The notes under the pieces are model-generated. The model worked only from the letters and a program-made list of their open reading frames with translations, was not told the DNA's origin and searched no databases. Both the position numbers and the translations under genes were made by a program. DNA of 64,000 nt from Bythopirellula sp. (lineage in GTDB: Bacteria > Planctomycetota > Planctomycetia > Pirellulales > Lacipirellulaceae). The stretch covers positions 1,440,001-1,504,000 of the forward strand of contig OZ244170.1 of assembly GCA_965216565.1 (NCBI GenBank), given 5' to 3'. Positions 1 to 64,000 of this stretch are shown one piece after another. Within the stretch, counting starts at the first letter, position 1. The number at the start of each line of letters is the position of its first letter.

Positions 1-235
1 ACTGCGTTTGGGAGATGTTGAGTGTCCATTCTTTGAGGTAGGTTTCTTTCATCTCTTGTCTGCTTTGTCGTTTCTGCATTCGAACGGTGTGCAGCTGGCC
101 AGATGTATATTTGCCAACAGACAAATAAGAGCAGCATGCAAACAATCTGTGAGAGCCTTAACATGGCTTTGACCTAGAAGAATGGATTCCCTACGCAAGC
201 AACAACATTCTACCGGCGAGAGTATTCGTCGTCGA

Positions 236-1564
236 CTAACCACGAGTCGGGTCGCTGCCGTCCGTCAAGGGCTGCCGTGCGATAGAGTCTGAAAGCTTGA
301 CGAACAGCAAACTTGTCATCAATCCAATTACAGAGAACACCGCGACCACGAAGAAAACATGACGATGACCAACAGCTCCCGGTGAGCTGTCTAGCAAATG
401 GCCAATCAACGGTCCCATGAATATGTCCGGGGTATAGCCTATGACAGAAACAAGACCGACGGCACTGCCTGTGTAGGCCAGTGGCACTTGCCCCTCTTCC
501 ATGATGGCGTAGTAGAGCCCTCGCAGAGCAAAAATTCCTAAGCTGGCACAGACGATGGTAAGAATGTAGGGGACATACATCGAGGCAGACAGGACACTTG
601 TTGCCAGGACCGAACTTCCCGCAATAAGCAGAGCAAAACTGACTGCGGTCATTTTCCCAGCACCGAATCGGTCGGCCAGAAAACCGGCAGCGATTGCCGC
701 TAGAGGACGCATCCACAGAGAATACGTGCCGACTCTTGCAGCTTCAACTTCATTGACCAGCAAGACCTCTTTAGCATAGAGCGAGAAATCATCGGTCGCT
801 TTGAAGCCAACATAGGCACAAATAATGATGATTGCCTGCAGCCAGACGGTCGGCATCGTCAGAATCTTCCATGAGCCAACGAATGTCCAGCCAGGAATGT
901 TGGATGATTCTCTGGTAGTTTGTTTCGGTAGAAGTAGCCAGATGGATATTGCTGCGAGGAAAGTTATGCTTGCAAGAATAAAAACCACTTGTTGCAAAGC
1001 TTGCGTTCTAACTTCCAAAGAGGCTGATTCAACGTTATCAGGCAACAAACTTGCATAGAGGGCTACCATGAGAGAGCCAGTAACCGCTGTGAGCAAGCCC
1101 CGACCGCCATCAAGTAGGCCGAATGCGGAACCCTGAGCTAGTTTGCCACCCCACTGTCTAGTTGCTCGAATCAAAGCCGCCCAAAAAAGAGCAATGGTCG
1201 TGAATCCCCAGTAGGCATAGAGCATCTTGAGTTCGGTATGTGAGGGACTCTTACAAAGTACTATTCCTCCAAGCGATGTAGTGACCAAGGCTGTCGAAAG
1301 TAGCTTACGCGGACAGAAGTAATCGGCCAGAGGTCCTCCCAAAGCGTAAGCCACCATCGCAACGACACCATACCATGCAAATGCGGTCCCAATTTCGTAG
1401 TTGGTGAGCCCGAAAACTTCTAAAATGGTCGGGCGGAATACACGAGGCAGGACGAACGGCAGGAAGAATATCGATTCACCAGCGACAATCAACGCGAACA
1501 ACGCCAAGGCACGACGGGATTGAGACAGCTGTGCGAATTCGTTCTGGCTGTCTGCAGCACTCAA
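236..1564 (-). CDS. MFS transporter
   Basis: 442 aa, about 12 hydrophobic segments, MFS motif-A-like GGPLADYFCPRK and GFLADRFGAGK; start overlaps the stop of the upstream methyltransferase. Confidence 0.9.
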   Translation of the reverse strand: MSAADSQNEFAQLSQSRRALALFALIVAGESIFFLPFVLPRVFRPTILEVFGLTNYEIGTAFAWYGVVAMVAYALGGPLADYFCPRKLLSTALVTTSLGGIVLCKSPSHTELKMLYAYWGFTTIALFWAALIRATRQWGGKLAQGSAFGLLDGGRGLLTAVTGSLMVALYASLLPDNVESASLEVRTQALQQVVFILASITFLAAISIWLLLPKQTTRESSNIPGWTFVGSWKILTMPTVWLQAIIIICAYVGFKATDDFSLYAKEVLLVNEVEAARVGTYSLWMRPLAAIAAGFLADRFGAGKMTAVSFALLIAGSSVLATSVLSASMYVPYILTIVCASLGIFALRGLYYAIMEEGQVPLAYTGSAVGLVSVIGYTPDIFMGPLIGHLLDSSPGAVGHRHVFFVVAVFSVIGLMTSLLFVKLSDSIARQPLTDGSDPTRG

Positions 1565-2340
1565 TCGACTACCCCGATTGACTCCAGGAAGTCGAGAGGA
1601 ATCGAAGCCGTCAATCTTCCTACCAACGCGAAATACTTAAGTGGGACCCCCTCCATGGAGAGACGATGGGTGTAACGTTCCAATTGGTAAACGTCTAAGT
1701 ATTCTGAAAAAATCAGCTCACGAACAAAGCGAGAGAAACCCGTATCGTCGGAATGGTCCAGGAACGTTTCCTTGATATTGAAGGCTACCCAGCCGTCTGT
1801 GCGAAGAAACTTCAGAGCCGTAAAGAAAGCTCTTGGCGGAATATCGCCGAATCCGAGTGCAGCTACTGAAGTGAGGCAATCGAAACGCCATTCCTCTAAT
1901 TCTTCACGACGCTCATTACTCAAGTTTGTAAAGTCGGCAACGACATAGTCATCGTAAGCCGTAGGGCGGTCGCGATGCGCAGCGTCTCGGGCTTCCGAGA
2001 GAATGTCGGCTCCGATAATCCTGGCGACCCCCATACTGCGGAGACGGTCGGCCATCATGCCGTTCCCGGCTCCGAGGTCGAGCACTCGCAACTCGGTGCA
2101 ATTGACCCATTCAGAAGTCAGGCTGTCCTGCAACAACTCCGAAACTTTTTTTGGAGAGGTACATTTGAGCCGTTCGTAGAAAAGCTGTTCGTAGAGACCA
2201 GGCTTAGAAAAGATGCGGTCATAATCATGAAAGAGGATTTTTCGTGCTGAGCCGTCCTCAATCAAAATAAAGTAGGCCTCATCCTGCTCAAGGTCATGTT
2301 CTTGCTCAGGTGGAAATTGAATTCGGTATCTGGAAGGCAT
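1561..2340 (-). CDS. Class I SAM-dependent methyltransferase
   Basis: Motif I VLDLGAGNG, acidic motif II GADIL, VVADFT, FDCLTSVAALGFG. Confidence 0.85.
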   Translation of the reverse strand: MPSRYRIQFPPEQEHDLEQDEAYFILIEDGSARKILFHDYDRIFSKPGLYEQLFYERLKCTSPKKVSELLQDSLTSEWVNCTELRVLDLGAGNGMMADRLRSMGVARIIGADILSEARDAAHRDRPTAYDDYVVADFTNLSNERREELEEWRFDCLTSVAALGFGDIPPRAFFTALKFLRTDGWVAFNIKETFLDHSDDTGFSRFVRELIFSEYLDVYQLERYTHRLSMEGVPLKYFALVGRLTASIPLDFLESIGVVD

Positions 2341-2807
2341 GGGTTCCTATAACGACGTGGGAGGAGTTGCTGAAATCTCCACGACGCGGCAGGCGAATCC
2401 TTTGCTGAACAAAATCGCTTGGCCACTCGCGGTGAAAACCATCATTATGCAAATAATCGTCGTGTTTTGTAGTGCTGCTAGATACTCGAATAACGTAGGG
2501 TAAGTTGAATGTGAAGCAAGCATCGAAAAAATAAGACCTCAGCAACTCGAAGAAAGAACTGCGGACGATGAGACGAAGAACGGTTGCAGACACTGACAGT
2601 GTTTCGCCTTGTTGCTTGCCGGTGTCTATTGCGTCGTAATCAGCTGAAAGGACATCATTGGAGCTCGCACCGGTTGTTCCGGCCCGAGGCTAGAAACGGC
2701 GAAGTGCTTCGTGCAGCCGGCTGAGCATATCGACGCGAGATCAGGTGCCGTTTCCAGTTGTCGGCTGATAAATCGCTGTTGATTCAAGAGTACAGAATCC
2801 AGCGTCG

Positions 2808-2838
2808 GTGGGTTTCACGAATGGCACTAACTTAAGCA
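2808..2838. repeat. Left target-site duplication (GTGGGTTTCAC, 2808-2818) plus left TIR (GAATGGCACTAACTTAAGCA, 2819-2838)
   Basis: TIR is the exact reverse complement of 4800-4819; TSD is identical to 4820-4830. Confidence 0.95.
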
Positions 2839-3035
2839 GCTCGATTTTCGGAGGCCAGTTCTGTGGGGTTGTTCATTGGATGACAGCATCTATCAGTTTG
2901 CTGCTGAATGACTCGTGTGGCGTACTTTTCAGCCACTCCGTACGTTGACAAGTAGAAGACCTGGGCTGATCTCGCAATTATGCGCGCACCGATGTCGTGA
3001 ATTACGACTAAGATTTGCCGTTTGACACCAATGCT

Positions 3036-4403
3036 TTAGAACCAGCGTGAGCGGTTCTTCTTCATCTTGGCGATATTTCGAGGTTGCATCAGCATGGCCG
3101 ATTTTCTAGCGTTCCGTTTGCGGGCGCGCGGTTCCCAGCGCCCGGGACGGTTGCCGACACGATGGTAGGCGATAGTCGTAAGCATCGCATCAAGGAGCGA
3201 TACTCGCTGCTCTGGTCTGGCAGCCTCTAGCTTGGGCGCGAAGGCCGTCACTGCTTGCTTCGTTCCCTTGAAACTCAGCTGACGCGGCTCGATGTCGCTT
3301 TGCTCGGCAGCAACAGCCATCACCGTGCGAAGCAGATTGTACGCCAACAAGTGTGCCCACAGTTCTTTGCGAATCATGTCGGGTGTCTTGCAGCGCAGGA
3401 TGTCCATCTGCATCGAGATTTTAATCGAGCGCAGATCGACTTCTCCTGCCCACCTCCGATCATAGAGATCACCGATTTGTTTACCATCGATCGATTTGGC
3501 GAGAATCGTAGTCACAACTTTAAATGACTCCGAGCGACTATTCTCCGATGGGTCCACCGTCACTTGCCGCATGACGATTGTTTTTGGGTAGTGGCGATAC
3601 TCTTCTTTCGTCATGTCGTGAGGCCTAGTGGGCCGAGGCCAAACGATGAGATCACCATCCGGCGTGCTCTCTAAAGTTTGTATGCCCACGCGCTCGTATT
3701 GGGCATGGGCTACGAGGTCGATGCCACCTTGGCACAGATCCCACGCGAGATAATAGTCGTCGAACAAGGCATCAGCGAGCAGCACATCCCCCGGTTGGAG
3801 CTTGTCGAACATCTTGCGGAGTAGGCTTTTTTCGCCCGTCCCTTTACCGCGGTAAGCGGCGACTCCCAAATCGTGACACGCACCGGTTGCCAGTGACAAC
3901 AAGACCGTGATGCGAGCCAGTGGAAACCCGAGTCCCGGTTTCTGAGTACGCGGCTGCGGATATTCCGCTTGGTTCTCGGCAGTGTCCGGCATTGAAACGT
4001 GAGAACCGTCGACAATGTACACCGAGCGGCCATTCCACTTCCACGGATCGGGCACCGACTGCTGCAGCTCCTCGGCGGTTCGCTTCGCCAAAATAGAGAG
4101 AACCTCACCAGGAAGGCGACTTCTGGCTTTGCAATAACTGGCCGTGTTGGGTGAACAAACGGTTTCACCACAAGCTGCACGGTGTGCAATGACTTGCGAC
4201 ACGGCATCGCGACAACTGTGGTCTTCGCTGAGCACTTGGCTCAAGAATCCCCAGATCGTTGTCACCGGATTGAACATGCGGTCTCGATATTCGACCCCTT
4301 GTTGCTGAAGCACTTCTCGGATGTTCGCCTCAGTCAGAGTATCGGTGAACGGAAGACCCTCGTTGCATGCAAAGCGCGCACGTACCTCTTCTAAGCTCGG
4401 CAT
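3036..4403 (-). CDS. IS4-family DDE transposase
   Basis: IVDGS (D1), LLADALF (D2), Y-DR-R-WAG-E-VDLRSI-K = YREK signature of IS4; the ORF is open to 4460 and the start choice is uncertain. Confidence 0.93.
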   Translation of the reverse strand: MPSLEEVRARFACNEGLPFTDTLTEANIREVLQQQGVEYRDRMFNPVTTIWGFLSQVLSEDHSCRDAVSQVIAHRAACGETVCSPNTASYCKARSRLPGEVLSILAKRTAEELQQSVPDPWKWNGRSVYIVDGSHVSMPDTAENQAEYPQPRTQKPGLGFPLARITVLLSLATGACHDLGVAAYRGKGTGEKSLLRKMFDKLQPGDVLLADALFDDYYLAWDLCQGGIDLVAHAQYERVGIQTLESTPDGDLIVWPRPTRPHDMTKEEYRHYPKTIVMRQVTVDPSENSRSESFKVVTTILAKSIDGKQIGDLYDRRWAGEVDLRSIKISMQMDILRCKTPDMIRKELWAHLLAYNLLRTVMAVAAEQSDIEPRQLSFKGTKQAVTAFAPKLEAARPEQRVSLLDAMLTTIAYHRVGNRPGRWEPRARKRNARKSAMLMQPRNIAKMKKNRSRWF

Positions 4404-4573
4404 GGGAATCGCCTGTGTTGGAAAAACGGCTCCAGCCGCCTCAATGCAGGCGGTTCCCATGCGCTAGGCGAAGCATTGTCATGTGGTTGGTTACTGCAAC
4501 CAAACCTTACTGTCACTCGTTACGTAGACTAATTGTGAAATGGTTCGTTGAACTTCAAGGCACGGAGGAAATC

Positions 4574-4789
4574 ATGCCAGCAGAAAATGTGATGAACAAC
4601 ATTCGCAGCGCCTTTGAACACTCAGGATTAACGCTCACCCAGCTGGGCCAGGGCTTGGGCTACGAAGGCCCAACCGCAAAGAAAAGAGCGTGGAATCTGC
4701 TCTATCGCACAGCGAATCCCAGGATCTCAACCGTGATCACTGTCGCCGATACGCTGGGAGTCAAAATAAGTAAGCTAACCAAGCAGTGA
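4574..4789 (+). CDS. XRE/Cro-C1 helix-turn-helix protein (IS passenger)
   Basis: GGAGG RBS at 4564-4568; IRSAFEHSGLTLTQLGQGLG...NPRISTVITVADTLGVKISKL is a typical HTH_3 pattern; lies inside the TIRs. Confidence 0.85.
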   Translation: MPAENVMNNIRSAFEHSGLTLTQLGQGLGYEGPTAKKRAWNLLYRTANPRISTVITVADTLGVKISKLTKQ

Positions 4790-4799
4790 TGCACAGGAA

Positions 4800-4830
4800 T
4801 GCTTAAGTTAGTGCCATTCGTGGGTTTCAC
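4800..4830. repeat. Right TIR (4800-4819) plus right target-site duplication (4820-4830)
   Basis: TGCTTAAGTTAGTGCCATTC followed by GTGGGTTTCAC. Confidence 0.95.
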
Positions 4831-5176
4831 CGACGCTGGAAAGTGGTCCGTTAGTTTACCCCCCAATTCAACCTGCAACGCCAATTAACAGGCATTCCTG
4901 CGCTAGTTCATGGTGTCAATTCGATGGCAGGGTCCCACCTCCAAAATCGAACACGAAAGCAGCCTGCGAATCTGACGACATCATCAATAATCGAACGATC
5001 GTGACACAACGGTCATCAAAATCCGATGCATCAGCAGACAAGCCAGTCCCTCGACTACCACAGCTTTCTCATCCTAATCACCACCATCAAGCTGACCAAC
5101 CACGCCGTCTCAGCAGGATAAGCTGCAGCCACGGCACCAGCTAGCAAGAAGTAGAACAGGAACATTGGTACGTACA

Positions 5177-5860
5177 TCAGGCGGCCTCCTTGCTATTTGA
5201 TCCGATAGCCGGCTCTCCAAATGGCTTTACGATCTTTCGCCGCAGCCGCAAAGCAGAATGGGGCACTGGCTCATACCCGATCCGAGTCCGAGCATCGTTT
5301 ACGACGCGGAGCAGCTTCAGCAGTTGCCTCCGCACCGGAGCATATCGAGAATATGGCACACGGGCAAAGTCGATCGCTAAATTTTCAACACTACGATGGC
5401 AAGCGCGTTCTAGGAAAAACGCTTTGAGGTCGCGGTAGGTTTCAACATCGATTCTGACACTGGCATGCCACTTAGGTGGCCCACCCCCCGTTGGCATCAC
5501 TCCGCTACGCCGGTAGCTGATCGAGTAACCTTCAAATCGAATCGGCACGCGGCGGCAATCGCGAATCTGATTCCGCTCTTGTTGCTTGAACCGATGATGC
5601 CCCTCGGTCGCCATGATGACAAACCAGTTTTCATAGCGGATATATTGTAGGTTTGCGATACCTCGCCGCTTGCGGCGTGACCGCTCGCGATCACTGATCG
5701 CAATGCCATACTTCTCGATGAGCTTCGAATCAATCGCCTGAGGATTCTTACCAGGCTTGATCCGGCCCGAAACATAAAACCAGTACCCGTGACGCAAGTA
5801 ACTGACGGCCACTTGCTGCACGAGTCCTTCAGGGGATGTTGCGATGCACCGATACTGCAT
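5177..5860 (-). CDS. Hypothetical basic protein (mobile-element associated, possibly nucleic-acid binding)
   Basis: 227 aa, Arg/aromatic rich (GYWFYVSG, RERSRRKRRG), GGAGG-type RBS upstream; no family assigned. Confidence 0.75.
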   Translation of the reverse strand: MQYRCIATSPEGLVQQVAVSYLRHGYWFYVSGRIKPGKNPQAIDSKLIEKYGIAISDRERSRRKRRGIANLQYIRYENWFVIMATEGHHRFKQQERNQIRDCRRVPIRFEGYSISYRRSGVMPTGGGPPKWHASVRIDVETYRDLKAFFLERACHRSVENLAIDFARVPYSRYAPVRRQLLKLLRVVNDARTRIGYEPVPHSALRLRRKIVKPFGEPAIGSNSKEAA

Positions 5861-7597
5861 GGGCCTCCGCTTCGTTTATTCGCTTACAAAATGGTGTGGG
5901 GTTAGGTTTCGGCCAACCCCACAAAAGCCGTTCCTCGCGGAAAATCCTTGCTGGCAAGAAGCAAGCTCTCAGAGCCGGCACGCAGCAACCAGACAAAGGT
6001 CGCCTACGTGCAAGCATGCTGAGCATCGCTTCTGTTGGCGGGCACTAAAGCGTGTATGCGTCACTAGTTTCCTCAGTGACCACGCCCAATACATAGTGCC
6101 CGCACGATAAAACCTTCGCCGGACGCGTCACCGTGCAGAAAACGCACGGGTAGCGTCCGTCGTCAGTCTGCCGCCAGAAGTGGCTGCTCTTCCAAGAAGC
6201 CACCTCTAGCCGCATGCTGCCAGCCAGGTTGACCGAAACGCACAAAAACGTCTCGGCCGCACATCTCTTGACGGGGCCTTCGATTGCAAATCGCAATCTG
6301 GCTACCCCTCAGTCCTTTCGTTCCAGCTCGCTGAAGCATCACCTTCAGGTCAACACTGACGGGCCGCGACTGCCTTGCCGCGCACGGTGAGAACACCATG
6401 TCTGAACCTTCGCCCAGATCACCGCGAGAGCTTCCGCTCTCGTATCTAATCAGACCACTCTCCCCCACAACGGCGTTTGGCGGCGTCGCCGCTACTTCTA
6501 CCTTGTTGACCAAACAAGGCGCCGGGTCGCCAAACCCGGAGGCCGCTGTGGTTCCTGCGTTAGCATCGGTCTTCAACTCTGAGGTCACGTCGCTAGGGCG
6601 GGTTAGCGCCCGATCCATGTGGGTAGGTGCGGCCTTCCGGCACGTCCTACTTTCCCGACCAACTTGGTCGGATTTCCCCCTACGAAACTAGAAGCTCGGG
6701 GTAACGCTCCCACACAGACGTTCGCGGTTCGGCTACGTCTCCTCAGAATCTTACTGGCAAGCCCTCTCTTACCTTTTCGATTGGGCCTTTCATGGTTGAG
6801 CTTTTCACGGTCGGGCATTTAACCCGATCCCCGGAGTAGTCAACTCCGGTTTGGCCTGTCGCCAGGCTCAAAACTCCCCACGCCAGCCGCGTTGAACGAA
6901 CTCGCTTGCGCAAGCCCGGACCCCACGGGCGGGATTTTCACCCACTTTGGTTGCCGATCGTTCGGCAACGAGGCGGTCGATTGCTCGACTCACCTCACCG
7001 ACACGGCCTTGTTCGTTCGATTTTAGAGAACGAAGGCAAGGTTTTTCCGCATCGCCCAACTTCGTTGTCTGTCGCCTCGCGTGGAGGCCAGACCCTGCAT
7101 TTCCATTCCCGCGATACTGCGTGCGGGTAGGTCAGCATCTATTGGATAGAACGTCGGGATTGTTCCTTGACCGCATCACTTCTCTCTTACAACGAGAGCT
7201 TGCGACGCGCGGGTTTTACTCCGACGAGCCTCCATTGAACTGAGCGAGCCACTCTCATGGCACTCAGCTCGAAGGGTCAGCATGAGCGTTTGGCAACGCC
7301 AGGGAGTTGGCAACTCCCGGCCCTTATCCTCGATTGATGAGATCGAGATTCCTGGGCCTGCTGTCCCCATCAAGAGACATCAGCTCGCCCTCGTTATTCA
7401 CAGCTTTATGATTGACCGCGTCTTTCGAGGGCTGCGTTGTGCATGAGCTAACGACCGCCGGTCAAACTGCGACCGACGAGTCAGCTATAGCGTACAACAT
7501 CCATCAAGATCAATCAGTGATTCGCTCAGAAATCGCTCAGCATCTCTGCCTGGATATCCGCCTCCTCCTAACCCTCCTATGCGGACTAAAGGACCAC

Positions 7598-7733
7598 TCT
7601 CTCGACACACCCTGATGGTGTCACGCGGTTCAAGGGCCGGCCGTCGTGTCCCCTGCTGGGGACGGCCTGCTGCTTTGCCTACGGCAAAGACTTCCCCTTG
7701 ACCTCGCGTGCCTGGTGACCATCGGGGTCGAGA
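7598..7733. other. Nested multi-hairpin element upstream of DUF6876 (ssi/Frpo-like candidate)
   Basis: Stems CACGCG/CGCGTG (7622-27/7705-10), TCAAGGG/CCCTTGA (7630-36/7695-7701), GGCCGTC/GACGGCC (7639-45/7661-67), CTTTGCC-TAC-GGCAAAG (7673-89), plus an imperfect outer stem. Confidence 0.6.
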
Positions 7734-7778
7734 CAGCGGCTCCACTTCTTATCAAAGTCATATCGGGAGAAAACCACG

Positions 7779-8186
7779 ATGACAAATACCATCAAACAAC
7801 TATCGAACCATGATTTAGCTCAGTTTCACGGCGATCAACTGAGGTATCGTCATACTTTGAATCGGCGTGTGATCTACACGCCGGGCGTACAATATCTAGC
7901 AGAAGCTGGAAGCGCCTACTGGTTGATCGACGCCATTGCTTCCTACCTAACTCCCGGGGGCCTGTGCGACGCTATTCGTCACGACGAACGTATTGCTGAC
8001 TTGCACTTCTGGAGCCTAACGGTGCGTGAGGATCGCAGTGCGCTGCTCGAAGCAAAGGCGGATAGCCCCTGCAAAGCGTTTATCACGCAAGTGATTCCGT
8101 ACACCGACTTCCCACTCGATTCCGTAAACGTTTGGGCTGGTTACGATGGACGGATTTGGACTCTCTATTTGCCAAGTGAGCACTGA
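7779..8186 (+). CDS. DUF6876-like protein
   Basis: LAQFHG...YRH...IYTPGVQYLAE...AYWLIDAIAS...IPYTDFPL...LYLPSEH pattern; GGGAG RBS. Confidence 0.8.
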   Translation: MTNTIKQLSNHDLAQFHGDQLRYRHTLNRRVIYTPGVQYLAEAGSAYWLIDAIASYLTPGGLCDAIRHDERIADLHFWSLTVREDRSALLEAKADSPCKAFITQVIPYTDFPLDSVNVWAGYDGRIWTLYLPSEH

Positions 8187-8194
8187 GGCTCATC

Positions 8195-8220
8195 AGTCGC
8201 CGCCTGCGGGTGGCGACTTT
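8195..8220 (+). terminator. Putative intrinsic terminator
   Basis: AGTCGCCGCC-TGCG-GGTGGCGACT stem followed by a short T run, directly after the stop. Confidence 0.55.
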
Positions 8221-8305
8221 CCCGCAAGCCATTTGCGGTTTCTCGATGGATGTGATAATCCACTCCTCAACAAGCTAATTGATTAAAGTGATGGAGGAAT
8301 CAGCC

Positions 8306-8641
8306 ATGAGCCAAACCAAGAAAGAGACCGAGCAATCGACCGACAAGAAGAACCCAACAAACAAGAGTCCGATCAAAGTAATTCGTTGCGGAGCTATCGC
8401 AGCGAGTATCTGGAAGCGGCAAACCTCAACTGGATTTGAGTACCTCGACTACTCAATTAGTCGAAGCTGGAAGCTCAAGAGCGGAGAACGCGAAGGCTAT
8501 TCGCAAAACTTCTTTGAGGGCAACGAAGAAGCCCTATTTGAGGTTGTGAATCTTGCCAGCCGGTACATACGCGAGCAACAGATGAGCAATGAACAGCAAT
8601 CAACTCCAACCGCAGACGACTCCGAAAGGCTAGCTGCGTAG
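8306..8641 (+). CDS. Small hypothetical protein, putative ssDNA-binding (paralogue of 29242-29478)
   Basis: GGAGGA RBS; PIKVIRCGAIAASIW...YSISRSWK...SQNF aligns by eye with PTHEVRFGLIKATVW...VTISRLYR...SQNF. Confidence 0.7.
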   Translation: MSQTKKETEQSTDKKNPTNKSPIKVIRCGAIAASIWKRQTSTGFEYLDYSISRSWKLKSGEREGYSQNFFEGNEEALFEVVNLASRYIREQQMSNEQQSTPTADDSERLAA

Positions 8642-8725
8642 GTGGACCTCGCGACCATGATTTCGACTGCCAGGGGTGGACCTCGCGGGATATCCGCCAT
8701 CACCCGAGGTGGACCTCGCGACCAT
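8640..8725. repeat. Three direct repeats GGTGGACCTCGCG (iteron-like)
   Basis: Copies at 8641-8653, 8675-8687 and 8708-8720 (period 34/33 bp); copies 1 and 3 share 19 bp AGGTGGACCTCGCGACCAT; AT-rich stretch follows. Confidence 0.8.
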
Positions 8726-9052
8726 CCCTTGGCAGTCACTTTTGAAAGAGTTTATTCCAACTGGCTAGAAAGCTTGATGATTTTCAGCGGGTAGAAGAGC
8801 TGATCGACATTCCTTCAAAGGATCCGTTTCAAAAGTACCGTAAAAGCAAATAGGGTTCGCCTAAGATGGGTTGTTTTTTGGTCAGGGTTCGCAGCTACCT
8901 CCCCCCGCCTTTATCGACGGGCCACAACCGGCCTCTGGTCGTCTTCACTTGCAAGAAGCGCGCCAGGCTCCCTGCCACCGCCTCCGCACACCCGCCTGTC
9001 ACGTTTCGTGCAGCGCTACGTCTCCCGGCGGCCGGCTGAGTCCCGGCACTTT

Positions 9053-9110
9053 GTCTTCGTCACTGGGAAGGCCTCCAAAATTTGTGAGAGGCCTCCCCAG
9101 CGACGAAGAC
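9053..9110. other. 23-bp imperfect inverted repeat (hairpin)
   Basis: GTCTTCGTCACTGGGAAGGCCTC / GAGGCCTCCCCAGCGACGAAGAC, 2 mismatches, 12-nt AT-rich loop. Confidence 0.75.
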
Positions 9111-9175
9111 GTGCTGTGGTGGTCAGAGAAAAACAATCGCTGGCGGAAGGTGCCGCCACAACGGAGTACTCAGAT

Positions 9176-9697
9176 ATGACTAAAGAACGTCCCATACAAA
9201 TCGAAGCGGCAAAAGACGCAATCAAAGCCTACAAGCAATCGATTGGACAGCATGACGGTGGACTCGAACTGGCCATCGACTTGTTAGCCGACCTGCGTCA
9301 CTTGCTGGAGCGAGAAGGTGCCGATGTTGATCAACTTTTTGCGACCGCAGAGTCGCATCATCAAGAGGAACGGGAGTGCAACTACAGTGGATGGACCAAT
9401 CAAGAAACTTTTACGGTAAGCCTCTGGTTTAATAACGCGGAGAACTCTTATCGGTACTGGAAGGAGCAGGCCGCCAAACAGCGTTTAGCAGCACCGCAGC
9501 GCAAGCAGGTCATAGAAGGGATTTGGTCTGAGCCCAGCGCAGCAAAGCTCTACCTGGCCGATCAAATGCAAGAAGACGTTTCAGAGGCAAATCCCCTAGA
9601 AACGGGGTCAGTTTATTCGGAGCTGCTAGTAAATGCCCTTCGTGCAGTCGAATGGACTGAAATCGCTCAAGACTTTATCGAGCTTCTGGAAGAATAA
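9176..9697 (+). CDS. Hypothetical protein (phage/plasmid-type, YxGWTNxET motif)
   Basis: GGAG RBS before ATG 9176; N-terminal IDLLADLRH helix and C-terminal YSGWTNQETFTVSLW domain. Confidence 0.7.
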   Translation: MTKERPIQIEAAKDAIKAYKQSIGQHDGGLELAIDLLADLRHLLEREGADVDQLFATAESHHQEERECNYSGWTNQETFTVSLWFNNAENSYRYWKEQAAKQRLAAPQRKQVIEGIWSEPSAAKLYLADQMQEDVSEANPLETGSVYSELLVNALRAVEWTEIAQDFIELLEE

Positions 9698-9703
9698 TGG
9701 TTG

Positions 9704-9736
9704 TTGCTGGGTAAGCTCATTCGGCTTGCCCAGCAA
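9704..9736. terminator. Putative bidirectional terminator between convergent genes
   Basis: TTGCTGGGTAAGC-7nt-GCTTGCCCAGCAA between the stops at 9697 and 9740. Confidence 0.65.
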
Positions 9737-9739
9737 ACG

Positions 9740-11071
9740 CTAGCGGATGGACTGATCGCGACGGGCCGACGAGCGTTTCGCTAGGGCGAATCGCTCGGCA
9801 TTTCGCTTTGCCGTACCTACTGACTGACCGATAGCGACGAACTGAGCTGTCATTTCCTTTACGAGATCCCTGGCATTCAAGTCGGGCATCAAAGCTCGCT
9901 CTGGCTGGGCAGAGAATTTGGGATCACGAGGCTTGGCGAGTTCTGCCAAGTGTCGCTGCTCCTGCTTCTGTACTGCCAGAAACCAATCAGGAGGAGTCCG
10001 CTGTCCACGGCTGGCTGCTTTGAGATTATCAATCAAGAACGCTGCAGCACTACGCTTGAAGAATCCTTTTTTCTTCTGCTCTATCGCTGCCAAAGCGACG
10101 TCGCACCAAACGCGAACTAGCTTCTGGTCAAACGTCTTGAGCACCCAGCGGATACTCTGCTCGTCTAGTCCTAATCGTGTCAGTGGTTCTGTGAGGGGTG
10201 AACGCACCCGCCCGACTCCCCGGATCGCTTGGTTAAACCGGGAGCCGCGATCGAATTGAAAATAGCCGCCGTCTCTTCGTTTACCAAACCTAGGCATTCC
10301 GTTGAGATACCCTTGCTTCATCAATACCGAACTACAGCGTTCGATCTTTGCTTTCAATTTGCTCGTCGGCTGCTCAGCTGAGAATCCCAAGGTAGCGACT
10401 GCCAGCTGACGGATGCCAAACCGAGGCGATTGTTTGCGACGGTAGAACACCTTCTGAAGCAATAGGAAGAGTCGCCGGGTTGCCGGATCCAGGCTGCGAT
10501 ACAGCCCAAGGTCGAAACGCAGCGCACCTCCCGTAGCTTGGCAGAACTCGAACAGCTGAGCGTCCCATACAATCCGCCACTCACGATTAGATCCCTCGTC
10601 GAGTGGCAAGCTGTAACCAAGCAGCCCAAATCGAACCTGGCGATGTTCCTGGCGTATTGGGTCGTAAAACAGATCATTTTCGTAATGAATACCTGCAAGA
10701 CGTCTGAGGGCTTCGCGAAAGAGTCGATAGGACTTTCCGCCCTTCGATTGAGGAGCAACGATTCCCAGCTGGCTCAAACAGTAATGAGGAGTGGCGTAAA
10801 ACTCGGATGATGGCTCTGGCTGAGCAAACGTCAGGGCGAGTAAGCCCCAAAGGTAGAATTCGTCGCAGGCTGAGAGGCCATCTGGGCAAGTCACTCGCAC
10901 TCGGGCCGTCTGCCGTTCGCCATTCTTTCCTGTGCAACGATAGGATGTTTCGTGGCAAAAGCCTGCTCGTAGGGAGGATTTTGAATCCAGTGGACACAAG
11001 GCGTGCTCAACTAGCGTGAGCTGGGTTAAACCAAGGGTCGGTGAGATTTTTCTTTGCTGGTGCGGTTTCAT
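9740..11071 (-). CDS. Putative replication initiator protein (RepA/TrfA-like, winged helix)
   Basis: DEFYLWGLLAL, FYATPHYCLSQLG, GGKSYRLFREALRRL, YRSLDPATRRLFLLLQK resemble plasmid initiators; divergent from parAB; start uncertain (ORF open to 11236). Confidence 0.7.
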   Translation of the reverse strand: MKPHQQRKISPTLGLTQLTLVEHALCPLDSKSSLRAGFCHETSYRCTGKNGERQTARVRVTCPDGLSACDEFYLWGLLALTFAQPEPSSEFYATPHYCLSQLGIVAPQSKGGKSYRLFREALRRLAGIHYENDLFYDPIRQEHRQVRFGLLGYSLPLDEGSNREWRIVWDAQLFEFCQATGGALRFDLGLYRSLDPATRRLFLLLQKVFYRRKQSPRFGIRQLAVATLGFSAEQPTSKLKAKIERCSSVLMKQGYLNGMPRFGKRRDGGYFQFDRGSRFNQAIRGVGRVRSPLTEPLTRLGLDEQSIRWVLKTFDQKLVRVWCDVALAAIEQKKKGFFKRSAAAFLIDNLKAASRGQRTPPDWFLAVQKQEQRHLAELAKPRDPKFSAQPERALMPDLNARDLVKEMTAQFVAIGQSVGTAKRNAERFALAKRSSARRDQSIR

Positions 11072-11202
11072 AACTGGCAACATCAGCCGTACCACGTCCG
11101 ACGGATTTACGAAACAAACAACTGCCGCAGCGACGAAAAAGATTGTCAGAATCTCTGCAAATGTGGCAACGTATCGGTAAGCGTTTCGAGAACTTGGCGC
11201 TG

Positions 11203-11219
11203 AATTGCCACTGGCAATT
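11203..11219. promoter_or_regulatory. Perfect palindrome AATTGCCA-C-TGGCAATT in the rep/parA divergent gap (parS/operator candidate)
   Basis: 8+1+8 palindrome about 28 bp upstream of the parA ATG; further TGGCAA half-sites at about 11075 and 11164. Confidence 0.55.
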
Positions 11220-11246
11220 TGGCGATCGCGTACCACCAGGAGGCAG

Positions 11247-12050
11247 ATGACTTCGACGCTATGCTTGATTAACCAGAAGGGAGGCTGTGGGAAAAGCTCG
11301 ACTTGTTTTCACTTGGGTGGTCAACTCGCAGCTGACGGGGACCGTGTGCTGCTGGTGGACGCTGACCCACAAGGATCGCTGAGCCAAGCATTCTTTGGTT
11401 CCGAGCGTATCGAGAGGCTCTCCTCCAGTGAAACGACCGCCGCTCTATTTCGGACTCCAGGCACGATCGACGCCCGTGCCTTAATTGCGGTTGCCCCGTT
11501 TGAAGACCTTGACATCGTTCGGGCCAACCAACTTCTTGCTCCTCACAATTCGCCCGAGCCAGAGACACTCGGACTTGGCCAGTACGCATTCGCATCGTTT
11601 ATCGAACAAATCACTGGCTATGACTGGATCCTGTTCGATTGCCCACCCAACCTGTACGGTTGCACTTGGAACGCCCTGTTGGCGTCTGACTACGTGCTAA
11701 TCCCGGTGCCACCTGAAGATTTTGGTACACAGGGCCTGAGAGCAGTCCACCAGGCGGTTGAGTCTGCTCGGCAGCTCAATTCGAGGTTACGCCAACTTGG
11801 ACACGTGATCACCAGACGTGATAGCAGGCTGTTAGTGCATCGAGCTTACGAAGAGAAGTTGCGTTCGGTTCACGCAGATGTCTTGAGAACCACAGTCCCC
11901 GAAGCTGCAGCCTTCAAAGTAGCCCTGACTTGTCGCCAACCAGTTGTCGTTGCGAATCCTCTCTCGAAAGCAGCTCAGAGCATCGTCTCTCTAGCAGCAG
12001 AGATTCGTAGTAGCATCGAGTACCACCAGCAAGCCCAAGGTGTTGCCTAA
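11247..12050 (+). CDS. parA: ParA family partition ATPase
   Basis: Deviant Walker A NQKGGCGKSS, LLVDADPQG, ILFDCPP; AGGAGG RBS. Confidence 0.95.
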   Translation: MTSTLCLINQKGGCGKSSTCFHLGGQLAADGDRVLLVDADPQGSLSQAFFGSERIERLSSSETTAALFRTPGTIDARALIAVAPFEDLDIVRANQLLAPHNSPEPETLGLGQYAFASFIEQITGYDWILFDCPPNLYGCTWNALLASDYVLIPVPPEDFGTQGLRAVHQAVESARQLNSRLRQLGHVITRRDSRLLVHRAYEEKLRSVHADVLRTTVPEAAAFKVALTCRQPVVVANPLSKAAQSIVSLAAEIRSSIEYHQQAQGVA

Positions 12051-12955
12051 TGAAGACGACCCAGCAAATGCTCGCAACCGCCGATGATCACTTGGCAGAG
12101 TCGATAGGGAAGCGGAACGCACAAACAGAGATACAACTTGCCCCGAAGCCCGTTGAGGCTGACATCGGACGGCTACCTGCTCCAGAGTTTGGTCGAATCG
12201 AGGTGAGTCGATTACAGCCAGATCCTAGCCAGCCACGTCTTCACTTCGATGCAGAGGCTATCGAGCGTCTAGCGGCAAGCCTCAAGAGCGCTGGCCAACT
12301 CGCCCCGATCCGTGCTCGCTGGTCAAATTCGCATAAAAAATGGCTGATCGTTGCCGGGGAACGTCGCTGGCGGGCAGCTCAACACGCCGGTCTTGATACC
12401 GTCGATTGCTTTTTCTACCAAGCACCTCTCGACGAGGGTGAAATCCTTCGCCTTCAACTTGTCGAGAACCTTCTTCGCGAGAACCTCAAGCCAATTGAAG
12501 AGGCTCGCGGCTTCCGCAGGCTCATGCAGCAGCAAGGATATACCGGCAAACAAGTGGCTGAAGAGCTTTCAGTTCCAGAATCAAAGGTCAGCCGTTCACT
12601 GGCTTTGCTAAGACTGCCTGAGGACATTCAGCAGCAGGTTGACGAAGGCAAGCTGGCTCCGCGTGTTGCCTACGAACTCACCAAGGTGGCGTCCCAGGGT
12701 AACCAGCAAAAGTTGGCAGCACTTGCAGTGTCTGGAAAAATCGGAATTAAGGACATCTGTGGATCCACACTCTCCAAGAAGAAACGCAGCTTGAGTCGCA
12801 AACGTGGGGTTCGGCTGATTTTCCCGCTCGATGATGGTTGGAATGTCACCGTATCGCGGCGGCGAAAGGGCAACTACCACGAAGTCGAGCAAGCACTAGT
12901 CGACGCCCTCGAAGACGTCCGCACACGCATTCGAGGCGGCGTGCAACTCTTCTGA
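12050..12955 (+). CDS. parB: ParB/RepB/Spo0J partition protein
   Basis: QPR...GQLAPI...IVAGERRWRAA...ENLLRENL, then HTH; TAATG overlap with parA. Confidence 0.95.
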   Translation: MKTTQQMLATADDHLAESIGKRNAQTEIQLAPKPVEADIGRLPAPEFGRIEVSRLQPDPSQPRLHFDAEAIERLAASLKSAGQLAPIRARWSNSHKKWLIVAGERRWRAAQHAGLDTVDCFFYQAPLDEGEILRLQLVENLLRENLKPIEEARGFRRLMQQQGYTGKQVAEELSVPESKVSRSLALLRLPEDIQQQVDEGKLAPRVAYELTKVASQGNQQKLAALAVSGKIGIKDICGSTLSKKKRSLSRKRGVRLIFPLDDGWNVTVSRRRKGNYHEVEQALVDALEDVRTRIRGGVQLF

Positions 12956-13128
12956 GCAATTTGCGCAGTCACTCATTACAGTTCACGAACAGTCGCGCCG
13001 AATCGTTTAGCCGCGCCGAGCGAGATTATCGCTCGGGTTCCTGTGAGTGACCTGAATCTCTTTCGACTCGATCGTCATCAGAATATCTGACGCTACCTAG
13101 ACTGAGTTCGCTTGGGTGACGAATAACT

Positions 13129-14010
13129 ATGATCAAAAACTGGTTAAAACAATCCTCGTTCTCGAAGGGCAAGACACTTAGCATCCTGCTGGTTCCCTGC
13201 GGAATCTGGCTGTTACTAGTGGGGTCCATCTCAGCTGCCATTTTATACATCGCGGTCGTGATAACCATCATGGCTCTGTCGCAATTGCGGATCTGGACTC
13301 GTCTCGAAACATTTTTGCAAGCAGATGAATTACCAAGCGTTGTGCTTGCTGTTGCAGCCGATGCGACTGCGTATGGGCTCTTTCAGTCGATCGGCCAATC
13401 ACTTCGCGAAATGTCCGCCAACCAAGATCCGATTTACCGCGAGCTGGCTCTCGGTCGATTACGACAAATCAGCGAAGAAGCGTCGGCGGTTGCGACGGGG
13501 CGAATCGAGTTCCATGGTACCGAAGCATGGCGACGGGCCTATGAGCAACTACTACGCAGCCGCGGACTCTACAGCTATCGGTCCGTCGCTTATGCCTGCA
13601 CGCCGAATTACTGGCAAGACGAACCGGGGCGCCAGAGCATGCAAGTGAACCTTGAGCTAGCGAGCAGTGGCCTTGCCATCCAGCGCATTGTCATTGTTCC
13701 CGAAGCCTACTGGCCACAAGGTGAGCGGTTTCCAGTCGAGCCCCTTGGTAAATGGCTCGATCAACAAGTTCGGGGTGGAATTGAAATCTCGATTGTGGCC
13801 GGATCATTGCTTTCTGGAGACCTAGACCTCATGGCCGACTTTGGGCTCTACGGCAATCGAGCGGTCGGCTTTCAGCGTCTCGACGAGCAGGGCAGGACCC
13901 TGCATTTCTCCCTATCTTTCGACTTCGCAGAGCTACTTGCTACCGAACGTCGCTGGGACCGCCTCACACTCCACGCCACCCCTTACGAAGCATTGCTGCA
14001 AAAAACTTAG
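13129..14010 (+). CDS. Membrane-anchored hypothetical protein (C-terminal domain possibly DUF6879/PLD-like)
   Basis: Two N-terminal hydrophobic helices; C-terminal IQRIVIV...DFGLYG...F..LW-like pattern; family assignment is tentative. Confidence 0.65.
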   Translation: MIKNWLKQSSFSKGKTLSILLVPCGIWLLLVGSISAAILYIAVVITIMALSQLRIWTRLETFLQADELPSVVLAVAADATAYGLFQSIGQSLREMSANQDPIYRELALGRLRQISEEASAVATGRIEFHGTEAWRRAYEQLLRSRGLYSYRSVAYACTPNYWQDEPGRQSMQVNLELASSGLAIQRIVIVPEAYWPQGERFPVEPLGKWLDQQVRGGIEISIVAGSLLSGDLDLMADFGLYGNRAVGFQRLDEQGRTLHFSLSFDFAELLATERRWDRLTLHATPYEALLQKT

Positions 14011-14075
14011 GAAATCGACTGGATCGATCAGCATAGTGTACGTAAGATCAGTACACCACGGCCCCGGAGACAGCG

Positions 14076-15407
14076 TTGAGCGAAACGCTTTACCTAGACA
14101 CTGCCCGGCTGGGCCTGATTTCCCCCAGTGCCCAGCGAATTCAAATCCAGTTCGCCCGTCTCGCGAGCGATCCTCAGGGGCTGCTGTACTTCGGAGAGTT
14201 TCTTTCATCAGGCCTACTCGGTGGAAGCCTATCTTCTTGGCAAGCGGTTGATCCTCATCAGCACTGGAATGGTGTTCAAGGACTTCAGAAATCCCTGCGC
14301 TATCTAGTAAACGCTCCAGGCGAGGCTGAGGTATTGTTGGCAAGTCGTTCCGCTACGGTGATGCATATAGCAGCTCAACAGCTCGCCAAACATTGCGACC
14401 GAGTTCTGACAGCTGATTTGCTGTGGCCACCCTATCGACGAATTCTTGTTGACGCATTCCGTCGAACAAGTAAGTCGATTCGCATCTGTTCTTTACGCCA
14501 TGCAGTGATCCAACTGGAGGCAAGCCGATCGATTCTCACAGCCACGATCTGCCAAGCGTTCGACAAACACCAGTGCGACGGCTTACTGCTGCCTCTGATT
14601 GACCACCACGGCGTGACGCTTCCAATTGCGGACGTTGTCAGCACGTTACGCGTCCGAGGACATTCACTCAGGCAAGTCGTAATCGACGCTTCGCAATCGC
14701 TGGGGCATATCCCCGTCGATATCCCTTCGATCGGCTGCGATCTGCTGATTGGAGGAACACATAAATGGCTCGGAGGTTATCAGCCTCTTGGCATTGGAAT
14801 CAGTCTTGGACACACAGGCCTAAACTATTCTCACTTGGCATCGCTGGATCCGCTGCTGCGTCTGACGCAGGAACAGATTGGGGGCTGCCGATCGCGGCAT
14901 GGCGAAACGTCGGCAGTCTTGCCACTTCTCACAGCGGCTGGAGCTTTAGCTGATTCGCCACCTGACATCATCAAGCGGCGACTTGAGATACGCAGGGCAA
15001 ACCGACGGGAGTTCACCAAGCTCCTAACTCAATCTGCCTGGCGAACCGTGAGAGTGGCTCAGGAAGACCACGGCATCGTATTAAGCAGGCCGCCACGATG
15101 CTTGAGATCTCATGACGAGCAATCGCTACGGAATGCTCTTGCGATGCGAGGTATTGCAGCCACGGTTTACCCCAACGGGTTGGTTCGATTCTCGATGCCA
15201 CACCCCTATTTCTCGGAGAAAGATCTAGCTGTACTGCGAACCACACTGAAAGGCGATTCGCTATACCCTTGTAATCACCCATCCCATACGAAAGGAAAAC
15301 CATCATGCCCAACGGTGGAACCGACAATTGTTCAATCTGTTGCTGCAACGAAGCAAACCAAGGGCAAATCGGCAATCACAATGCCGATGGCGTCCAACGC
15401 TGTCTGA
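14076..15407 (+). CDS. Aminotransferase class V-fold PLP-dependent enzyme
   Basis: LYLDTARLG, VVIDASQSLG, DLLIGGTHKWLGG (PLP lysine), VRFS; TTG start with GGAG RBS. Confidence 0.85.
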   Translation: MSETLYLDTARLGLISPSAQRIQIQFARLASDPQGLLYFGEFLSSGLLGGSLSSWQAVDPHQHWNGVQGLQKSLRYLVNAPGEAEVLLASRSATVMHIAAQQLAKHCDRVLTADLLWPPYRRILVDAFRRTSKSIRICSLRHAVIQLEASRSILTATICQAFDKHQCDGLLLPLIDHHGVTLPIADVVSTLRVRGHSLRQVVIDASQSLGHIPVDIPSIGCDLLIGGTHKWLGGYQPLGIGISLGHTGLNYSHLASLDPLLRLTQEQIGGCRSRHGETSAVLPLLTAAGALADSPPDIIKRRLEIRRANRREFTKLLTQSAWRTVRVAQEDHGIVLSRPPRCLRSHDEQSLRNALAMRGIAATVYPNGLVRFSMPHPYFSEKDLAVLRTTLKGDSLYPCNHPSHTKGKPSCPTVEPTIVQSVAATKQTKGKSAITMPMASNAV

Positions 15408-15526
15408 TACAAGGGCTGCCTATTAGCCTATCGCGGAGGAAATTGGACCGGTTGCATTCTGCAACCGGTCCAATCCTACCAAGGTCATCAGTGAGAGATG
15501 AAAGGGCAAGGAGTTCAGCAGGCTGA
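15305..15526 (+). pseudogene. Short Cys-rich ORF (MPNGGTDNCSICCCN...), possible gene remnant
   Basis: Good RBS GAAAGGA before the ATG; overlaps the 3' end of the PLP gene; interrupted by a perfect palindrome. Confidence 0.35.
15442..15474. repeat. Perfect 15-bp inverted repeat
   Basis: ATTGGACCGGTTGCA-TTC-TGCAACCGGTCCAAT. Confidence 0.9.
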
Positions 15527-15738
15527 TCCAACATGGCAATCCTAACGAGAGAGCGATTGCCATCCTGCATGCCATTTTGAATGGCAAAACCATCGACAAA
15601 TGCAGCACTTCCGACCAAAGTCATGTTGAAAGGTAGGAACCACACGAAAGAGAGACCAAGTGTGTACACCTGCGCTGAACAGTTTTCCGCCTCGCACGCA
15701 ACGTCGATAAGATGGCTGCGATAAAGTGCAGCTTTCGT

Positions 15739-17094
15739 TCACGGACTCAGCAGTCCTTTTTCTACCATCAGTTCTCCGAAGGTGTTCAGCAGACGTTGCG
15801 TTTTGCGAGCTAGCGGCATGTTGTTGTCGTGAATGTGGCCGCCAATGTAGTTTGGGAAGGGCCCGTTAGGACGGTCGTTCTTCCGGCCACCACCTACGAA
15901 GAACAGTCGCTGAAAACTCATGCTATCGTCGTCGAGTACCGCTATAGACCTGAGGCCGCTGAGAGACAGGGGCTGCTTTTCTTCCAGGTAGGTCCATTTT
16001 CCGTTCACAAGTTGCTTATGCCCATCAGAAATAAAAGGTACAAGCACGCTACGGATCTCTGGCAAGGCAGCTTGAAATGCAAGTTCTAGTTTAGCCTTCT
16101 CTCTGGCTGCGGCAATCTGATCGGCCAAAGCAATCTGTTCGGCTTTAAGGCCTGCCAGTTCTGCCTTCTTTCGCTCAGCCTCGACCTTGTCACGCTCAAG
16201 ACGCTTCTGGGTTTCGAGTTCTTGCAATTCAATCTGCGACGCCGCTTCCTGTTCGGCGAGCGCCGCCTCGCTGGCCTTGACCTCAGCTGCGATCTGCTCG
16301 GCTCTTTGGCGTAGCTGCAAAGCCCTTAGTCTCTCGATTGCCTCCCTTAGCGAGCTTTCTGCCGGAGCACGCGACTTTGCTTCTTCAGCAAGCAGCCGAA
16401 CCAGTGCATTGTCTTCCTTCCACTGTCGCAGCCCTAATTCCAATTGCGAGCGGATACCGTTGAGCTGCTTCGTGAACCCGCTGTCGATTTCAAGTGTCGC
16501 CAATTCATCGGCGGCAGCTTGTTCGACCGGTTTGGCGATTGTCAGCAGGGACTGTCGTAAGCTAGCCGTCTTCGCAGGAGAGAGGCGGTCCCGATCGATA
16601 GCTGCTGCGAACAACTCCACTGCTTTCTCATCGGCCGCTATGCGGTGGCCAACTTCCCCTGTCTCCACAGAGGTCACAAACTCGTCCCACCGCTTTTGCT
16701 CTTTGGTAAGGCGACCAAGCAAGTCTTGGGATGTTCGGATATCGGACTGGGCTTCGAGTACCGATGCGCGCCGAACCGCGTCGCTGGTGGAAATGACATT
16801 GGTCGGCCGAGTTCGAGCAGCTGACTTGGGCTCGCCAACGTTGCGGGCGGCTTGTTCGGCAGGAGAATCTTTGCTTGCCTCTGATATCAAATCATTCTGC
16901 AGGGCTTGTGTGGTCAGCTGCTTTACACCCAGGGCGATCAAAACGACGCCACCCATGATTATGCCAATCACCCGCAGTGTTCTCATCCATGAAGGAGCAG
17001 CTCTGCCTGTGGCAGCGTTCTCAGTAGACGCAGCGTCCCATGGATCTTTGTCGGATTCGTCCGCTGAGGTGCTTTCAGAGCCAGTTTCATTCAT
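15739..17094 (-). CDS. Single-TM coiled-coil hypothetical protein
   Basis: TM VIGIIMGGVVLIALGV; long A/E/Q/K/L-rich heptad region; globular C-terminus. Confidence 0.8.
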   Translation of the reverse strand: MNETGSESTSADESDKDPWDAASTENAATGRAAPSWMRTLRVIGIIMGGVVLIALGVKQLTTQALQNDLISEASKDSPAEQAARNVGEPKSAARTRPTNVISTSDAVRRASVLEAQSDIRTSQDLLGRLTKEQKRWDEFVTSVETGEVGHRIAADEKAVELFAAAIDRDRLSPAKTASLRQSLLTIAKPVEQAAADELATLEIDSGFTKQLNGIRSQLELGLRQWKEDNALVRLLAEEAKSRAPAESSLREAIERLRALQLRQRAEQIAAEVKASEAALAEQEAASQIELQELETQKRLERDKVEAERKKAELAGLKAEQIALADQIAAAREKAKLELAFQAALPEIRSVLVPFISDGHKQLVNGKWTYLEEKQPLSLSGLRSIAVLDDDSMSFQRLFFVGGGRKNDRPNGPFPNYIGGHIHDNNMPLARKTQRLLNTFGELMVEKGLLSP

Positions 17095-17118
17095 GTGGTA
17101 GTCGCTTGTTCGTTTCGC

Positions 17119-18624
17119 TTAATTCTTCGAAAGGCTAAACAGGGGACCAGGCAGCCACGAATCAGCGAACCGCAGCAGTGGCCGACAGAGGCAGGAGGCA
17201 CCAAGCCCAATCCAGAGTGCCAAAGTCGCCCCACCAGCGAACGCCGTCGCTGCAAGGGCCCATCCGCACCAGAGAAACACCATCGCTGCGAGGCCAGCTG
17301 CCAAGTAAGTTGGCGTAGCTCTCACACGGTAGAAGCTAGCGGCACTGCGTAGTGCCGATTGGGTGTACCACAGCGAAAACGCAATACAGATGCAACCCAA
17401 TAGGGTAAACGCCCAGCTGCCAAATGCCCCTAAGCCGATCGCTACAACTCCGCCGCCACCAAGCCGACCTGCCAAGTTCATGGCCGTGCGGTGCGACTTG
17501 GAAAACCGACTAATTTCTTGCTGACGTGTCTCCTGGGTTTGGACGTCGCTCCGCCGGGCTTCTTCTTGACGCGTCTCTTCTTCGCCCCAACCGGTGAGCA
17601 CAAACTTATCAATTACGATTGCCGGGTCGTAAACTGTTCGTATTAGACGCTCCTTGACGAATTCCTTGAGCCAGACACGGTCTTTGAATTTCTGCTCAAT
17701 CACATCTTCACGAAACTGCTCGCCGGTTACGACGTACGCCTCATCCGCCAGCCAAGCAGGAATCTTCTCGATAATGGGCTGTACGTCTTTGGGAACCGCT
17801 ACGCTGTCAGCCGGAAGGATGACTTTCTCTGCTTTCATCAAGTGGTGCTCGTGTCGCCAGCGTGACTTGACCTCTTTCTCTTCAATTTCGCTGGTACGCA
17901 CTTCTTCGACTTCCCAGATGTCTTGCACTGCATCAACATTTTGCCAGTTACTCTGAACTGATGAAGATGGATTAGACTTGCGATGATAAACAGAGTTCTC
18001 TTTGAAGAAATGGAATTTACATACGCTTTCCGACGTCCATTCGATCAATCCAAAGATGGACCGATCAACAAGGCGGTCCAATGCCTCGAACGTCGATTGA
18101 ATGACTCGGTGCGTAGTCTGACGAATCGACCTGTCTAGGCTCTGATAGACCTCGCCAATCGGCTTTGCGATCAATTCGGCCGACAAGACACTGTCCGGCT
18201 TGAAGCCGTTGAACGCGGCCTGCTCGAATCGTGATTTGACTAGCATCGATTCGATTTGCTTACGACGAGGATCGTCTTGGCCGAAACCCTTGAGGGTTAC
18301 CGATAGCGTCTGCTGGCAAACTTCCCAGAGCAAGTCGGAGACTTCCTGGTGACGTAACTCCAGAAGCCGCAAATTGTCTTCATAACCGTAGACGAGGTCT
18401 TCAATGACTTCAAAGTTACTTAGCTTACGCTTGGTCCAAGGCAGTGTTTCCAAAAGCCGCTCGACAATCTTGCTGTTTCGTGATTTTTCAATCTCAAGCA
18501 GAGGGTTTTCACTCTGCGGTCGGATACGTCTGGGAAACGTCCTACCGCTAATACGTATGCTGTATGAGGGGACGCCGCTTGACGAATGCACGGGGGCCGG
18601 ATTCTTACTCGCTGGAGCTACCAT
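17119..18624 (-). CDS. Hypothetical protein with C-terminal four-helix membrane domain
   Basis: 501 aa, soluble N-terminal part and about 4 hydrophobic segments at the C-terminus; 24 bp upstream of the coiled-coil gene. Confidence 0.8.
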   Translation of the reverse strand: MVAPASKNPAPVHSSSGVPSYSIRISGRTFPRRIRPQSENPLLEIEKSRNSKIVERLLETLPWTKRKLSNFEVIEDLVYGYEDNLRLLELRHQEVSDLLWEVCQQTLSVTLKGFGQDDPRRKQIESMLVKSRFEQAAFNGFKPDSVLSAELIAKPIGEVYQSLDRSIRQTTHRVIQSTFEALDRLVDRSIFGLIEWTSESVCKFHFFKENSVYHRKSNPSSSVQSNWQNVDAVQDIWEVEEVRTSEIEEKEVKSRWRHEHHLMKAEKVILPADSVAVPKDVQPIIEKIPAWLADEAYVVTGEQFREDVIEQKFKDRVWLKEFVKERLIRTVYDPAIVIDKFVLTGWGEEETRQEEARRSDVQTQETRQQEISRFSKSHRTAMNLAGRLGGGGVVAIGLGAFGSWAFTLLGCICIAFSLWYTQSALRSAASFYRVRATPTYLAAGLAAMVFLWCGWALAATAFAGGATLALWIGLGASCLCRPLLRFADSWLPGPLFSLSKN

Positions 18625-18754
18625 ATTTTCCCTCTATAACCGACCGATCTAACCTGAACACAACACCTCAACGGCCTTGTTTTGCTAGGATAGCTATTGT
18701 AGTAAAAATGCGACGATCCTGCATGCACCCCATCCACCAAAGAAAGCCTTCTCC

Positions 18755-19771
18755 TTGAGTCGAGACGACGAGAAGACAATTCGCTACCGAGGCCGCACGC
18801 TGCAAGTCCAGCAAACACTGCGAATAGCTGGTCGAAAGTACATGGTGATCGCTCGCTTGGCGGGCAATCGAAGCACTCAGACAGCTCTGCCGACACGCAG
18901 CCGCCTCCAGGTTTTTGATCCTCCCGCGCAGGCGCTCCGTGTTGTCCACGAACTTCCCGATGGCCCAAACGCTCGACAGGCGATTGCAAGCCTACGTCGA
19001 CTCGACCGGCAAGGCACCTGTGCACCGACCTTGATTGATTGTCAGCTCAGTCAGGGCCAATGGAAACTGCTGACCACATGGGTCGAAGGGGAGACTCTTG
19101 CTGTCTACCTAAATGCAGCCCGTGATGGAAAGAAGCCTTGGCCTTCCGTTTATGAAACCGTCAGGATGTACCGTCAGTTTGTGCATAGCCTGTGTCAGTT
19201 CCACCAGTTTACTGGCCGCCTACATGGGGATATTTCGCCAGCCAATCTCATCGTCCAGGCTCAGCCGCATGCACTTAGGCTGATCGACTTTGGCAGCGCT
19301 TGGCCGATGTCAGATTCTGAGGCAAAGCATCAGGGGGAAGGAGCAACTCCAGGCTACTCCGCGCCCGAAAGACTTACTCCTGCCATAGCTAACCACTTGG
19401 CCGACCAGTTCTCTGCAAGCATTGTTCTCTACGAGATGCTAACAGGCCAGCTTCCCTACGAAGGAATGGGAGGTAGGGCAGGCGAACCAGAGTATCGCGA
19501 CACGTTTGCGGATGCTTATAAGCCCCCGAGCCACTTGGCTGCCAAACTCGGGGACTGCCCTCAGCAAGCATGGGCCTTGATTGACGCTCTCGCTCGCGAA
19601 GGGCTTCGACTGCTATCTGAAGAGCGATACCAGAACAGCGGTCAGTGGCGCCAGGCAGCCGATGCTGCGTGGGAGCAGGTCAGACTGCCCAGCAGTCTCA
19701 GCGTAACCGGCCGGATCGGCGAAGCCGTGGCGAACTGGATAGAACGAATGACAAAGGGCAAAGAGAGCTGA
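18755..19771 (+). CDS. Ser/Thr protein kinase (Hanks type, atypical N-lobe)
   Basis: LHGDISPANL, LIDFG, GATPGYSAPE, ADQFS...YEMLTGQLPY; no clear Gly-loop or VAIK lysine. Confidence 0.85.
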   Translation: MSRDDEKTIRYRGRTLQVQQTLRIAGRKYMVIARLAGNRSTQTALPTRSRLQVFDPPAQALRVVHELPDGPNARQAIASLRRLDRQGTCAPTLIDCQLSQGQWKLLTTWVEGETLAVYLNAARDGKKPWPSVYETVRMYRQFVHSLCQFHQFTGRLHGDISPANLIVQAQPHALRLIDFGSAWPMSDSEAKHQGEGATPGYSAPERLTPAIANHLADQFSASIVLYEMLTGQLPYEGMGGRAGEPEYRDTFADAYKPPSHLAAKLGDCPQQAWALIDALAREGLRLLSEERYQNSGQWRQAADAAWEQVRLPSSLSVTGRIGEAVANWIERMTKGKES

Positions 19772-19801
19772 CTGGAATGATTAGGCCGAAGGGTAGTGTG
19801 A

Positions 19802-20836
19802 TCACTTGATTCCAAGAGCGATGGCTGATCTATGTGGCGGCGTGGCTCGGAACCGGTCGCCACAAACACAGTGATAGTGCTTCCCTCTCGACTTTTCTAG
19901 GAACGGAGGCTGATCTTCGCTTCGCTGTGGAATCTCTTGATAGACCTGCATAGCTCCGTTGGGACAGCCGCGGCAGATGCTCTCGTCCGCAGGCGGCTCC
20001 GGTTGCAGCCCGCCTTTCAAGTTCGGTAAGAGCCGCCGCATCCCAGCAGCACCATCAGCTAGCGCACGATGTGCAGCGCCAGAGTTTGGAATTGCAACGG
20101 CATCTTGCGTTTTGGCATAGAGAATGACTCCGAAAGGACTCTCACCCCCAGCCTGCCTTTGCAGTAACTGGCAATACGCAGCCATGCGTGCGAAGTGCTG
20201 CTTGTGAAGCTTGCGATTGTCGCTGTTTCTAAGAAAGACTGGTACGTAGGTTTCTCCGCGCACCAACACGCGCCACGGTCGCCCAGCCAATTTCCATTCG
20301 GAATCTTCCAGTGGGTCAGGCCAAATGCGCAACTCAAAGCCGGCCGCAATAAGTCCCCACCAATCAGCAGCTGTGGGGTTGTCACCATCAAATTTGGGCT
20401 CTTTGGGTTTTGCACCGGCTGCTCGCGAGTGCCGGTGCGTCAACACAACCAACGCCCAGCAACCTGTGGCGACGCCAACAACCAGTACGAGCAACAGCAG
20501 CCAGCACCCAATCAGAAACGTCGGTGAGACCGTAAGCGTCAATATGCCGCATAAACCAATCGATAGTAAGCCGCCAACAACGCCACCAATCAGATACATC
20601 GTGATGCGTCCAATCGCCTCAGCAATCCTTGCTTGGTCGTAGCGAGGCAAATAGCCAAGCCGGATAGGTCGCGTGTCTTGCCCGCGATCACTTTCTTCCG
20701 ACTCGTGCGCTATCACCCCGGCCCGCGGGCAGAACAAGAACTCGGTGATGACGTGGACGCCTAGCGGATCGTCATGTCCGCTGGCAACCAGCCTCCGGTC
20801 CTCGTTGCCAGCTCGATTCGAAGCCTCACTATCCAT
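19802..20836 (-). CDS. Cas4/RecB-like Fe-S nuclease-fold protein with a 2-TM insertion and degenerate active site
   Basis: ITEFLFCPR, LAGRPW, YVPVFLR, HFARMAAYCQLL, FGVILY, ICRGCP...HCVCG; two hydrophobic helices after the N-terminal motif; start overlaps the upstream stop. Confidence 0.65.
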   Translation of the reverse strand: MDSEASNRAGNEDRRLVASGHDDPLGVHVITEFLFCPRAGVIAHESEESDRGQDTRPIRLGYLPRYDQARIAEAIGRITMYLIGGVVGGLLSIGLCGILTLTVSPTFLIGCWLLLLVLVVGVATGCWALVVLTHRHSRAAGAKPKEPKFDGDNPTAADWWGLIAAGFELRIWPDPLEDSEWKLAGRPWRVLVRGETYVPVFLRNSDNRKLHKQHFARMAAYCQLLQRQAGGESPFGVILYAKTQDAVAIPNSGAAHRALADGAAGMRRLLPNLKGGLQPEPPADESICRGCPNGAMQVYQEIPQRSEDQPPFLEKSRGKHYHCVCGDRFRATPPHRSAIALGIK

Positions 20837-21941
20837 CGTTGCCCTCCATTCCCAATGAATGCTGCCACTGGTTAAGGACAGGCAACACTTCACCAAAGGT
20901 TGAAGGCCTCTGACTCTGGCGAAGGGCAGTGCTAGTAATAATTAACTCGCGAACAGCCTTTGGTAACTGTACACCCATTGCATCACCCTCTTTCCCTCTC
21001 TCTGGTAGCTTTCCGACCACTAGCTGTGAAATGATACGTCCCCAGCTGTAGACGTCTGCAGCAGCAGTCGGCTCACCTGCCCCAATCTCGGGTGCCCGAT
21101 ATGGATCGTCAGGCCAGTGGGATGAAACGGTAGGCAAATTTCCCGACAGTTTCGCTAGCTCAAAGTCGGTCAGCATAAGCAGATCGTCTGAGGCTCGTAC
21201 TAGAAGGTTTCTTGGGCTTAGTTCGCGGCGGATCACGCTCGCTTCGTGAATGGCTGACAAAGCTTTGGCCAACTGCATAGCCCAGCAGGCCGTAGTGTGT
21301 AATGGAACGGGACCTTCGATTTCCAAGAGCCACTCGGCCAAAGAGCTTCCATCCACCCATTCATCGACAACCCACCAAGCATCTCCAGACGATTCAGGAA
21401 AAGTCGCATAGCAAATCGGAAAATGCTCGTGACGGATGAGCAAGTCGCAGATCTCGATATGTCGCACAAGCCGACTCTTAAGCTGGTGTTGGGCTTCGTC
21501 CGATAAGTGAGCAAACTCGTAACGTTTACCTCGTCCAAATCGGGATGGCTGATGCCGATGCTTCATTCGGAAGACTCGGTACTGCAACCCATTAGAAGTG
21601 TTTTGCACGTTTGTTAATGGGCGACCGGCTATCCATTCGCTCGATGAAGGCTCCGTTTCGGAATCATCGCAGTCCGAAACCTTGTTAGCTTCTGTGTCTT
21701 CGTACTCGACTGGATCCACCAAGTCGATCATCGCGACTCCTAGTTCGTGGGCGATGGGTCGCAGCGTAGAGACACGCGAGGGACCACCACTCAAGAGCCG
21801 TCTCGCAGTTGCTTTGGTGATGTCGGTCTGACGGCAGAAATCTTCGACGGTCCATTCCTTTGCGAGCAGGCATTTCTTAAGCGTCGGCACGCAGATGAGC
21901 AGCTTGCCTTTCTCAAATTGTGACTTCTTGGACTCGTCCAT
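20829..21941 (-). CDS. XRE-HTH fused to a Ser/Thr kinase-like domain (probable pseudokinase)
   Basis: N-terminal WTVEDFCRQTDITKATARRLLSG...TLRPIAHELGV; kinase motifs VIRRELSPRN, LTDFE, YRAPE, ADVYSWG; GAGGAG RBS. Confidence 0.85.
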   Translation of the reverse strand: MDESKKSQFEKGKLLICVPTLKKCLLAKEWTVEDFCRQTDITKATARRLLSGGPSRVSTLRPIAHELGVAMIDLVDPVEYEDTEANKVSDCDDSETEPSSSEWIAGRPLTNVQNTSNGLQYRVFRMKHRHQPSRFGRGKRYEFAHLSDEAQHQLKSRLVRHIEICDLLIRHEHFPICYATFPESSGDAWWVVDEWVDGSSLAEWLLEIEGPVPLHTTACWAMQLAKALSAIHEASVIRRELSPRNLLVRASDDLLMLTDFELAKLSGNLPTVSSHWPDDPYRAPEIGAGEPTAAADVYSWGRIISQLVVGKLPERGKEGDAMGVQLPKAVRELIITSTALRQSQRPSTFGEVLPVLNQWQHSLGMEGNDG

Positions 21942-22155
21942 TGCTAGCTCCTCGGCCGCGAGCGCTACCTGCTCTTAGTGATCTGAAATGATACCCAAAC
22001 AGCTCCCCTAACAAATCCTGGATTCGTCGAAACTGGGCTTTGTCACTGCCGGACTCTGTCGAGCCAAGTGGCACCACACTGTTTGCCGCGTTCTGCATTG
22101 TAATCCGCGACATTCGATCCGTCAGTTCCACCAATGTTTGATGAGGAGCCACCTC

Positions 22156-22524
22156 ATGCTTACGTCATTACTTCAGTCTTTCGTATCAGCCGTCATCGAG
22201 CGTTTAGCCGCCTCTACCATTGGTGGAGTCGCCGCTCAATCAGCTGCCGAAGCGGCGATCCAAGAGGCCGACTGCCTGGATCGCCTCGAAGAAGCGGCAC
22301 GAAGCTACGAAGCAGCCGGTAAGCCTCAACTTGCCGCCAGGCTCCGTGAGCGAGCCGCATCAGTCACCTTCGACACGTCGACCGCGATCCCTTCCTTGGA
22401 GCATCAAACCAAGCAGACCGCGTTAATCGACGCGAAAGCGAAGCCAGACGAAGAGAGCCGCTCCTCGGCATCACCGAAACGACGGCGTCGCCGATCGGCC
22501 GCTTCGAAGGGAGCCGAGCAATGA
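22156..22524 (+). CDS. Hypothetical helical protein, first gene of the putative transfer operon
   Basis: GAGGAG RBS; ATGA overlap with the next gene. Confidence 0.7.
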   Translation: MLTSLLQSFVSAVIERLAASTIGGVAAQSAAEAAIQEADCLDRLEEAARSYEAAGKPQLAARLRERAASVTFDTSTAIPSLEHQTKQTALIDAKAKPDEESRSSASPKRRRRRSAASKGAEQ

Positions 22525-23165
22525 CCGGAAGGCGCTTTCTGCAAGAACTCGTTCTGCAGTGGCTGGCTTACCAGCTCCGGGTGGCAACGATGTCCCAACT
22601 GGCCGCTGCCTTGACGATCGAGCTGGGCATGACCGCTGCGGCGGTCAAACGCAATCTGTTGTACCTGGCGCGGTGTGGCTTGCTAGGGAAACAAGTTCTC
22701 CCTGTGGCTGTTCCCGAGTTGACGGAGCCGCTATTGGCTTGGTCACCAGGGCAGACGGTACCCGATTTCGAAGCCGTCGCCTGGGCGGCACGTAAACGGA
22801 TTGCTCTCGCAGTCCAGCGGCGTGAGACCATTCTTTGGGCAAGCGACCTCGCTACTCGTCGAGTGGGTGGAATGGGTGGGCAACTCCGCAAGCCTCTACA
22901 AGTCGAGCACGACTTGGGAGTCGCAGCAATCTACTTTGCTCGCTACCAAAAAACTGTCGGCACGACTGAGAGTTGGATTGGCGAAGACGCGTACGCCCGA
23001 CTGCGGCGACCGGGGCGAGGACAGAAGCGACCTGATGCCGCGATTGTCGATAGGGAGGGCCATATCGCCAAGGTACTCGACTACCTGTCGCTCTATCCGC
23101 CCGCTCACTTACGCGGATTCCATCACTATTGGGCCGCCCGAAATACTCGCTACGAATGGTGGTAA
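22521..23165 (+). CDS. Replication-relaxation (MOBC-like, PD-(D/E)XK) family protein
   Basis: wHTH-like N-terminus, QVEHDLGV, WIGED, KRPDAAIV, VLDY; upstream of a T4CP. Confidence 0.55.
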   Translation: MTGRRFLQELVLQWLAYQLRVATMSQLAAALTIELGMTAAAVKRNLLYLARCGLLGKQVLPVAVPELTEPLLAWSPGQTVPDFEAVAWAARKRIALAVQRRETILWASDLATRRVGGMGGQLRKPLQVEHDLGVAAIYFARYQKTVGTTESWIGEDAYARLRRPGRGQKRPDAAIVDREGHIAKVLDYLSLYPPAHLRGFHHYWAARNTRYEWW

Positions 23166-23169
23166 ACCA

Positions 23170-23949
23170 ATGTCGAAAAGACCTAAAAAACCGCGGCTTA
23201 CCCGGCGCGACCTGGACGTGTTGCGAGACGCGGCAACCTTTGGACTCATCGTTCCAGAGTTGATTGCGCCGTATCGGTTTGCTGGCAAAGCGCCGGCGGC
23301 TGTGACCTCGACGCTTCGGCGACTTTATGGCCGACCCCCCAGCTATCTCTACCTCCGTCCTGAGCCGCTTGACGATCGCCGTGTGTATTACCGACTCACC
23401 CCCCGGGGTGCTCGCGTTGCGGAGGCTTCGCGGTCGGCCACATTGCGACTTGGTAAGCAGTCACTGCTCAGACGCTACGCCTTGGCTTGGCTGATCTGTG
23501 TGCATGAGCCCCATAGGCGTGTGCTACTTGATCGCGATGACGCCATGCAGCTTCTTGCGAATGCCAGCAACCTGCCGAAACACGGATTCTACCTGCGTAA
23601 GCAGGAGCAAACCGGACCTCGACTTGGCTTAGCAATTGTCGATCACGGCGCCCATCCGTCTAGGATCGTTCGCAAGGTTATCCGTACTGCTGAGCGCCTG
23701 CTCAGCAATGCATCCTCTAGAGACTTGATTGCAGCAGATCGCATGACCATCACGCTACTCACCTTTAACGAGCTGAAGCGTGAAGAGCTACACAAGTCGA
23801 TTCGACGCCGGATGTCGCGACAGTTGCCCGCCCTGTTGTGTCAGTACGGACTTTCCCCGAATGTCACGAACCGTCTACAGCTGGAGGCACATGTTGTCCC
23901 TGGCCTGCTGAATTTGATTCCCCATGACCGACCAGGAGGCACGCAATGA
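23170..23949 (+). CDS. Winged-helix protein, Replic-Relax-like N-terminus
   Basis: LTRRDLDVL...STLRRL...YYRLTPRG; ATG 4 nt after the previous stop; ATGA overlap with the T4CP gene. Confidence 0.6.
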   Translation: MSKRPKKPRLTRRDLDVLRDAATFGLIVPELIAPYRFAGKAPAAVTSTLRRLYGRPPSYLYLRPEPLDDRRVYYRLTPRGARVAEASRSATLRLGKQSLLRRYALAWLICVHEPHRRVLLDRDDAMQLLANASNLPKHGFYLRKQEQTGPRLGLAIVDHGAHPSRIVRKVIRTAERLLSNASSRDLIAADRMTITLLTFNELKREELHKSIRRRMSRQLPALLCQYGLSPNVTNRLQLEAHVVPGLLNLIPHDRPGGTQ

Positions 23950-26753
23950 CACAAGCAACAACCGCTGCACCGCAACCTCATGCCGTAAAAGACAAATACG
24001 ATGTGCTGGAGTGGGATGATTTGCCCGCAGACGAGTGCGATATGAACTACCGCTTGCTGAATATGGAGAAACCAGCCTACGGGATGAGAGTTGTTGAGCT
24101 GATACTGAGCAGCGTCTTGGCCGCGATCGCCTACTTGCTACTGGCTTGGTTTTTCGAAAGCTTCCCCGGTTTACTGGCAGGTGGAATACCAAGAGTTTTC
24201 CTAATTGCAATTGCGCTGGGCGCGTTTTCAGTTCTGCGAGACAACTCGCCAGCTGGGAAGCGGAGGGCTATTCGCTTATCAGGAGGCGTCTTAGGCGGTG
24301 GTGTCCTGCTAGGGCTTGCTGCCGGAGGATTGACACTGCCCCAGTACTTGATGCTGCTGATATTGGGCATCATCGTCTGTCTTGCCTCGGTTGCCGATGC
24401 AATTGCGACATCGAACGCTTGGTGGTGCTCTGCCCACCCACTCGTAACTCAATCGGCAATGAACGCCTATCGAGAGGCATGGGTAGGACGGTGGAGCGGA
24501 AAACCACTCCGCATCGATGACACAGCGTCAGCAGAGACACGGCGAAACGTTGCCCGAGCCCGGGTCGTTCACCTGCTGACGCACTACCGAACCGGCATGC
24601 TCTGGTTAGTAGGGAGTGTCATCGGTGGAGGGTTTGTTGGGCTCTTAACCTCGGACTGGGAGCCTGGCCCGCTCGTGGTAGCGCCCGTGCTCCTGCAAGT
24701 AACGTTCGTCCTTGCTGTTGTCGCAATCCATCGCTTGATCGCGGCATGCGAACAGCTACAAACAGCGCATCCGAAAGAGAATATAACGCTTTACCAGATT
24801 TTTAGATTTGCATTTCTTAGTGTGCTAAGAGCGATCCATTGCCATGCAACCTATGGAAACGTACTTCGCCAACCACTCTGGGTGCTTAAACTACGCGGCG
24901 CGGCTTGGGTGCGTTACTTGCATGTGCCGCTAGCGTGCTGTCTGCTCGCCTACCTCTCAGCCGCCTGTGCAATCCGAGAGGCGTGGCCAGATGGGGCAAA
25001 TCCTGCCGTGGTCTTAGCTCTTCAGCTTGCCATGGCATTGCTACCGGTAACTTGGATTGCATCGGGCATCGTGATCGTTGCTGGCCCAACAATACTCGCC
25101 CATCGGCTAGCTCTCGAGATCCCTGATGCCTTCGAGCACCAATACGACTACTCCGACTGGGACGGGTACGTCGCCCGCTTGCACGACAGTCGCAACCCGC
25201 TGGAGCGTCAATCTGTTTGGGTTGGCTGCCATCTCCAGCATGGCTATCCGATTCTGGTCGATCGCTCTCTCTATTTCGAGCACGCGCACGTTGTTGGCAG
25301 TGCAGGCAGTGGCAAGACTGCACTCAGCTTGACGTCTGACATTACACAACTTATCCGTAGCAGTCGGAGCGAAGACCCGGCAGGCGGAATCGTCATTCTA
25401 GACTGCAAAGGAGACCCAGCACTTCTGCATACGGCTCGCGAAGAAGCTCTTGCAGCTGGTAGAAAGTTCAGGCTGTTCACGAATCAGCCGGGAAGACCAT
25501 CGCATGGCTTCAATCCACTCCTCAATTGTGGAGCTACCAAGCTCTCGCTTTCAGAAATAGTCGGTGTTATCGCCCAGGCACTCAATTTGTATCACGGCGA
25601 AGGCTATGGACGAGGATTCTTCGGCGCAGCCTCCAAAGCGTTGCTGCAAGCGGCCTACAAAACGTCTTTCACGTTCGGAGATTCTGGAATGCTGAGGCCT
25701 CCGATCGAGTCTTTTCAGCAGCTTGAAGAAGCGTTACGTGAAACGGCTAGCGACCCAAAAGTGTTTCAAGCTGCTCAGCAGTTGCTCTACGTCGTAGCTG
25801 CGCTGACCGAGTTCGACCAAATCAATCTTACTCCTGACCGTGAACTAGCCCCCGAAGTCTTGGAAGAATCAATCCATATGCCTCGTCTAGTCCGCGACGG
25901 GGAAGTGGCTTACTTCTATCTAGTAGGCATGGTCGACCGCTCGTCAGTCGGCCACATTGCTCGGCTGGTGCTCTATTCAACACTAGCCGCAGCGGTGGAA
26001 CATCGCAATAAGACGGGGAACGGAGCAGGAGTCTTCTTTTTTGCAGACGAAGCTCAGTGCCTAATCTCCAACAATGTTGCACCGCTATTAGAGCAAGCTC
26101 GCTCATACGGTGTGGGATGTGTTCTCGCCCATCAGAACATGAGCCAACTGGAACAAGCCGATGGCAAGGGTCTGCTGGAGCTTGTACTCGCCAATACGGT
26201 GTTCAAACGTTACCACGCTCTTCGTGACCCAGAGTCGCAGAAGTACGTTGCCGCAGCCTCTGGCAAATCAAACTACTTTGACCTGAGCTGGGACCAACTG
26301 AAAAGGCGGGCGATTGGACGCGGCCAGGTCGATCCGCGTTTCGCATGCACTGGGCCCGACAGTGTAATGCGGGTAGGTGTGACACAACGAGTCGGCGAGC
26401 GCATCGAAATAGAAGAGCTGGCCGATATGAGCCGTCGCCTCAACCAGAGTGTCGTTTTGGTAGAGCGTAACCAGGGGCTGACGCAACTCAACGGCGGTGT
26501 GTTAATGCATTCCGACTGGCCCATATCACAGAATACTTACAAGCGACGCGAAACGACACCGTGGCCAACCGACATGCCCGGGGCCATCGTATGCGAGCGC
26601 GGCGTACCACGCGAATTGCCAGCAGCGTCGCCACCGGTCAACAGTGACGACTTAGATGATCGCCTGCGAGAAATCGAAGAAAAAAAGACTCGCAACGACA
26701 AGAAGCCTCCTCGACGAGACCAAGAAAACAACACCGAAAGTGACCCCAAATAG
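23946..26753 (+). CDS. Type IV coupling protein (VirD4/TraD-like ATPase) with extended multi-TM N-terminus
   Basis: HAHVVGSAGSGKT (Walker A), ILDCKGD, FNPL, FFADEAQ (Walker B), QARSYG...AHQNMSQL; AGGAGG RBS. Confidence 0.9.
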   Translation: MTQATTAAPQPHAVKDKYDVLEWDDLPADECDMNYRLLNMEKPAYGMRVVELILSSVLAAIAYLLLAWFFESFPGLLAGGIPRVFLIAIALGAFSVLRDNSPAGKRRAIRLSGGVLGGGVLLGLAAGGLTLPQYLMLLILGIIVCLASVADAIATSNAWWCSAHPLVTQSAMNAYREAWVGRWSGKPLRIDDTASAETRRNVARARVVHLLTHYRTGMLWLVGSVIGGGFVGLLTSDWEPGPLVVAPVLLQVTFVLAVVAIHRLIAACEQLQTAHPKENITLYQIFRFAFLSVLRAIHCHATYGNVLRQPLWVLKLRGAAWVRYLHVPLACCLLAYLSAACAIREAWPDGANPAVVLALQLAMALLPVTWIASGIVIVAGPTILAHRLALEIPDAFEHQYDYSDWDGYVARLHDSRNPLERQSVWVGCHLQHGYPILVDRSLYFEHAHVVGSAGSGKTALSLTSDITQLIRSSRSEDPAGGIVILDCKGDPALLHTAREEALAAGRKFRLFTNQPGRPSHGFNPLLNCGATKLSLSEIVGVIAQALNLYHGEGYGRGFFGAASKALLQAAYKTSFTFGDSGMLRPPIESFQQLEEALRETASDPKVFQAAQQLLYVVAALTEFDQINLTPDRELAPEVLEESIHMPRLVRDGEVAYFYLVGMVDRSSVGHIARLVLYSTLAAAVEHRNKTGNGAGVFFFADEAQCLISNNVAPLLEQARSYGVGCVLAHQNMSQLEQADGKGLLELVLANTVFKRYHALRDPESQKYVAAASGKSNYFDLSWDQLKRRAIGRGQVDPRFACTGPDSVMRVGVTQRVGERIEIEELADMSRRLNQSVVLVERNQGLTQLNGGVLMHSDWPISQNTYKRRETTPWPTDMPGAIVCERGVPRELPAASPPVNSDDLDDRLREIEEKKTRNDKKPPRRDQENNTESDPK

Positions 26754-26838
26754 CACTCCTAACGGCTTGCCACTTTGTCGTTCAATACAAGAAGCAACAA
26801 CAACTGCAAATCAATGCAACTAGAAAGGCTTGCAACTG

Positions 26839-27141
26839 ATGATTTTCGTATTCCTGGCCATGATCCTAATTTACAGATGGCTCGATACATGGGCCCGCAA
26901 CAACCCAGCCAGCGGGCTACGTAGCGGAGCGTTGGCATTCTACGTCGAGGCAGTGAAAGTGGCCTTTGTATTTTGGATGTTTCTAATGGCGCCGATCGTG
27001 ACTCAACGGATTCAATCGATCGCACGCGTGCATCGCGAGATGCAAGCGGAACGATCCCAAGAGATTTCTTTTTCCTCCCCCCCAACCAGGAGTGACAAAC
27101 AATGGCTGGGTCTGGATCGTGAATCCAGGTTTTCGCGGTGA
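26839..27141 (+). CDS. Hypothetical membrane protein
   Basis: AGAAAGG RBS, two hydrophobic segments. Confidence 0.45.
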   Translation: MIFVFLAMILIYRWLDTWARNNPASGLRSGALAFYVEAVKVAFVFWMFLMAPIVTQRIQSIARVHREMQAERSQEISFSSPPTRSDKQWLGLDRESRFSR

Positions 27142-27384
27142 CATGTTCATTGCGGTTTTTTATCTACCTGCGCTGCGGAATAGCTATGGCTATTCGCTCG
27201 GAAGACCGTGGTCTTCTTGGCGCGCTGGTGGAACAAGAGACCCCTTGGGGTCTCTTGTTTTGAAAAGTACGTGGCTCGCCTGGAGCCGTGGCGACTTGCA
27301 CTGCGAGTCGTGACGGCTTTAGCAACGCCCGTTGTGCGGACCGACTGGGGTCGGACGCGCACGGTCAACTAGGAGAGCCACGTT

Positions 27385-27732
27385 ATGGCATTAAAGCACG
27401 GAAGCAACCACTACACCAAATGGATGCACATGGAAAACGGACAGGTGATGGTTCGCCGGATCCACCGCATGGAAATCCAAGACGCCCAAGGACGTCTGCA
27501 CGTTATCCAGAAGGATGACTTGCCAGAAGCCGTCCTTACCTCGACGGGGGAGTCACAGAAAGGCAAGCCTATTGCTCGCATTCTGTTACGTCCCAAGTCG
27601 AAGGGCTTTGTCGAGTGGCAATCACTTGATGGCCCAACTGGTGTGCTGGTGTGGAATGCCTTTGTGTTTGGACTCGGATTTTTTTCAGCTTTGTCGCTGC
27701 GTTACCTCGCACGACTGCTGATTGATTTCTAG
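27385..27732 (+). CDS. Hypothetical protein with C-terminal TM helix
   Basis: AGGAG RBS; VLVWNAFVFGLGFFSALSL. Confidence 0.55.
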   Translation: MALKHGSNHYTKWMHMENGQVMVRRIHRMEIQDAQGRLHVIQKDDLPEAVLTSTGESQKGKPIARILLRPKSKGFVEWQSLDGPTGVLVWNAFVFGLGFFSALSLRYLARLLIDF

Positions 27733-27816
27733 GTTCTTTCACATTGTTTTTTGGTCGTCGGAGAAGCTTTTCGCTTCTCCGGCGGCCCCTTTTGCACTAC
27801 CTGGAAAGGGTCATCG

Positions 27817-28836
27817 ATGCCAAGTGAACCTCAAGAATTGGTTGTTCTGTCCGAAGCATCGCGTGCGATTGCTAGCGTTCGCACCATCGATGAAGCGAAA
27901 GACCTCCGAGACAAGGCGGAAGCCGTCAAAGCTTACGCACGCAAGGCGAGACTAGGCCGCGAGATCCTTGTTGAGGCTTCCGTTGTCAGGGCACGTGCCG
28001 AGCGACGACTGGGTGAGATGCTTCAAGAGACACCTCTGGCGTCTGCTGCACCCGGCAATCAATACACGGGGCCGAAGGAGCCCTCTAACGAGTCAGCCTA
28101 TACGCTTGAAAGCTTGGGGCTCTCGAAGAACGACTCCTCACGTCTGCAACGGATCGCAGAAATGCCAAAGGATGTATTCGAGCAACACGTTTCCCAGTCG
28201 GCTGAGCAAGAGCGAGAGATCACAATGGCCAGCCTGCTTCGATTGGCCAAACAGCATGAACCCATCGGGTCAACCGTAGTTGCCAACGGCGGCAGTCCAG
28301 CAAGATCTTGTGGCTCGCTGACGCAACTCGTCGAACTTGGTGAGTCTTTTTCGACCATCTACGCCGATCCGCCATGGCCTTACAACAACCAGGCTACTCG
28401 GGGAGCAACATCAAACCACTATCCGTCGATGTCGATTGACGACATCTGCGCCGAGCCCGTCCAGCAATTGGCCGCTGCTGACGCTCACCTACATCTATGG
28501 ACAACCAACGCGTTTTTGCTCGAAGCGTTCGATGTCTTGGAAGCGTGGGGCTTCGAGTACAAGTCATGCTTCATTTGGATCAAACCACAGATGGGGCTAG
28601 GTAATTATTGGCGATTGTCGCACGAGTTTTTGCTTTTTGGAATTCGAGGAAGCCTCAAATTTGCCAACAAGGGCCAGAAAAGCTGGTTGAGCGCCAAGCG
28701 AGCACAGCACAGTCGCAAGCCTGAGGCGGTTAGGCAGCTGGTTGAGTTGGTTAGCCCACCGAGCTACCTCGAAATGTACGGGAGGCAGCTTCCTTTGAAT
28801 CCAGATTGGACGGTCTATGGCAACCAACTCCCCTAG
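27817..28836 (+). CDS. MT-A70 family adenine methyltransferase (orphan)
   Basis: FSTIYADPPW, LHLWTTN, AWGFEYK, WIK, HEFLLFG, HSRKP, LEMYGR; phage-type N-terminal domain RARAERRLGEML. Confidence 0.93.
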   Translation: MPSEPQELVVLSEASRAIASVRTIDEAKDLRDKAEAVKAYARKARLGREILVEASVVRARAERRLGEMLQETPLASAAPGNQYTGPKEPSNESAYTLESLGLSKNDSSRLQRIAEMPKDVFEQHVSQSAEQEREITMASLLRLAKQHEPIGSTVVANGGSPARSCGSLTQLVELGESFSTIYADPPWPYNNQATRGATSNHYPSMSIDDICAEPVQQLAAADAHLHLWTTNAFLLEAFDVLEAWGFEYKSCFIWIKPQMGLGNYWRLSHEFLLFGIRGSLKFANKGQKSWLSAKRAQHSRKPEAVRQLVELVSPPSYLEMYGRQLPLNPDWTVYGNQLP

Positions 28837-29005
28837 TAACTCAACCGTGTATCAGGCCTGTGGCACCTGTTCGGCAAAGTGGTTTGCCAAACAGCTCATG
28901 CAACACTGCCCACGTTGTGGCGGCACCAACTTGCTCAAATCTTCAGCACACCCACCTTGGAGTAATCCTGAAAAGAAGCTCAAGCCAAAAGATGAATCAC
29001 AATGA
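28817..29005 (+). CDS. Small zinc-ribbon protein
   Basis: CGTC...CPRCGG; overlaps both neighbours. Confidence 0.55.
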   Translation: MATNSPSNSTVYQACGTCSAKWFAKQLMQHCPRCGGTNLLKSSAHPPWSNPEKKLKPKDESQ

Positions 29006-29214
29006 ACCAATGCAACCATACAACACAGGCGGTCGATTCTGACGGCCGCACCACAGGTAGTTGGGTAATGGAAAAGGAGCAAATTGTTTGTAGTGCCTGT
29101 GGCAAGATCTGCAGGCCCGTTTCTAAGAGTGAGGCAAGCATGCAGAGGGCCTATATCAATCAACAACAGCGAGGTGCCTGTCCAGGCTGCGGTGAAGAGC
29201 CTTTCCTCGGTTAA
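29002..29214 (+). CDS. Small zinc-ribbon protein
   Basis: CSACGK...CPGCGE; ATGA overlap. Confidence 0.6.
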   Translation: MNQCNHTTQAVDSDGRTTGSWVMEKEQIVCSACGKICRPVSKSEASMQRAYINQQQRGACPGCGEEPFLG

Positions 29215-29241
29215 TCCAATCTTTACTACATGGAGAATCTC

Positions 29242-29478
29242 ATGGCGAAACAACCAACTCATGAAGTCCGCTTTGGATTGATCAAAGCAACCGTTTGGCA
29301 AAACCACACGAAAGTTGGTGACCGCTTCAACGTCACCATCTCCAGGCTTTATAGAAACGGCGACCGCTGGGTCGAGTCGCAGAATTTTGGGCGTGATGAC
29401 CTGCCACTGGTGGCCAAGGCGGTTGACCAAGCCCATACCTGGATCTTCGCACAGAACGGCGAAAGGAGTGAGCGATGA
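29242..29478 (+). CDS. Small hypothetical protein, putative ssDNA-binding (paralogue of 8306-8641)
   Basis: GGAG RBS; PTHEVRFGLIKATVWQN...NVTISRLYR...W..SQNFGRDDL. Confidence 0.8.
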   Translation: MAKQPTHEVRFGLIKATVWQNHTKVGDRFNVTISRLYRNGDRWVESQNFGRDDLPLVAKAVDQAHTWIFAQNGERSER

Positions 29479-29666
29479 GCAGCGAAGCGATAGAGATCGG
29501 CAATGAAGGCCGATTACGCCGGAGTTCTTCGGTTGACTACATCGCCGCCCGCTGGTGCACGCTCCCGCCGCATGTCCGCGAGACCATCATCACACTGGTC
29601 GATGCCAGTTTACTCGCAAGCCAACATCAGCACACTTCGGCGGTGAGCGAGGAAGACAATCCATGA
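29475..29666 (+). CDS. Small hypothetical protein
   Basis: AAGGAG RBS, ATGA overlaps on both sides, WxxLPxxVRxxIxxLV motif. Confidence 0.65.
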   Translation: MSSEAIEIGNEGRLRRSSSVDYIAARWCTLPPHVRETIITLVDASLLASQHQHTSAVSEEDNP

Positions 29667-29962
29667 ATCGACAACAACTATCACGCGAGACACCGCTTGT
29701 CTTCTCGGAGGTTCCCAATCGGCTGCCTAAACGACACGGCAAGAAGATTCACTATTCTACCGTGTACCGCTGGGCCACTAAAGGTGTCCGTGGTCGCGTG
29801 CTAGAGACTGTGCGAGTCGGTGGAGTCCGCTACACTACAGTTGAAGCATTAGAGCGTTTTCTCTCTGCTCCTACGCTAGTCAATCTTGAAGCACCCAAGT
29901 CAGCAACGCTCGATGACGAGCTGACAGCGATCCAACGCCAGTTGGACGATGCCGGTGTGTAG
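29663..29962 (+). CDS. DUF1580 / excisionase-like HTH protein
   Basis: KKIHYSTVYRWATKGVRGRVLETVRVGGVRYTTVEALERF. Confidence 0.85.
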   Translation: MNRQQLSRETPLVFSEVPNRLPKRHGKKIHYSTVYRWATKGVRGRVLETVRVGGVRYTTVEALERFLSAPTLVNLEAPKSATLDDELTAIQRQLDDAGV

Positions 29963-30681
29963 GTCTGGTGATCCTCGCAGCTGTCAGTGAAGATTCCACT
30001 AATACTTAATTCCAATTCGAACATACTGAAGTCGATGCAACCGCGAAATTCAGTGACCTCAGGAGGCAATCGGTCTGGTGCACCTCTTTCAGATTGCGAT
30101 TGGATTTCGTGCAGGCGGTATTGCATCCTCTGCCAGGAACAAACTTGCGGAACACGCAGCGGTCTCTAACTTGGACTGCGTGAGCGAGGAAGCTCGAATC
30201 TGTTCGATTGGTGCATGACGATCGTTGGAAATTCCAGCATTGTCAAAAATCGGGAGGTACTTTCGTGCTCGATTCCGGAAGCAGGAGAATGTCATCGAAT
30301 TGATGTCGAATGTACCCCCTCTGATGGCAGCACATCGTCTCTTGGACATCGCTGAGAGGAAATTTTACGGTTCACTTACCAGCGTCGGAGAAACAGTCCT
30401 CTTGTGGATAGAGCGACCAGAAAGGCACCGAAACTTGTTCAAATTTCAAAACTAGGACAACCTGACGATAGATGACAGATGGTTTTGGGTCCACACAACG
30501 AGAAAGAGATAGCGGCGTCCAAAGCTCATGCCTCAAACGCCGCCTATAAATATCAGTTAATGGTAGAGCAAAGAGCCGTCCGCAACATGAGCGGCTAAAT
30601 TCGGAGAATCGCTCGCGAACATGATATGTGTTAGTCAATAGACTCGATTCGCTATTTCCAGATCCCATGACACTTCTTGCA

Positions 30682-33600
30682 TTATGCGGCTGCTGATTCT
30701 GGTTCGATATGTTGTTGTAACGACTGATCGCGTTCAGCTTGGTGTGGCAAAGATTTGACGTGCAAATCGCATTGAGGGAAGGCGATTTCAATGTTGTGCT
30801 GTCTGAACAGATCATCGATGTCCAAATGCAGATCATGCCTTAAACGTCTGTACATGATGAGGTCATCGACAAACAGCCTGAGCTCAAAGTTTAAGCTGCT
30901 GTCGCCAAACTCGTTGAAGATGACGATCGGCTCGGGGTTATCAAGTACATTGCAGTTTTCTGCTGCGACTTGGTAGAGGAGCTTTGTAGCCAGTCGAGTA
31001 TCACTGCCGTAAGCGATACCTACGCGGACAATAAGACGCAAGTGAGGATTGGAGAGCGTCCAGTTCACCAAGTTCCCAGTGACGAAATCTTTGTTGGGAA
31101 CAATTAGTTCCTTGTTATCCCAGTCCAAAACGGTTGTCGCTCGAATGCGAATCTTCGTTACGGTACCTGTTATCTCACCAACGGTGACAGTGTCTCCCAC
31201 CCTCGCTGGGCGTTCGAATAGCAGAATGATACCTGACACAAAATTCGCAAAAATCTCCTGGAGACCGAAGCCGAGGCCGACTGTCATTGCAGCCACGAGC
31301 CACTGAACACTATTCCAGCCGATTCCAAGCTGACGCATTCCCAATGCCAGGCCGACCACTGTAATCGTGTAACGCGTGATTGAACTTGCTGCGTAACGCG
31401 CCCCCGCATCGAGAGGCAACTTTTGAAGGACTGTGATCTCCAAGAGCCCAGGTAAATTCCGTCCAGCGAACCAAGTGATTGACAAAATCAGTGCTGACGC
31501 GACTAGATCACCGAGTGTTACAAAAGTCGGTGCGGCGTCTGGATTTATTGGAGTGAGACTACTTGCCCAAAGCTCCACTCGATTAAAGACTCCCAAAGCG
31601 GGCAATACATCACCCCAGACAAACCACATGGACAGCACGAAGGCCGCGCCGACCCCCATGCCAACCAACTTGCGAGCTTGTTGATTAATATCAGCAAGGT
31701 TGAACTGTGGTTCAATTTCCACCGGAGCTGTTTCGGCTGACGTATTTTCCTGTGCTTCCAGCATGGCTTGTCGTTTTTCACGAGCGTGCTGCATCGCGAC
31801 GCGTCGGTAGGCGACCATCAGCCATCGCATAAGCAGCGAACGCAGTGCGAAGCAAGCAAACACGAACAAGCAGGAAACAAAGATCCGGCGAGTTAGCTGC
31901 ATCGCAGTGTAATGGTAGCCAGCAATTGAGGCAGTGATCAAAATAAATACACCCAGGGTCGTGAGTGGGCCGAGTAGTTTTACTAGTCTAGCAAACCAAT
32001 ACCCTTTAGCACTGGCGGCAATTGCTTTGTTAAGTGCTCCGTTCGATCGAAATAGTCGAAAGCAGACGGTTCCAATTACGAAAAGTGAGCTTATCAGGGA
32101 TAACCTTCCGAGCGAGTTGATACTTATCTCGTCGTTGCCAATCTCAACACCGACGGCAATCGCCAGTAGCGGTAGCGCCAATAGTTCTAAGGTACGTGCA
32201 GCTCGACGAATGGCGGCCAAACCTTTAATGTCCCAGCCAAAGTGGTTTGCACCCAAACCGCCTTGGCGAGAGGCGTGCCTGGCCAGATTCAGCATGGCGT
32301 AGGCGGCAGCAAAGAGCATGAGCGCCCAACCAGTGGAAAATGCGAGCGCGCTAGTGCCGCGACTCAATCGCCAGCCCACAAACCCAAAGCAGGTTGGTAT
32401 AGGTAGAGCCATAAACATGGTGGCGAGTGATGCCAACACGGTTGGCCGGAACTTGGTAGCAGTTGGCTTCGCGGCTGCTTCTCCTGTTTCTCGCAGAAGC
32501 GTGCGGGCACGTGAACGCCCCACCACAAGCGTAGTGGCTAACAGCAGGCCAAATCCCCACCAATGGGCACGTCGTTGAATGTCTCGTGATAGTATCATCC
32601 CCAGACTCTTAACTTGTGCTAGGCGGTTAGGAGCGTTACTCCAGAAGTCTTTCGTATGTTGCAGTTCTGGTAGACCAATCGTCGGTGCGCTACGAACCCA
32701 GAGTATTTGTTCGGCTATGAAATCAGAGAGTTCTTCAGTTGTTGAAACGACTTCACTCTCGGCGGCATCAAGTTCTTCAATACGGCTCAGGCTGTCACTA
32801 GCATTGGCGATCAATTCAGCAAGGATTTCCGTGCGTGCTTCGAAAATCCGACGTAATTCCTTAGCTGCAGCGTCGGACAACTCGATCGACTCATCTGCGA
32901 GCTGCTGTTTTGCTTGCTCTACCTGCTCATCACAGTGTAGGCACTCTCGGCGAAGTGATTCCCATTCGTAAACGTCCAATCCTAGTTGCGAAGCTTCGAC
33001 AGGCCGATGACCAAGGCGATCTCGAATTGGTGCGAGAGCCGGAAGCTGATCTTGTTGAGTGCGTAACATCGCCCCAATTGCCGTAGAGTGTTGCCCCGCA
33101 TCCGCACGTTTGGTGACATCGGTCAGACGATTCTTCATCGTTTGTCCTAACTCCTTCGCCTCCGTCAGCCGCGCGGTAAGTTGTTGCAATCGTAACACAA
33201 TTTTCTCGTTTCGATCGGCTAATTGTGCATTAAGAGCTGCAGCAGACTGCACTGCCGGGTGAGCGTTAATTGCAGTCATGCGAGCTGACTGCGCTTGCTT
33301 CTCCGCCTCCTGGCGTTTCGCCTCTGCCACCTGCTCTTTGACCGCTTGATGCTGTGAGACAACAGCTTGCAATTCTCTTTCGGCAGCATCTCTGCGTGCC
33401 AACCAGAGTCGAGAATTGGATTCGTACGTTAGGACTTCTTGTTCAAGCCATTGGTATTCGACCGACAAGTAATCACGGCGAGCCAAGTGATAAAGCTGCT
33501 TTGCTTCCGTTAGTATTGACACGCTCTTTTCGAGAGGTTGTCCGAGTGTGTTTGCCAAGGAATCATACTGCTCTCGATTTTTGGTCAACAGCTCTGGAAG

Positions 33601-34209
33601 GACCTTGCGACGTTCGGCCCGACGTTCAATTTCTGCCGTTACTTTCACCACTTTTTCTTTCGCAAGCGAAAGTTGCTGACCTAACGTTGTCAGGTAGTTG
33701 CGAAGTTGGTCGACTGAGGGTACTGCGGGCAGTTGCTGAATATCAACTGCAAGGCCGACGGGCTGCTGCAGCTTCTCAATTTCTGAACTAGAAAGCTCTA
33801 GTTCTTTCTTGAGAGCCTCAGTAGTTGCAGCTAACTTCTCTGCGTCGGCAAGCTTCGTTGCAGTTTTGTCACAAAATTCATTGGCTTCTGCGCGAGTCTC
33901 CTCGGTGCCTTCCTCGGCAATGTCGCAACGCTTCCGTAAGCGCGCTATCGCCTCAGATGAAACTTGATGCAACTCAACTCCAACGACTTCCCCCGAGGTA
34001 GATTCCGCGGCTAGTGCGGTTTGCGCTGCTACGGAATCCGCTGCTTGCACCTCTGCAATTGCTAGCTGACTACTGAGCGATAAAAGCGAGCAAAGGCTGC
34101 ATAATGCCAGTAGGTATCGATTACTTGTCACCAAAAACACCTTCCTTGGGCCGAGTCGCTGAGGAGACCTCGTAACTCTCATCAAATGCTGCAGTACGCT
34201 AGCAGCCAA
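30682..34209 (-). CDS. mscK: MscK/KefA-like large mechanosensitive channel (copy 1)
   Basis: Signal-like N-terminus, long coiled coil, multi-TM region, MscS core GLGFGLQEIFANFVSGIILLFERP.RVGD...IRIRAT...IAFPQ; start uncertain. Confidence 0.92.
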   Translation of the reverse strand: MAASVLQHLMRVTRSPQRLGPRKVFLVTSNRYLLALCSLCSLLSLSSQLAIAEVQAADSVAAQTALAAESTSGEVVGVELHQVSSEAIARLRKRCDIAEEGTEETRAEANEFCDKTATKLADAEKLAATTEALKKELELSSSEIEKLQQPVGLAVDIQQLPAVPSVDQLRNYLTTLGQQLSLAKEKVVKVTAEIERRAERRKVLPELLTKNREQYDSLANTLGQPLEKSVSILTEAKQLYHLARRDYLSVEYQWLEQEVLTYESNSRLWLARRDAAERELQAVVSQHQAVKEQVAEAKRQEAEKQAQSARMTAINAHPAVQSAAALNAQLADRNEKIVLRLQQLTARLTEAKELGQTMKNRLTDVTKRADAGQHSTAIGAMLRTQQDQLPALAPIRDRLGHRPVEASQLGLDVYEWESLRRECLHCDEQVEQAKQQLADESIELSDAAAKELRRIFEARTEILAELIANASDSLSRIEELDAAESEVVSTTEELSDFIAEQILWVRSAPTIGLPELQHTKDFWSNAPNRLAQVKSLGMILSRDIQRRAHWWGFGLLLATTLVVGRSRARTLLRETGEAAAKPTATKFRPTVLASLATMFMALPIPTCFGFVGWRLSRGTSALAFSTGWALMLFAAAYAMLNLARHASRQGGLGANHFGWDIKGLAAIRRAARTLELLALPLLAIAVGVEIGNDEISINSLGRLSLISSLFVIGTVCFRLFRSNGALNKAIAASAKGYWFARLVKLLGPLTTLGVFILITASIAGYHYTAMQLTRRIFVSCLFVFACFALRSLLMRWLMVAYRRVAMQHAREKRQAMLEAQENTSAETAPVEIEPQFNLADINQQARKLVGMGVGAAFVLSMWFVWGDVLPALGVFNRVELWASSLTPINPDAAPTFVTLGDLVASALILSITWFAGRNLPGLLEITVLQKLPLDAGARYAASSITRYTITVVGLALGMRQLGIGWNSVQWLVAAMTVGLGFGLQEIFANFVSGIILLFERPARVGDTVTVGEITGTVTKIRIRATTVLDWDNKELIVPNKDFVTGNLVNWTLSNPHLRLIVRVGIAYGSDTRLATKLLYQVAAENCNVLDNPEPIVIFNEFGDSSLNFELRLFVDDLIMYRRLRHDLHLDIDDLFRQHNIEIAFPQCDLHVKSLPHQAERDQSLQQHIEPESAAA

Positions 34210-34295
34210 TCACCCTGGTTCCATCCAGGGCAACATGGGAAGATACGGTGAACAGGCCAGGAGGGCTAGAGCAGCTTTGTTCCAGCAGGCTAGCT

Positions 34296-34760
34296 TTAGT
34301 TGCCACCTTCTCCGCCGATATCTTGGGAGAACGCGTCCTGGATAAGCTGACTCTCTTTGTGTAGGTGCGTATCTAGCGACTTCAAAAATGCTGCAAGCTC
34401 GGCACAGAGTTGTTCAAATTCTGCAAGTTTGTCAGGAAGCGTTCTTTCCAACTGGGTAACGATTTGGTGTAGCTTTTCGCGTAGCGTAGCGTGCTCCTTC
34501 TGCAATGCCTCAATCTTACTTGCCAAATGGGGAGCCACTTCTACGGCCATGTCCATATAGCCATCGTGTTCCTCAATCGCGAACATGCGGTCAATTTGCT
34601 GCTGGAACCAACTCGTCAAGAACCGCAGTCCTGAGAGCTTGCGAGTGAACAGCGTTCCTTCAATCGGCCAATCAATCATCGACAATAGTGCTTTACGCGT
34701 GTGTTCTAACGCCTTGTTTTCAATGCGGCACTGCTTCAAAATTCCTTTGTCGTCAACCAT
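34296..34760 (-). CDS. Hemerythrin-like four-helix protein
   Basis: FAIEEHDGYM, LQKEH, HLHKESQL; AGGAG RBS; N-terminal His ligands absent. Confidence 0.7.
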   Translation of the reverse strand: MVDDKGILKQCRIENKALEHTRKALLSMIDWPIEGTLFTRKLSGLRFLTSWFQQQIDRMFAIEEHDGYMDMAVEVAPHLASKIEALQKEHATLREKLHQIVTQLERTLPDKLAEFEQLCAELAAFLKSLDTHLHKESQLIQDAFSQDIGGEGGN

Positions 34761-34845
34761 TAGTAAAACTCCTAATCAAAAATTCTCGTGTGATATTAGA
34801 TTTCGCTTCTGTATGAAAAAGCAAGCACCTCCAGATTCTGTTAAA

Positions 34846-35298
34846 TCACGCTGCCGGTGGCGTGGCGAGTGGAGCAAGAGCTTTGCGACCGACGATTTCG
34901 CCTCGACATACAATTGCCCCGCAGCAACACATAAACGAACGAAACAACACATCTTCTGTCTGTTCGTAGTCCATTGTCAGCAAACTACCAGCGGCGATAT
35001 TTCGCTCCGCGATAAACAGCCACGAACTGGTATCAAACCAAGAATTAGGATCACAACTATGTAGCACTTTGCCAGCAAAGTAAGGGTCGTCCAAGTGTGT
35101 GTCGGGTCCAATTTGCAACGTGGATTGGGTAATCTCATTAGTAATGACTCCATTCATGCGGAAGAGAATCTCGCCGCGATGAAAGGGGCGTAGAACGCGA
35201 ACGCCTTGTCCACGCTGAGGGTCTACGTCGATCACTTCAAAATCTTCGATTTGCGGTTCCAATGGAACCGGCTTGAGATGCGAAGGGTAAATTCTCAT
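34846..35298 (-). CDS. Stand-alone SET-domain methyltransferase with post-SET Cys motif
   Basis: RGQGV, LHSCDPN, LLTMDY, FMCCCGAIVCRG; start lies 4 nt inside the 3' end of the upstream gene (overlap 35295-35298). Confidence 0.88.
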   Translation of the reverse strand: MRIYPSHLKPVPLEPQIEDFEVIDVDPQRGQGVRVLRPFHRGEILFRMNGVITNEITQSTLQIGPDTHLDDPYFAGKVLHSCDPNSWFDTSSWLFIAERNIAAGSLLTMDYEQTEDVLFRSFMCCCGAIVCRGEIVGRKALAPLATPPAA

Positions 35299-35687
35299 TT
35301 CCTATAAATCACCTCCAATTCTATGACTTTGGGTCCGAAGAAAAGCTTCGTCACCCGTTCGACGGTTTCAGTATTAAACGGCTTGCAGCTAAAGACATCC
35401 AAATACATGTCGCGATGCGCGTCGTTTGTATGCAGCATGATGGCACTTGTTTGGATGAGCTGAACGCCAGAGATACCTGTTTCGATGCCTTCGCCAAAAC
35501 GAGCCACAAACGGCAACCCAAAGCTAACCATGTCGATTTCATCCACCATCTTCTGTAAGAAATCAAATAGGACCTCTATCGAAAGCAGTTGATCGTTGCA
35601 GCTACGGGCAGTGACCAGAGCATGTTGCCCATAGTGAGGTTGTCCGTTGTGCTGGATGCGTCGATATTCGGGTAGCGCAGAGGGCAT
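35295..35687 (-). CDS. S-adenosylmethionine decarboxylase-like pyruvoyl proenzyme
   Basis: YGQH, GISGVQLIQT-S-AIMLH (self-cleavage site), YLDVFSCKPF; GGAG RBS. Confidence 0.85.
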   Translation of the reverse strand: MPSALPEYRRIQHNGQPHYGQHALVTARSCNDQLLSIEVLFDFLQKMVDEIDMVSFGLPFVARFGEGIETGISGVQLIQTSAIMLHTNDAHRDMYLDVFSCKPFNTETVERVTKLFFGPKVIELEVIYRK

Positions 35688-35978
35688 AACATTCTCCAAG
35701 CGAGAAAAACGATTCGAGGAAGAATCGAGAGAGAACCTGAGAGCAGTAACTGCAAGGAAGCAGCCCAGATTGTCAGAGAGAGACCGAACGTTCCGATCAG
35801 CAATCGGAGGCGGTCTTTGTCAGTTCAACTATGATTATATTATGTCGTAACGCAAAGTATTCAAGATGCTTTTTACAGAGATTATCCTTAAGGTAGCTGC
35901 ATGCTATCATGAAATTAGAATGGTTGTAGCAGGACGACACGCTAACCAATAAATTGTCCCTAATTACAAAATTGTTAT

Positions 35979-37160
35979 TTATTCAGGTCGTATCGTTACA
36001 TCATTTTGCAGAGAGTCCGTGATTTGATGTCTAGACGCATTGCTCTGGGAACTGCTCGCTACATCACCATTCGCTGCGGGGCCCGATAGCCATCCACGTC
36101 GCCAGAAGAAACCAATCAAACCCGTAGCCACCGCAACCATCAACGTAAGCGCTAACGGGTAACCAAGCGCCCAGTCCAATTCCGGCATCATTTTGAAGTT
36201 CATTCCGTAGACGCCGGCAATAAAGCTGAGTGGAATGAATATGGTGGCGATAATAGTCAACACTTTCATGACTTCATTCATGCGATTGCTAACCGCTGAA
36301 AGGTAAAACTCGCGTAGGTTGCCGCACATCTCGCGGTAGGTGTCGAGCGAGTCTAATATTTGCACGACGTGGTCGTAGCAATCTCGAAAATAAAGTTGTG
36401 TCTCTTCAGAAACTAGTGAGTGCGAATCACGCATCAGCATCACAAGTTCGTCCCGCAGTGGCCGTATCGCCCGTCGTAACATCATCAGGTCACCACGGAT
36501 TTCGTGAATGTGCTCCATCAGTTGAGGATTGCACTCCGACAAGATGGTTGCATCGAGGTGTTCGAGGCGTTCACCATACTCGTCTACAATTGGAAAATAG
36601 AAATCAACAACGGCGTCGAGTAGGGCGTATACAAGGTAGTCGGAGCCTGAGGTTCGAATGCGACCACGCCCCTTGCGTAGACGCTCTCGCACGGGATCAA
36701 GGCAGTCTCCTTGTCGCTCCTGAAAGGTCAGTACGAAGTTCTTGCCGACGAACATGCTAATTTGCTCCGTCTCCATGATGTCGTTCCACGACATCATTCG
36801 GGCGACGATGAAAAGATGGTCGCCATACTCCTCGACCTTCGCACGTTGATGAACGTTCACTACATCCTCCAAGGCCAGAGTGTGTAGGTCGAATATCTCA
36901 CCGAGCTTCTCAACTTTTCTTGCATCGCCTAATCCAACTACGTCAACCCAAGTGACACCTGAAGAGGCAACGTAATGCCGTAGCTGCTCGAGTTCGTGGA
37001 CTTCCTCTTCCTTGATTATGGCCCGATCGTAGTGCATGATGCGCACCACGGGCTGCGGAGCACCGGGGTGGACTACCACTGAACCTGGAGAACTTCCTGG
37101 AGTCGTCATTCGCTGAACACGGACACTTCGCCGATGTCTGCGTTTACGTTTTTTTACCAT
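35979..37160 (-). CDS. corA: Magnesium/cobalt transporter CorA
   Basis: LALEDV...QRAKVEEY, MNEVMKVLTIIATIFIPLSFIAGVYGMNF (GMN motif). Confidence 0.96.
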   Translation of the reverse strand: MVKKRKRRHRRSVRVQRMTTPGSSPGSVVVHPGAPQPVVRIMHYDRAIIKEEEVHELEQLRHYVASSGVTWVDVVGLGDARKVEKLGEIFDLHTLALEDVVNVHQRAKVEEYGDHLFIVARMMSWNDIMETEQISMFVGKNFVLTFQERQGDCLDPVRERLRKGRGRIRTSGSDYLVYALLDAVVDFYFPIVDEYGERLEHLDATILSECNPQLMEHIHEIRGDLMMLRRAIRPLRDELVMLMRDSHSLVSEETQLYFRDCYDHVVQILDSLDTYREMCGNLREFYLSAVSNRMNEVMKVLTIIATIFIPLSFIAGVYGMNFKMMPELDWALGYPLALTLMVAVATGLIGFFWRRGWLSGPAANGDVASSSQSNASRHQITDSLQNDVTIRPE

Positions 37161-37439
37161 GTGTTAAGTCCATGTGCGACGCGGGAATGTCAGTTCGTTT
37201 CGGATTGTCGGCTGCCAGCGGTATACTAGTCCAGTAAGTACTAATTCTAGTGACTGACCGTCGGATATCCGCGTTTGTTACATTCTAGTTTCTTGACTTA
37301 GTAATTACACCCAAGGGCAAGTTCGCTGCAGCTTCTGCCAGTTAGATGGTGACCGTAGCGTTATAGCTGGGCGTAATCCTAACCAATTACCTTGAATAGA
37401 TTCACGATGCTGAGATCATTCGACTCTGCTATTCCGTTA

Positions 37440-38483
37440 TTACAGCGTACACATGTCGACGTTATCGAAGTTACGCCCATAGTAGTGCATGTATTCGACC
37501 TTCTTTTCTATAGCTTCGATCACCAGGGTCGAAAAGTTGACCTTCTCGAACTGCTGGGCGCTACCTAACCCACCAGGGCTAAATACGTTGATTTCCATTA
37601 ACTTGTTGCCGACGATGTCGAGACCAACTAGGAACATGCCATCTTGTACGAGCTTGGGGCGGACAATCTCTGCAATTTGCAGGTGTGTTGCGGTGATTTC
37701 CGCAGCCGCTTTCGAGCCCCCTGCATGAACGTTGCTACGCATGTCGCCGCCACTCCGCACGCGACGGAAGGCGGCATATTTTTTGCCGATTCGTAGGGGG
37801 CGGCCGTTCATGACAAACAGTCGCATGTCGCCTTCTTCGGCTGCAGGTAAATACTCTTGAGCAATTACGAACCCATCCCGGCTGACCGCGTCGATCATCT
37901 GATTCAAGTTGGGAATATCTGCCTGGCGAATCAGAAACACGCTAGCACCTCCAGAGCCTTGAAGCGGTTTGACCACGATGGTTCCTAGCTCTTGTGCAAA
38001 ATGTTTGATTTCATCACGATCGCGAGTGATTAATGTTTGAGGACGCACGGTTTCTGGAAACAATTGAAAGTACATCTTGCTAGATGCTTTAGCTAAGCCG
38101 TTTGGGTCACTGAGGATGATCACGCCATGCCGCATGGCGACACGGGCGAATTCTGTTGCGGCAGTGCTGGCCCAGGGACGACTGAGATAGTCATCGGAGG
38201 GCACGTTACGTAGAACTAGGACGTCCAATTCATCCGCCGTGATTCGGCGTTTGACTGCCTTTTTGCTTTGCAAATCTGCAGTAAAACTGTCGGAGCTACC
38301 GTACTTTTCTTTGGGAACTGATGTTGCTCGCGCGCGAACCATGTCGTCGGGATCGTAAGCCAAGTCTCCAACACCCATCACCCAAACTTCATGGCCGCGA
38401 TTCACTGCCGCCTGCCCGAGACGCATCGTCGTGAATTTCTTTTCCTCGGTTTGAACGTCGTTGACGATGAATCCTATTCGCAT
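37440..38483 (-). CDS. Glutathione synthetase-like ATP-grasp ligase (copy 2)
   Basis: KPLQGSGG, QEYLP, GDMRL, RSNVHAGG, VGLDIVG..LMEINVFSPG. Confidence 0.88.
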   Translation of the reverse strand: MRIGFIVNDVQTEEKKFTTMRLGQAAVNRGHEVWVMGVGDLAYDPDDMVRARATSVPKEKYGSSDSFTADLQSKKAVKRRITADELDVLVLRNVPSDDYLSRPWASTAATEFARVAMRHGVIILSDPNGLAKASSKMYFQLFPETVRPQTLITRDRDEIKHFAQELGTIVVKPLQGSGGASVFLIRQADIPNLNQMIDAVSRDGFVIAQEYLPAAEEGDMRLFVMNGRPLRIGKKYAAFRRVRSGGDMRSNVHAGGSKAAAEITATHLQIAEIVRPKLVQDGMFLVGLDIVGNKLMEINVFSPGGLGSAQQFEKVNFSTLVIEAIEKKVEYMHYYGRNFDNVDMCTL

Positions 38484-38537
38484 GATGTTTTCCTTTATCT
38501 CTAATACCATTTAATCAAGTGATGCGTGCGATAATGG

Positions 38538-39581
38538 CTACAGAGTACACATGTCGACGTTGTCAAAGTTGCGGCCATAGAACTCCATGTAGCCAGCCTT
38601 CCGTTCCAGAGCACCGATCACATATTTGTTGAAGTTGATTTTGGTGAATTTTTGAGCGCTCCCGAGCCCACCAGGACTGAAGACGTTGATCTCCATGAGC
38701 TTGTCTCCCACGATATCCAGACCGACGAGAAACATGCCGTCCTGCACCAATTTCGGCCGTACTATTTCGGCGATTCTGAGATCTTTTTCGGTCACTTCAG
38801 CCGCAGCAAGTTTGCCGCCCGCATGAATGTTGCTACGCATGTCCCCCCCCATGCGAACTCTACGGAATGCGGCATACTTTCCTTTTACTTGGAGAGGGCG
38901 GCCGTTCATGACAAACAACCGCATGTCACCCTCTTCAGCGGCGGGTAGGTATTCCTGGCAGATCACATAGCCATCGCGACTCACAGCGTCGATCATCTGG
39001 TTCAGGTTGGGTATGTCCGACTCTTGTATCAGAAAAACCCCCGTCCCCCCCGAACCTTGGAGAGGTTTCAGGACGCAGCGTCCCTCCGACTTAGCAAAAT
39101 CTCGAATCTCTTCACGATCGCGAGTAATCAACGTTCTCGGACGCACTTCTTCAGGAAACAATTGGAAGTACATCTTCGTCGAGGCTTTTGCCAGACCGTT
39201 GGGGTCATTAACTACGATCACGCCATTGCGCATCGCCACTCGTCCAAATTCAGCGGCTGCAGTTGCAGCCCATGGCCGTTTGAGATAATCGTCTGATGGC
39301 ACGTTGCGGAGCATCAAAACATCGAGTTCGTCGACCGTGACTCGCTTTTTTACACTCTTGGGGCCTTGCAGGTCTCGAAGAAAAGTCTCTTGCGACTTGT
39401 ATTTTGTCTGCGAGACAGTACGTGCTCTCGCTCGTACGAGTTCGTCCGGATCGTAGGCGATGTCACCTACGCCAAAGACGTAGGCCTCGTGCCCTTGGTT
39501 GACCGCTTCGCAGGCGAGCCGCGTCGTGGTGAATCCAGCTTCTTCAGTGGCAATATCGTTGACGATAAATCCTATTTTCAT
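38538..39581 (-). CDS. Glutathione synthetase-like ATP-grasp ligase (copy 1)
   Basis: Same motifs; tandem paralogue with identical C-terminus YGRNFDNVDMCTL. Confidence 0.88.
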   Translation of the reverse strand: MKIGFIVNDIATEEAGFTTTRLACEAVNQGHEAYVFGVGDIAYDPDELVRARARTVSQTKYKSQETFLRDLQGPKSVKKRVTVDELDVLMLRNVPSDDYLKRPWAATAAAEFGRVAMRNGVIVVNDPNGLAKASTKMYFQLFPEEVRPRTLITRDREEIRDFAKSEGRCVLKPLQGSGGTGVFLIQESDIPNLNQMIDAVSRDGYVICQEYLPAAEEGDMRLFVMNGRPLQVKGKYAAFRRVRMGGDMRSNIHAGGKLAAAEVTEKDLRIAEIVRPKLVQDGMFLVGLDIVGDKLMEINVFSPGGLGSAQKFTKINFNKYVIGALERKAGYMEFYGRNFDNVDMCTL

Positions 39582-39625
39582 CCAAGCGTTCCTTTGACTG
39601 AGTTTTTCGTATGAGTGATTCTGCG

Positions 39626-42600
39626 TTAGTTCGATGGAGCTGTAGTTTCTCGTCCGTCGGCATTTGTCTGCTGAGGCTGGAACCAAAACTCACGTGAGGC
39701 ACTATTTGCGGCATGAATATGCAAATCCCGTTGTGGGAAAGCGATGGTAATGCCCGCGGCAGCAAACTCGCGTGCAATTGCCGCATTGAGTTCGTGCAGC
39801 CCCTTGAGTCGATCTCCGATGCGTGCGTGATAGACACGCAGAGAAAAAATCAGCGAGCTGTCGCCAAATTGCTGCAAGAGGGCAACTGGCTTGGGTGAAT
39901 TAAGAACTCGCGGATTTTCACTCGCAACTTTAAGTAGCAAGTCACGAACCTGATCAGGGTCGGAGCCATACGCGACTCCAACCTCAATCACACGCCGGTT
40001 GGTCTTGTTCTGCAGAGTCCAGTTCAGCAAGCGACCTGTGGCGAATTCCTTGTTCGGCACCACCAGATCCTTGCGATCCCAGTCGGTAATTGTCGTCGCC
40101 CGCATGCGAATCGATTGCACAACGCCAGTCGTATCACCAATCGTAATCACATCTCCGACGCGCATTGGACGCTCAAAGAGAATGATCAAGCCAGAAATGA
40201 AATTGGCAAAAATTTCCTGCAAGCCGAAACCTAAACCGAGCGACAGAGCGGCGGCCATCCATTGCACTTTGCCCCAACCGATTCCTAAGCACCCGGCTGC
40301 GAAGATGGCAGCAGCAATCCAGAGCGTATAGCGAGCAATGGTCGTGATCGAATTCCGTAGCGAACTATCGAGAGCTAATTGGTCGAGCACCGGCAGCTCG
40401 AACAATCCATCCAGATAACGCGAAGCCATTACAGTGCTGATCACCACAAACATCGCCAGCAACAGGTCACCCAATGTCACAGGTACTAAGGTGGGAACTC
40501 TCACATCAGGCGCGGGCGATTCAGTTCCAAGCGGTGCAGAGGGTTGGCTAGTTATAACTTCTGTTTCCCACAGTGTCGTATTGCTGACGGCATGGAGCGC
40601 AGGAAAGACGTCGCTCCAAATCCACCAGCCTCCCAGCAGCAGCACTAGCACCAGTAGCGAGGTCACTAGAGACTGTATCTTGTCCTCTGGTTTATCCAAC
40701 TGAACAAACCAACCATCTCCCGTGTCAGGTAGCGGAAAAGTTCCCTCGCTGCTCTCCTTTTCACGATTCGACAACGCAGTGGCAGCTCGTTGACGAGCAA
40801 CAGTTTGAATAGCTCGTCGGCGAGCGATCAAACGACTACCATGTAGCAACAACGACCCGACGACGAACAGGCAGGCCATCAGCAGAAATGTTGAGCGTAC
40901 TTCCTGCCCCAAACGTTCCGCCGAGTAGGTGTACCCCACGATCGCAAGAACGCCGAGCGTTAGGTGTGCCCCCACTCCGACGAGGTAGAGAGGCCAACGC
41001 AATCGATGTAGCAGCGTCTTTTCGCTTGGCTTGGCCGCACGATAGAGTATGCCCGAGTTCGGCCTCAACAATTGCTCGCTAAAGAGTGCGACTACCAAGA
41101 CATTCACGACGTAACAAAGTCTGCCCAGTGAGTCCTGCAACCGCACATCGTCCTGGGCATTCAGTGTCGTCATGATAAGAATAAGTGGAAGAACGACGAC
41201 CGCTAACGGAAACAGCGCTCTCCGCATAGCTGCGATACCCGGGGCAGACCAGCCAAGATGTCGGCGGGCAAAGCCTTTACGTCTGCAGAGCCGAATGAGC
41301 ACTGCCAGAGGTAATAAGCATATCGCGACGTTGATCAGACCAATCCCGACTGCTCGTTCATATCCCTCAGAATTTCCAGCGTTGACTAATCGCTGACCTG
41401 CGAAGGCTAAAAACAGCGGCAATGGCACGGCACACAGAGCGACTCGCAGTAGATCACGTAGAATTCGCCAATATCTCGATGGCCTCTGTGCAGACGATTG
41501 AGGCAAACTATGACGAATCGTCATTTGCCAGCCTAGTGTGCGTGCAGAAAGCAACGATATAGCAACCAAACCAAAAGGCAAGGGGTGCTTCGCATAGTCA
41601 GCAGAGATCGTATTCCAAGTTTGTCGGAGAAATCCACCTTGAAAGAAATCTCGTATTCCGTCAAAGGAGGCAGCAACAGAGCTTGACGACATGCTTTCGG
41701 TGCTGCGTACCCAAAGAACGTTTTCGTCAATGAAGTTGGTCAGGCTGCTGATGTCCTGAGCAAGTTGGCGTTGGGCTTCATCAAGGGCTAGTAATTGCTC
41801 AAGATAGACTTTGTAATCCTCTAGGAGCAAATCAACGTAACGTCGCTCCGCGTTTAACAAACGCTCCCAAGTTTTACGAGGATTCTCGCTCGCCTGCTTT
41901 TCGTCTGGCAACTTTCCCTGCGTAATTAGCCGGTTCATCTCATTCTCGACATTGGCTAGGTCAGAGCGTCGATCCTGGAGTTCGAGCAGGGCCAGTTGCG
42001 CCGTTTTCAGTGTTTGCTGACGGAGGTCAATTTCACGCTCATGCTGGTCGATGCGTGGAAGCTCAGACTTTTGCTTACGCATAAGCAAGCCGATGGTCCC
42101 TGTAAGTCCAACTGCCTCGACTTTGCGGCGAATCCTACCTTGTTGTTGATTGAGCTGGGTCGCTGTTGAATTGATCGCTGCCAGTGCATCGTTCGTAGTG
42201 TCAATCTGCTGACGTAATTCTTGGCGACGCTCCACCAATGCCAGATTAGTGCTCGCAAGGTCTGCAAACTGTGGTAAACCGGTGTTTCTATTAGTTTCTT
42301 CTTTGGCCTCAATCAGATGCAGGGCAACTTCGGTTGTTCGTTTGCGATTCAACTCACCCTGTAGCGTCTTGGCGATTTTGTGCAATCGGGCAACGCGGTT
42401 TGCCGCTACGTCTCGCTGCAATGGCAACAAGTCGATCGTTGCCTGATAGGCCTTTAGTTCGATGGCACCCACATCAATTGCCGACTGAGTGGCTCGAATG
42501 CTAGCCTCCAATTGAACTCGTTTTGCAGCCGCCAATTCAGGTGGATCGTTGGTCTTGTCTATTAGCTTGAGGGTTTGTTCGTCCTGCTGTAGCTTCTCAC

Positions 42601-43117
42601 GCAAACTAATGCGTTGCTGAGGAATCTCCTTGCGCCTAGTCGCGCGGTATTTTGGTTCTTTATCAAGGCGTCGCAGGACTTTCTTTGCTTCCGAGAGTTC
42701 GGCTTCCGCTTCAATCAGCTTTTCTTGCAGAATAGAGATAGACACTTCAGAGCCAACTACAGGTAGAGCCGCTTGTGCCAGCTGGCTGAGTTCGTACCTA
42801 GTGCGCCCGACATCTTCTGGGGCAGTTCGCTGCGATGATGCATACTGCTCTGACAAAACAGCTAGCTTGTCTGCCTGCCGCAGATCAGCAATTGCCAATT
42901 CGTAAAGCGTCAGAATCTGCTTTTTTGTCTCTTCAGGTAGAGCTGAGGTAGCTTTTGTAGCTTCTATCTGCGACTGAAGTTTCTCAACAGAGATCGTGTC
43001 TGCCAGCAGAGTTTGCGATGAGCAAAGGCCAATTGCCAAAAACACGGAAGTGGCAAAGCTCAATAATGAGAAGATTGTAGAATACTGGAACGATCTGTTT
43101 TGAAAGATGCTCTTCAT
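39626..43117 (-). CDS. mscK: MscK/KefA-like large mechanosensitive channel (copy 2)
   Basis: Signal peptide, coiled coil, TM domain, GLGFGLQEIFANFISGLIILFERPMRVGD, IAFPQRDLH. Confidence 0.92.
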   Translation of the reverse strand: MKSIFQNRSFQYSTIFSLLSFATSVFLAIGLCSSQTLLADTISVEKLQSQIEATKATSALPEETKKQILTLYELAIADLRQADKLAVLSEQYASSQRTAPEDVGRTRYELSQLAQAALPVVGSEVSISILQEKLIEAEAELSEAKKVLRRLDKEPKYRATRRKEIPQQRISLREKLQQDEQTLKLIDKTNDPPELAAAKRVQLEASIRATQSAIDVGAIELKAYQATIDLLPLQRDVAANRVARLHKIAKTLQGELNRKRTTEVALHLIEAKEETNRNTGLPQFADLASTNLALVERRQELRQQIDTTNDALAAINSTATQLNQQQGRIRRKVEAVGLTGTIGLLMRKQKSELPRIDQHEREIDLRQQTLKTAQLALLELQDRRSDLANVENEMNRLITQGKLPDEKQASENPRKTWERLLNAERRYVDLLLEDYKVYLEQLLALDEAQRQLAQDISSLTNFIDENVLWVRSTESMSSSSVAASFDGIRDFFQGGFLRQTWNTISADYAKHPLPFGLVAISLLSARTLGWQMTIRHSLPQSSAQRPSRYWRILRDLLRVALCAVPLPLFLAFAGQRLVNAGNSEGYERAVGIGLINVAICLLPLAVLIRLCRRKGFARRHLGWSAPGIAAMRRALFPLAVVVLPLILIMTTLNAQDDVRLQDSLGRLCYVVNVLVVALFSEQLLRPNSGILYRAAKPSEKTLLHRLRWPLYLVGVGAHLTLGVLAIVGYTYSAERLGQEVRSTFLLMACLFVVGSLLLHGSRLIARRRAIQTVARQRAATALSNREKESSEGTFPLPDTGDGWFVQLDKPEDKIQSLVTSLLVLVLLLGGWWIWSDVFPALHAVSNTTLWETEVITSQPSAPLGTESPAPDVRVPTLVPVTLGDLLLAMFVVISTVMASRYLDGLFELPVLDQLALDSSLRNSITTIARYTLWIAAAIFAAGCLGIGWGKVQWMAAALSLGLGFGLQEIFANFISGLIILFERPMRVGDVITIGDTTGVVQSIRMRATTITDWDRKDLVVPNKEFATGRLLNWTLQNKTNRRVIEVGVAYGSDPDQVRDLLLKVASENPRVLNSPKPVALLQQFGDSSLIFSLRVYHARIGDRLKGLHELNAAIAREFAAAGITIAFPQRDLHIHAANSASREFWFQPQQTNADGRETTAPSN

Positions 43118-43121
43118 CGGA

Positions 43122-45050
43122 TTACCTCACTTCCTTGCGAGATGCCAATTCGGCCAACGAACAAGAGCTTTCCCGCAACACATTGAGGCGTTTCACGGAG
43201 TCACTGGTGAGTAAATGCCTAGGCACAAGCGGTGGAGCATGCAGCACCTTGCGATATTGCAGTTCTCTGACGATTGGCAAATGCTCGTGGGCAATCTTGC
43301 CCACAAACAGCACATTGATGTCTCCATTCTGCTGAAGGTGCTGCAAGACGGTTTGCAAACCTCGCAAATAGACGGCGTCCTTGGTTAGGCCTCCTCCACG
43401 GTAGACGCGCATCACGATGTTGTAAGCTCTGCGTTTCGTGAAGCCGAATTTATTGACGAGTGCACGAAAGGCTTCTACAAAAGTCGCGTGTTCAGTCCTT
43501 AGTCGTACCGCGACAACGCGGCCAGCGAGTTGACGTAAACGAGCATCGCTCAGTCCGCCCACCAAGTACTCGGACAGTACAGCAATGCCTTCCTGAAGTT
43601 CTTCGTAACCCGATAAACCAGCATGCAGTAGCTGAAACGGCTGTGCCTGAGCGTTATAGTACGTCAGTACATGCGTACCCACTTCGTGGGCTAAGAGGGC
43701 TTGGACGCGTGACTGAGATATATCAAGATCCGAGTTGATCAGTAGCGTCCCCCGAGAGACCATCACGCCACTAACTTCTTCGGTCACTTCAGCCCGGCCT
43801 GCAAACTCGGGCCAAGTATTGTGATAGTGACGGAATTCATCGCGTGCCAGTGCTGCAAACTCTTCTGCAGTTACTGAGCCTTTTTTTCTTTCAGAGGCAT
43901 CCCTAGCCACTAAGGAAAGAAGACTCAGTGCCTCACCGTAGAGGTCGTCCTTGACGCCGCCAAATAGCTGCAAGCTCTGGTACAAGAACCTCGGTGTGTC
44001 GCGGTCTTGTAGCATTGTCAGCTGTAGTTCTAGCTCGGCTTGTTTTTCATAAAAGAGTCGCTGTAGTGCAGGATCCTCTACACGCTCGATTGGAATCTTG
44101 AACAGCTCGCGTTTGAGAGCAATGGGGTCCACCGTTTGTGGTCGATAGTGAAATTCGGGGGCTTGCTCAAACTTACTCCGGTGGAATTCATGCCAAGCCT
44201 GCACCGTGTTGACCGGAGTCAGCTGCAGTAGGTAATCGAATTGGTCACTAATTCCCGCCAGACGACGATCAGCGTTCCAGACGGATTTGACAACTGCTTT
44301 GCGACCAAGTGCGTGGAAGTGGGGTGGGCGGTGTGATGTACAGGTACGGGCAAATTCATAAAAAGCTTGGCGCAAGGCCAAACTCACGCTCCGTCTTAAG
44401 GAACGAGCCAATAGGGGATAGTCTTCTTCAGAGCCCGCTGCACGATATACGGGAGGTACTGTCAGCCCCAGGAAGGAGCAATGGAGTTCGCTTGCCCTTT
44501 TTATCGACAACAGCGGCGCAAATTGCGTTGGCCAGGTCTTGCCGTCACGTTGTACCTCGACCTTTACCCCTTGTTTCAGCACCTTGATACGGCGCAAACG
44601 CTTGGCGAGTGCTTCCACTGCTCGGCTGATGGATGCTTGTGAGGATGCATGAATGGCGAATTTCGGTAACACGTCGGGTACTGCCGGATCATTCGCATCC
44701 CCTCCCTCGGGAGCCGCCCATACTTCGACGATTAGCAGTGCACCGAACTCTCTCGCAAGCGCTTCTGTAACACAGTCAACAACAAGAGATATTTCCTTTG
44801 GCGACGCTTCTGCCTCTGTGACGATAAGGTAGGATGCTTCGGCTTTGACGAGGTGCTCAGTCCCCGAATCGGAAGCATCGAGCGGCTGACGATAGATGCA
44901 CAGAAATGGTAACTGCCGATCAATGTGCAGGCGCCCAATTCCGGGCAGCGTACGTCTTACTCGTTGATTCTGCGCAAGGCGTTGAGAGACCACATCGAGG
45001 ATGGATCTAAGGAGTTTTGATCTCTTGATGGGTTCCTTGCTGATGGGCAA
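43122..45050 (-). CDS. DUF1704 / QEGLA-motif (MATCAP-like) zinc metallopeptidase
   Basis: HEVGTH (HExxxH), LQEGIA, RVYRGGGLTKDAVYLRG; N-terminal GRLHIDRQLPFLCIYR. Confidence 0.88.
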   Translation of the reverse strand: MPISKEPIKRSKLLRSILDVVSQRLAQNQRVRRTLPGIGRLHIDRQLPFLCIYRQPLDASDSGTEHLVKAEASYLIVTEAEASPKEISLVVDCVTEALAREFGALLIVEVWAAPEGGDANDPAVPDVLPKFAIHASSQASISRAVEALAKRLRRIKVLKQGVKVEVQRDGKTWPTQFAPLLSIKRASELHCSFLGLTVPPVYRAAGSEEDYPLLARSLRRSVSLALRQAFYEFARTCTSHRPPHFHALGRKAVVKSVWNADRRLAGISDQFDYLLQLTPVNTVQAWHEFHRSKFEQAPEFHYRPQTVDPIALKRELFKIPIERVEDPALQRLFYEKQAELELQLTMLQDRDTPRFLYQSLQLFGGVKDDLYGEALSLLSLVARDASERKKGSVTAEEFAALARDEFRHYHNTWPEFAGRAEVTEEVSGVMVSRGTLLINSDLDISQSRVQALLAHEVGTHVLTYYNAQAQPFQLLHAGLSGYEELQEGIAVLSEYLVGGLSDARLRQLAGRVVAVRLRTEHATFVEAFRALVNKFGFTKRRAYNIVMRVYRGGGLTKDAVYLRGLQTVLQHLQQNGDINVLFVGKIAHEHLPIVRELQYRKVLHAPPLVPRHLLTSDSVKRLNVLRESSCSLAELASRKEVR

Positions 45051-45108
45051 AACGATTCCTTTTGTAATGTAGTAAATCAGCAGCCTCTCTCATCGCATTT
45101 TCACGCCC

Positions 45109-45930
45109 CTAGTGAGCAATGAGTTGAAGCTTGTTTACCTCTTCTAAAATCCCAGGTACCGTCGACGCTAAAGCCTTCTGTACTGCTTTCAATAAATGTC
45201 GTTCGGGTTTGCCGCTCCATTCGCACATAAAGAACTTTTTGAATTCAATTGAAATCACACACGCTGCCTCTGGAAAACACTGGTGTGTCCATTCGGCATG
45301 GTGACCACCCATGAATTTTACATTTTCGCGCACATCAAGTCGCCCAGTTGGGAAATCATAGTTGGATAGTTCATACATGAAGCGATAGAGTAATGGACGA
45401 AACCGTGGCTCTGATCGCATCGTGCCCGTACCAATGTTGACTTGTGGGTTCTCAGCCGGATCTGCGAGTGGCCCATTGGGACCGTTCCGACGATGGTTGT
45501 ACGTATGCAGGTCGAAGACAACAAAGGTTCCATGCTCCTCGGCTAACTCCTGGTAGAGCATACCGAGCGCCTCGTAAAACCGATCGTACTGCTTAAGGGA
45601 ACGCTGCGCGATTTCTTCTGGAAGCTCTTCTTTCCAAATTTGTAATCCCCACGCATCTTCTGGTTTTCGATAGACGGCTCGTTCACGAGGACGATTGAGA
45701 TCGACCTCAAACCGAGAGCGCAAGCCAACCACACGTGTTGGCGCGACTTCCGTCCAATCGCCCGTGTAGGGATCTTCTTCACGCCGTCGATCCTCTTTGC
45801 TGATCGCCATCTGCTCATGCACTTCGCTACGTACCTCGTGGCCATGGTGAATAGCGGTCGCAACGATTGGCCCTGCTCCACGATGAAGCTCCCAAATTTG
45901 ATCGGTCACCTGCGTTCTCTGCGTATGCAA
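45109..45930 (-). CDS. N-formylglutamate amidohydrolase family protein
   Basis: TAIHHGH, REEDPYT, SRFEVDLNR, FDLHTY, ENVKFMGG, ISIEFKK. Confidence 0.9.
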   Translation of the reverse strand: MHTQRTQVTDQIWELHRGAGPIVATAIHHGHEVRSEVHEQMAISKEDRRREEDPYTGDWTEVAPTRVVGLRSRFEVDLNRPRERAVYRKPEDAWGLQIWKEELPEEIAQRSLKQYDRFYEALGMLYQELAEEHGTFVVFDLHTYNHRRNGPNGPLADPAENPQVNIGTGTMRSEPRFRPLLYRFMYELSNYDFPTGRLDVRENVKFMGGHHAEWTHQCFPEAACVISIEFKKFFMCEWSGKPERHLLKAVQKALASTVPGILEEVNKLQLIAH

Positions 45931-45998
45931 TGCCTGTTGAAACGAGCACTAGGTTCCTGGCCGCTCAGTGCCAAGTGGCTCTACAACGTTGTTCTAAG

Positions 45999-46013
45999 GC
46001 AAAGGGTGTGCCG
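45999..46013 (-). promoter_or_regulatory. Sigma-54 -24/-12 promoter for the amidohydrolase operon
   Basis: CGGCAC-ACCCT-TTGC on the minus strand, 69 bp upstream of ATG 45930. Confidence 0.7.
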
Positions 46014-46274
46014 GTGACTTTTGATGAGGATCACGGCTCTTATGGTGCAAGCACACTGGGCCGCTCTGACGCTATGCGTTAAGGCGATATCGATTGGAAA
46101 CAGCTAGATTGTGAAGGCCAGACACATGATGTCGCCACAAGTGCCTTGGTTAATAAGTGCCCACGGTGTCCAATAGCTACCCAGGAAGAATCGAGTTTTG
46201 GAGCTGCCCAGGCAAGGTCCGGTTAAGCGTCTACGCTTTTTTCGTATTTCTAAAAGTGTTTTTTTGTTGTCGCT

Positions 46275-46289
46275 TGGCACATTGTTTGC
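46275..46289 (+). promoter_or_regulatory. Sigma-54 -24/-12 promoter
   Basis: TGGCAC-ATTGT-TTGC, preceded by a T-rich tract. Confidence 0.8.
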
Positions 46290-46471
46290 CTTTGTTACGT
46301 TAGGCAGTGATTAGGGCACTGTCTGTCCGTCACGGTCGCGCGGGTTTCTTCTAGGGTGGGACGCACAATCGAGGAGAACACCTGAGCCTATTGGTGGCTT
46401 GGCTTGCGCGACCGTGACGAATCGTTGTTCGCCCACTTTCACTGAAGGAGAGCTATAAGCAAGAAAGAAAT

Positions 46472-46843
46472 ATGTCGACCTACCTACAAATCACGGCCAG
46501 CAACATCACTCAAAAAGCAAAGTTCGAAGACGGCACCCGGCTGCCAATCGAACTGTGGGCAATCTGTGATGAGGGCGAAGAGACTTCATGTTTGGCTGGA
46601 CTGGTGCTCCACCCCAAGACAAAAAAGTTGGTGCGAGCCGATCATTTGCCCGGTTTTCTGTCGTATCACAGTGATCGGCTTGGGTCGGGATTTCATCGGT
46701 TCAGTCGACTGCCCAGTCGGCGAAACGTGGAAAGGCAGCAACCAAAGAACTCCGGTGCTAAATCTGGCAAGGCCGAACGACCACAGGTTAGACAGATTGG
46801 TCAGAAATTAGCCAAGAAAACGTTCCTCTCGCAGTCGGCCTAG
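46472..46843 (+). CDS. Hypothetical protein
   Basis: 123 aa downstream of a sigma-54 promoter; purine-rich leader; basic disordered C-terminus. Confidence 0.6.
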   Translation: MSTYLQITASNITQKAKFEDGTRLPIELWAICDEGEETSCLAGLVLHPKTKKLVRADHLPGFLSYHSDRLGSGFHRFSRLPSRRNVERQQPKNSGAKSGKAERPQVRQIGQKLAKKTFLSQSA

Positions 46844-47052
46844 CTTGCGAAAGTAATTGAGAAGCTTACAAAGTGCGACTTCTCATTCCGGCACACAAAC
46901 TGCTCATCATTGATTGCCGTGAGGGTAAAAGTTGCCATGCAGGCTTGGTCTGGGCACTAGGGGTTGGTTGACATTCACGGGATGTTGGCTGACCAGCCCT
47001 CGCGGTACTTTTTGGCATCACGCCGCTTACCCACTTGGAGAGGAGACATGCT

Positions 47053-47274
47053 ATGCTAGCACTTGCGCGGAGGCCTGGAGAATCCATCCACATCGGTGAC
47101 AACATTACCGTGCAAATCGTATCCGTTCGAGGCCAGCGGGTGAAGTTAGCGATTGATGCCCCGCGTGAAATAAGCATCGACCGACACGAAATCTGGCTCC
47201 GAAAATTCGCCGGAACGGTGGTGCTGCCGATAGAGTCAACGAGCGTCGCACCGACGCACTTGAAGCCCCGATGA
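47053..47274 (+). CDS. csrA: Carbon storage regulator CsrA (copy 1)
   Basis: MLALARRPGESIHIGDNITVQIVSVRGQRVKLAIDAPREISIDRHEI; GAGGAG RBS. Confidence 0.92.
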   Translation: MLALARRPGESIHIGDNITVQIVSVRGQRVKLAIDAPREISIDRHEIWLRKFAGTVVLPIESTSVAPTHLKPR

Positions 47275-47347
47275 GTCGCAACGAAATTGCGATAGTTGTG
47301 ATGGATAATTCAAAGAATCAACTGAAGTCGCGTTAGAACTTCTCAAT

Positions 47348-49792
47348 ATGCATCTACCCATCGCAGATTTCCCGATTACTACGGAGCGAGACTTCAACTG
47401 GTCTGCCCAGCGTGCTCGTCTGCTTGGCACGCTGGCAAGCCTTCGCCCTAAGGCCCGCAATGCGTTCTCAAAATCAATTGCCGAAGCAGCTCGAGCGATC
47501 ATTCCCAAGCCTTTTCGAGGCAACATCCAGTTCGCCATTGGAGCTAGCCAGCAACAACAGTTCATCGAAGCCACCATCATTGGGCAAGCAACGGACGCTG
47601 GACAGCCAAAAGTAGACAAGCAGGCTCTCGAAAAACTGGTTGACGAAGTGCTAGTCGATTCGAGCAACGCAGATGGCAGCACGATTACGCTGCGAAAACG
47701 ACTCCCTGACAACTGCCCCTTACTAGGCCCGGAAGACGTTACGGAGTGGGGTACTATGCTGGCAACCCGTACCACCGAAGGGGCGTTAGTGCAGGCCCAA
47801 CACCGATTGCGCGAGGTCCTCGCCACATCTAGTTCACCGAGTACAAACACCAGAGATGCACAGGTCCATGAACTGCTGGCATTAGTGGCGAGCACCACGG
47901 ACAATTCAGTCGTCGTGATGGATGCGATCGGGCAGGTGGAATGGGTGAATGATAGCTTTATGCGTATGACCGGATATGAGTTAAACGAAATTCAAGGGCA
48001 ACTGTTTTTTGAGTTATTGATTGGTCCAGAAACCGATCAAAGTTCTGCCAGGGATTTACAGTCGGCGATCAAGCTAGGGCATGGGGTGAGCAAGGATGTG
48101 CTTCGCTATCGTAAAGATGGTAAAACTTATTGGGAATTGTTGAGCCTGACTCCCGTGTTTGATAAGAGTGGTTCAGCCAGTCGATGGGTTTCGATTGGGA
48201 CAGATATTTCCGCCAGGCACGCAGCGGAAGAGGCTCTCGCACAAGCCAAAGCGACCGCCGAAGCGGCCAGCAATGCCAAAAGCGACTTCTTGGCTAATAT
48301 GAGCCACGAAATACGTACGCCCATGAATGCTGTGTTGGGCATGACCGACTTAGCTTTGGGAACAAAGCTCACATCGGAACAGAACGAATATCTTTCTATC
48401 GCCAAAGAATCAGCTCAAGCGTTGATGAGTTTACTGAACGATATTCTTGACCTCTCAAAAATAGAAGCGGGCAAACTCGCGGTTGATCCGGTCCCGTTCG
48501 ATCTGTCCCGGTTAGTCGAAAACACACTCAAACCTTTCGCCAAACAAGCCATCAGCAAAGGCATTCAGTTTCAACATGCCATTTTGGCTGACACGCCCAC
48601 TCACCTTATTGGAGACGCAACTCGAGTCCGGCAGATTCTCATCAATCTGGTTAGCAATGCGGTGAAATTCACGAGTCTGGGGAGCATCGACATCTGTGTG
48701 GAATCACAATGGGAATCTGAAGAAGATGTTTCGCTACATCTTTCCGTCAGCGATACCGGGATTGGCATGCCCAAAGAGACATTGCAGCGGATTTTTGACG
48801 CGTTTACTCAAGCGGATAGCTCCATCACGCGAGAGTATGGCGGTACGGGGCTCGGCTTGACAATCTCCGCTCGACTTGTTGAGCTCATGCGGGGGCGTAT
48901 TTGGGTGCAAAGCCACGAGGGAAATGGTTCGATGTTCCACGTCTCGTTGCCGTTTCAAAAGACAGATGAGCACAATGTAAGATCAACTGCGGGCTCCAAC
49001 GGAATAGTTTCATATCCAGAAGCCAGCCAGCCCTGTCGAGCACTCAACATACTCGTAGCCGATGACAACCAAGCGAATCGTGCCCTGGCCAAAAAGATAC
49101 TCGAAAAGCGCGGACATCAAGTCGCTGTCGTCACCAATGGCAGCGAGGCCTTGGATTACTATCAAGCCCATAATCTGGATGCAGCAATTCTCGATATCCA
49201 AATGCCAGAGCTTGACGGCTTCTCTGTCACAGCCGCCATCCGCCGTGAGGAGTCTACTAAGCAAACTCATTTACCTTTAATCGCCATGACCGCTCATGCC
49301 ATGCCAGGTGATCGGGAGCGTTGTCTCCGTGCTGGCTTAGATGCTTATCTCTCCAAACCCATCAACGCCCGCGAACTTTACACGCTGGTTGAAAGCTTGG
49401 GGCAGACACAGAGGCACACGCAGGTGATCACTCAGGCAGAGACTCTCGTGGAGTCGTCCACGCATCCCTTCGCTGCTGCCTTAGCCCGCTTAGAGGGAGA
49501 TGAAGAACTGCTTCGCGAGCAGATGCAGTTCTTCCTTGATGAAAGTCCAGATTTGATGGACCGAGTGCTGGCTGCGCTGGATGAAGAAAATCAAGAGCAG
49601 GTACGTATCGCCGCCCATCGCCTCAAAGGATTAGCGGGTACCGTGGATGGGGGTGAGTTATGTATGATTGCCAACCGCATTGAGCAGTCAAGCGCAGCGG
49701 GCTCACTGGATGAAGTCACGGCCGTCATCGACGAACTTGCCTCAGCGCTGACGCGACTTATAGACCATGTCAGCGACTATGTGTCGTCATGA
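47348..49792 (+). CDS. Hybrid sensor histidine kinase (RsbT-like - PAS - HisKA - HATPase - REC - HPt)
   Basis: FLANMSHEIRTPMN, NLVSNAVKFT, DTGIG, GGTGLGL, ILVADD...LDIQMP...SKP, AHRLKG. Confidence 0.95.
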   Translation: MHLPIADFPITTERDFNWSAQRARLLGTLASLRPKARNAFSKSIAEAARAIIPKPFRGNIQFAIGASQQQQFIEATIIGQATDAGQPKVDKQALEKLVDEVLVDSSNADGSTITLRKRLPDNCPLLGPEDVTEWGTMLATRTTEGALVQAQHRLREVLATSSSPSTNTRDAQVHELLALVASTTDNSVVVMDAIGQVEWVNDSFMRMTGYELNEIQGQLFFELLIGPETDQSSARDLQSAIKLGHGVSKDVLRYRKDGKTYWELLSLTPVFDKSGSASRWVSIGTDISARHAAEEALAQAKATAEAASNAKSDFLANMSHEIRTPMNAVLGMTDLALGTKLTSEQNEYLSIAKESAQALMSLLNDILDLSKIEAGKLAVDPVPFDLSRLVENTLKPFAKQAISKGIQFQHAILADTPTHLIGDATRVRQILINLVSNAVKFTSLGSIDICVESQWESEEDVSLHLSVSDTGIGMPKETLQRIFDAFTQADSSITREYGGTGLGLTISARLVELMRGRIWVQSHEGNGSMFHVSLPFQKTDEHNVRSTAGSNGIVSYPEASQPCRALNILVADDNQANRALAKKILEKRGHQVAVVTNGSEALDYYQAHNLDAAILDIQMPELDGFSVTAAIRREESTKQTHLPLIAMTAHAMPGDRERCLRAGLDAYLSKPINARELYTLVESLGQTQRHTQVITQAETLVESSTHPFAAALARLEGDEELLREQMQFFLDESPDLMDRVLAALDEENQEQVRIAAHRLKGLAGTVDGGELCMIANRIEQSSAAGSLDEVTAVIDELASALTRLIDHVSDYVSS

Positions 49793-50029
49793 GATAAGTG
49801 ACTAAGATAGGTCCCTTCTTCAGCCCAACATAGCTCCAGCCAAGTTGATTTATCACGTGGACGGGCGACGCCTCGAATCCTATGCACTTTGCCATCTCGG
49901 CTTCGAGGATGCTTGCGTTTTTGCATCAGACTTTGGGCGCGGCGGGACTTCTCTCCGTTTTGGTTCATTGAGTTTGGTTCTCCTATTCTGTGGTTCAATG
50001 GTTAACCTAAACGCCTTCTCCAACTCGTA

Positions 50030-50353
50030 TTAGCTTTCAAACTCTGCCTCTCGCTGACACCGAATACAGTAGGTCGCGTAAGGTATGGCTCTCAGGCGAG
50101 TTACTGAAATAGCTCGTCCACAGGCCTCGCAATGTCCATAGACGCCCTCCCGATACCTCTCTAAGGCATGATCTAGGGCCAGTAGTTCGCGGAACTCAGA
50201 TTGCAAAATGTTGGCAACGGCTTCCGCTTCACCCGGCTCGTCCTCGTCATCACCATCGAACTCCAGAGAGTTTAATTCGTAAGCTCGCCAGAGTGCAGAC
50301 CGCCTCGCTTGTAGCTGGCTGGCTAGTTTTTCGAGAGTGTGGGTTGCTTTCAT
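50030..50353 (-). CDS. TraR/DksA C4-type zinc-finger protein
   Basis: ALER...YGHCEACGRAI...RLRAIPYATYCIRCQ. Confidence 0.9.
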   Translation of the reverse strand: MKATHTLEKLASQLQARRSALWRAYELNSLEFDGDDEDEPGEAEAVANILQSEFRELLALDHALERYREGVYGHCEACGRAISVTRLRAIPYATYCIRCQREAEFES

Positions 50354-50416
50354 CAATATGCCGCCTTGTATGATCGCCAGGCTTCAACGTTCAACCGCCC
50401 GACACTAAAGTTGACT

Positions 50417-50431
50417 GCATTTCTGGTGCCA
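50417..50431 (-). promoter_or_regulatory. Sigma-54 -24/-12 promoter (dksA-like gene)
   Basis: TGGCAC-CAGAA-ATGC on the minus strand, about 64 bp upstream of the start. Confidence 0.65.
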
Positions 50432-50647
50432 ATTCTTGTGCAATGGCCCTCGATAGGTACGCCTGCGATACGCGAAATCGTGCATACCTGTGGGTATTTT
50501 GGTAAGCCATGATTGGCTAAGAGAGTACTAGTCGATGAGCAGAACAAAAGCCGCCCAGAGTGCTCAATGACTGATCACCAGACAAGAGTCGATTAGCTCT
50601 ATCGCAAGTCGGCAGCAATTGTCGAGCACTCCAAAGTCTGCGGACTG

Positions 50648-51472
50648 TTAGTTCTCACCACGTCGGTATGCGATCACAGTCAGATCGTCCGGTTTGCAAG
50701 GCAGATTGCCGCTAGAGTCATCCATCCGCTGATGGACTTCACGAACTATCCGCTGCACACCTTGTTGTAACGGCCCTTTGCGAATGTTTTCGACGATTTC
50801 ATCCACGGCCAGATTGTCGAATAGGCCGTCTGTGGCTATCAGTAGAGTATCGAAGCGTGACAGCGTCAGCGTTGGCCCAATCTCTATACGCATGTCTTCG
50901 GCACCGACTACGTTAGAAACTAGATGTCGATCTTCGTGGTGCATGGCATCGTCGTCGTCCAAGACACCCGCTTCAACCGCTTGGCTCACGGGAGCGTGGG
51001 CAACCGTTTGTAGCTTAATTTTTCCTCGCTGGCCAACGACAAGAATCGAAGAATCGCCAACGTGATAAGGGCGAATGACCCCCTCTTGAATTTCAACCAC
51101 AGCGAGAGTCGTGGCAGCGCCAATGCCCAAGGCACGAATTTTTTCGTTCGCGGACTCGATGCCATTGAGAATCGCTGCTCGTAAGACAAGATCATTGTTG
51201 GCATGACTGATCACTTCCTTTTTGATTGCAGTCACGGCAAGCTTCGAGGCTTGTTCGCCCGCTGCACCTCCACCCATGCCATCAGCAACTACCAGCACTC
51301 CGCTACTTTCGGTACTGACCAGCACTGCAGCAGCATCTTCGTTATCAGTTTCCTTATCGGGGCATTTGGAAGAAAAGATGACGGTGATGCCTCTGAGCTG
51401 ATCCAATACCACTGGCTCAGCCATGTTTTGCGTCAAATAAAGAGTGCCGTTTCTCGACATCGACTTGCTCAA
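50648..51472 (-). CDS. PP2C/PPM family Ser/Thr phosphatase
   Basis: NEDA, VVADGMGG, HVGDS, ATDGLFD, DDLTVI. Confidence 0.92.
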   Translation of the reverse strand: MSKSMSRNGTLYLTQNMAEPVVLDQLRGITVIFSSKCPDKETDNEDAAAVLVSTESSGVLVVADGMGGGAAGEQASKLAVTAIKKEVISHANNDLVLRAAILNGIESANEKIRALGIGAATTLAVVEIQEGVIRPYHVGDSSILVVGQRGKIKLQTVAHAPVSQAVEAGVLDDDDAMHHEDRHLVSNVVGAEDMRIEIGPTLTLSRFDTLLIATDGLFDNLAVDEIVENIRKGPLQQGVQRIVREVHQRMDDSSGNLPCKPDDLTVIAYRRGEN

Positions 51473-51479
51473 TCAAGGG

Positions 51480-52808
51480 TTATTTGCCAATCTTCTTGCC
51501 GCACCAAGGACAAAAACTCCAATACTCGCTTACAACTCCCCAGCCGCATGAATTGCACTTTTCGGTTGAGCCTTCGATCTTCCATTTACGGCCAACCTTG
51601 CGATGGCACCAGGGACAATACCGCATGAACGCCATGAGTCGTCTGTCCTTGCACTTGCCATTGGTGCAACGAGCGATGTATCGCTTGTCGCTATACCGCC
51701 GCGTGCCACTAACCTCGAAACCAGGGCCGAAGCACCAAGGACAATAATGCCAGTCGGATTTCAAACCCCGATGACAACGAGGACAACATAGAGGAAAACT
51801 CGTTTCCTCATCATGCCGCTCGCGGTCATCTCCGCACCATGGACAATGTGTCATCAACTCCGAAACCGATCCGCTGCACTGCGAGCAATGACATTTCGTT
51901 TCGAGCAGCTTGCCAAATTGACGCTGAAACTGTTTCCATTGCACGCTTTTCCAATGGGTTTTCGATTTCAAATCTTTTGTTGCTACTCGGCGGCTAGCAT
52001 TTTTCTTCACTATGCGTTGTTTGATGCGATTAAAGGCAGTCAGCAGAGACGTACCACTCGCATAGCGTTTGCGGGGGTTGAGATCCATCGACTTCTGCAA
52101 AAGTTTAACATAGTCGGAATGACAATAGCTTCTGACTCGTTGAATGCCAGGCGGTGGCCAGTCGAACGGCCATTCGGGCAGGTAACCACCAACCATACGG
52201 TACATAATCAACCCGGCGGAAAAAACGTCCGATCGAAACGATGGCTTGCCCATCGCTTGCTCCGGCGCACAGTACCCGATCGTTCCAGCGCCCGATGCCG
52301 TTAGTGTTCGCCAAGTGACCTTAGCGATGCCAAAATCGGCCAGCATGATCTCACCATCACACAGCAGCAGATTTTCTGGCTTGATGTCGCAGTGTATCAC
52401 CCGCTGCTCGTGGGCAAACGCAATCGCTTCTAGCATCTGCTCGGAGTACTCCAAAGCCGTAGCAATCGAGATCCGCGAGCGCAATCGATCAGCAAGCGTC
52501 TTTTCCCCGAGGGGATATGCCAGTACCAACCGACCATCGATCTGGTCAGCACTTTTGAGCGGAAGAATGCGCGGATGTTGCAGGCGTGCTGCCAGTCGTA
52601 TTTCTTTTCGAAAATCCTCTTCGGTTTCCGCGTCCAGCACACTGCTGTGCGGTATCTTTAGGGCGACTCGCAATCCTTCCAGCGTATCCATTGCTTGGTA
52701 GACTACTGCAAACGCCCCTTCGCCCAGCCGCTTTTCAATGCGGTATTTTCCAAGGCGGGAACCTACTCTCAAAGCATCATTTCGATTCACGGTTTTCAGG
52801 ACTTTCAA
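51480..52808 (-). CDS. Ser/Thr protein kinase with C-terminal tandem zinc ribbons
   Basis: LGEGAFAVVY, VALK, HCDIKPEN, DFG, APE; four CPWC-containing CxxC pairs. Confidence 0.93.
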   Translation of the reverse strand: MKVLKTVNRNDALRVGSRLGKYRIEKRLGEGAFAVVYQAMDTLEGLRVALKIPHSSVLDAETEEDFRKEIRLAARLQHPRILPLKSADQIDGRLVLAYPLGEKTLADRLRSRISIATALEYSEQMLEAIAFAHEQRVIHCDIKPENLLLCDGEIMLADFGIAKVTWRTLTASGAGTIGYCAPEQAMGKPSFRSDVFSAGLIMYRMVGGYLPEWPFDWPPPGIQRVRSYCHSDYVKLLQKSMDLNPRKRYASGTSLLTAFNRIKQRIVKKNASRRVATKDLKSKTHWKSVQWKQFQRQFGKLLETKCHCSQCSGSVSELMTHCPWCGDDRERHDEETSFPLCCPRCHRGLKSDWHYCPWCFGPGFEVSGTRRYSDKRYIARCTNGKCKDRRLMAFMRYCPWCHRKVGRKWKIEGSTEKCNSCGWGVVSEYWSFCPWCGKKIGK

Positions 52809-52859
52809 GTGGCAAGAATAAGTTCTCTCTCAGCTAGACGGCTGCATTGTCGTGGTGGA

Positions 52860-54317
52860 TCAATCGTCGGCTGCCTCGACAACGCGGTCAATTTTAAGTC
52901 CAAGCTTCTGAAGTTTTGTGCGGAGTGTCGTACGCGTAATCCCCAATATCTTCGCGGCTTCTTGTTGATTGCCTCCCGTATGAGCTAGTACCATCGCAAT
53001 GATCTTACGCTCAACCTGTTCAATGACTTGATCGTAAACCTTCTCTGCACCGGCATCCAGCAGCTCCTGGACTGATGTCTCGATCGTATCTTGCTGAGTG
53101 GCTGCCGTTTCGGCTGTGGGGTGCTGAGCCCCTGACAACTCCGGCAGAAAATCGGGTAAGAGCACTTGCCCATGGGTCTGCAAAAGTGCTTGACGGACGA
53201 CACCTTGCAATTCACGCACATTCCCAGGCCAGTTATGCTCTGCCAGCAGCCGCATTGACTCGTCGGTAACTGTTGTGACGTTCGTACCTAAGTCTTCGTT
53301 TGCTTGTTGTCGAAAGTAATCTACCAGCTCCGGCAGATCGTCTCCGCGTTCCCGAAGTGGCGGCAACGAGATCGTATAGCCGTTCAGGCGGTAATACAAA
53401 TCGCCACGAAAGCGACCCTCGGCGACCATCTGTTCCAAGTTGCGATTGGTTGCTGCAATCAGTCGCACGTCCGTTTGAATGGTTTCATTACCGCCGACGC
53501 GCTCAAAACGTTGTTCTTGTAATACTCGCAGCAGTTTGCTTTGCAGAATCGGCGACATGTCACCGATTTCGTCCAGGAATAGCGTTCCTCGGTTGCATTG
53601 CTCAAATTTACCAATTCGTTGGCGATCTGCTCCGGTGAACGATCCCTTTTCGTGCCCGAAAAGTTCACTCTCCAGTAAGGCTTCTGGAATCGCTGCGCAA
53701 TTCACTGCTAAAAACTGTTCGCGAGATCGATTGCTGTGTTGGTAAAGTGCACGCGCAATCAATTCCTTACCAGTGCCACTCTCGCCATGAATCAGCACGG
53801 TCACGTTATGGTCAGCTACCATGCCAATCGCTTTGTAAACCTTCTGCATGGCGTCACATCGCCCCACTAGGGAAGTTGCTCCTTTGGTTCCTTCAGAGCT
53901 AACTTCTGGTTTGATTTCTACCGGTTCACACATGAGCCGATAGACCTCAAACGCTCGACCAACCACTCGACGGAGTTCGCGCACATCCAGAGGCTTCATT
54001 AAGTAATCGAGAGCCCCTAGTTTCATCGCCTTAATGGCTGTGTCGCTATCGCCCCAAGCGGTAATCACGATAATCGGAGTGCGAGGATTCTGTTGGCGAA
54101 TTTTTTGAAACACATCTAGCCCAGAACCATCAGGTAGTACCAGGTCAAGAATGACGGCCCCCGGTTCCCTAGCAGAAATCGCCTCCAGTCCCTCGGCAAT
54201 AGTGCCGCACGCTTCGACCTCAAATTCAGTCGATTCGAAGACCCGGCGAAAGAGCTGATGCACAGCCGGTTCGTCGTCAATGACGAGCAAGCGTTGGGAG
54301 GGTGTTGTGCTATTCAT
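52860..54317 (-). CDS. Sigma-54-dependent response regulator (NtrC/AtoC family)
   Basis: REC (LLVIDDE, LDLVLP, MKP), [37 protein letters not shown], Fis-type HTH. Confidence 0.96.
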
Positions 54318-54407
54318 AGCGTGGATTGGGGTTTGTGGAGGAGATGGCCAACCCACAGTTTCTCCGTTCAGGTGCTGCCGAGCAAGCGGCATCTTTTCTT
54401 TCGGGCT

Positions 54408-54746
54408 CTAGCCTTTACGATTGGGGTGCAAAAGACGCCGGAATTCCTGCTGGATGGAGAAAAGCTTATTTGAAGAAACTTCGTAGTCCTCAAGTCTTTC
54501 GGTGATACCGGTCAAGACCTCGACATCTTCAGGGAGACTACCGGTATCTCTGGGGTATTTTCGAAACAAGGCAGCCAATTCAGTGAACTGATCAACAAGA
54601 TGTCGACGTTGCCTCCCGCTACAAGGCATTCCTTCCTCGCAGCAACAGTCGATCAGGTCATCGAGCTGATAAGCAATCGAGCCTTTGAGCACACGAGCAC
54701 GAGTAGCCGCTGCATCTGAGCTACTGGGTAGAACGGTTCCATTCAT
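54408..54746 (-). CDS. Hypothetical protein
   Basis: AGGAGG RBS; co-directional with the NtrC gene. Confidence 0.55.
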   Translation of the reverse strand: MNGTVLPSSSDAAATRARVLKGSIAYQLDDLIDCCCEEGMPCSGRQRRHLVDQFTELAALFRKYPRDTGSLPEDVEVLTGITERLEDYEVSSNKLFSIQQEFRRLLHPNRKG

Positions 54747-55221
54747 AAACACCTCCTAGTTTTTGACCCGTCGGCGGGACGGTTGGATGTTGATATTGGT
54801 AGTAAGAGCCATAGTTCATATATCGCGAAGGCCTGGACGCCTCTGGGCGAAGTCCGTAGGGACCATAATCGGACTGTGAGCGATAAGGCGTCCAGGTTGG
54901 CTGCGTTGGGTATTTTTTCGCCCGCAGTAGCTGTTTGGAAGCGTCGTACTCCAGCTGGGGGCGTACCCACAGGTAGTAACGCTCCGCATCGTCATTGTCG
55001 AAGGGGTCTCGGCTATCCAGTAGCAAGTAGGGGCTGACATGGGGTGAAGCGAGCCAGGGCCGCGTAGTGTACACATTTTGATAGACGGTCTGACGCGGAT
55101 CATCGGACAACGATTGCCGCGTAGCCTGCCCGAATGCCATCGAACCCACTCGAAGTGCTGCCAAGCTCACAATGAGCCAGAATGCCAACCCTCGCCAGAG
55201 ATCATCGCGTGTGTAAGTCAT
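54721..55221 (-). CDS. Hypothetical secreted protein (Tyr/Pro rich)
   Basis: GGAGG RBS, signal-peptide-like N-terminus, VSPYLLL...YYLWVRPQLE...RYMNY. Confidence 0.7.
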   Translation of the reverse strand: MTYTRDDLWRGLAFWLIVSLAALRVGSMAFGQATRQSLSDDPRQTVYQNVYTTRPWLASPHVSPYLLLDSRDPFDNDDAERYYLWVRPQLEYDASKQLLRAKKYPTQPTWTPYRSQSDYGPYGLRPEASRPSRYMNYGSYYQYQHPTVPPTGQKLGGVYEWNRSTQ

Positions 55222-55267
55222 AGCAACCTCCGATCAACAAGGGACCAAAAACAACAGTTACTGAAAG

Positions 55268-55282
55268 GCAAGTAATGTGCCA
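55268..55282 (-). promoter_or_regulatory. Sigma-54 -24/-12 promoter (leftward)
   Basis: TGGCAC-ATTAC-TTGC on the minus strand. Confidence 0.8.
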
Positions 55283-55302
55283 AAAACCAACGACCTATAT
55301 CG

Positions 55303-55317
55303 TGGCACACCGCTTGC
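55303..55317 (+). promoter_or_regulatory. Sigma-54 -24/-12 promoter (rightward)
   Basis: TGGCAC-ACCGC-TTGC. Confidence 0.8.
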
Positions 55318-55348
55318 TCGCTGAAGTCACTTCCATCCTACGGCCCTC

Positions 55349-55828
55349 ATGCTAAAGCAATCAAAAATGACAGATATTCAGGCTATCATCGACCAAAATG
55401 CCATTGAGTCCGGTGCCCTAGGCCTTTTGGCGGATGCGATTCGCTCCGCAACTGTCTGGCCACTGCCTCGGCGGCAGCCTGGCCGAAAAGTGGCCACTGT
55501 GCGCTATCTTTGTCAGGTGTACCGACAAATGTTCGAGCGGGTTCTAGCGATCGAGGGAAACGACGGCTACATGGATGTCGTTAGTGACGCCGATTCTCGC
55601 TTCGAAGAGCGACTCGAGAGATTTCGGCGAGAACATCATGGCTACCGCGCGGCCTGGCAAGAGATCATGCCCCAATTGGACCGAGTCGTGGCGAGCAACG
55701 AGTTCGACTTTGAGCTGATCTGCGAGCAAATCAATTCTCTGCTAACCCAGATCGACCGTCACTTCCAGCGGGAGTCTGAATTAATATCTCAGTCTTCGTT
55801 GCTCGATTTCGGGGATGAAGATGACTGA
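55349..55828 (+). CDS. Hemerythrin-like four-helix protein (paralogue of 34296-34760)
   Basis: LAIEGNDGYMD, FRREH, HFQRESEL, acidic C-terminus. Confidence 0.7.
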   Translation: MLKQSKMTDIQAIIDQNAIESGALGLLADAIRSATVWPLPRRQPGRKVATVRYLCQVYRQMFERVLAIEGNDGYMDVVSDADSRFEERLERFRREHHGYRAAWQEIMPQLDRVVASNEFDFELICEQINSLLTQIDRHFQRESELISQSSLLDFGDEDD

Positions 55829-55890
55829 ATTACTCCCAGTCATCTATCTCTACATGGCTTAAGGAACATCAATGAGTGAGGAACGCACCG

Positions 55891-57249
55891 ATGTCTGAAC
55901 CAGCACTGTTACACCAGCTTCCCGAAGTAGTGCGCAATGGCGATCCTGAGCGGCTAGTAGATTATTTGGCTACGCTCGATGCCCGCTCCATGGCCCGCGA
56001 AGTTTGCGAACTCTCAGATGACGACCAGGCAGCGATGCTGACGGCACTAGAGCCTGCCGCAGCCGTGGAAATTCTGGATGACATTCCAGAGGTGGAACGG
56101 ATTGAAGCGGTCAGCAACCTCGCAGCGGACGTAGCGGCTGCCATTATCCATGAGCTGCCAAGTGACGAGCAAGCCGATGTCATTGGTGCTCTGGACGATG
56201 GCGAAGCAGAAGCAATATTGGCGGCGATGGAGCCTGCAGAGGCCGAGCAACTGGCGGAGTTGGTCGCCTATCCGGCTCATACTGCCGGTGGTTTGATGGC
56301 AACCGAAGTGGTAGCGTTTCGAGAGGGAGCTACCGTTGCGCAAGTGCTGCGCCGTCTGCGTCGAGATGCGTCTCGCTTCCGGAGCCTCGACATACAGTAT
56401 GCGTATGTCACCGACGAACTCCGCTCACTAGTTGGCGTGCTCCGGTTTCGTGACTTATTGCTAGCGGATGACAATAGCACCGTGATGGAACTGATGAAAC
56501 GGCATACGCTCTCGGTGCGTGCTGACACGAGTTTGGCAGAACTGCAGGGCTTGTTCGATGGACACTCGTTTCTGGGAGTTCCCGTCATTGATGATAGCGG
56601 GACACTCCTGGGCGTGGTCAGCCGCAGTGCAGTCGATGAGGCAATGCAAGATCAAGTTGCCAGCGACTATCGCCGCTCGCTCGGTTTGGTTCAGGAAGAA
56701 GTTCGCTCCATGCCAGTGCTGCACAGGTCACGTTCACGGTTGGCATGGCTGAGTATCAATATCGTGCTCAACGTGCTAGCGGCGAGTATCATTGCCCTCT
56801 ACCAAGACACGCTTTCGCAAGTCATTGCTTTGGTGGTGTTCTTGCCTATCATCTCCGACATGAGTGGTTGCAGCGGCAATCAAGCCGTGGCGGTCAGCAT
56901 GCGAGAGCTGTCTCTAGGGCTGATTGAGCCCTGGGAGTTGCTGCGTGTGTGGCTTAAAGAAGCTTCCGTAGGTGTATTAAATGGCTTGGCCTTGGGGGGC
57001 CTATTGGGCGTCATTGCATGGGCTTTTGCAGGCAACCTCTGGTTAGGCGCTGTGGTTGGTGTGGCTCTCGCGGCGAACACCTTGATCGCCGTATTGATTG
57101 GTGGTGCCCTTCCGTTAATTCTAAAACAACGTGGAGTAGACCCGGCACTCGCTTCAGGACCAATACTCACAACGGTGACCGATATGGTCGGTTTCTTTCT
57201 CGTGCTCAGCCTGGCAACACTACTTCTTCCCCTGCTGAGCACTTCTTAA
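55891..57249 (+). CDS. mgtE: Magnesium transporter MgtE
   Basis: MgtE_N, TAGGLM, two CBS domains, SRLAWL, SGNQA, DPALASGPILTTVTDMVG. Confidence 0.95.
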   Translation: MSEPALLHQLPEVVRNGDPERLVDYLATLDARSMAREVCELSDDDQAAMLTALEPAAAVEILDDIPEVERIEAVSNLAADVAAAIIHELPSDEQADVIGALDDGEAEAILAAMEPAEAEQLAELVAYPAHTAGGLMATEVVAFREGATVAQVLRRLRRDASRFRSLDIQYAYVTDELRSLVGVLRFRDLLLADDNSTVMELMKRHTLSVRADTSLAELQGLFDGHSFLGVPVIDDSGTLLGVVSRSAVDEAMQDQVASDYRRSLGLVQEEVRSMPVLHRSRSRLAWLSINIVLNVLAASIIALYQDTLSQVIALVVFLPIISDMSGCSGNQAVAVSMRELSLGLIEPWELLRVWLKEASVGVLNGLALGGLLGVIAWAFAGNLWLGAVVGVALAANTLIAVLIGGALPLILKQRGVDPALASGPILTTVTDMVGFFLVLSLATLLLPLLSTS

Positions 57250-57357
57250 CCATGTCAATCGTTTACTGAGCACCTATTGTACGCGAACTGCTTTACGATA
57301 TTTCAAGATTCTCGTGACTCTAGTGCTGCGGCGGCTGAAAATGCCCAACAACTGCTT

Positions 57358-57372
57358 TGGCACATGACTTGT
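57358..57372 (+). promoter_or_regulatory. Possible sigma-54 promoter facing the 3' end of terC
   Basis: TGGCAC-ATGAC-TTGT; -12 GC imperfect; no plus-strand CDS downstream. Confidence 0.4.
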
Positions 57373-57465
57373 GATCAGTTATCGTTGCTGACGTAGATCC
57401 GCCAGCCAGTGCAAACTAAAGATTTGTGCAAGAGGGTACCGACCACATTCGTGTAGTTTTGCACG

Positions 57466-58476
57466 TTAAGAGGGAGGGTCTTCGGTTGCTTCTTCAATCG
57501 GTGGTGAGACTAAATGTGCCGGGTCGTTGCCCCCAGCAATAATCGAGGCTGCAACGCCAACGAAGAGTATTCCGCCAATAACTGCCAATGAGACAAGATT
57601 TGGAATCGGATAGTGGTGGACTAGCATCATCTTTACCCCAACGTAAGCCAGCAAAAAGACAAGACTCATCTTGAGATAGCGAAACTTGTCCATCATACCG
57701 GCAACTGCAAAGTAGAGTGACCTCAATCCAAGTATGGCAAAGATGTTCGAGGTAAATACGAGAAAGGGGTCACGGGTGATGCTGAATATCGCGGGAATGG
57801 AGTCCAAGGCAAACATCACGTCGGTTGTTTCCACCATGAGTAAAGCCAGAAATGTATGAGTGATGGCTGTCCTACCTTCTGAGTTCTTCGCGAAGAATGA
57901 GCCATCCGTGTGTGGAACCGTTGGATATAGCTTGTGGGCGTACCGAACCAGCCAATTCTTCTCCGGGTTAATGGTCTCATGTCGCGTAATCAACATCTTA
58001 ACGGCGGATGCAAGTAGGATTAATCCGAAGATGTAGGCAGACCAATGGAAGCGTTCGATAACCACTGCCCCAATGGTAATCATCACGCCTCGCATGATGA
58101 CTGCTCCCAAGATTCCCCAGAAAAGTACGCGGTGCTGGTGTTCGCTCGGGATGCGAAAGAATGAGAAAATCATTGCTATCACAAATATGTTGTCTACAGA
58201 TAGCGACTTCTCGACAATATATCCCGTGAAGAACTGAACGGCGGCTTGTTGACCGGTTAAGTCATGCGATTGCAGGTCCGTCCAGCCAAACCAGTTTTGT
58301 CCATAAAGAAAGTAGACAACAACGTTGAAGCAAAGCGAAACAGCCACCCAAATACCGGTCCAAGCGAGAGCCTCGCGGACGGAGATCCGATGGGAATTGC
58401 GATGAAAAACCCCGAGGTCGAGAAAGACCATTGCCAACACGAACACAAGGAACAACACCCACACCAGATTCTGCAT
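57466..58476 (-). CDS. TerC/Alx family metal homeostasis membrane protein
   Basis: GYIVEKSLSVDNIFV, QHRVLFWGILGA, ETTDVMFALDSIPAI, SNIFAILGLRSLYF. Confidence 0.95.
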   Translation of the reverse strand: MQNLVWVLFLVFVLAMVFLDLGVFHRNSHRISVREALAWTGIWVAVSLCFNVVVYFLYGQNWFGWTDLQSHDLTGQQAAVQFFTGYIVEKSLSVDNIFVIAMIFSFFRIPSEHQHRVLFWGILGAVIMRGVMITIGAVVIERFHWSAYIFGLILLASAVKMLITRHETINPEKNWLVRYAHKLYPTVPHTDGSFFAKNSEGRTAITHTFLALLMVETTDVMFALDSIPAIFSITRDPFLVFTSNIFAILGLRSLYFAVAGMMDKFRYLKMSLVFLLAYVGVKMMLVHHYPIPNLVSLAVIGGILFVGVAASIIAGGNDPAHLVSPPIEEATEDPPS

Positions 58477-58686
58477 CGATTATCCTTTATCACCTCAATG
58501 AGGTTCTCGGCCACGTTGTTCACCCGAAAGGTCAACAGACAGGTTTGGGAGAAGGTGACCGCTCCGCAGGTAGCATGCGGCTGACTATGACGATCACATT
58601 CGCACAGTAAACTCAGAATCTATATCAAAGACACATCGATGAATTACTTTTGATGGCAGAATATGCATGAATGTGTAAGGGACAAA

Positions 58687-59502
58687 TCATGATGCGATGC
58701 CATCCGACGTGTTACTCTGCACGAAAAACACAACGATCGTAATATCGTCATGCCCTTCATTGGCGAGCGCTTCCTGGGCCAGCAAATCGACTGCTTGCTG
58801 CGGCTCGTCTACCTGGCCCATGATTTCTAAAATTCTGTCTTCGCCAACGTTGTCTGTCAGCCCGTCGCTAGCGAGCAGATAGCGATCACCGTGATAAACA
58901 TCCAGGACTCGGATTTCCTCTTTGTCAGCTTCAAATGTTTTCATTCCGAGAGCGTTAAAGAGCACGTTTCGCATGTGATGCTTACGGGCCTCTTCCGTCG
59001 TAATCTTTCCGAGGAACAGCATTTGGTCAGGCCAAGTGTCGTCAACTGTCAGCCTCTCAATTGAATTGCCACGCACCAAGTAAGCTCGGCTGTCACCTAC
59101 CCCAGTGACGTATAAATGATGGTCCGCAAGCAGAGCTAAAACGACGGTGGTGCTTGCGCCATGAGACTCAGGGTACTGTGCAGCATAGTCCAGGATCAGA
59201 CAGTTGGCCTGTTCTAAGGCCGCATGTAATTGGTGTTCGATTTCCGTTGGGTCGATTTCTGTGACAGCTTTACTTAACTCATGCGACAAAACTTCTACAG
59301 CAAACAGGCTCGCAAGTTCCCCCGCAGAGTTACCGGCAATACCATCCGCGACAATAAAGAGGTCAGCGTTTGGAGAAACGTACTGCCGATCTTCGTTAGT
59401 ATTACGAGTTGTGCCTTGCAGGGAGCACGCTGACGCAGTAATCAAAAGCCGATCTGCTTGACAGGAATCTCTTAGTTCCAATGGTTCCGATGCAAATCGC
59501 AT
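58687..59502 (-). CDS. PP2C/PPM family Ser/Thr phosphatase
   Basis: RNTNED, IVADGIAG, VGDSRAY, LTVDDT, ASDGLTD, DDITIV. Confidence 0.93.
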   Translation of the reverse strand: MRFASEPLELRDSCQADRLLITASACSLQGTTRNTNEDRQYVSPNADLFIVADGIAGNSAGELASLFAVEVLSHELSKAVTEIDPTEIEHQLHAALEQANCLILDYAAQYPESHGASTTVVLALLADHHLYVTGVGDSRAYLVRGNSIERLTVDDTWPDQMLFLGKITTEEARKHHMRNVLFNALGMKTFEADKEEIRVLDVYHGDRYLLASDGLTDNVGEDRILEIMGQVDEPQQAVDLLAQEALANEGHDDITIVVFFVQSNTSDGIAS

Positions 59503-59579
59503 AAACGACCCTTTCGGTCCAACGATTCAAATCCATCGTCCTAGTAGTCGTGATCCTCATGGAGACGAGACCGCGAGTA

Positions 59580-61154
59580 TTATTTTGGTTTTTCTGCGAT
59601 CAATGCGTCACTGGTCAGCAGCAAAGTAGCTACGCTCAGTGCATTCTCCAGCGCTACCCTGGTGACTTTCATCGGATCGATCACTCCAGCTGCCACTAAA
59701 TCCTCAAACTGATCGGAATATGCGTTGTAGCCAAAGGCCCCTTCGCCTTCTGAAACCTTGCCACAAACCACACCGCCATCGCGACCGGCGTTTTCTGCGA
59801 TCCATTCCAGGGGAGCCTGGCAGGCTTTCTGGACAATGCGAAAACCGACCTGCTCAGCCTGGATCAGGTCATCAGCCGAGCATGCATTGGCAGCTCGAAT
59901 CAGAGCAACGCCACCGCCAGGTAACACCCCCTCTTCCATCGCAGCTCGCGTCGCGTGAATTGCATCGTCGAACCGCATTTTCTTTTCTTTCATCTCACTC
60001 TCAGTCGCAGCTCCGACCTCAATTTTCGCAACACCACCGGTCAGCTTTGCCAGTCGCTCTTCGAGTTTTTCTTTGTCATAGCTGCTCTTGGTTGTCTCGA
60101 TCTCTTTGCGGATCTGTGTACTGCGAGCACTGATGTCTTCGGTTTTTCCAGCTCCTTCGATGATCGTCGTACCATCTTTGTCGATAACAATCTTCTTAGC
60201 ACGACCAAGGTCGGTGAGCTTTACATTTTCCAACTTGGCCCCAAGGCTATCGAACAGGGGCCTCGCGCCGGTAAGGATGGCAAGGTCTTCTAGCATGGCC
60301 TTACGACGGTCGCCAAAACCGGGAGCCTTAACCGCGCAGCACTTCAAGGTTCCACGAAGACAGTTGATTACAAGCGTAGCAAGAGCTTCGCCATCGACGT
60401 CCTCTGCGATAATCAAAAGTGGCTTACTAGCCTTGGCGATTTCTTCCAGGAGCGGAATCAGGTGCTTGGCACTGGAAATTTTTTTCTCGAACACCATGAT
60501 GTAGGCGTCTTCGAATACGCACTCCATTCGCGACTGATCGTTCAAGAAATACGGTGACAAGTACCCCTTGTCGAAACGCATCCCCTCCACCCACTCTACG
60601 CAAGTCTGGAGTGACTTCCCCTCTTCCACAGTAACAACACCATCTTTCCCTACCTTCTCCATCGCTTCGGCTACCACGGTTCCAATCTTCTCATCACCAT
60701 TGGCAGATACGGTTGCGACCTTCATCAAGTCATCGTGTCCGTCGATAGGTTCTGTGAGGCTACGCAGCTTCTCGATGATACCTGCCATTGCCAATTCCAT
60801 CCCTCGTTTCATCGGAAGTGGGGCAACACCGGCAGCAACGGCGCGAAGCCCTTCCGTGAATATCGCGTCCGCTAGCACTGTTGCGGTCGTGGTACCATCA
60901 CCTGCGACGTCGTTCGTTTTTGATGCGACCTCACGAACCATCTGTGCACCAATGTTCTCCAGTGGGTCTTCCAGTTCGATTTCCTTAGCTACAGTCACAC
61001 CATCACGGGTGACCACGGGTGAACCATAGCTTTTCTGTAGAACGACATTGCGGCCTCGAGGACCTAGCGTCGTCCGTACTGCACGAGCAAGTTTACCCAC
61101 GCCACGTTTGATCGCATCGCGGGCTTCGTCATGAAAGACAATCGTTTTCGACAT
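59580..61154 (-). CDS. groEL: Chaperonin GroEL (no GGM tail)
   Basis: [39 protein letters not shown]; ends at EKPK. Confidence 0.97.
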
Positions 61155-61186
61155 GAGTGAACGCCTTTTCTGTTAAATACCTGTAC

Positions 61187-61513
61187 TTACTCAATCACAG
61201 CTAAAATATCGCTTTCGCGAATGATCAATCGGTCCTCTTCGTCTAATTTGATTTCGTCCCCTGCATATTCGGTAAAGAGCACCTCGTCGCCTGCTTTGAC
61301 TTGCATCGGTCCGCGAGAACCGTCGTCAAGAATCTTGCCATCGCCCACCGCTTCTACAAATCCACGATTGGCTTTCTTTTTTGCATTCTCTGGCAAGACA
61401 ATACCGCCCCTAGTTTGTTCTTCAGCGACGACTCGCTTGATGACCACCCGGTTGTCGAGAGGACGTAGCTTTGTTTTCACTCTAACTGTTTGCGATTTCG
61501 TTGCGGTCGCCAT
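61187..61513 (-). CDS. groES: Co-chaperonin GroES
   Basis: LRPLDNRVVI, GGIVLP, VKAGDEV, RESDILAVIE; GGAGGA RBS. Confidence 0.97.
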   Translation of the reverse strand: MATATKSQTVRVKTKLRPLDNRVVIKRVVAEEQTRGGIVLPENAKKKANRGFVEAVGDGKILDDGSRGPMQVKAGDEVLFTEYAGDEIKLDEEDRLIIRESDILAVIE

Positions 61514-61560
61514 TGGGGCTCCTCCGGTCGATAGTTGCTGTTAGCTCGAAGAAGTCTTGA

Positions 61561-61576
61561 TGCAATCGATGTGCCA
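61561..61576 (-). promoter_or_regulatory. Sigma-54 -24/-12 promoter of groESL
   Basis: TGGCAC-ATCGA-TTGCA on the minus strand, 48 bp upstream of groES. Confidence 0.82.
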
Positions 61577-61747
61577 TAAGATAAAAAGATTGATACCTGG
61601 CGTATTGAAGGCCGGTTTTATGTCGCCATTCAAGCAAGTGGCTGAAGATTGACCACAGCGTCCAATTCTCGATCAGCTCGTTCGCTACGAAGAGAGCGCA
61701 GACTCGCCATGTCGCGAGTTTTTCAAGTTGGGTAGCTGAAGAAAAAG

Positions 61748-61762
61748 TGGCACACAAAATGC
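61748..61762 (+). promoter_or_regulatory. Sigma-54 -24/-12 promoter
   Basis: TGGCAC-ACAAA-ATGC, upstream of a small ORF. Confidence 0.7.
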
Positions 61763-61850
61763 AGTTCGGTAGAGTCAATGCGTGAGCCACCTCTGGCGGG
61801 TAATGACTCGCCAGGTTCACGCGACTCTCCCAGTGCGAAGGAGCACACCA

Positions 61851-61970
61851 ATGGGCGACAAAGGAAAGGGTGCCAAAGTCGATAAAAAATCGTCTTCTGC
61901 CAAGGCACCAAGTGGTAGCAAGGACACCACCAAACCCGAGTCCGGGAAGCCTTCTGGCAAGAAGGCGTAA
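61851..61970 (+). CDS. 39-aa Lys/Ser/Gly-rich microprotein
   Basis: AAGGAG RBS, MGDKGKGAKVDKKSSSAKAPSGSKDTTKPESGKPSGKKA, hairpin downstream (about 61985-62030). Confidence 0.6.
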   Translation: MGDKGKGAKVDKKSSSAKAPSGSKDTTKPESGKPSGKKA

Positions 61971-62205
61971 GTCTTGCCCCGAATACCGCCGAGCCGTTGC
62001 CATCTCTCGTACGACGGCTCTGGCGGCGGGTCTTATATTTGAAAATCAATCCTTAGGTCAAATTCAGGCTTTATTGCTGGGGTGCTGAAACCTTCCCTTC
62101 TCGTTAAATCGACAGAAGAAGGGGTTGCAGGACAGGAATTTGCAGCTACAGTATTTGTAGCTGCGCAATCATGCCCTGCACCGTCACCTCGCTGAAATCT
62201 CTACC

Positions 62206-62721
62206 ATGTCGAAAGCCACCATTACTCGAGACGAGTTCCTTGAAGACCGGCAGGGTAGGACTTTCACGGATGTTCTGAATGACCCTGAGCAGCCTTTCGA
62301 CGAAGTACTTGAGTTTTTCAGTGATGAAGACCGGCAACGACGCATGGAAGAGTCGGAACTACATCATGAACGTGCCCCACTCGCAGGAGTAGTACGAGAA
62401 CTTGAATCGATTCCAGCCATCGATCTATTTCTCTCAGAAATCCATGCACAGCGAACGCTGCGATTACGGCAAGCAATTGGGGTCTTAGTGCGAATTATCA
62501 TGCACCGCCGTGGCTGGAAGAAAACTGGCAAGAAGGGCTCGCTGGGCGTTCGTGCCACTGCTTCCGAGAATTCACCTTCTTGCAACACCGGTGGCCTGGC
62601 ATTTTGGTTCATCCGAGCGGAACGGTATCAGCTCAGATCAGGAATGCCGTTCCAAACCGCAGCCGAACGATTTCACGAATTACAAGTCACTCAAGCGGAA
62701 CCTGCCGCTGGTGAGCGTTGA
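62206..62721 (+). CDS. Hypothetical protein
   Basis: 171 aa with globular-looking composition (PLAGVVRELE, RQAIGV, GWKKTGKKGSLG, WFIRAERY). Confidence 0.75.
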   Translation: MSKATITRDEFLEDRQGRTFTDVLNDPEQPFDEVLEFFSDEDRQRRMEESELHHERAPLAGVVRELESIPAIDLFLSEIHAQRTLRLRQAIGVLVRIIMHRRGWKKTGKKGSLGVRATASENSPSCNTGGLAFWFIRAERYQLRSGMPFQTAAERFHELQVTQAEPAAGER

Positions 62722-63087
62722 AGCTCACCTTGGACAAACCTCACGTCACGCACTAATCCATCCGCAGTATCGATCAGAGACGAGGGCTTCGCCTGCCGCA
62801 TTCGCGTCGAAGGCGTAGACATCGCAGGTCAGATACTAGCTTGTCTAAGCAAGGCTTTCGTATTCAAGACGAGTGAGCCGATGGAGAAGAGCCGGCATCC
62901 GCCGCAGTGCATCTTCCGGGTGGCGTATGGATCTCAGTTCTCTTATCGCAAGCTAGTCGGGCTCCTCTCTGCGATTCCGGGGTTAGGACTGCGGATGGAA
63001 CCACCTAGCACGGAAACGGATTGGAGAGAAACCAGGAATGATTAGCAATTATTCGTGTCACAAGAACGATTTCCCAAGGAGGGAGCG

Positions 63088-63321
63088 ATGTTGATACTGA
63101 GCCGAAGGAAACAGGAAAGCATCTGGATTAGCGACGATATTGTCGTGACGGTGCTTGAGATTCAGCGGAACAAAGTGCGCATTGGCATCGATGCTCCGAA
63201 GGAAATCCCTGTTCTGCGTACTGAACTGCAGCACCGTATTTTAGATTCAGCACGACGTGATTCCCGTTCTAGGGTCACCGACGATACGGAAACCGCCTTG
63301 GAAAAAAAGGTGCCGTCATGA
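63088..63321 (+). CDS. csrA: Carbon storage regulator CsrA (copy 2)
   Basis: MLILSRRKQESIWISDDIVVTVLEIQRNKVRIGIDAPKEIPVLRTEL; AAGGAGG RBS. Confidence 0.93.
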   Translation: MLILSRRKQESIWISDDIVVTVLEIQRNKVRIGIDAPKEIPVLRTELQHRILDSARRDSRSRVTDDTETALEKKVPS

Positions 63322-63884
63322 CGTTGAGCCAAGTCGTTGTTAGCACACCCAGATACGTCCTGATGGATGGGAGTCGCCGTATTGGGCCCGAAGCGGAGCC
63401 ATTGTGTTTGGGAAATCAGTGCTTGCCGATATATGGATTTTCAGGCAAGGCTCTCTATGACAAGTTTTTGTCGCAAAGTGAACTGGCATTAACGCCTTAT
63501 CCACTGGTTGGAGGCTATCTGCGGAATCAAATTGAATCAGCAGGCGATAGCCTCATGCTTGTGGCAATTGACCCAGCAGGGATCCAGGAGCCTTATTTGC
63601 AAGCGGCAACGATGGCGGCTGTGTTGGAAGCACAGAAAACCAATGCGATGCACGTGACTGCGAATTATCGGCTGGTGTTCGATCAACTAGCGGATGCTTA
63701 CAGAGTGGAAGAAGCTTCAAAATCGAGTAAAGGATCCACCGGCAGAGCCGGTGGCTTTCAGGTGAGAGCCCATAGGGCTCGCTTATTCAATTCAAACGAA
63801 CTTCAAAACCAACAGCAGAAAACTCAGACGGCGGAGCCTAATATCTCTGACCACGTCCAGAGGACGTGGTTTTACCTTCGGTAA
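63318..63884 (+). CDS. Hypothetical protein coupled to csrA
   Basis: ATGA overlap with csrA; IYGFS, LTPYPLV motifs. Confidence 0.7.
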   Translation: MTLSQVVVSTPRYVLMDGSRRIGPEAEPLCLGNQCLPIYGFSGKALYDKFLSQSELALTPYPLVGGYLRNQIESAGDSLMLVAIDPAGIQEPYLQAATMAAVLEAQKTNAMHVTANYRLVFDQLADAYRVEEASKSSKGSTGRAGGFQVRAHRARLFNSNELQNQQQKTQTAEPNISDHVQRTWFYLR

Positions 63885-63951
63885 TCAATAGACACCTTCG
63901 ATGACGAGTAGACAGGTGCAGCTGTCAGACTTCACAAAAGGAATCAAGACC

Positions 63952-64000
63952 ATGAATTGGGATCAGATCAAAAGTAACTGGGAGGTAGTGAGTGACGAGA
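63952..64000 (+). CDS. CsbD-like general stress protein (5' fragment, runs off the window)
   Basis: AAGGA RBS; MNWDQIKSNW resembles CsbD/YjbJ N-termini. Confidence 0.55.
   Translation, partial: MNWDQIKSNWEVVSDE

Follow-up and report, generated by a model that had tools for sequence, protein, structure and literature searches.

Organization of the Trio and of Its Host Element

The window, that is, the whole 64,000-nucleotide stretch analysed from the genome of Bythopirellula sp. (G000), contains three neighbouring genes, named here KinB, Cas4L and HTHK and collectively called the trio, which lie between further genes of an integrative element (Table 1). A first-pass annotation, made from the sequence alone, had described at this place three genes with recognisable folds and altered catalytic residues; all three are present, and the alterations are found throughout their families. 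The proposed translational coupling of HTHK to Cas4L agrees with an 8-nt overlap between the stop codon of the former and the ATG of the latter, and with a spacing of -20 to +25 nt in 46 of the 54 co-directional relative trios having an in-frame ATG. The pair converges on KinB, as had also been claimed, with 30 nt between the stop codons of Cas4L and KinB; this distance is -25 to +60 nt in 53 of 63 relatives, and a terminator scan, whose yield overall did not exceed chance, gave no terminator-like site between the two genes. The early TTG start of KinB is supported by an IRxRGR motif that is conserved in the family and lies 5' of the first ATG.

Table 1. Coordinates of the trio and of associated features (positions in the window unless stated otherwise).
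Feature	Position	Strand	Description
RepA-like replication initiator	9740-11236	-	weak PF10134 match
ParA and ParB	11205-12955	+	partition genes of the element
Element protein	15739-17094	-	N-terminal hydrophobic stretch, coiled-coil-like body; 18/29 long loci
Element protein	17119-18624	-	unplaced family, hydrophobic C-terminus; 11/29 long loci; divergent from KinB in the window
KinB	18755-19771	+	338 aa from TTG; atypical non-RD Hanks-type kinase (predicted)
Cas4L	19802-20836	-	344 aa; predicted Cas4-fold pseudonuclease, four invariant Cys, hydrophobic helical hairpin
HTHK	20829-21941	-	370 aa; XRE/Cro HTH (21-76) fused to a predicted pseudokinase
Intergenic region HTHK/relaxase-like operon	21942-22155	.	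divergent; candidate operator/promoter region
Small helical protein	22156-22524	+	basic tail; no Pfam match; first transfer-operon gene in most relatives
RelxA	22521-23165	+	wHTH and PD-(D/E)xK, distantly like Replic_Relax/MobC relaxases (E 0.064)
RelxB	23170-23949	+	wHTH protein, conserved partner of RelxA; start approximate
T4CP	23946-26753	+	VirD4/TraD-like coupling protein; N-terminal hydrophobic region; Walker A/B intact
MT-A70 family DNA methyltransferase	27751-28836	+	recurrent in the element family
DUF1580 HTH	29555-29962	+	excisionase-like (putative role)
Tyrosine integrase and tRNA-Met	G000 1512293-1513774		outside the window

Downstream of the region that separates HTHK from the relaxase-like operon, the gene of the small helical protein is present in 25 of 29 long loci, and T4CP matches TrwB_AAD_bind, T4SS-DNA_transf and TraG-D_C, all over their cut-offs. 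PF13814 is matched by 11 of 30 RelxA copies, three of them over the cut-off, and only weakly by the window copy; since these matches are weak, the main element family can only be presumed to transfer. As for the divergent region, positions 21900-22200 show 92% mean column identity with the closest relative, and a promoter scan gave one weak sigma70-like site, at chance level. A Gibbs sampler returned motifs upstream of HTHK (information 13.5 vs. 9.9 when shuffled) and of KinB (12.8 vs. 9.5), figures that relatedness inflates. The motifs are clade-level leads; the window's own sites fit poorly, and no operator was demonstrated there.

The tyrosine integrase adjoins tRNA-Met with 21-22 bp repeats, and no tRNA lies within the window itself. 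Across the element loci, integrases are of the Tyr type in 22 and of the Ser type in 12, and among the integrative elements of Planctomycetia this family seems to be the principal one. VirB4 (PF19044) was not found in any of six Planctomycetia genomes, namely G000 (94% complete) and five other element-bearing ones, in which PF12846 matches were limited to short and weak ones outside the elements. From these profile searches most elements appear to be devoid of a mating pore of their own, a very divergent pore being possible. Contigs from four runs of one sample (X1-X4) gave no informative joint at the tRNA end, where they have nothing but loose ends that are unreadable as excision.

Streptococcal elements of IME_Class_8 carry a MobC/PF13814 relaxase, a VirD4 coupling protein and an integrase, with no T4SS (PMC5357655). 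As far as the accessible text of that report goes, the host element resembles them in its weakly PF13814-like gene, VirD4-like coupling protein and integrase and in having no detected VirB4; it differs in its larger size, in carrying RepA/ParAB, two relaxase-like genes (often duplicated) and the trio, and in having integrases of the Tyr or Ser type, located at several tRNAs.

Altered Catalytic Residues in the Three Proteins

From the sequence, KinB may be regarded as a predicted kinase with putative phosphotransfer activity: residues H157, D159, N164, D178 and G180 of the catalytic loop and DFG motif are invariant in two alignments (65/65 and 56/56 members). The protein is non-RD, with Gly in 51 and Ala in 14 of 65 members. 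Position 62, which aligns with the VAIK Lys of PknB, is occupied by Arg in 46 members, Phe in 15, Ala in two, Cys in one and a gap in one (n = 65), and the beta3 Lys is absent from all members of both alignments (0/65 and 0/56), mostly being replaced by Arg. A conserved alphaC Glu and a Gly-rich loop were likewise not found in the alignment of 65. Without the beta3 Lys and a conserved alphaC Glu, KinB may be inactive. The arginines Arg48 and Arg50 are conserved in the region of the Gly-rich loop and beta2, and Arg48 stands in the alignment where WNK kinases carry their catalytic Lys. The description of KinB as the second kinase of the module thus holds as regards HxD, N and DFG, and needs correction in that the protein is non-canonical.

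The Cas4 fold of Cas4L was confirmed by comparison of an AF2 model (pLDDT 93.8) with 7mi4 (VIA Z 14.6, rmsd 3.4, 174 residues aligned) and by Foldseek, whose top three matches were all Cas4 (E 8e-5). The window copy has no Pfam match, Cas_Cas4 is touched by 6 of 65 members at E ≤ 0.1, and the Cas4L profile gave no match among PDB sequences. Four cysteines, C36, C288, C291 and C325, are present in 65/65 members and in 67-68/68 of a second alignment; their conservation is consistent with a putative Cas4-like Fe-S staple. The catalytic positions are changed throughout. The site of the catalytic Asp (188) is Trp in 56 members, Phe in four, Arg in two, Tyr in one and Lys in one, with Asp in at most one of 65; that of the catalytic Glu (201) is Phe in 27, Ile in 26, Trp in four, Leu in four and Val in three, with Glu in at most one of 65; and that of the QxxxY Gln (217) is Arg in 53 and Lys in 12. 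The window copy carries W188, F201 and R217. We assume the equivalence of these positions to the PD-(D/E)xK and QxxxY motifs from the sequence and from the motifs known in Cas4, and with this family-wide loss Cas4L is predicted to be catalytically dead. Furthermore, conserved Arg or Lys residues replace acids at the cleft positions 38, 189, 202, 217 and 328.

The model contains a helical hairpin (68-102/107-141). The earlier description of a protein with two transmembrane segments fits the 40 of 65 members in which hydropathy gives two segments, and not the 25 with one long segment. The lineage comprises 412 clusters at 50% identity (E ≤ 0.001), and in the ESM Atlas it forms an unnamed cluster of 324 adjoining DUF83 clusters (about 280 aa) of Thermoplasmatota. 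Weak profile matches in 23 Phycisphaerae-class genomes were left uncounted, the two inspected being Cas4-Cas1 fusions. Cas4L shares the fold, the four-Cys staple and the association with mobile elements with the Cas4 family, including MGE-Cas4, solo-Cas4 (PMC5704561) and ACE1 (PMC12094033), as these are presented in the available texts. In the survey of PMC5704561 the conserved catalytic motifs are taken to suggest that all its Cas4 are active, and the terms 'kinase' and 'Planctomyc' are absent from its accessible part; unlike the Cas4 surveyed there, Cas4L is predicted to be dead and carries a hydrophobic hairpin.

HTHK combines HTH_26 at 21-76 (E 2e-5) with a Pkinase domain (E 7e-19), whose fold is kinase-like (TM 0.77-0.78 to PknB, by target length). 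Its motifs are changed from HRD to RRE and from DFG to DFE, and the alphaC Glu is His. At the catalytic Asp site, E240 is found in 63 of 65 members and Asp in 4 of 115; E261, at the Gly site of DFG, is present in 115/115, H161, at the alphaC Glu site, is invariant, and the beta3 Lys (K139) is kept. With its catalytic residues lost family-wide, HTHK is, by sequence criteria, a predicted XRE-HTH pseudokinase. Residues R160, H161, R239 and K264 are also invariant and Thr/Ser271 is present in 65/65 and 115/115 members; these positions align with the cluster of S. aureus PknB formed by the alphaC Arg-Glu, the HRD Arg, the DFG+5 Lys and the activation-loop Thr. We infer that a basic triad and an activation-loop Thr/Ser of this kind are what a phospho-receiver would keep.

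Conservation and Genomic Linkage

The trio is a co-inherited core unit of integrase-bearing Planctomycetota elements, almost always adjoining a conjugation operon. Cas4L and HTHK are neighbours in 72 of the 74 loci that could be scored, 52 of 59 loci have KinB, and both counts include redundant loci; among the 29 non-redundant loci of at least 19 kb, Cas4L was found in 28, KinB in 26, RelxA in 27 and T4CP in 28. In comparisons based on FastTree supports, the three trio trees have 17-23 of 22-26 well-supported splits in common with at most one hard conflict, the HTHK and T4CP trees share 17 of 19 splits with none, and the trio trees match those of T4CP and the relaxase-like gene.

The trio consists of genuine, conserved genes and is not in decay. 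The first-pass annotation had named intact motifs and random neighbourhoods in orthologues as signs of simple decay; both the altered motifs and the neighbourhood proved to be common to the orthologues, and synteny is conserved. Simple decay of cargo genes could explain why canonical residues are missing from all three proteins and why one same-genus copy is broken inside Cas4L and lacks KinB, but it is refuted by the family alignments, in which families with 25-40% identity share the same fixed replacements, together with the conserved synteny and dN/dS values of 0.067 and 0.105 (range 0.07-0.11), which indicate purifying selection; its probability is negligible.

Among 67 non-redundant trios the relaxase-like operon faces HTHK in 40 and KinB in 12, with 14 unscorable and one other, so that the divergent arrangement reported earlier for HTHK is frequent and not fixed. 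In two metagenome-assembled Phycisphaerae genomes the trio faces an unrelated TraF/DUF3363/TraG operon. One of these (L117) shows TraF, a DUF3363 relaxase, TraG, TrbB-like, TrbE, TrbL, VirB8, TrbG, TrbI and an integrase, and the other (L254) a sigma factor, TraF, DUF3363 and TraG. A full KinB is missing nearby in 7 of 59 loci with HTHK and Cas4L; one genome (G165) has three Cas4L copies and one KinB, and the nearest 10 kb or so around one divergent copy (L061) are free of transfer genes. No relatives were found in viral contigs, phage records or plasmid records, the matches of HTHK on plasmids being generic kinases with less than 35% identity. No description of the trio was found in the main texts of the open-licence literature; loci of this kind may be listed in the supplementary tables of PMC5704561 and PMC12839542.

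A Possible Phosphorylation Switch and Its Alternatives

Known control of transfer relies on repressor proteolysis, quorum sensing or activators, ImmR/ImmA and SetR/SetCD being examples of ICE transfer regulators, and no ICE regulator is known to us that works through a membrane pseudonuclease or a phospho-receiving pseudokinase. In Tn4371-family ICEs the transfer regulator is TraR (PMC11448139). Like the trio, these regulators are conserved and hold a fixed place beside transfer genes, but they use LysR activators or XRE-repressor proteolysis. A close parallel in composition is KKP, the PfkA-PfkB-PfpC module of the Pf6 prophage and other mobile elements (10.1101/2022.09.05.506569), which likewise has three genes, two of them for kinases, and controls the activity of its element by phosphorylation. 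In the available account KKP includes a PP2C-type phosphatase in its cluster, whereas the third gene of the trio encodes a membrane Cas4-fold protein, its second kinase is an HTH-fused pseudokinase and its host element is presumably conjugative or mobilisable. No phosphatase family was found among the window genes or the 19 recurrent neighbour clusters, which include several small conserved genes with no Pfam match.

The trio may point to an undescribed phosphorylation switch that decides when the element moves. That it is a phosphorylation-based transfer-control cassette of integrated Planctomycetota mobile elements has, in our judgement, about an even chance. Of the two roles first suggested, control of transfer gains support from co-inheritance with T4CP and the relaxase-like gene and from the second, unrelated conjugation operon faced in two genomes. 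Against it count the operons that face KinB and not the HTH gene, the missing beta3 Lys and conserved alphaC Glu of KinB, the loci with HTHK and Cas4L but no full KinB nearby, the three Cas4L copies with one KinB in G165, the copy L061, the weak RelxA matches, the missing operator, and the fact that the second operon is known from two metagenome-assembled genomes. HTHK and Cas4L would be produced together, with the hairpin anchoring Cas4L in the inner membrane without an outside sensor domain. Cas4L would bind, and not cut, ssDNA or a transfer protein, and would tether or present HTHK. KinB, expressed from its own promoter on the opposite strand, would phosphorylate HTHK at Thr271 (Ser273); the R160/R239/K264 pocket would read the mark, and the HTH would alter its hold on the divergent promoter, so that the relaxase/coupling-protein operon is activated or shut down. 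As the probable signal we propose ssDNA or transfer machinery present at the membrane, such as that of a helper element, because most elements appear to lack a mating pore. A bolder version, which we consider tentative, joins these parts into a new signalling class: a membrane-tethered Fe-S Cas4 pseudonuclease would detect ssDNA or transfer machinery at the membrane and license a kinase that lacks the beta3 lysine to phosphorylate an HTH-pseudokinase, which would act as transcription factor and phospho-Thr receiver in one protein. Such a cassette could pass from one conjugation system to another, unrelated one, and would be the mark of an undescribed, phylum-wide integrative element family, perhaps mobile without a canonical mating pore.

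Cas4L might instead be a membrane ssDNA guide or coupling-protein accessory of a pore-less or novel transfer apparatus, the kinases controlling its assembly by protein phosphorylation and not transcription. This unlikely reading would suit the basic residues of the Cas4L cleft, the agreement of the Cas4L and T4CP trees, the missing PF19044 match in G000 and five other element-bearing genomes, and the fully read element of L077, in which T4CP and Cas4L are the only predicted membrane proteins; however, the trio of L117 accompanies a complete, unrelated Trb T4SS that should need no such part, and Cas4L is coupled to the HTH protein gene and not to the T4CP operon. An HTH and a kinase together also follow the grammar of toxin-antitoxin systems, with a logic like that of HipBA/HipBST. 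HTHK would then be an autoregulating antitoxin restraining a toxic KinB, with Cas4L triggering the toxin or blocking entry of a second copy. The persistence of HTHK and Cas4L without KinB in several loci, as for a dispensable toxin, favours such a maintenance or exclusion role, as does the description of KKP on mobile elements as a toxin-antitoxin system of three parts in the available text (10.1101/2022.09.05.506569). Nevertheless, KinB is on the opposite strand and not behind the presumed antitoxin, three loci (L183, L187 and L188) have KinB without Cas4L or HTHK within 1.7-5.4 kb downstream (insertions of such size do occur), and addiction does not need a fixed place heading transfer operons; this role appears just as unlikely as the preceding one.

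The other role first suggested, abortive defence, would have Cas4L sense foreign phage or plasmid DNA and activate KinB for abortive infection, under regulation by HTHK. All 65 HTHK members have the MADS kinase MAD6 as their top NCBIfam match (best E 2e-33), and the trio has nuclease-fold, pseudokinase, kinase and HTH modules together, as do the type 2 BREX protein PglW and MAD6 (PMC12839542, PMC4365076). Of the kinase domains in two PglW-like proteins, the first is preferred by the HTHK profile and the second by that of KinB, but more than 20 ordinary host kinases outscore those domains on the HTHK profile, and with this control showing no special kinship a descent of the trio from PglW/MAD6 is unsupported. 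In the accessible descriptions PglW and MAD6 are single polypeptides with a NERD nuclease in methylation-based defence, unlike three genes with a dead, membrane-anchored Cas4. The window HTHK scores 88.7-88.8 bits against MAD6 (cut-off 460), and the scores against PglW are 24.9-26.5 bits (cut-off 990); PADLOC on 11 window genes gave only generic ATPase/aminotransferase matches, and no BREX/MADS partner was found in the recurrent clusters scanned. As had been expected, no curated system rose above its cut-off. Defence genes are usually exchangeable cargo. The trio behaves as backbone, with trees congruent with T4CP and confinement to one element family, and for this reason defence is disfavoured; no intact effector nuclease is present either, and we regard this role as quite unlikely. 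Finally, both kinase domains could be dead, forming a scaffold controlled by nucleotide or by a host kinase, with HTHK phosphorylated by the latter or never. This idea draws on the missing beta3 Lys, alphaC Glu and Gly-rich loop of KinB and on the many other kinases of the host, more than 20 of which score on both profiles, yet invariance of HxD, N and DFG (65/65, 56/56) at about 30% identity is hard to explain without metal-dependent chemistry, and Arg48 presumably sits at the place of the WNK catalytic Lys; we consider it very improbable.

If the transfer-control reading is true, horizontal transfer would gain a new kind of regulatory logic, a Ser/Thr-phosphorylation relay whose receiver is a dedicated pseudokinase-HTH protein, and the dead, membrane-bound Cas4 lineage would acquire its first function. 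KinB, moreover, would allow catalysis without the beta3 lysine to be put to the test. Planctomycetia have few genetic tools; with the element present on the complete chromosome of a cultured isolate (L077), its integrase, RepA/ParAB and transfer genes can be tested directly in cultured strains.

A conserved trio of linked genes

The composition, conservation and linkage of KinB (an atypical kinase), Cas4L (a Cas4-fold pseudonuclease with a hydrophobic hairpin) and HTHK (an XRE-HTH pseudokinase) are the main observations, and the window sequence and domain searches confirmed the three open reading frames of the first-pass annotation. HTHK stop and Cas4L start overlap by 8 nt, while Cas4L and KinB are convergent, with 30 nt between their stops. 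A Pfam search of the Cas4L window protein matched no family.

Features of the trio and its surroundings in the window
Feature	Position	Strand	Annotation
KinB	18755-19771	+	kinase (Pfam E 3.5e-17)
Cas4L	19802-20836	-	weak Cas4 matches in NCBIfam and PADLOC
HTHK	20829-21941	-	XRE/Cro-type HTH PF13443 (E 2e-5); kinase domain PF00069 (E 7e-19)
Transposase	3036-4460	-	IS4 family; left end of element core
227-aa protein	5177-5860	-	no Pfam family; marks the elements' far end
Small proteins	29230-29478, 8279-8641		one unnamed family
Gene pair	13129-15407	+	DUF6879-like membrane protein and class V aminotransferase-like gene

An HTHK-anchored scan of GTDB genomes was evaluated for the best 80 of 125 loci, nearly all titled Planctomycetota; the few short contigs otherwise named may be binning errors. 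Synteny across Planctomycetota, proposed earlier as a check, is conserved: among these best 80 and where the locus left room, Cas4L is adjacent to HTHK in 72 of 74 (displaced in one, absent in one), and 43 of 59 have an adjacent, convergent KinB, with KinB elsewhere in the locus in nine and missing or fragmentary in seven. A KinB-anchored metagenome scan (64 loci) gave an unchanged gene order; three KinB copies (L183, L187, L188) have no Cas4L within the recovered sequence. Full trios were found at 83 loci, 67 of them non-redundant, with HTHK and Cas4L adjacent in 64 and Cas4L and KinB convergent and adjacent in 56. The 29 non-redundant loci of at least 19 kb contain Cas4L (28), the VirD4/TraD-like coupling protein T4CP (28), the relaxase-like RelxA (27), KinB (26), ParA (15) and RepA (14). 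Trees of the trio proteins (65 rows, two partial trios removed) have 17-23 of 22-26 well-supported splits in common with at most one hard conflict, and share 15-17 of 18-19 splits with the T4CP and RelxA trees (46 loci; 0-1 conflicts). Since kin share history, this agreement of sequence trees shows co-inheritance of trio, T4CP and RelxA rather than interaction.

Altered catalytic positions

Sixty-five homologues of KinB were found, and the alignment comprised 56 homologues. HxD, Asn and DFG are invariant, and the middle residue of HxD is Gly or Ala, so that KinB is non-RD. The VAIK Lys position holds Arg (46/65) or Phe (15/65) and never Lys (0/65), and the alignments contain neither a conserved alphaC Glu nor a Gly-rich loop. 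Two arginines are conserved, Arg50 (49/65) and Arg48 (57/65), the latter aligning at the third Gly of the Gly-rich loop, which is where WNK kinases carry the catalytic Lys.

One search gave 72 homologues of Cas4L, another 412 clusters at 50% identity. In the AlphaFold2 model, built from 68 of the 72 (pLDDT 93.8), a helical hairpin (68-102/107-141) is inserted in the domain, and the closest structure is Cas4 7mi4 (Z 14.6, rmsd 3.4 over 174 residues; Foldseek E 8e-5). All 65 paired members have the four Cys. The positions which, from Cas4 motifs, we take to be the catalytic Asp, the catalytic Glu and the Gln of QxxxY are occupied by Trp (56/65), Phe or Ile (53/65) and Arg or Lys (65/65), respectively, and a separate homologue alignment has the same pattern. 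By hydropathy, 40 of 65 members have two segments and 25 a single long one, with mostly short loops; because a staple links Cys36 with the C-terminal Cys, both halves would lie on one membrane side, without an outside sensor domain. A Cas4 survey (PMC5704561) describes catalytic motifs that are conserved throughout that family, whereas in Cas4L these positions are substituted family-wide; neither "kinase" nor "Planctomyc" matches in that text.

For HTHK, 263 homologues were found; of 120 listed, all but five short sequences were aligned, leaving 115. Its model (pLDDT 88.8) has a kinase fold near PknB and Aurora A by structure comparison. Beta3 Lys139 is retained, HRD has become RRE (Glu in 63/65, Asp in 4/115), the alphaC Glu is invariably His, the final DFG residue is Glu (115/115), and the catalytic-loop Asn of the window copy occurs in only 15 of 115 homologues. 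R160, R239 and K264 never vary, and every member has Thr or Ser at position 271 (65/65 and 115/115); aligned with S. aureus PknB, they correspond to the alphaC Arg, the HRD Arg, the DFG+5 Lys and the activation-loop Thr cluster. RD kinases use these basic residues to hold the phospho-Thr. Because a dead kinase retains exactly this pocket, and an HTH as well, HTHK looks like a phospho-receiver.

A proposed switch at the head of transfer operons

HTHK had been described as divergent from the relaxase-like operon; this holds for 40 of the 67 trios, but in 12 the operon faces KinB (14 not scorable, one other). Strong Cas4L matches occur in 3 of 401 sampled genomes of the class of L117 (titled Phycisphaerae). 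Head-to-head with the trio at L117 are TraF (S26), DUF3363 relaxase, TraG, TrbB-like ATPase, TrbE, TrbL, VirB8, TrbG, TrbI and an integrase; at L254 it faces a sigma factor (regions 2 and 4), TraF, DUF3363 and TraG, where the contig ends; the L253 contig begins within HTHK. In two assembled-metagenome genomes (L117, L254), the trio stays at the head of the transfer operon though the operon was swapped for an unrelated one, and this retained place makes the strongest case for the trio as a regulator of transfer rather than a part of one machine or cargo. The sigma factor (L254:11914-12585) is ECF-like and heads the operon, between HTHK and TraF.

We give an even chance to a switch controlling transfer, in which Cas4L and HTHK would form a membrane-tethered unit, KinB would mark Thr271 of HTHK, the HTH would then alter transcription of the divergent operon, and the input would be ssDNA or the transfer machinery at the membrane. 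Such sensing would be useful to an element needing a borrowed pore, for which helper-activated islands offer a comparison. An operator search gave leads only, without an established operator. That the trio is instead a component of the transfer machine, against which the swap argues, is unlikely, and so is a maintenance or exclusion module. Kinase activity of KinB is plausible, and that both kinases are dead is very improbable. Decay is next to inconceivable and was rejected by the low dN/dS against the closest relative, L064 (HTHK 0.067; Cas4L codons 1-285 0.105), ratios that are rough because dS is near 1.3.

A role in defence is rather improbable. MAD6 is the best match of all 65 HTHK members. 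The kinase domains of two PglW-like proteins divide between the profiles, the first being preferred by that of HTHK and the second by that of KinB, which echoes the NERD-pseudokinase-kinase layout described in PMC12839542 and PMC4365076. However, more than 20 ordinary host kinases outscore the PglW-like domains on the HTHK profile, so this likeness of HTHK and KinB is an analogy only. Neither PADLOC nor NCBIfam matched the trio at system level or over cut-off, and the first-pass annotation had rightly expected no defence system from PADLOC. The nearest working analogue is KKP, which has a phosphatase but neither the HTH-pseudokinase nor the Cas4 protein of the trio. Searches of the open-access literature yielded no description of module or element family.

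Exceptions were found at two loci. At L061 the trio genes all point the same way, and the nearest 10 kb or so contain no transfer genes; this divergent copy (L061:6411-10529) comprises a 702-aa ORF with an HTHK-like kinase domain at its end, plus a KinB-like gene and Cas4L, and adjoins EAD11, AAA and FGE-sulfatase genes. At L114:9785-15185, ThiF (E1-like) and JAB follow HTHK on the opposite strand, replacing Cas4L and KinB, as a ubiquitin-like module inserted at the site. In one clade (L015:5593-7750, L069, L082, L085, L098, L103, L108, L120) Cas4L has a longer N-terminus, and one or two membrane-linked AAA+ (Clp-like) genes lie directly upstream of HTHK.

The host element

The distribution is patchy (6/120 family genomes, 18/401 in the order and 4/401 in the phylum sample, one a weak match), sometimes with 2-3 copies per genome. 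Integrases recur at the loci (Tyr in 22, Ser in 12) and adjoin tRNA-Met, -Pro, -Ala, -Ser or -Arg genes. In the genome of the window (G000), tRNA-Met is directly flanked by a Tyr integrase (1512293-1513687), and 21-22 bp of the tRNA are repeated at 1411445 and 1387269, suggesting an island of about 102 kb containing the window and a tandem one of 24 kb. L064 runs from a cut Cas4L onward to sequence matching G000, and the match stops exactly at 1411445, in support of an island end there. The 42 kb between DUF1580 (an excisionase-like HTH gene) and the integrase may all be cargo. The 24 kb island left of the window (G000:C1 1387269-1411445), bounded by the tRNA-Met repeat, has genes like ParA, RepA and g5177 together with an ABC exporter cluster and a type I restriction-like subunit; the kinase trio is absent from it.

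RelxA is distantly related to PF13814 (11 of 30 copies match, three over cut-off). According to PMC5357655, PF13814 is MobC, and one streptococcal IME class has MobC, VirD4 and integrase without a T4SS; the host element is alike in its VirD4-like T4CP and integrase. VirB4 (PF19044) was not found in G000 or five other element-bearing genomes. The viral, phage and plasmid collections searched contained no relative.

The pair of RelxA and its relaxase-like partner RelxB, single in the window, is often doubled, flanking the T4CP gene (e.g. L077:4177-9233). The 227-aa protein occurs in 10 of the 29 long loci, adjoins the trio in L117, L253 and L254, and has three further G000 paralogues. The small-protein family, conceivably ssDNA-binding, is present in 24 of the 29 long loci, at 1-3 copies per element, and G000 has four further copies. 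The DUF6879-like/aminotransferase pair, odd for a mobile-element backbone, recurs behind ParB (L013, L056, L098, L218, L221). At L211:796-5179, 33 tRNA genes are arrayed beside the serine-integrase end of the element, near phage-like genes.

What the first reader, a model, noticed from the sequence alone, without database searches (positions are those of the whole stretch)
34846..35687. SET-domain methyltransferase coupled to an AdoMetDC-like decarboxylase: candidate two-gene S-methylmethionine to DMSP-amine (sulfonium osmolyte) pathway
Seen: a pyruvoyl AdoMet-decarboxylase-like gene overlaps by 4 nt a small stand-alone SET gene. No spermidine synthase lies in the window, and the pair sits among osmotic and ion genes (MscK x2, CorA). 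The SET motif is altered (LHSCDPN rather than NHSCxPN), and the cleavage site reads QT-S rather than E-S. Known: Burkholderia BurB is a stand-alone SET enzyme that S-methylates methionine to S-methylmethionine (SMM) on the way to DMSP; SMM decarboxylation is a recognised DMSP route; AdoMetDC homologues are known to have switched substrate. Inference: SMM is AdoMet with a methyl in place of the adenosyl group, so this pair could make SMM and decarboxylate it with a pyruvoyl enzyme, a gene combination I do not know to be described. An alternative is methylated polyamine synthesis. The similarity to BurB is from memory and unverified.
Basis: partly seen in the sequence, partly recalled or inferred. 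Interest (0 to 1): 0.85.

Follow-up and report, generated by a model that had tools for sequence, protein, structure and literature searches.

The report
Two-gene sulfonium-amine biosynthesis module
Two small overlapping genes most likely turn methionine into a charged sulfur-containing amine using a kind of decarboxylase not yet described for this job, and the same pair recurs in unrelated bacteria, a peptide-antibiotic-type gene cluster and phage DNA-packaging regions, so it may be an overlooked source of this compound.

Summary
Both genes and the 4-nt overlap are real. The SET protein is BurB-type: its best PDB match is the Met S-methyltransferase BurB (117 bits; next best, a lysine SET, 23). 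The 'altered' LHSCxPN motif is BurB's own.

The decarboxylase has the AdoMetDC fold and catalytic Ser/His/Cys. Its T/S cleavage site is the mark of ornithine decarboxylases (SpeDC), but it lacks their Phe and carries an HTND motif. HTND enzymes sit beside the SET gene in 71 of 74 loci, SpeDC-type enzymes in 0 of 123. Both genes occur in the same 28 of 120 family genomes. BurB-type SETs are fused either to this enzyme or to unrelated PLP decarboxylases.

Best reading: Met -> S-methylmethionine -> DMSP-amine, through an undescribed pyruvoyl decarboxylase. No activity was measured.

The osmolyte claim is weak: the neighbours are not conserved and no BurD/BurE-like genes are linked. Elsewhere the pair lies beside amine-accepting ligases: an NRPS ending C-SET, phage ParB/IbrA/IbrB/terminase cassettes, and an Asn-synthase-like gene. 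This points to DMSP-amine as a building block, possibly on phage DNA.

The parts
35295..35687 (-). Pyruvoyl decarboxylase proenzyme, class 1b AdoMetDC fold, HTND subfamily (130 aa; S81 pyruvoyl site, H86, C101; Q76, T80, Y95 as in SpeDC; T87-N88-D89 instead of Phe). Proposed S-methylmethionine decarboxylase.
34846..35298 (-). Stand-alone BurB-type SET methyltransferase (150 aa; R29, H80, Y111, R120 match BurB R42, H93, Y124, R133; post-SET CxC..C). Proposed methionine S-methyltransferase.
35295..35298 (-). ATGA stop/start overlap, suggesting translational coupling
   Evidence: the two HMM matches lie within 6 nt of each other in all 28 family loci
35694..35697 (-). GGAG ribosome-binding-like site 6 nt upstream of the decarboxylase ATG
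   Evidence: sequence; function inferred

Best explanation
A self-contained two-gene module makes DMSP-amine (3-aminopropyl-dimethylsulfonium). Step 1: the BurB-type SET enzyme transfers a methyl from SAM to the sulfur of free methionine, giving S-methylmethionine (inferred from about 49% identity to BurB and conserved SAM contacts). Step 2: the proenzyme cleaves itself at T80/S81 to form a pyruvoyl group (inferred from conserved Ser/His/Cys and fold) and decarboxylates SMM, which is AdoMet without the adenosyl group (inferred from obligate coupling and exchange with PLP decarboxylases). The enzyme is thus a non-homologous stand-in for the PLP SMM decarboxylase BurI. The amine is probably the product that matters: a small dication or amine building block. 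In this planctomycete its fate is open: it may stay free, or general enzymes may oxidise it to DMSP. Shown: genes, fold, family placement, coupling, fusions, contexts. Inferred: all chemistry.
For: (1) BurB 9L4T is the top PDB match: 116.8 bits against 22.8 for the next; family profile 176.7 against 46.7. (2) In searches started from the decarboxylase, 71 of 74 HTND loci have the SET next to them and 0 of 123 HF-type loci do. The SET is found in the same 28 of 120 family genomes. (3) SET+HTND fusions P0194 and P0264, and SET+PLP-decarboxylase fusions P0208, P0214, P0215, P0288, P0314, among 29 long hits scanned. A Sphingomonas SET->PLP decarboxylase gene pair. (4) In a quick tree, three pyruvoyl-linked SETs fall in the starred clade that holds the bur-like Eleftheria SET and the PLP fusions. 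(5) The enzyme fails the SpeD equivalog (29.8 vs 75.65), the genome has no SpeE over the cut-off, and the enzyme lacks the SpeDC Phe. (6) A Brevibacillus NRPS ends C-A-T-C-SET with no thioesterase found and is followed directly by the HTND gene. Bleomycin A2 uses this same amine as its terminal group (PMC10664482).
Against: No activity data. BurB binds Met through main-chain atoms only, so substrate cannot be read from side chains. BurB H72 and H138 are S59 and C125 here. The window's SET scores lower against BurB (116.8 bits) than a Pseudomonas homolog (178.8) or a PLP fusion (156.5) and lies outside the starred bur-like clade. The closest characterised relatives of the decarboxylase act on ornithine, and three of four SpeDC marks are kept. 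One enzyme in the ODC clade is a true AdoMetDC (PMC9992855), so clade does not fix substrate. One HTND gene has no SET within 5 kb, in a glycosyltransferase cluster (L090). BurB-type SETs without this decarboxylase nearby exist (L002, L005, L232, L233, L334). The genome shows no other route to putrescine in the families searched, which leaves room for an ODC role.
Confidence: 0.63

Rival explanations
1. Same product, reverse order: the pyruvoyl enzyme decarboxylates Met to 3-methylthiopropylamine and the SET S-methylates that amine. These would be the missing enzymes of the DMSP 'decarboxylation pathway'.
For: The decarboxylase gene comes first in most loci. The decarboxylation-pathway enzymes are unidentified (PMC13360808).
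Against: BurB acts on Met and binds its carboxyl. In Burkholderia SMM accumulates when burI is deleted (PMC7496086). The AdoMetDC scaffold favours cationic side chains (AdoMet, Orn, Arg).
Confidence: 0.08
2. An ornithine (or methyl-ornithine/lysine) decarboxylase of the SpeDC lineage plus an N-methyltransferase, making a methylated diamine or quaternary amine.
For: Q76, T80 and Y95 are SpeDC marks. HTND and HF enzymes share a starred branch, 99/95. No other putrescine route was found in the genome. SET domains usually methylate amines (established knowledge).
Against: The SpeDC Phe is replaced, and at least eight further positions are nearly fixed differently. 0 of 123 HF loci carry a SET. No polyamine genes are linked, unlike validated speDC. 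The SET is BurB-like, not lysine-SET-like.
Confidence: 0.13
3. A true AdoMetDC. The dcSAM is used by the SET enzyme or by other enzymes as aminopropyl or methyl donor.
For: AdoMetDC fold. It is the only AdoMet_dc match in the genome. A Sinorhizobium phage enzyme in the ODC clade is a true AdoMetDC. Other phage IbrA cassettes hold E/S-type SpeD genes in the same slot.
Against: Far below the SpeD cut-off. No HTWPE-like Trp/Pro/Glu; their role in binding adenosine is recalled, not checked. No SpeE over the cut-off. The Sinorhizobium phiM12 homolog fetched is only 29% identical and is not HTND.
Confidence: 0.07
4. One reading: in this bacterium the pair starts DMSP synthesis for osmoprotection, and general aminotransferases and dehydrogenases finish the route. 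This builds on the best explanation and concerns only the fate of the amine.
For: burD and burE mutants of B. thailandensis still make product at reduced levels. The genome has 5 class III aminotransferase, 10 aldehyde-dehydrogenase and 9 amine-oxidase-family matches. MscK-like and corA genes are adjacent here.
Against: The best genome matches to the aminotransferase and dehydrogenase of a bur-like cluster are only 32% and 38% identical and lie far from the pair. Within 1.5 kb, the hemerythrin neighbour recurs in only 3 of 28 family loci and no osmotic gene was seen to recur. No aminotransferase or dehydrogenase recurs among 52 loci clustered.
Confidence: 0.25

Closest known systems
BurB (Burkholderia thailandensis; PDB 9L4T/9L4V), SET-domain Met S-methyltransferase
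   Same: Full-length homology (E 7e-33, about 68 of 140 aligned columns identical, counted by eye), LHSCxPN, R42/H93/Y124/R133 equivalents, similar size.
   Different: No PKS/NRPS, BurD or BurE nearby. Its partner is a pyruvoyl enzyme. H72 and H138 are not kept. It occurs in Planctomycetota, Spirochaetota, Chloroflexota, Bacillota and phages, whereas a 2026 review calls BurB 'reported exclusively in Burkholderia thailandensis' (PMC13360808).
BurI / Streptomyces SMMDC / Spartina SDC (S-methylmethionine decarboxylases)
   Same: Proposed same reaction and same position after a Met S-methyltransferase. BurB-type SETs are also found fused to PLP decarboxylases.
   Different: Those are PLP enzymes (recalled; the passages read say only 'decarboxylase'). 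This one is a 130-aa self-cleaving pyruvoyl enzyme of unrelated fold.
SpeDC, pyruvoyl L-ornithine decarboxylases derived from AdoMetDC (PMC10407285, PMC9992855)
   Same: Q, T/S and Y marks, YLDVFSCK, shared starred branch against Trp/Pro-type SpeDs.
   Different: HTND instead of HF, several other fixed differences, near-obligate SET partner, no polyamine genes nearby.
Class 1b AdoMetDC (Thermotoga maritima SpeD)
   Same: Fold (Foldseek E 1e-8, TM 0.76, rmsd 1.9) and catalytic Ser/His/Cys.
   Different: 18% identity, no HTWPE motif, below the TIGR03330 cut-off, no SpeE partner.
Bleomycin A2 terminal amine (3-aminopropyl-dimethylsulfonium)
   Same: Same molecule as the proposed product, joined by a C domain. 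Its origin 'remains enigmatic' (PMC10664482).
   Different: The bleomycin producer was not examined. The link is an analogy with the Brevibacillus C-SET/HTND cluster.
Phage IbrA/IbrB (phrog_2302 + phrog_2159) cassettes before terminase
   Same: Phage relatives of the pair sit inside such cassettes.
   Different: The window's copy has no IbrA/IbrB match in its genome. The chemistry of these cassettes is not established in the papers found.

Membership tests
BurB-type SET Met S-methyltransferases | Small stand-alone SET protein whose nearest solved relative is BurB, well above lysine SETs | tested here: met
   116.8 vs 22.8 bits; profile 176.7 vs 46.7; model of a phage relative Z 17.4, rmsd 3.7, 142 aligned vs next Z 11.2
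BurB-type SET Met S-methyltransferases | SAM and active-site residues R42, H93, R133, Y124 | tested here: met
   R29, H80, R120, Y111 by the alignment; residues from PMC12542666
BurB-type SET Met S-methyltransferases | SAM contacts A44, H72, H138 | tested here: inconclusive
   Q31, S59, C125 here; the text does not say whether these contacts use side chains
BurB-type SET Met S-methyltransferases | Met pocket (main-chain contacts) and Met -> SMM activity | not testable with these tools
   main-chain binding; needs an assay
Class 1b AdoMetDC (SpeD) | Fold and processing residues S63/H68/C83 | tested here: met
   S81/H86/C101 invariant in 33 sequences
Class 1b AdoMetDC (SpeD) | Equivalog score, conserved Pro after HTW, spermidine synthase partner | tested here: not met
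   29.8 < 75.65; D89 at the Pro position (position inferred, logo figure not visible); no SpeE over cut-off
SpeDC (pyruvoyl ornithine decarboxylase) | Diagnostic Gln, Thr, Tyr | tested here: met
   Q76, T80, Y95
SpeDC (pyruvoyl ornithine decarboxylase) | Diagnostic Phe | tested here: not met
   T87; Thr in 99% of 71 HTND proteins vs Phe in 99% of 89 HF proteins. Position taken from two validated sequences in Fig. S5; the logo was not visible.
SpeDC (pyruvoyl ornithine decarboxylase) | Inside the HF clade; often linked to polyamine genes | tested here: not met
   HF group is a starred clade (99/95) that excludes the window protein; no polyamine neighbours
SpeDC (pyruvoyl ornithine decarboxylase) | Activity on L-ornithine | not testable with these tools
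   needs an assay
Bacterial DMSP methylation pathway (bur / S. mobaraensis type) | Met S-methyltransferase gene | tested here: met
   by homology only
Bacterial DMSP methylation pathway (bur / S. mobaraensis type) | Clustered BurI-type decarboxylase, aminotransferase and aldehyde dehydrogenase | tested here: not met
   none linked; the only PLP fold-III decarboxylase match lies 2 Mb away; general homologs 27-38% identical elsewhere
Bacterial DMSP methylation pathway (bur / S. mobaraensis type) | DMSP production | not testable with these tools
   needs LC-MS or GC
Phage IbrA/IbrB cassette (relatives only) | ParB, PAPS_reduct+DUF3440, ParB, terminase order around the pair | tested here: met
   met in phage contigs such as L047, L089, L041; not present at the window locus

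The most novel reading that the evidence does not exclude
The HTND enzymes are a fourth activity of the AdoMetDC fold (SMM decarboxylase) and, with BurB-type SETs, form a portable DMSP-amine module. Aquatic phages carry it inside ParB/IbrA/IbrB/terminase cassettes, where the PP-loop ATPase would attach the amine (or its aminopropyl part) to phage DNA, giving an unknown sulfonium-bearing cationic modification. NRPS clusters use it as a bleomycin-A2-type terminal amine. The ornithine decarboxylase clade SpeDC may have arisen from within this group (AdoMet -> SMM -> ornithine).
Probability: 0.2. Interest if true: 0.93.

Novelty: new variant of a known kind. Interest (0 to 1): 0.78.

Why it matters
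- It would add a new substrate to the pyruvoyl AdoMetDC fold and a PLP-free route from SMM to DMSP-amine.
- It would move BurB-type Met S-methylation from one reported Burkholderia species to several phyla and to phages. DMSP-gene surveys that use dsyB, mmtN and dsyGD as markers would miss it.
- It offers concrete genes for an amine whose origin as an NRPS terminal group is called enigmatic.
- It gives a specific, testable substrate for a subset of the uncharacterised phage IbrA/IbrB cassettes.
- Both proteins are under 160 aa and cultured carriers exist, so the test is cheap.

Tried and rejected
- 'Altered SET motif' as a sign of novelty: rejected, BurB reads LLHSCVPN.
- Osmotic neighbourhood as evidence: rejected, flanks are not conserved.
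- Stand-alone homocysteine S-methyltransferase (SMM cycle) as a third member: found in 1 of 120 family genomes with this query.
- The aminotransferase/ALDH cluster near 0.79 Mb as a DMSP route: it lies with a CN-hydrolase and a xanthine/uracil permease, more like pyrimidine breakdown (inference).
- PF16867 DMSP lyase: no match in the genome; other lyase families were not searched.
- Isolated phages: no SET homolog among 50,697 records; decarboxylase hits only 27-32%.
- Serratia phage eta: no modified base, irrelevant.
- ESM Atlas for the small cassette domain: no usable hit. The fold searches of the fusion model covered only the SET part, so that domain's fold is untested.
- Rfam: nothing at the pair. 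Promoter and terminator counts are at chance level.
- No RNA holder listed.
- The 105-row tree did not finish in careful mode. A 43-row careful tree, with two long branches left out, does not show HTND as one clade.
- Iyer et al. 2013 on ParB-linked phage DNA modification was not held. No paper with T. maritima pocket residue numbers was found; those roles are recalled.
- Homospermidine synthase was not searched.
- Earlier-finding look-ups by sequence and by words found nothing on this pair.

Full report
OBSERVATION. Two minus-strand ORFs lie where stated: a 130-aa protein from the ATG at 35687 to 35295, with GGAG 6 nt upstream, and a 150-aa protein at 35298-34846. They overlap by ATGA. Pfam calls them AdoMet_dc (53.4 bits) and SET (24.9 bits, just over the cut-off). 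MscK-like genes, corA and a hemerythrin-like gene flank them. The window lies in a 5.21-Mb single-contig genome, 94% complete. Named close relatives are Lacipirellulaceae planctomycetes, so that family is my inference. Each gene is single-copy. The pair is 49% GC against 53% for the window.

THE SET PROTEIN. Its best PDB match is BurB (9L4T) at 116.8 bits over residues 3-141; the next, a histone lysine methyltransferase, scores 22.8. A 45-sequence profile gives 176.7 against 46.7. I count about 68 identities in 140 columns by eye. BurB reads LLHSCVPN, so the 'altered' motif is the BurB type. From PMC12542666 (parts 1-3 of 4 read): R42, H93, R133 and Y124 are kept as R29, H80, R120 and Y111; A44, H72 and H138 are Q31, S59 and C125. 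Met is held by main-chain atoms, so specificity cannot be read from the sequence. Against a simple ortholog call, a Pseudomonas homolog and a PLP-fusion score higher against BurB (178.8 and 156.5). In a 52-row quick tree the planctomycete SETs lie outside the starred clade that holds the bur-like Eleftheria SET. BurB itself was not in that tree.

THE DECARBOXYLASE. The model (pLDDT 94.7) matches T. maritima AdoMetDC (E 1e-8, TM 0.76, rmsd 1.9, 18% identity). S81, H86 and C101 are invariant in 33 sequences. It scores 29.8 against a SpeD cut-off of 75.65. The genome's only spermidine-synthase-like match is a roughly 990-aa protein with a long hydrophobic N-terminal part, below the TIGR00417 cut-off. 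PMC10407285 (abstract, sections 5, 7, part of 8, supplement passages) defines pyruvoyl ornithine decarboxylases (SpeDC) by Gln, Thr, Phe and Tyr. The logo figure was not visible; I placed the four residues from two validated sequences in Fig. S5. The window protein keeps Q76, T80 and Y95 but has T87-N88-D89 in place of Phe. So 'QT-S' is the SpeDC mark, and the protein belongs to a distinct HTND group with at least eight further near-fixed differences from HF enzymes (71 vs 89 distinct proteins). In a careful 43-row tree (two long branches left out, bootstrap not fully settled), HTND and HF share a starred branch against Trp/Pro types (99/95). HF forms a starred clade (99/95) inside an unresolved HTND grade. 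HTND is not shown to be one clade. That SpeDC arose from it is only a possibility, because the outgroups are long. No validated enzyme was in the tree.

COUPLING. Searches started from the decarboxylase alignment gave:
- Metagenomes: best 80 of 520 loci kept. 39 were HTND, 37 with the SET adjacent; the two misses have 12 and 388 nt of downstream DNA. 41 were HF, none with SET.
- Viral contigs: best 80 of 345 kept. 7 were HTND, 6 with SET. 73 were HF, none with SET.
- Phylum sample: 15 of 401 genomes matched. Only the window's genome was HTND; 9 HF loci had no SET within 1.5 kb.
- Family: 28 of 120 genomes, all 28 with the SET directly downstream. A separate SET search found the same 28.
The totals are 71 of 74 against 0 of 123. 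These loci include duplicates and kin and many flanks are short; restricted to distinct HF proteins with at least 500 nt downstream the count is 0 of 82. The pair also occurs in Spirochaetota, Chloroflexota, Brevibacillus and a Rhizobium replicon. The reverse link is looser: BurB-type SETs occur without this enzyme nearby (L002, L005, L232, L233, L334).

PARTNER EXCHANGE. Of 29 long proteins chosen from the 150 best profile hits, two are SET+HTND fusions and five are fusions of SET with a PLP fold-III decarboxylase. A Sphingomonas plasmid has SET followed by such a decarboxylase. An Eleftheria plasmid has a bur-like PKS-SET-TauD-aminotransferase-dehydrogenase cluster. Three pyruvoyl-linked SETs fall in the same starred clade as these. 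In Burkholderia, BurI acts after BurB and its loss makes SMM accumulate (PMC7496086, passages). Two unrelated decarboxylases taking the same place beside the same methyltransferase is the strongest argument that the pyruvoyl enzyme decarboxylates SMM. Chemically, SMM keeps AdoMet's aminocarboxypropyl-sulfonium, and the HTND group lacks the HTWPE Trp and Glu that I recall as adenosine contacts (not verified; one search found no paper).

WHAT THE AMINE IS FOR. The osmolyte argument does not hold up. Within 1.5 kb, the hemerythrin neighbour recurs in only 3 of 28 family loci and no osmotic gene was seen to recur. No aminotransferase or dehydrogenase recurs among 52 loci, and the genome's best matches to the bur-like ones are 32% and 38% identical and unlinked. 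DMSP through general enzymes stays possible, since burD and burE are partly dispensable. Three contexts instead put the pair next to enzymes that could accept an amine.
(a) In Brevibacillus laterosporus B9 an NRPS ends C-A-T-C-SET, with no thioesterase found by Pfam or motif, directly followed by the HTND gene. A terminal C domain suggests release onto a free amine (established NRPS logic). Bleomycin A2 ends in exactly 3-aminopropyl-dimethylsulfonium, whose origin 'remains enigmatic' (PMC10664482, passages).
(b) About eight distinct phage-type contigs carry ParB, decarboxylase, SET with a small extra domain, a PAPS_reduct+DUF3440 (IbrA-like) gene and an IbrB-like ParB, followed by terminase where the contig extends. 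Among 80 of 218 IbrA loci fetched with a profile built from these cassettes (so the top ranks are circular), 6 have the pair, 1 is cut within the SET, and 3 have another SpeD type without SET; most others hold methyl-, acetyl- or glycosyltransferase-like or unknown genes. A third SpeD type fills the slot in 7 of 10 further loci. ParB proteins activate some phage DNA-modifying enzymes and co-occur with terminases (PMC13229309, passages). Earlier notes of this scan read IbrA/IbrB cassettes as likely DNA modification; these are unchecked leads. The target could also be a protein or glycan.
(c) A phage-like Rhizobium replicon has an Asn-synthase-like gene overlapping the SET, followed by the decarboxylase.
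The window's genome has no IbrA or IbrB match. No SpeY or other Orn/Arg decarboxylase was found in the families searched; the single PLP fold-III match looks like lysA. A free dication standing in for a polyamine is therefore possible, but this also leaves room for the ODC rival.

LITERATURE. Searches for the pair or a pyruvoyl SMM decarboxylase and for IbrA/IbrB chemistry listed no paper whose title or abstract start describes them. I read only listings for most hits, and most subscription papers are not held. A 2026 review says BurB is reported only in B. thailandensis and that the decarboxylation-pathway enzyme is unknown (PMC13360808, passages). PMC9135737, PMC11306096 and PMC9992855 were read as passages; the last warns that one ODC-clade enzyme is a true AdoMetDC. 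PMC3918226 and PMC7017467 (passages) added nothing. Supplements of these papers, other than one file of PMC10407285, were not read and could list HTND proteins.

VERDICT. A real, tightly coupled module and a new variant of a known pathway step: a BurB-type methyltransferase with a pyruvoyl rather than PLP decarboxylase. Met -> SMM -> DMSP-amine: 0.63. Reverse order 0.08, ornithine plus N-methylation 0.13, true AdoMetDC 0.07. DMSP osmolyte as the end product in this host: 0.25. It works like BurB+BurI, but it is not a member of the bur cluster, of SpeD or of SpeDC by their defining features. Interest 0.78; 0.93 if the phage DNA-modification reading holds (probability about 0.2).

Noticed in passing
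L047:5394-10697, L089, L095, L091, L041, L039, L045, L018, L017, L028 (also L092-L094): About eight distinct phage-type contigs carry ParB, HTND decarboxylase, SET (usually fused to a ~95-aa WxFAKxxxxxPHxY domain), IbrA-like, IbrB-like, then terminase where the contig reaches that far.
   Followed up: yes
L240, L243-L245, L247-L249; L275, L276, L323: Other IbrA cassettes hold two different SpeD types (E/S with HAFP/HSFP; T/S with HIWD/HTWD) in the same slot, in L275 fused to the same small domain. The small domain is in 54 of 80 IbrA loci.
   Followed up: partly
L337:29-6372 and L338 (Brevibacillus laterosporus B9, NZ_CP011076.1): Large NRPS cluster ending C-A-T-C-SET with no thioesterase found, then an HTND decarboxylase. 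P0191 has the same end (SET 88% identical).
   Followed up: partly
L333:5958-7870 (Rhizobium bangladeshense plasmid p7): Phage-like 109-kb replicon: Asn-synthase-like gene, SET, HSND decarboxylase, with ParB-annotated and methyltransferase genes nearby.
   Followed up: partly
L335:5911-7649 (Sphingomonas paeninsulae plasmid): SET followed by a PLP decarboxylase annotated as DAP decarboxylase, inside a signalling cluster, with no aminotransferase.
   Followed up: partly
L090:4366-6018: HTND decarboxylase without SET among glycosyl- and sulfotransferase genes of an AT-rich viral contig.
   Followed up: partly
L331 (G000:C1:2753960-2757805): Stand-alone homocysteine S-methyltransferase next to an SBP56-family gene (methanethiol-oxidase family, recalled); not shared by family genomes with this query.
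   Followed up: partly
G407:C8:776416-776835: The SET copy of this family genome has an internal TAA.
   Followed up: no
P0201; L001:5599-9453; L091:5375-6388: SET fused to GTP cyclohydrolase II; metH directly downstream of the pair in Botrimarina; a phage SET with an extra integrase-like N-terminus (possible insertion or assembly chimera; identity of the extension judged by eye).
   Followed up: no
window 35710-35727 (-): Terminator-like hairpin 23-40 nt upstream of the decarboxylase start; such sites are at chance frequency in the region and no Rfam family matches.
   Followed up: partly
window 37440-45930 (-): Two PRK12458-type ATP-grasp ligases, an MscK-like gene, a QEGLA/MATCAP peptidase and an N-formylglutamate amidohydrolase in a row.
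   Followed up: no
window 3036-29962: Mobile-element-like stretch: IS4 transposase, group II intron 3' fragment (7141-7272), ParA/ParB, kinases, TraD-like coupling protein, MT-A70 methyltransferase, DUF1580.
   Followed up: no

Follow-up and report, generated by a model that had tools for sequence, protein, structure and literature searches.

A widespread bacterial gene module pairing GshB-like ATP-grasp ligases with a MATCAP-type carboxypeptidase and an N-formylglutamate amidohydrolase-type enzyme, as found in Bythopirellula

The window analysed is a stretch of 64,000 nucleotides from Bythopirellula sp. (contig OZ244170.1, positions 1,440,001 to 1,504,000). We identified in it a module of five genes, all on the minus strand, with a promoter-like site upstream and genes for ion transport downstream. 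Positions are those of the window, and FGase denotes the N-formylglutamate amidohydrolase family.

45999..46013, minus strand: predicted sigma-54 (-24/-12) promoter-like site CGGCACACCCTTTGC, 69 bp upstream of the FGase start
45109..45930, minus strand: FGase-family zinc amidohydrolase, 273 aa, predicted active (PF05013, E 8e-19)
43122..45050, minus strand: pseudo-FGase domain plus MATCAP-type (DUF1704/QEGLA) zinc carboxypeptidase, 642 aa, activity predicted (PF08014, E 4e-89; TIGR02421, 342 bits, cut-off 338.65)
44337..45035, minus strand: N-terminal domain of this peptidase, residues ~6-238, a pseudo-FGase with the FGase fold and without its metal ligands
39626..43117, minus strand: large mechanosensitive channel of the MscK/MscM type, 1163 aa, with four MscS/MscK Pfam domains, between peptidase and ligase 1
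38538..39581, minus strand: PRK12458-type ATP-grasp ligase 1, 347 aa, with preserved catalytic residues
37440..38483, minus strand: PRK12458-type ATP-grasp ligase 2, 347 aa if translation begins at the start that has a ribosome site, 356 aa if it begins at 38510
35979..37160, minus strand: CorA Mg2+ transporter (354 bits, cut-off 201), 279 bp downstream of the module
30682..34209, minus strand: another MscK-type channel, sharing 29-31% identity with the first; it belongs to the ion-homeostasis neighbourhood and not to the core

The original prediction had described these five genes as a sigma-54 operon, and its coordinates, gene order, -24/-12 site and spacing all hold; the gaps are 58, 4, 44 and 54 bp from the FGase to ligase 2, the 4 bp lying before the MscK gene. 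The upstream site has the form GG-N10-GC and rpoN is present in the genome, as expected of a candidate sigma-54 promoter. Five sigma-54 sites occur in the window against 0.42 expected, and scans for sigma-70 promoters and terminators gave results at or below chance. Misassembly was ruled out, as positions 30000-47500 are unbroken, without joints or indels, in two public assemblies of one sample, which may be the one this DNA came from. The motifs HEVGTH, QEGIA, LRNVPSDD and EINVFSPG are present as first described, and no gshA or hut gene was found among the window proteins scanned (part of the window's ORFs) or in genome-wide searches with PF04262 and for urocanase.

Both ligases belong to PRK12458 (462 and 449 bits, cut-off 408), with invariant ATP, metal and catalytic residues. 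They share the two-domain architecture of GshB, are 31% identical to the E. coli enzyme, and retain counterparts of its R86, K125, K160, D208, R210, R225, D273, E281 and N283. They nevertheless fall below the cut-offs of both GshB equivalogs (TIGR01380 and PRK05246; 199-219 bits against 272 and 299). GshB T288 and E292, which we take to be substrate-side residues, are replaced by G304 in 63/63 and S308 in 58/63 sequences, so that TSPTC..E becomes FSPGG..S; RGN likewise becomes RSN. No listing of GshB substrate contacts was found in the open literature. The R249-S-N and SPG motifs follow RimK, but the ligases score only 71-72 bits against 143 on TIGR00768 and 38-41 against 331 on PRK10446, and of the two families GshB is the nearer (E 2e-39, against 6e-10 for RimK). 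Unlike GshB, they carry an additional conserved helix at the C-terminus, which ends in (A/C)TL. No TTL family was found among their Pfam matches at E 0.01. The two copies are 75% identical, fall in old paralogue clades (ligase 2 in the second clade), which rules out a recent duplication, and are not exceptional in number, since 32/73 loci carry two or three ligases.

The peptidase has the PF08014 match, the HExxxH and QEG motifs (HEVGTH at 455-460, QEG at 486-488) and the fold of the MATCAP/DUF1704/QEGLA family, matching human MATCAP (7z5g) with a Foldseek E-value of 1e-8. Basic residues R504, R511, R548, R551, K557 and K585 are invariant. Its N-terminal domain, which was missing from the original prediction, is covered by no Pfam or NCBIfam model. 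An alignment with hhalign relates it to the FGase (P 83.6, E 8e-6, 174 columns), and its best fold match is 2q7s (Z 12.9, rmsd 3.9, 186 aligned), with 2odf at Z 11.5. The relationship to the FGase escaped pairwise BLAST and sequence searches of the PDB, and the ESM Atlas gave no usable match. Foldseek placed purine nucleoside phosphorylases at the top by E-value and 2q7s only at rank 15; the fold is therefore assigned from hhalign and VIA-align.

In the stand-alone FGase, H28, E51 and H142, presumably the metal ligands, are invariant (57/57), and the His/Glu/His motif is intact. In the peptidase domain, W111 (65/67) aligns to H142 and the H28/E51 region is unaligned. Judging by these residues, the domain is an inactive copy of the FGase encoded in the same operon. 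It was found in 851 clusters at E 0.001. In Photobacterium an FGase with intact motifs occupies the pseudo-FGase position, and in Photobacterium sp. GJ3 FGase and MATCAP are fused into a single chain. This domain, so far without a model, is a clear case of an enzyme that was duplicated and then lost catalysis.

The core of ligase, peptidase and FGase is widespread among bacteria and is unstudied. We found no description of the module in the openly accessible literature; Iyer et al. in 2009 reportedly described ATP-grasp/peptidase neighbourhoods in connection with amidoligases, and these may include it. The occurrence of the three-gene core in other bacteria had been anticipated and agrees with our census. 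Among 73 ligase loci, the FGase is present in 57 and the peptidase in 62. The peptidase and ligase genes share a 4-nt overlap at 70 of the 148 junctions measured. Among 120 host-family genomes searched, 47 have at least one of the two genes and 44 have both. AdoMetDC-like, SET and hemerythrin genes were rejected as parts of the module (0/73 loci).

The MscK gene is a local addition outside this core, lying inside the module at no other of 173 loci. Of the two features first singled out as unusual, the channel insertion is therefore unique in the census and the ligase duplication is ordinary. The channel has the complete MscK/MscM-type domain set, scores 523 bits against a cut-off of 991 on the MscK equivalog PRK11281, and is only 33-34% identical to its closest host-family relatives. 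Genes for ion transport or the MscS family lie beside the module in 34/73, 10/20 and 20/80 loci against 2.2, 0.8 and 1.2 expected, an expectation drawn from one baseline genome (the host's); the query families were partly chosen from the same loci, and the taxa compared are related. CorA recurs near 12/73 loci.

Published expression data connect the module to salt. In Photobacterium damselae, growth at 1% compared with 3% NaCl was reported to raise the syntenic ligase 38.4-fold, the QEGLA gene 27.5-fold, rimK 52-fold and an Mg transporter 5.3-fold, and to lower a gshB of canonical length 1.6-fold (PMC10308900). We assigned these genes by synteny and length to Photobacterium sp. GJ3, not by sequence, and the dataset, with 1,808 changed genes, mixes osmotic and ionic effects. 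The Photobacterium ligase is 30% identical to ligase 1. For Sinorhizobium meliloti, an RpoE2 comparison lists the genes of the FGase and the peptidase as up, a general-stress and not a low-salt signal. Low-salt induction and the ion-gene neighbours lend outside support to the ion or osmotic link of the original prediction.

The best reading, to which we give a probability of roughly 45%, is that the module builds and trims glutamate chains in the manner of RimK and RimB, and so buffers osmotic or ionic shifts. We infer its substrate, product and purpose as follows, with glutamate as the added residue suggested by analogy with relatives. At the expense of ATP, the ligases would couple an acidic acceptor, through its carboxylate, to an amino acid that is most likely glutamate, producing oligo- or poly-glutamate-type chains. 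The carboxypeptidase would trim residues from the C-terminal end, with the dead FGase domain as a possible binding or docking site, and the active FGase may then cut the last N-acyl-type bond and free the monomer. As salt or ions shift, such a cycle would exchange glutamate between its free pool, which is osmotically active, and a bound one. In the host, MscK appears to have been placed under the same predicted sigma-54 promoter; venting and sequestering would probably be co-expressed, although the chemistry would not need the channel.

This reading draws on the invariant catalytic residues and RimK-like motifs of the ligases, the invariant basic residues of the peptidase and the deglutamylase activity described for its eukaryotic relatives, the linkage of the core, its ion-gene context, induction at low salt, and the RimK/RimB precedent. 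RimK and RimB are reported to make and cut poly-alpha-glutamate and to deplete the glutamate pool (PMC11957791), and RimB-like Rlo proteases to be required under hypo-osmotic stress (PMC12239564). As in the module, RimK is an ATP-grasp ligase encoded with a peptidase, joined in the trio form by a zinc deacylase; the RSN and SPG motifs are common to both systems, and rimK is co-induced at low salt in P. damselae. The module differs in that its ligase is GshB-derived, its eraser is a MATCAP-type metallocarboxypeptidase and not a retropepsin, and its deacylase is of the FGase type. The host genome also has a separate RimB-RimK-deacylase trio, so the module probably has another acceptor or product. 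We counted against the reading the greater closeness of the ligases to GshB, the strict sigma-54 site at only 11 of 128 modules, the RpoE2 signal in S. meliloti, and an assignment of the P. damselae genes that used synteny and length only.

The pairing of building and trimming enzymes was part of the original prediction and is retained as the best reading; the two interpretations attached to it, a tubulin-code system in the sense of homology and synthesis of an osmolyte, are not supported. The module resembles the eukaryotic cycle, in which MATCAP/TMCP1-2 (KIAA0895L, KIAA0895), MATCAP being a tubulin deglutamylase/detyrosinase, oppose TTL/TTLL, in its write-and-erase logic and in a homologous peptidase domain with HExxxH and EG motifs. 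Human and Tetrahymena TMCPs are described as deglutamylases, in a paper that reports carboxypeptidase or deglutamylase activity in the family for eukaryotic members only (PMC10499314). The peptidase of the module, however, carries the extra pseudo-FGase domain, the ligases are of the GshB/RimK type and lie outside the TTL family, and no tubulin/FtsZ (PF00091) was found in the genome with a search whose control was positive in 13/14. Only MATCAP is homologous, and the tubulin code serves as an analogy.

The main rival, which in function comes nearest to the tubulin cycle, is reversible C-terminal tagging of a specific protein such as a channel or transporter, in which the ligases would extend the tail, MATCAP would trim it and the dead FGase would recognise the target. 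We consider this somewhat unlikely. The homology to MATCAP in sequence and fold favours it, as do the reported tagging of RpsF by RimK (PMC11957791; PMC12239564) and the recurrence of ion transporters beside the module; CNNM neighbours end in D or E in 9 of 21 rough C-terminal calls. The tallies of C-termini for FGase and peptidase were set aside as unreliable owing to frame handling. On the other hand, no single neighbour is constant across the loci, both MscK tails and the RpsF-like protein of the host lack a terminal glutamate, and the genome has yielded no tubulin/FtsZ as a target. Among 1,343 short ORFs flanking the loci we found no conserved small ORF and no conserved target peptide, and so rejected a co-encoded precursor peptide. 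The predicted active deacylase would also be explained more easily by a small N-acylated acceptor.

Such an acceptor figures in a further alternative, in which a small N-acyl dipeptide solute resembling NAGGN or NAAG is made, recycled and released through the co-encoded channel. The predicted N-acyl amidohydrolase and the MscS-family neighbours at 13/73 loci are compatible with it, and the loss from the ligases of residues presumed to bind a free amino group would fit an N-blocked acceptor. The NAGGN operon (asnO-ngg-peptidase) is described as coupling non-ribosomal peptide bond synthesis with a peptidase in osmotic adaptation (PMC8070244). The module has neither a GNAT nor an amidotransferase, and no acyltransferase or amidotransferase recurs in its loci. 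The sole salt dataset shows induction at low and not high salt, which fits sequestering better than making a solute, and MscK, in the module at this locus only, was ruled out as a core component. We regard this alternative as improbable.

The ligases are probably not glutathione synthetases, in keeping with the doubt first raised about their identity. Synthesis of glutathione or a related gamma-glutamyl thiol from a precursor supplied by YbdK, with the hydrolases degrading the product, is very unlikely. It would agree with the Pfam GSH-S domains, the public name, and the Photobacterium ligase that narrowly clears one GshB cut-off (284.6 against 272). A YbdK-type ligase, the only gamma-glutamylcysteine-ligase type found in the host, is present there and in 88/120 host-family genomes, and of the second-copy ligase loci fetched from one genus, 6 of 9 lie within ~3 kb of ybdK, in convergent orientation; ybdK is, however, near 0 of 173 census loci. 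The search for gshA suggested at the outset found neither PF04262 nor TIGR01436 (alpha-type) in the host genome, which is 94% complete, and neither the E. coli type (PF04262) nor the alpha type exceeds its cut-off in any of 45 host-family genomes with the ligase. The three host-family genomes with alpha-type gshA have canonical GshB and no peptidase match; the ligase tracks the peptidase, not gshA. The opposite responses of ligase and gshB in P. damselae also speak against this role. A gshB (SMc00419) mutant of S. meliloti 2011 was reported to lack glutathione by HPLC (PMC7063052), although its sister strain 1021 has the entire module (SMb21584-6/gshB2) on pSymB.

A role of the FGase in histidine catabolism within a loosely assembled cluster, suggested by its Pfam name and one aromatic ammonia-lyase in the genome, is already largely refuted and of negligible likelihood: the FGase scores 21.7 bits against 278.75 on the HutG model TIGR02017, has no hut context, and has a gene in close linkage with, or fused to, that of the peptidase; it retains the metal motif of the family fold (2q7s, 2odf), the genome-wide search found no urocanase, and the ammonia-lyase adjoins an acyl-CoA ligase/carrier-domain gene.

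The evidence here argues against the "glutathione synthetase" label that PRK12458/gshB2 carries on many genomes and that papers have taken at face value (PMC3462692; PMC10308900). If the glutamate build-and-trim reading is true, it would give bacterial relatives of MATCAP their first function and extend the low-salt response by an arm that sequesters glutamate; the module on S. meliloti pSymB (SMb21584-21586) makes the question directly testable. A broader proposal, which we hold only tentatively and think rather unlikely in full, is that bacteria of many phyla own a second polyglutamate write/erase system besides RimK/RimB and independent of it, made up of PRK12458 ligases, the pseudo-FGase-MATCAP protein and the FGase. 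This second system would polymerise or tag with glutamate on osmotic downshift, and so retain the counter-ion that mechanosensitive channels would vent, and its eraser may show the likely bacterial starting activity of MATCAP.

The five genes lie on the minus strand where the original prediction placed them, as judged by ORF coordinates and domain models.

Genes of the operon, in order (window positions)
37440-46013, minus strand, whole operon with its candidate promoter site
minus strand, FGase-family hydrolase
minus strand, MATCAP/QEGLA protein (the peptidase), 642 aa
minus strand, MscK-type channel, 1163 aa
minus strand, ATP-grasp ligase 1
minus strand, ATP-grasp ligase 2

The intergenic gaps are 58, 4, 44, and 54 bp. 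The ligases are 75% identical, and both score above the PRK12458 cut-off and below the GshB and RimK models. Positions 30000-47500 are unbroken in two assemblies of one sample, possibly the source of this DNA, and the nearest relatives, among the matches listed, are planctomycete records. The predicted sigma-54 (-24/-12) site was recovered as a candidate at 45999-46013; the window has five such sites versus 0.42 expected, and rpoN was found in the genome. The other sites are at 46275-46289 (+), 55268-55282 (-), 55303-55317 (+), and 61562-61576 (-), giving two divergent pairs, one of which includes the operon's own site, and an NtrC-type activator is encoded at 52860-54392. A strict site occurs upstream of 11 of 128 modules (about 1.6 expected), so only a minority of modules has this type of promoter.

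The three-enzyme core of FGase, peptidase, and ligase is common. Ligase 1 gave at least 554 matches, and of the 73 genome loci retrieved from the best 80, the peptidase is present in 62 and the FGase in 57; among 80 metagenome loci retrieved with a peptidase alignment, many on short contigs, 72 include the ligase and 58 an FGase. A search of 120 genomes from the window's family found the peptidase in 46 and a PRK12458-type ligase in 45 (leaving out three more matches, which are canonical GshB), with both in 44. A 4-nt overlap joins the peptidase and ligase genes at 70 of the 148 junctions measured.

Single components also occur: an Ensifer plasmid carries a PRK12458-like ligase (L191:7001-8047) with no peptidase or FGase nearby, and at a Pseudoalteromonas locus (L195) a solitary short QEGLA protein is encoded next to betIBA and ast genes.

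The local extras of the operon add less than originally thought. Ligase duplication, taken to be an unusual addition, is widespread, with two or three ligases in 32 of the 73 genome loci. A quick 138-row tree puts ligases 1 and 2 in separate clades that include other planctomycetes (support 89-91 and 99). The window lacks a third clade (343 aa), which is usually encoded between the peptidase and ligase 1, and MscK fills its slot. The MscK insertion is indeed unusual: a census of 173 loci, not fully non-redundant and screened with the query families used for the 73 genome loci, gave no other MscS-family gene inside the module. No close family orthologue of the channel was found (best match 33-34%), and the insert is a local feature. 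At one other locus of the census (L165:5863-7101), MgtE occupies the same slot.

Residues 1-260 of the peptidase matched no Pfam or NCBIfam model. A profile of 67 of these N-terminal domains aligned with one of 57 module FGases (probability 83.6, E 8e-6, 174 columns) with a score of 46.7, versus at most 20.5 for the controls (ligase profile, reversed alignment, C-terminal part, and 30 block shuffles). The best match of its AlphaFold model (pLDDT 91.8) among 48,161 chains was the FGase 2q7s (Z 12.9, rmsd 3.9, 186 aligned), followed by 2odf (11.5) and carboxypeptidases (up to 11.3); the Foldseek picture was less clear than this comparison. Trp111 aligns with FGase His142 and no alignment spans the His28/Glu51 region, so the domain should be an inactive FGase copy. 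Photobacterium sp. GJ3 has an FGase with intact motifs at this position and no separate FGase detected in the 13-kb locus; S. meliloti has the split form, like the window operon. The simplest history, whose direction we infer without a rooted tree, would start from an FGase-MATCAP fusion, with duplication of its FGase part followed by decay of one copy and continued activity of the other. The peptidase's C-terminal domain resembles human MATCAP in sequence (E 0.002) and fold (E 1e-8), and HExxxH, QEG, and six basic residues are invariant in the 67 peptidase sequences.

The P. damselae genes induced in 1% versus 3% NaCl include RS17020 ("glutathione synthase", 1029 bp; 38.4-fold), the overlapping RS17025 (QEGLA, 1983 bp; 27.5-fold), rimK (52-fold), and an MscS-family gene (5.5-fold), with a 948-bp gshB down 1.6-fold (PMC10308900). 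The first two correspond to the GJ3 locus (HdfR, DUF413, 1029-bp ligase, QEGLA of ~660 aa) by gene order and lengths; the PRK12458 score of the GJ3 ligase is 480. In an RpoE2 comparison, S. meliloti SMb21583, 21584, and 21585 were up (log FC 2.9, 1.5, and 0.7), and the ligase gene was not among the genes listed (PMC6180224, PMC3616915). In V. vulnificus, a COG3930 gene that neighbours a "glutathione synthetase" is clade-specific (PMC3091676).

In the core, both ligases, the metallocarboxypeptidase, and the stand-alone deacylase are intact, the metallocarboxypeptidase bears the apparently dead deacylase domain, and all are tightly linked. We give a probability of about 0.45 to a cycle that buffers the free glutamate pool and the accompanying counter-ions against changes in salt: the ligase would add glutamate onto an acidic carboxylate, the peptidase would trim the chain from its C-terminus, and the FGase would cut the last acyl bond. 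This build-and-trim reading draws on the deglutamylase activity of the eukaryotic TMCPs (PMC10499314), the precedent of RimK/RimB (PMC11957791), and the part played by Rlo polyglutamate proteases under hypo-osmotic conditions (PMC12239564), and on the low-salt induction, which fits the sequestering of a solute better than its manufacture. The module would work like RimK/RimB and, by analogy, resembles TTL/MATCAP.

Protein tagging, the tubulin-code-like writing and erasing first proposed, is the closest alternative and rather unlikely: the module loci share no constant neighbour and yielded no precursor peptide, RpsF of this genome has no terminal glutamate, and tubulin/FtsZ was not found in the genome. 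A small N-acyl peptide as the product ranks lower and is improbable.

Glutathione synthesis by the ligases is more doubtful still. The genome search for gshA that the original prediction advised returned only a YbdK-type ligase, adjoining an M20 amidohydrolase, and neither E. coli-type nor alpha-type gshA was found in this 94% complete genome. Across the 120 family genomes, PF04262 had no match, and alpha-type gshA exceeded the cut-off in three, each of which encodes a canonical GshB, in two cases adjacent, and lacks a peptidase match; YbdK occurs in 88, with the module present or absent. This lack of a tie to gshA counts against glutathione, and a second ligase copy close and convergent to ybdK in one genus counts for it. 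Lone PRK12458 ligases convergent to ybdK occur at L179-L183 and L190 (that genus and genome G052), four of the six with an M20 amidohydrolase gene next to ybdK. The whole module (SMb21584-21586, gshB2) is present in S. meliloti 1021 and presumably in strain 2011, given their common origin. A 2011 gshB (SMc00419) mutant was HPLC-validated as lacking glutathione (PMC7063052), which argues against this product, though low module expression could be another cause.

The ligases keep every ATP, metal, and catalytic residue, but RSN and FSPGG replace the RGN and TSPTC of GshB, a shift toward RimK that also speaks against glutathione; we take T288 and E292 of GshB to have a substrate role. A strongly conserved ligase tail, Y..Y.RNF.NV.M.TL (38538-38590 and 37440-37490), is absent from GshB and RimK; its last residues are ATL or CTL in 160 of 221 cases. 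A role for the FGase in histidine catabolism is very improbable; the tests run assign the proteins to PRK12458, PF08014, and PF05013 and not to GshB, RimK, TTL, or HutG.

The excess of ion and mechanosensitive genes around the module is large. MscS-family, CorA, MgtE, CNNM, CCC, CPA2, or ClC genes occur in 34/73, 10/20, and 20/80 loci, versus 2.2, 0.8, and 1.2 expected from random stretches of this one baseline genome, with some query families picked from the same loci and related taxa not independent. The window also holds CorA, a second MscK, MgtE, and a TerC/Alx gene.

MgtE, the TerC/Alx membrane protein, and a copy of GroEL are encoded at 55876-58476 and 59580-61154, in the sigma-54-rich region. 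Between CorA and the second MscK (34296-35699, minus strand) are AdoMet-decarboxylase-like, SET-domain, and hemerythrin-like genes, found in none of 73 related loci. A PP2C phosphatase and a Ser/Thr kinase with C-terminal zinc ribbons are encoded at 50648-52808 (minus strand); a ~53% identical kinase directly follows the ligase in several family genomes, at L091, L092, L094, L095, L097, and L098, and the kinase is possibly a regulator or target of the module. Diadenylate cyclase-like genes near some modules (L005, L039, L103, L109, L157) are a possible c-di-AMP/K+ link.

No description of the module was found in the open-access literature; Iyer et al. 2009 reportedly may contain one. It is uncharacterised and easy to test. 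At about 3.94 Mb in the window's genome (L003:6732-9677), genes for a RimB-like protease, a C-terminally extended RimK, and a deacylase-like protein form one operon 3' of a sigma-54 activator, and the same trio adjoins the module in L046. The trio has the same three-role design built from other families, and its separate presence suggests that the module has a different acceptor.
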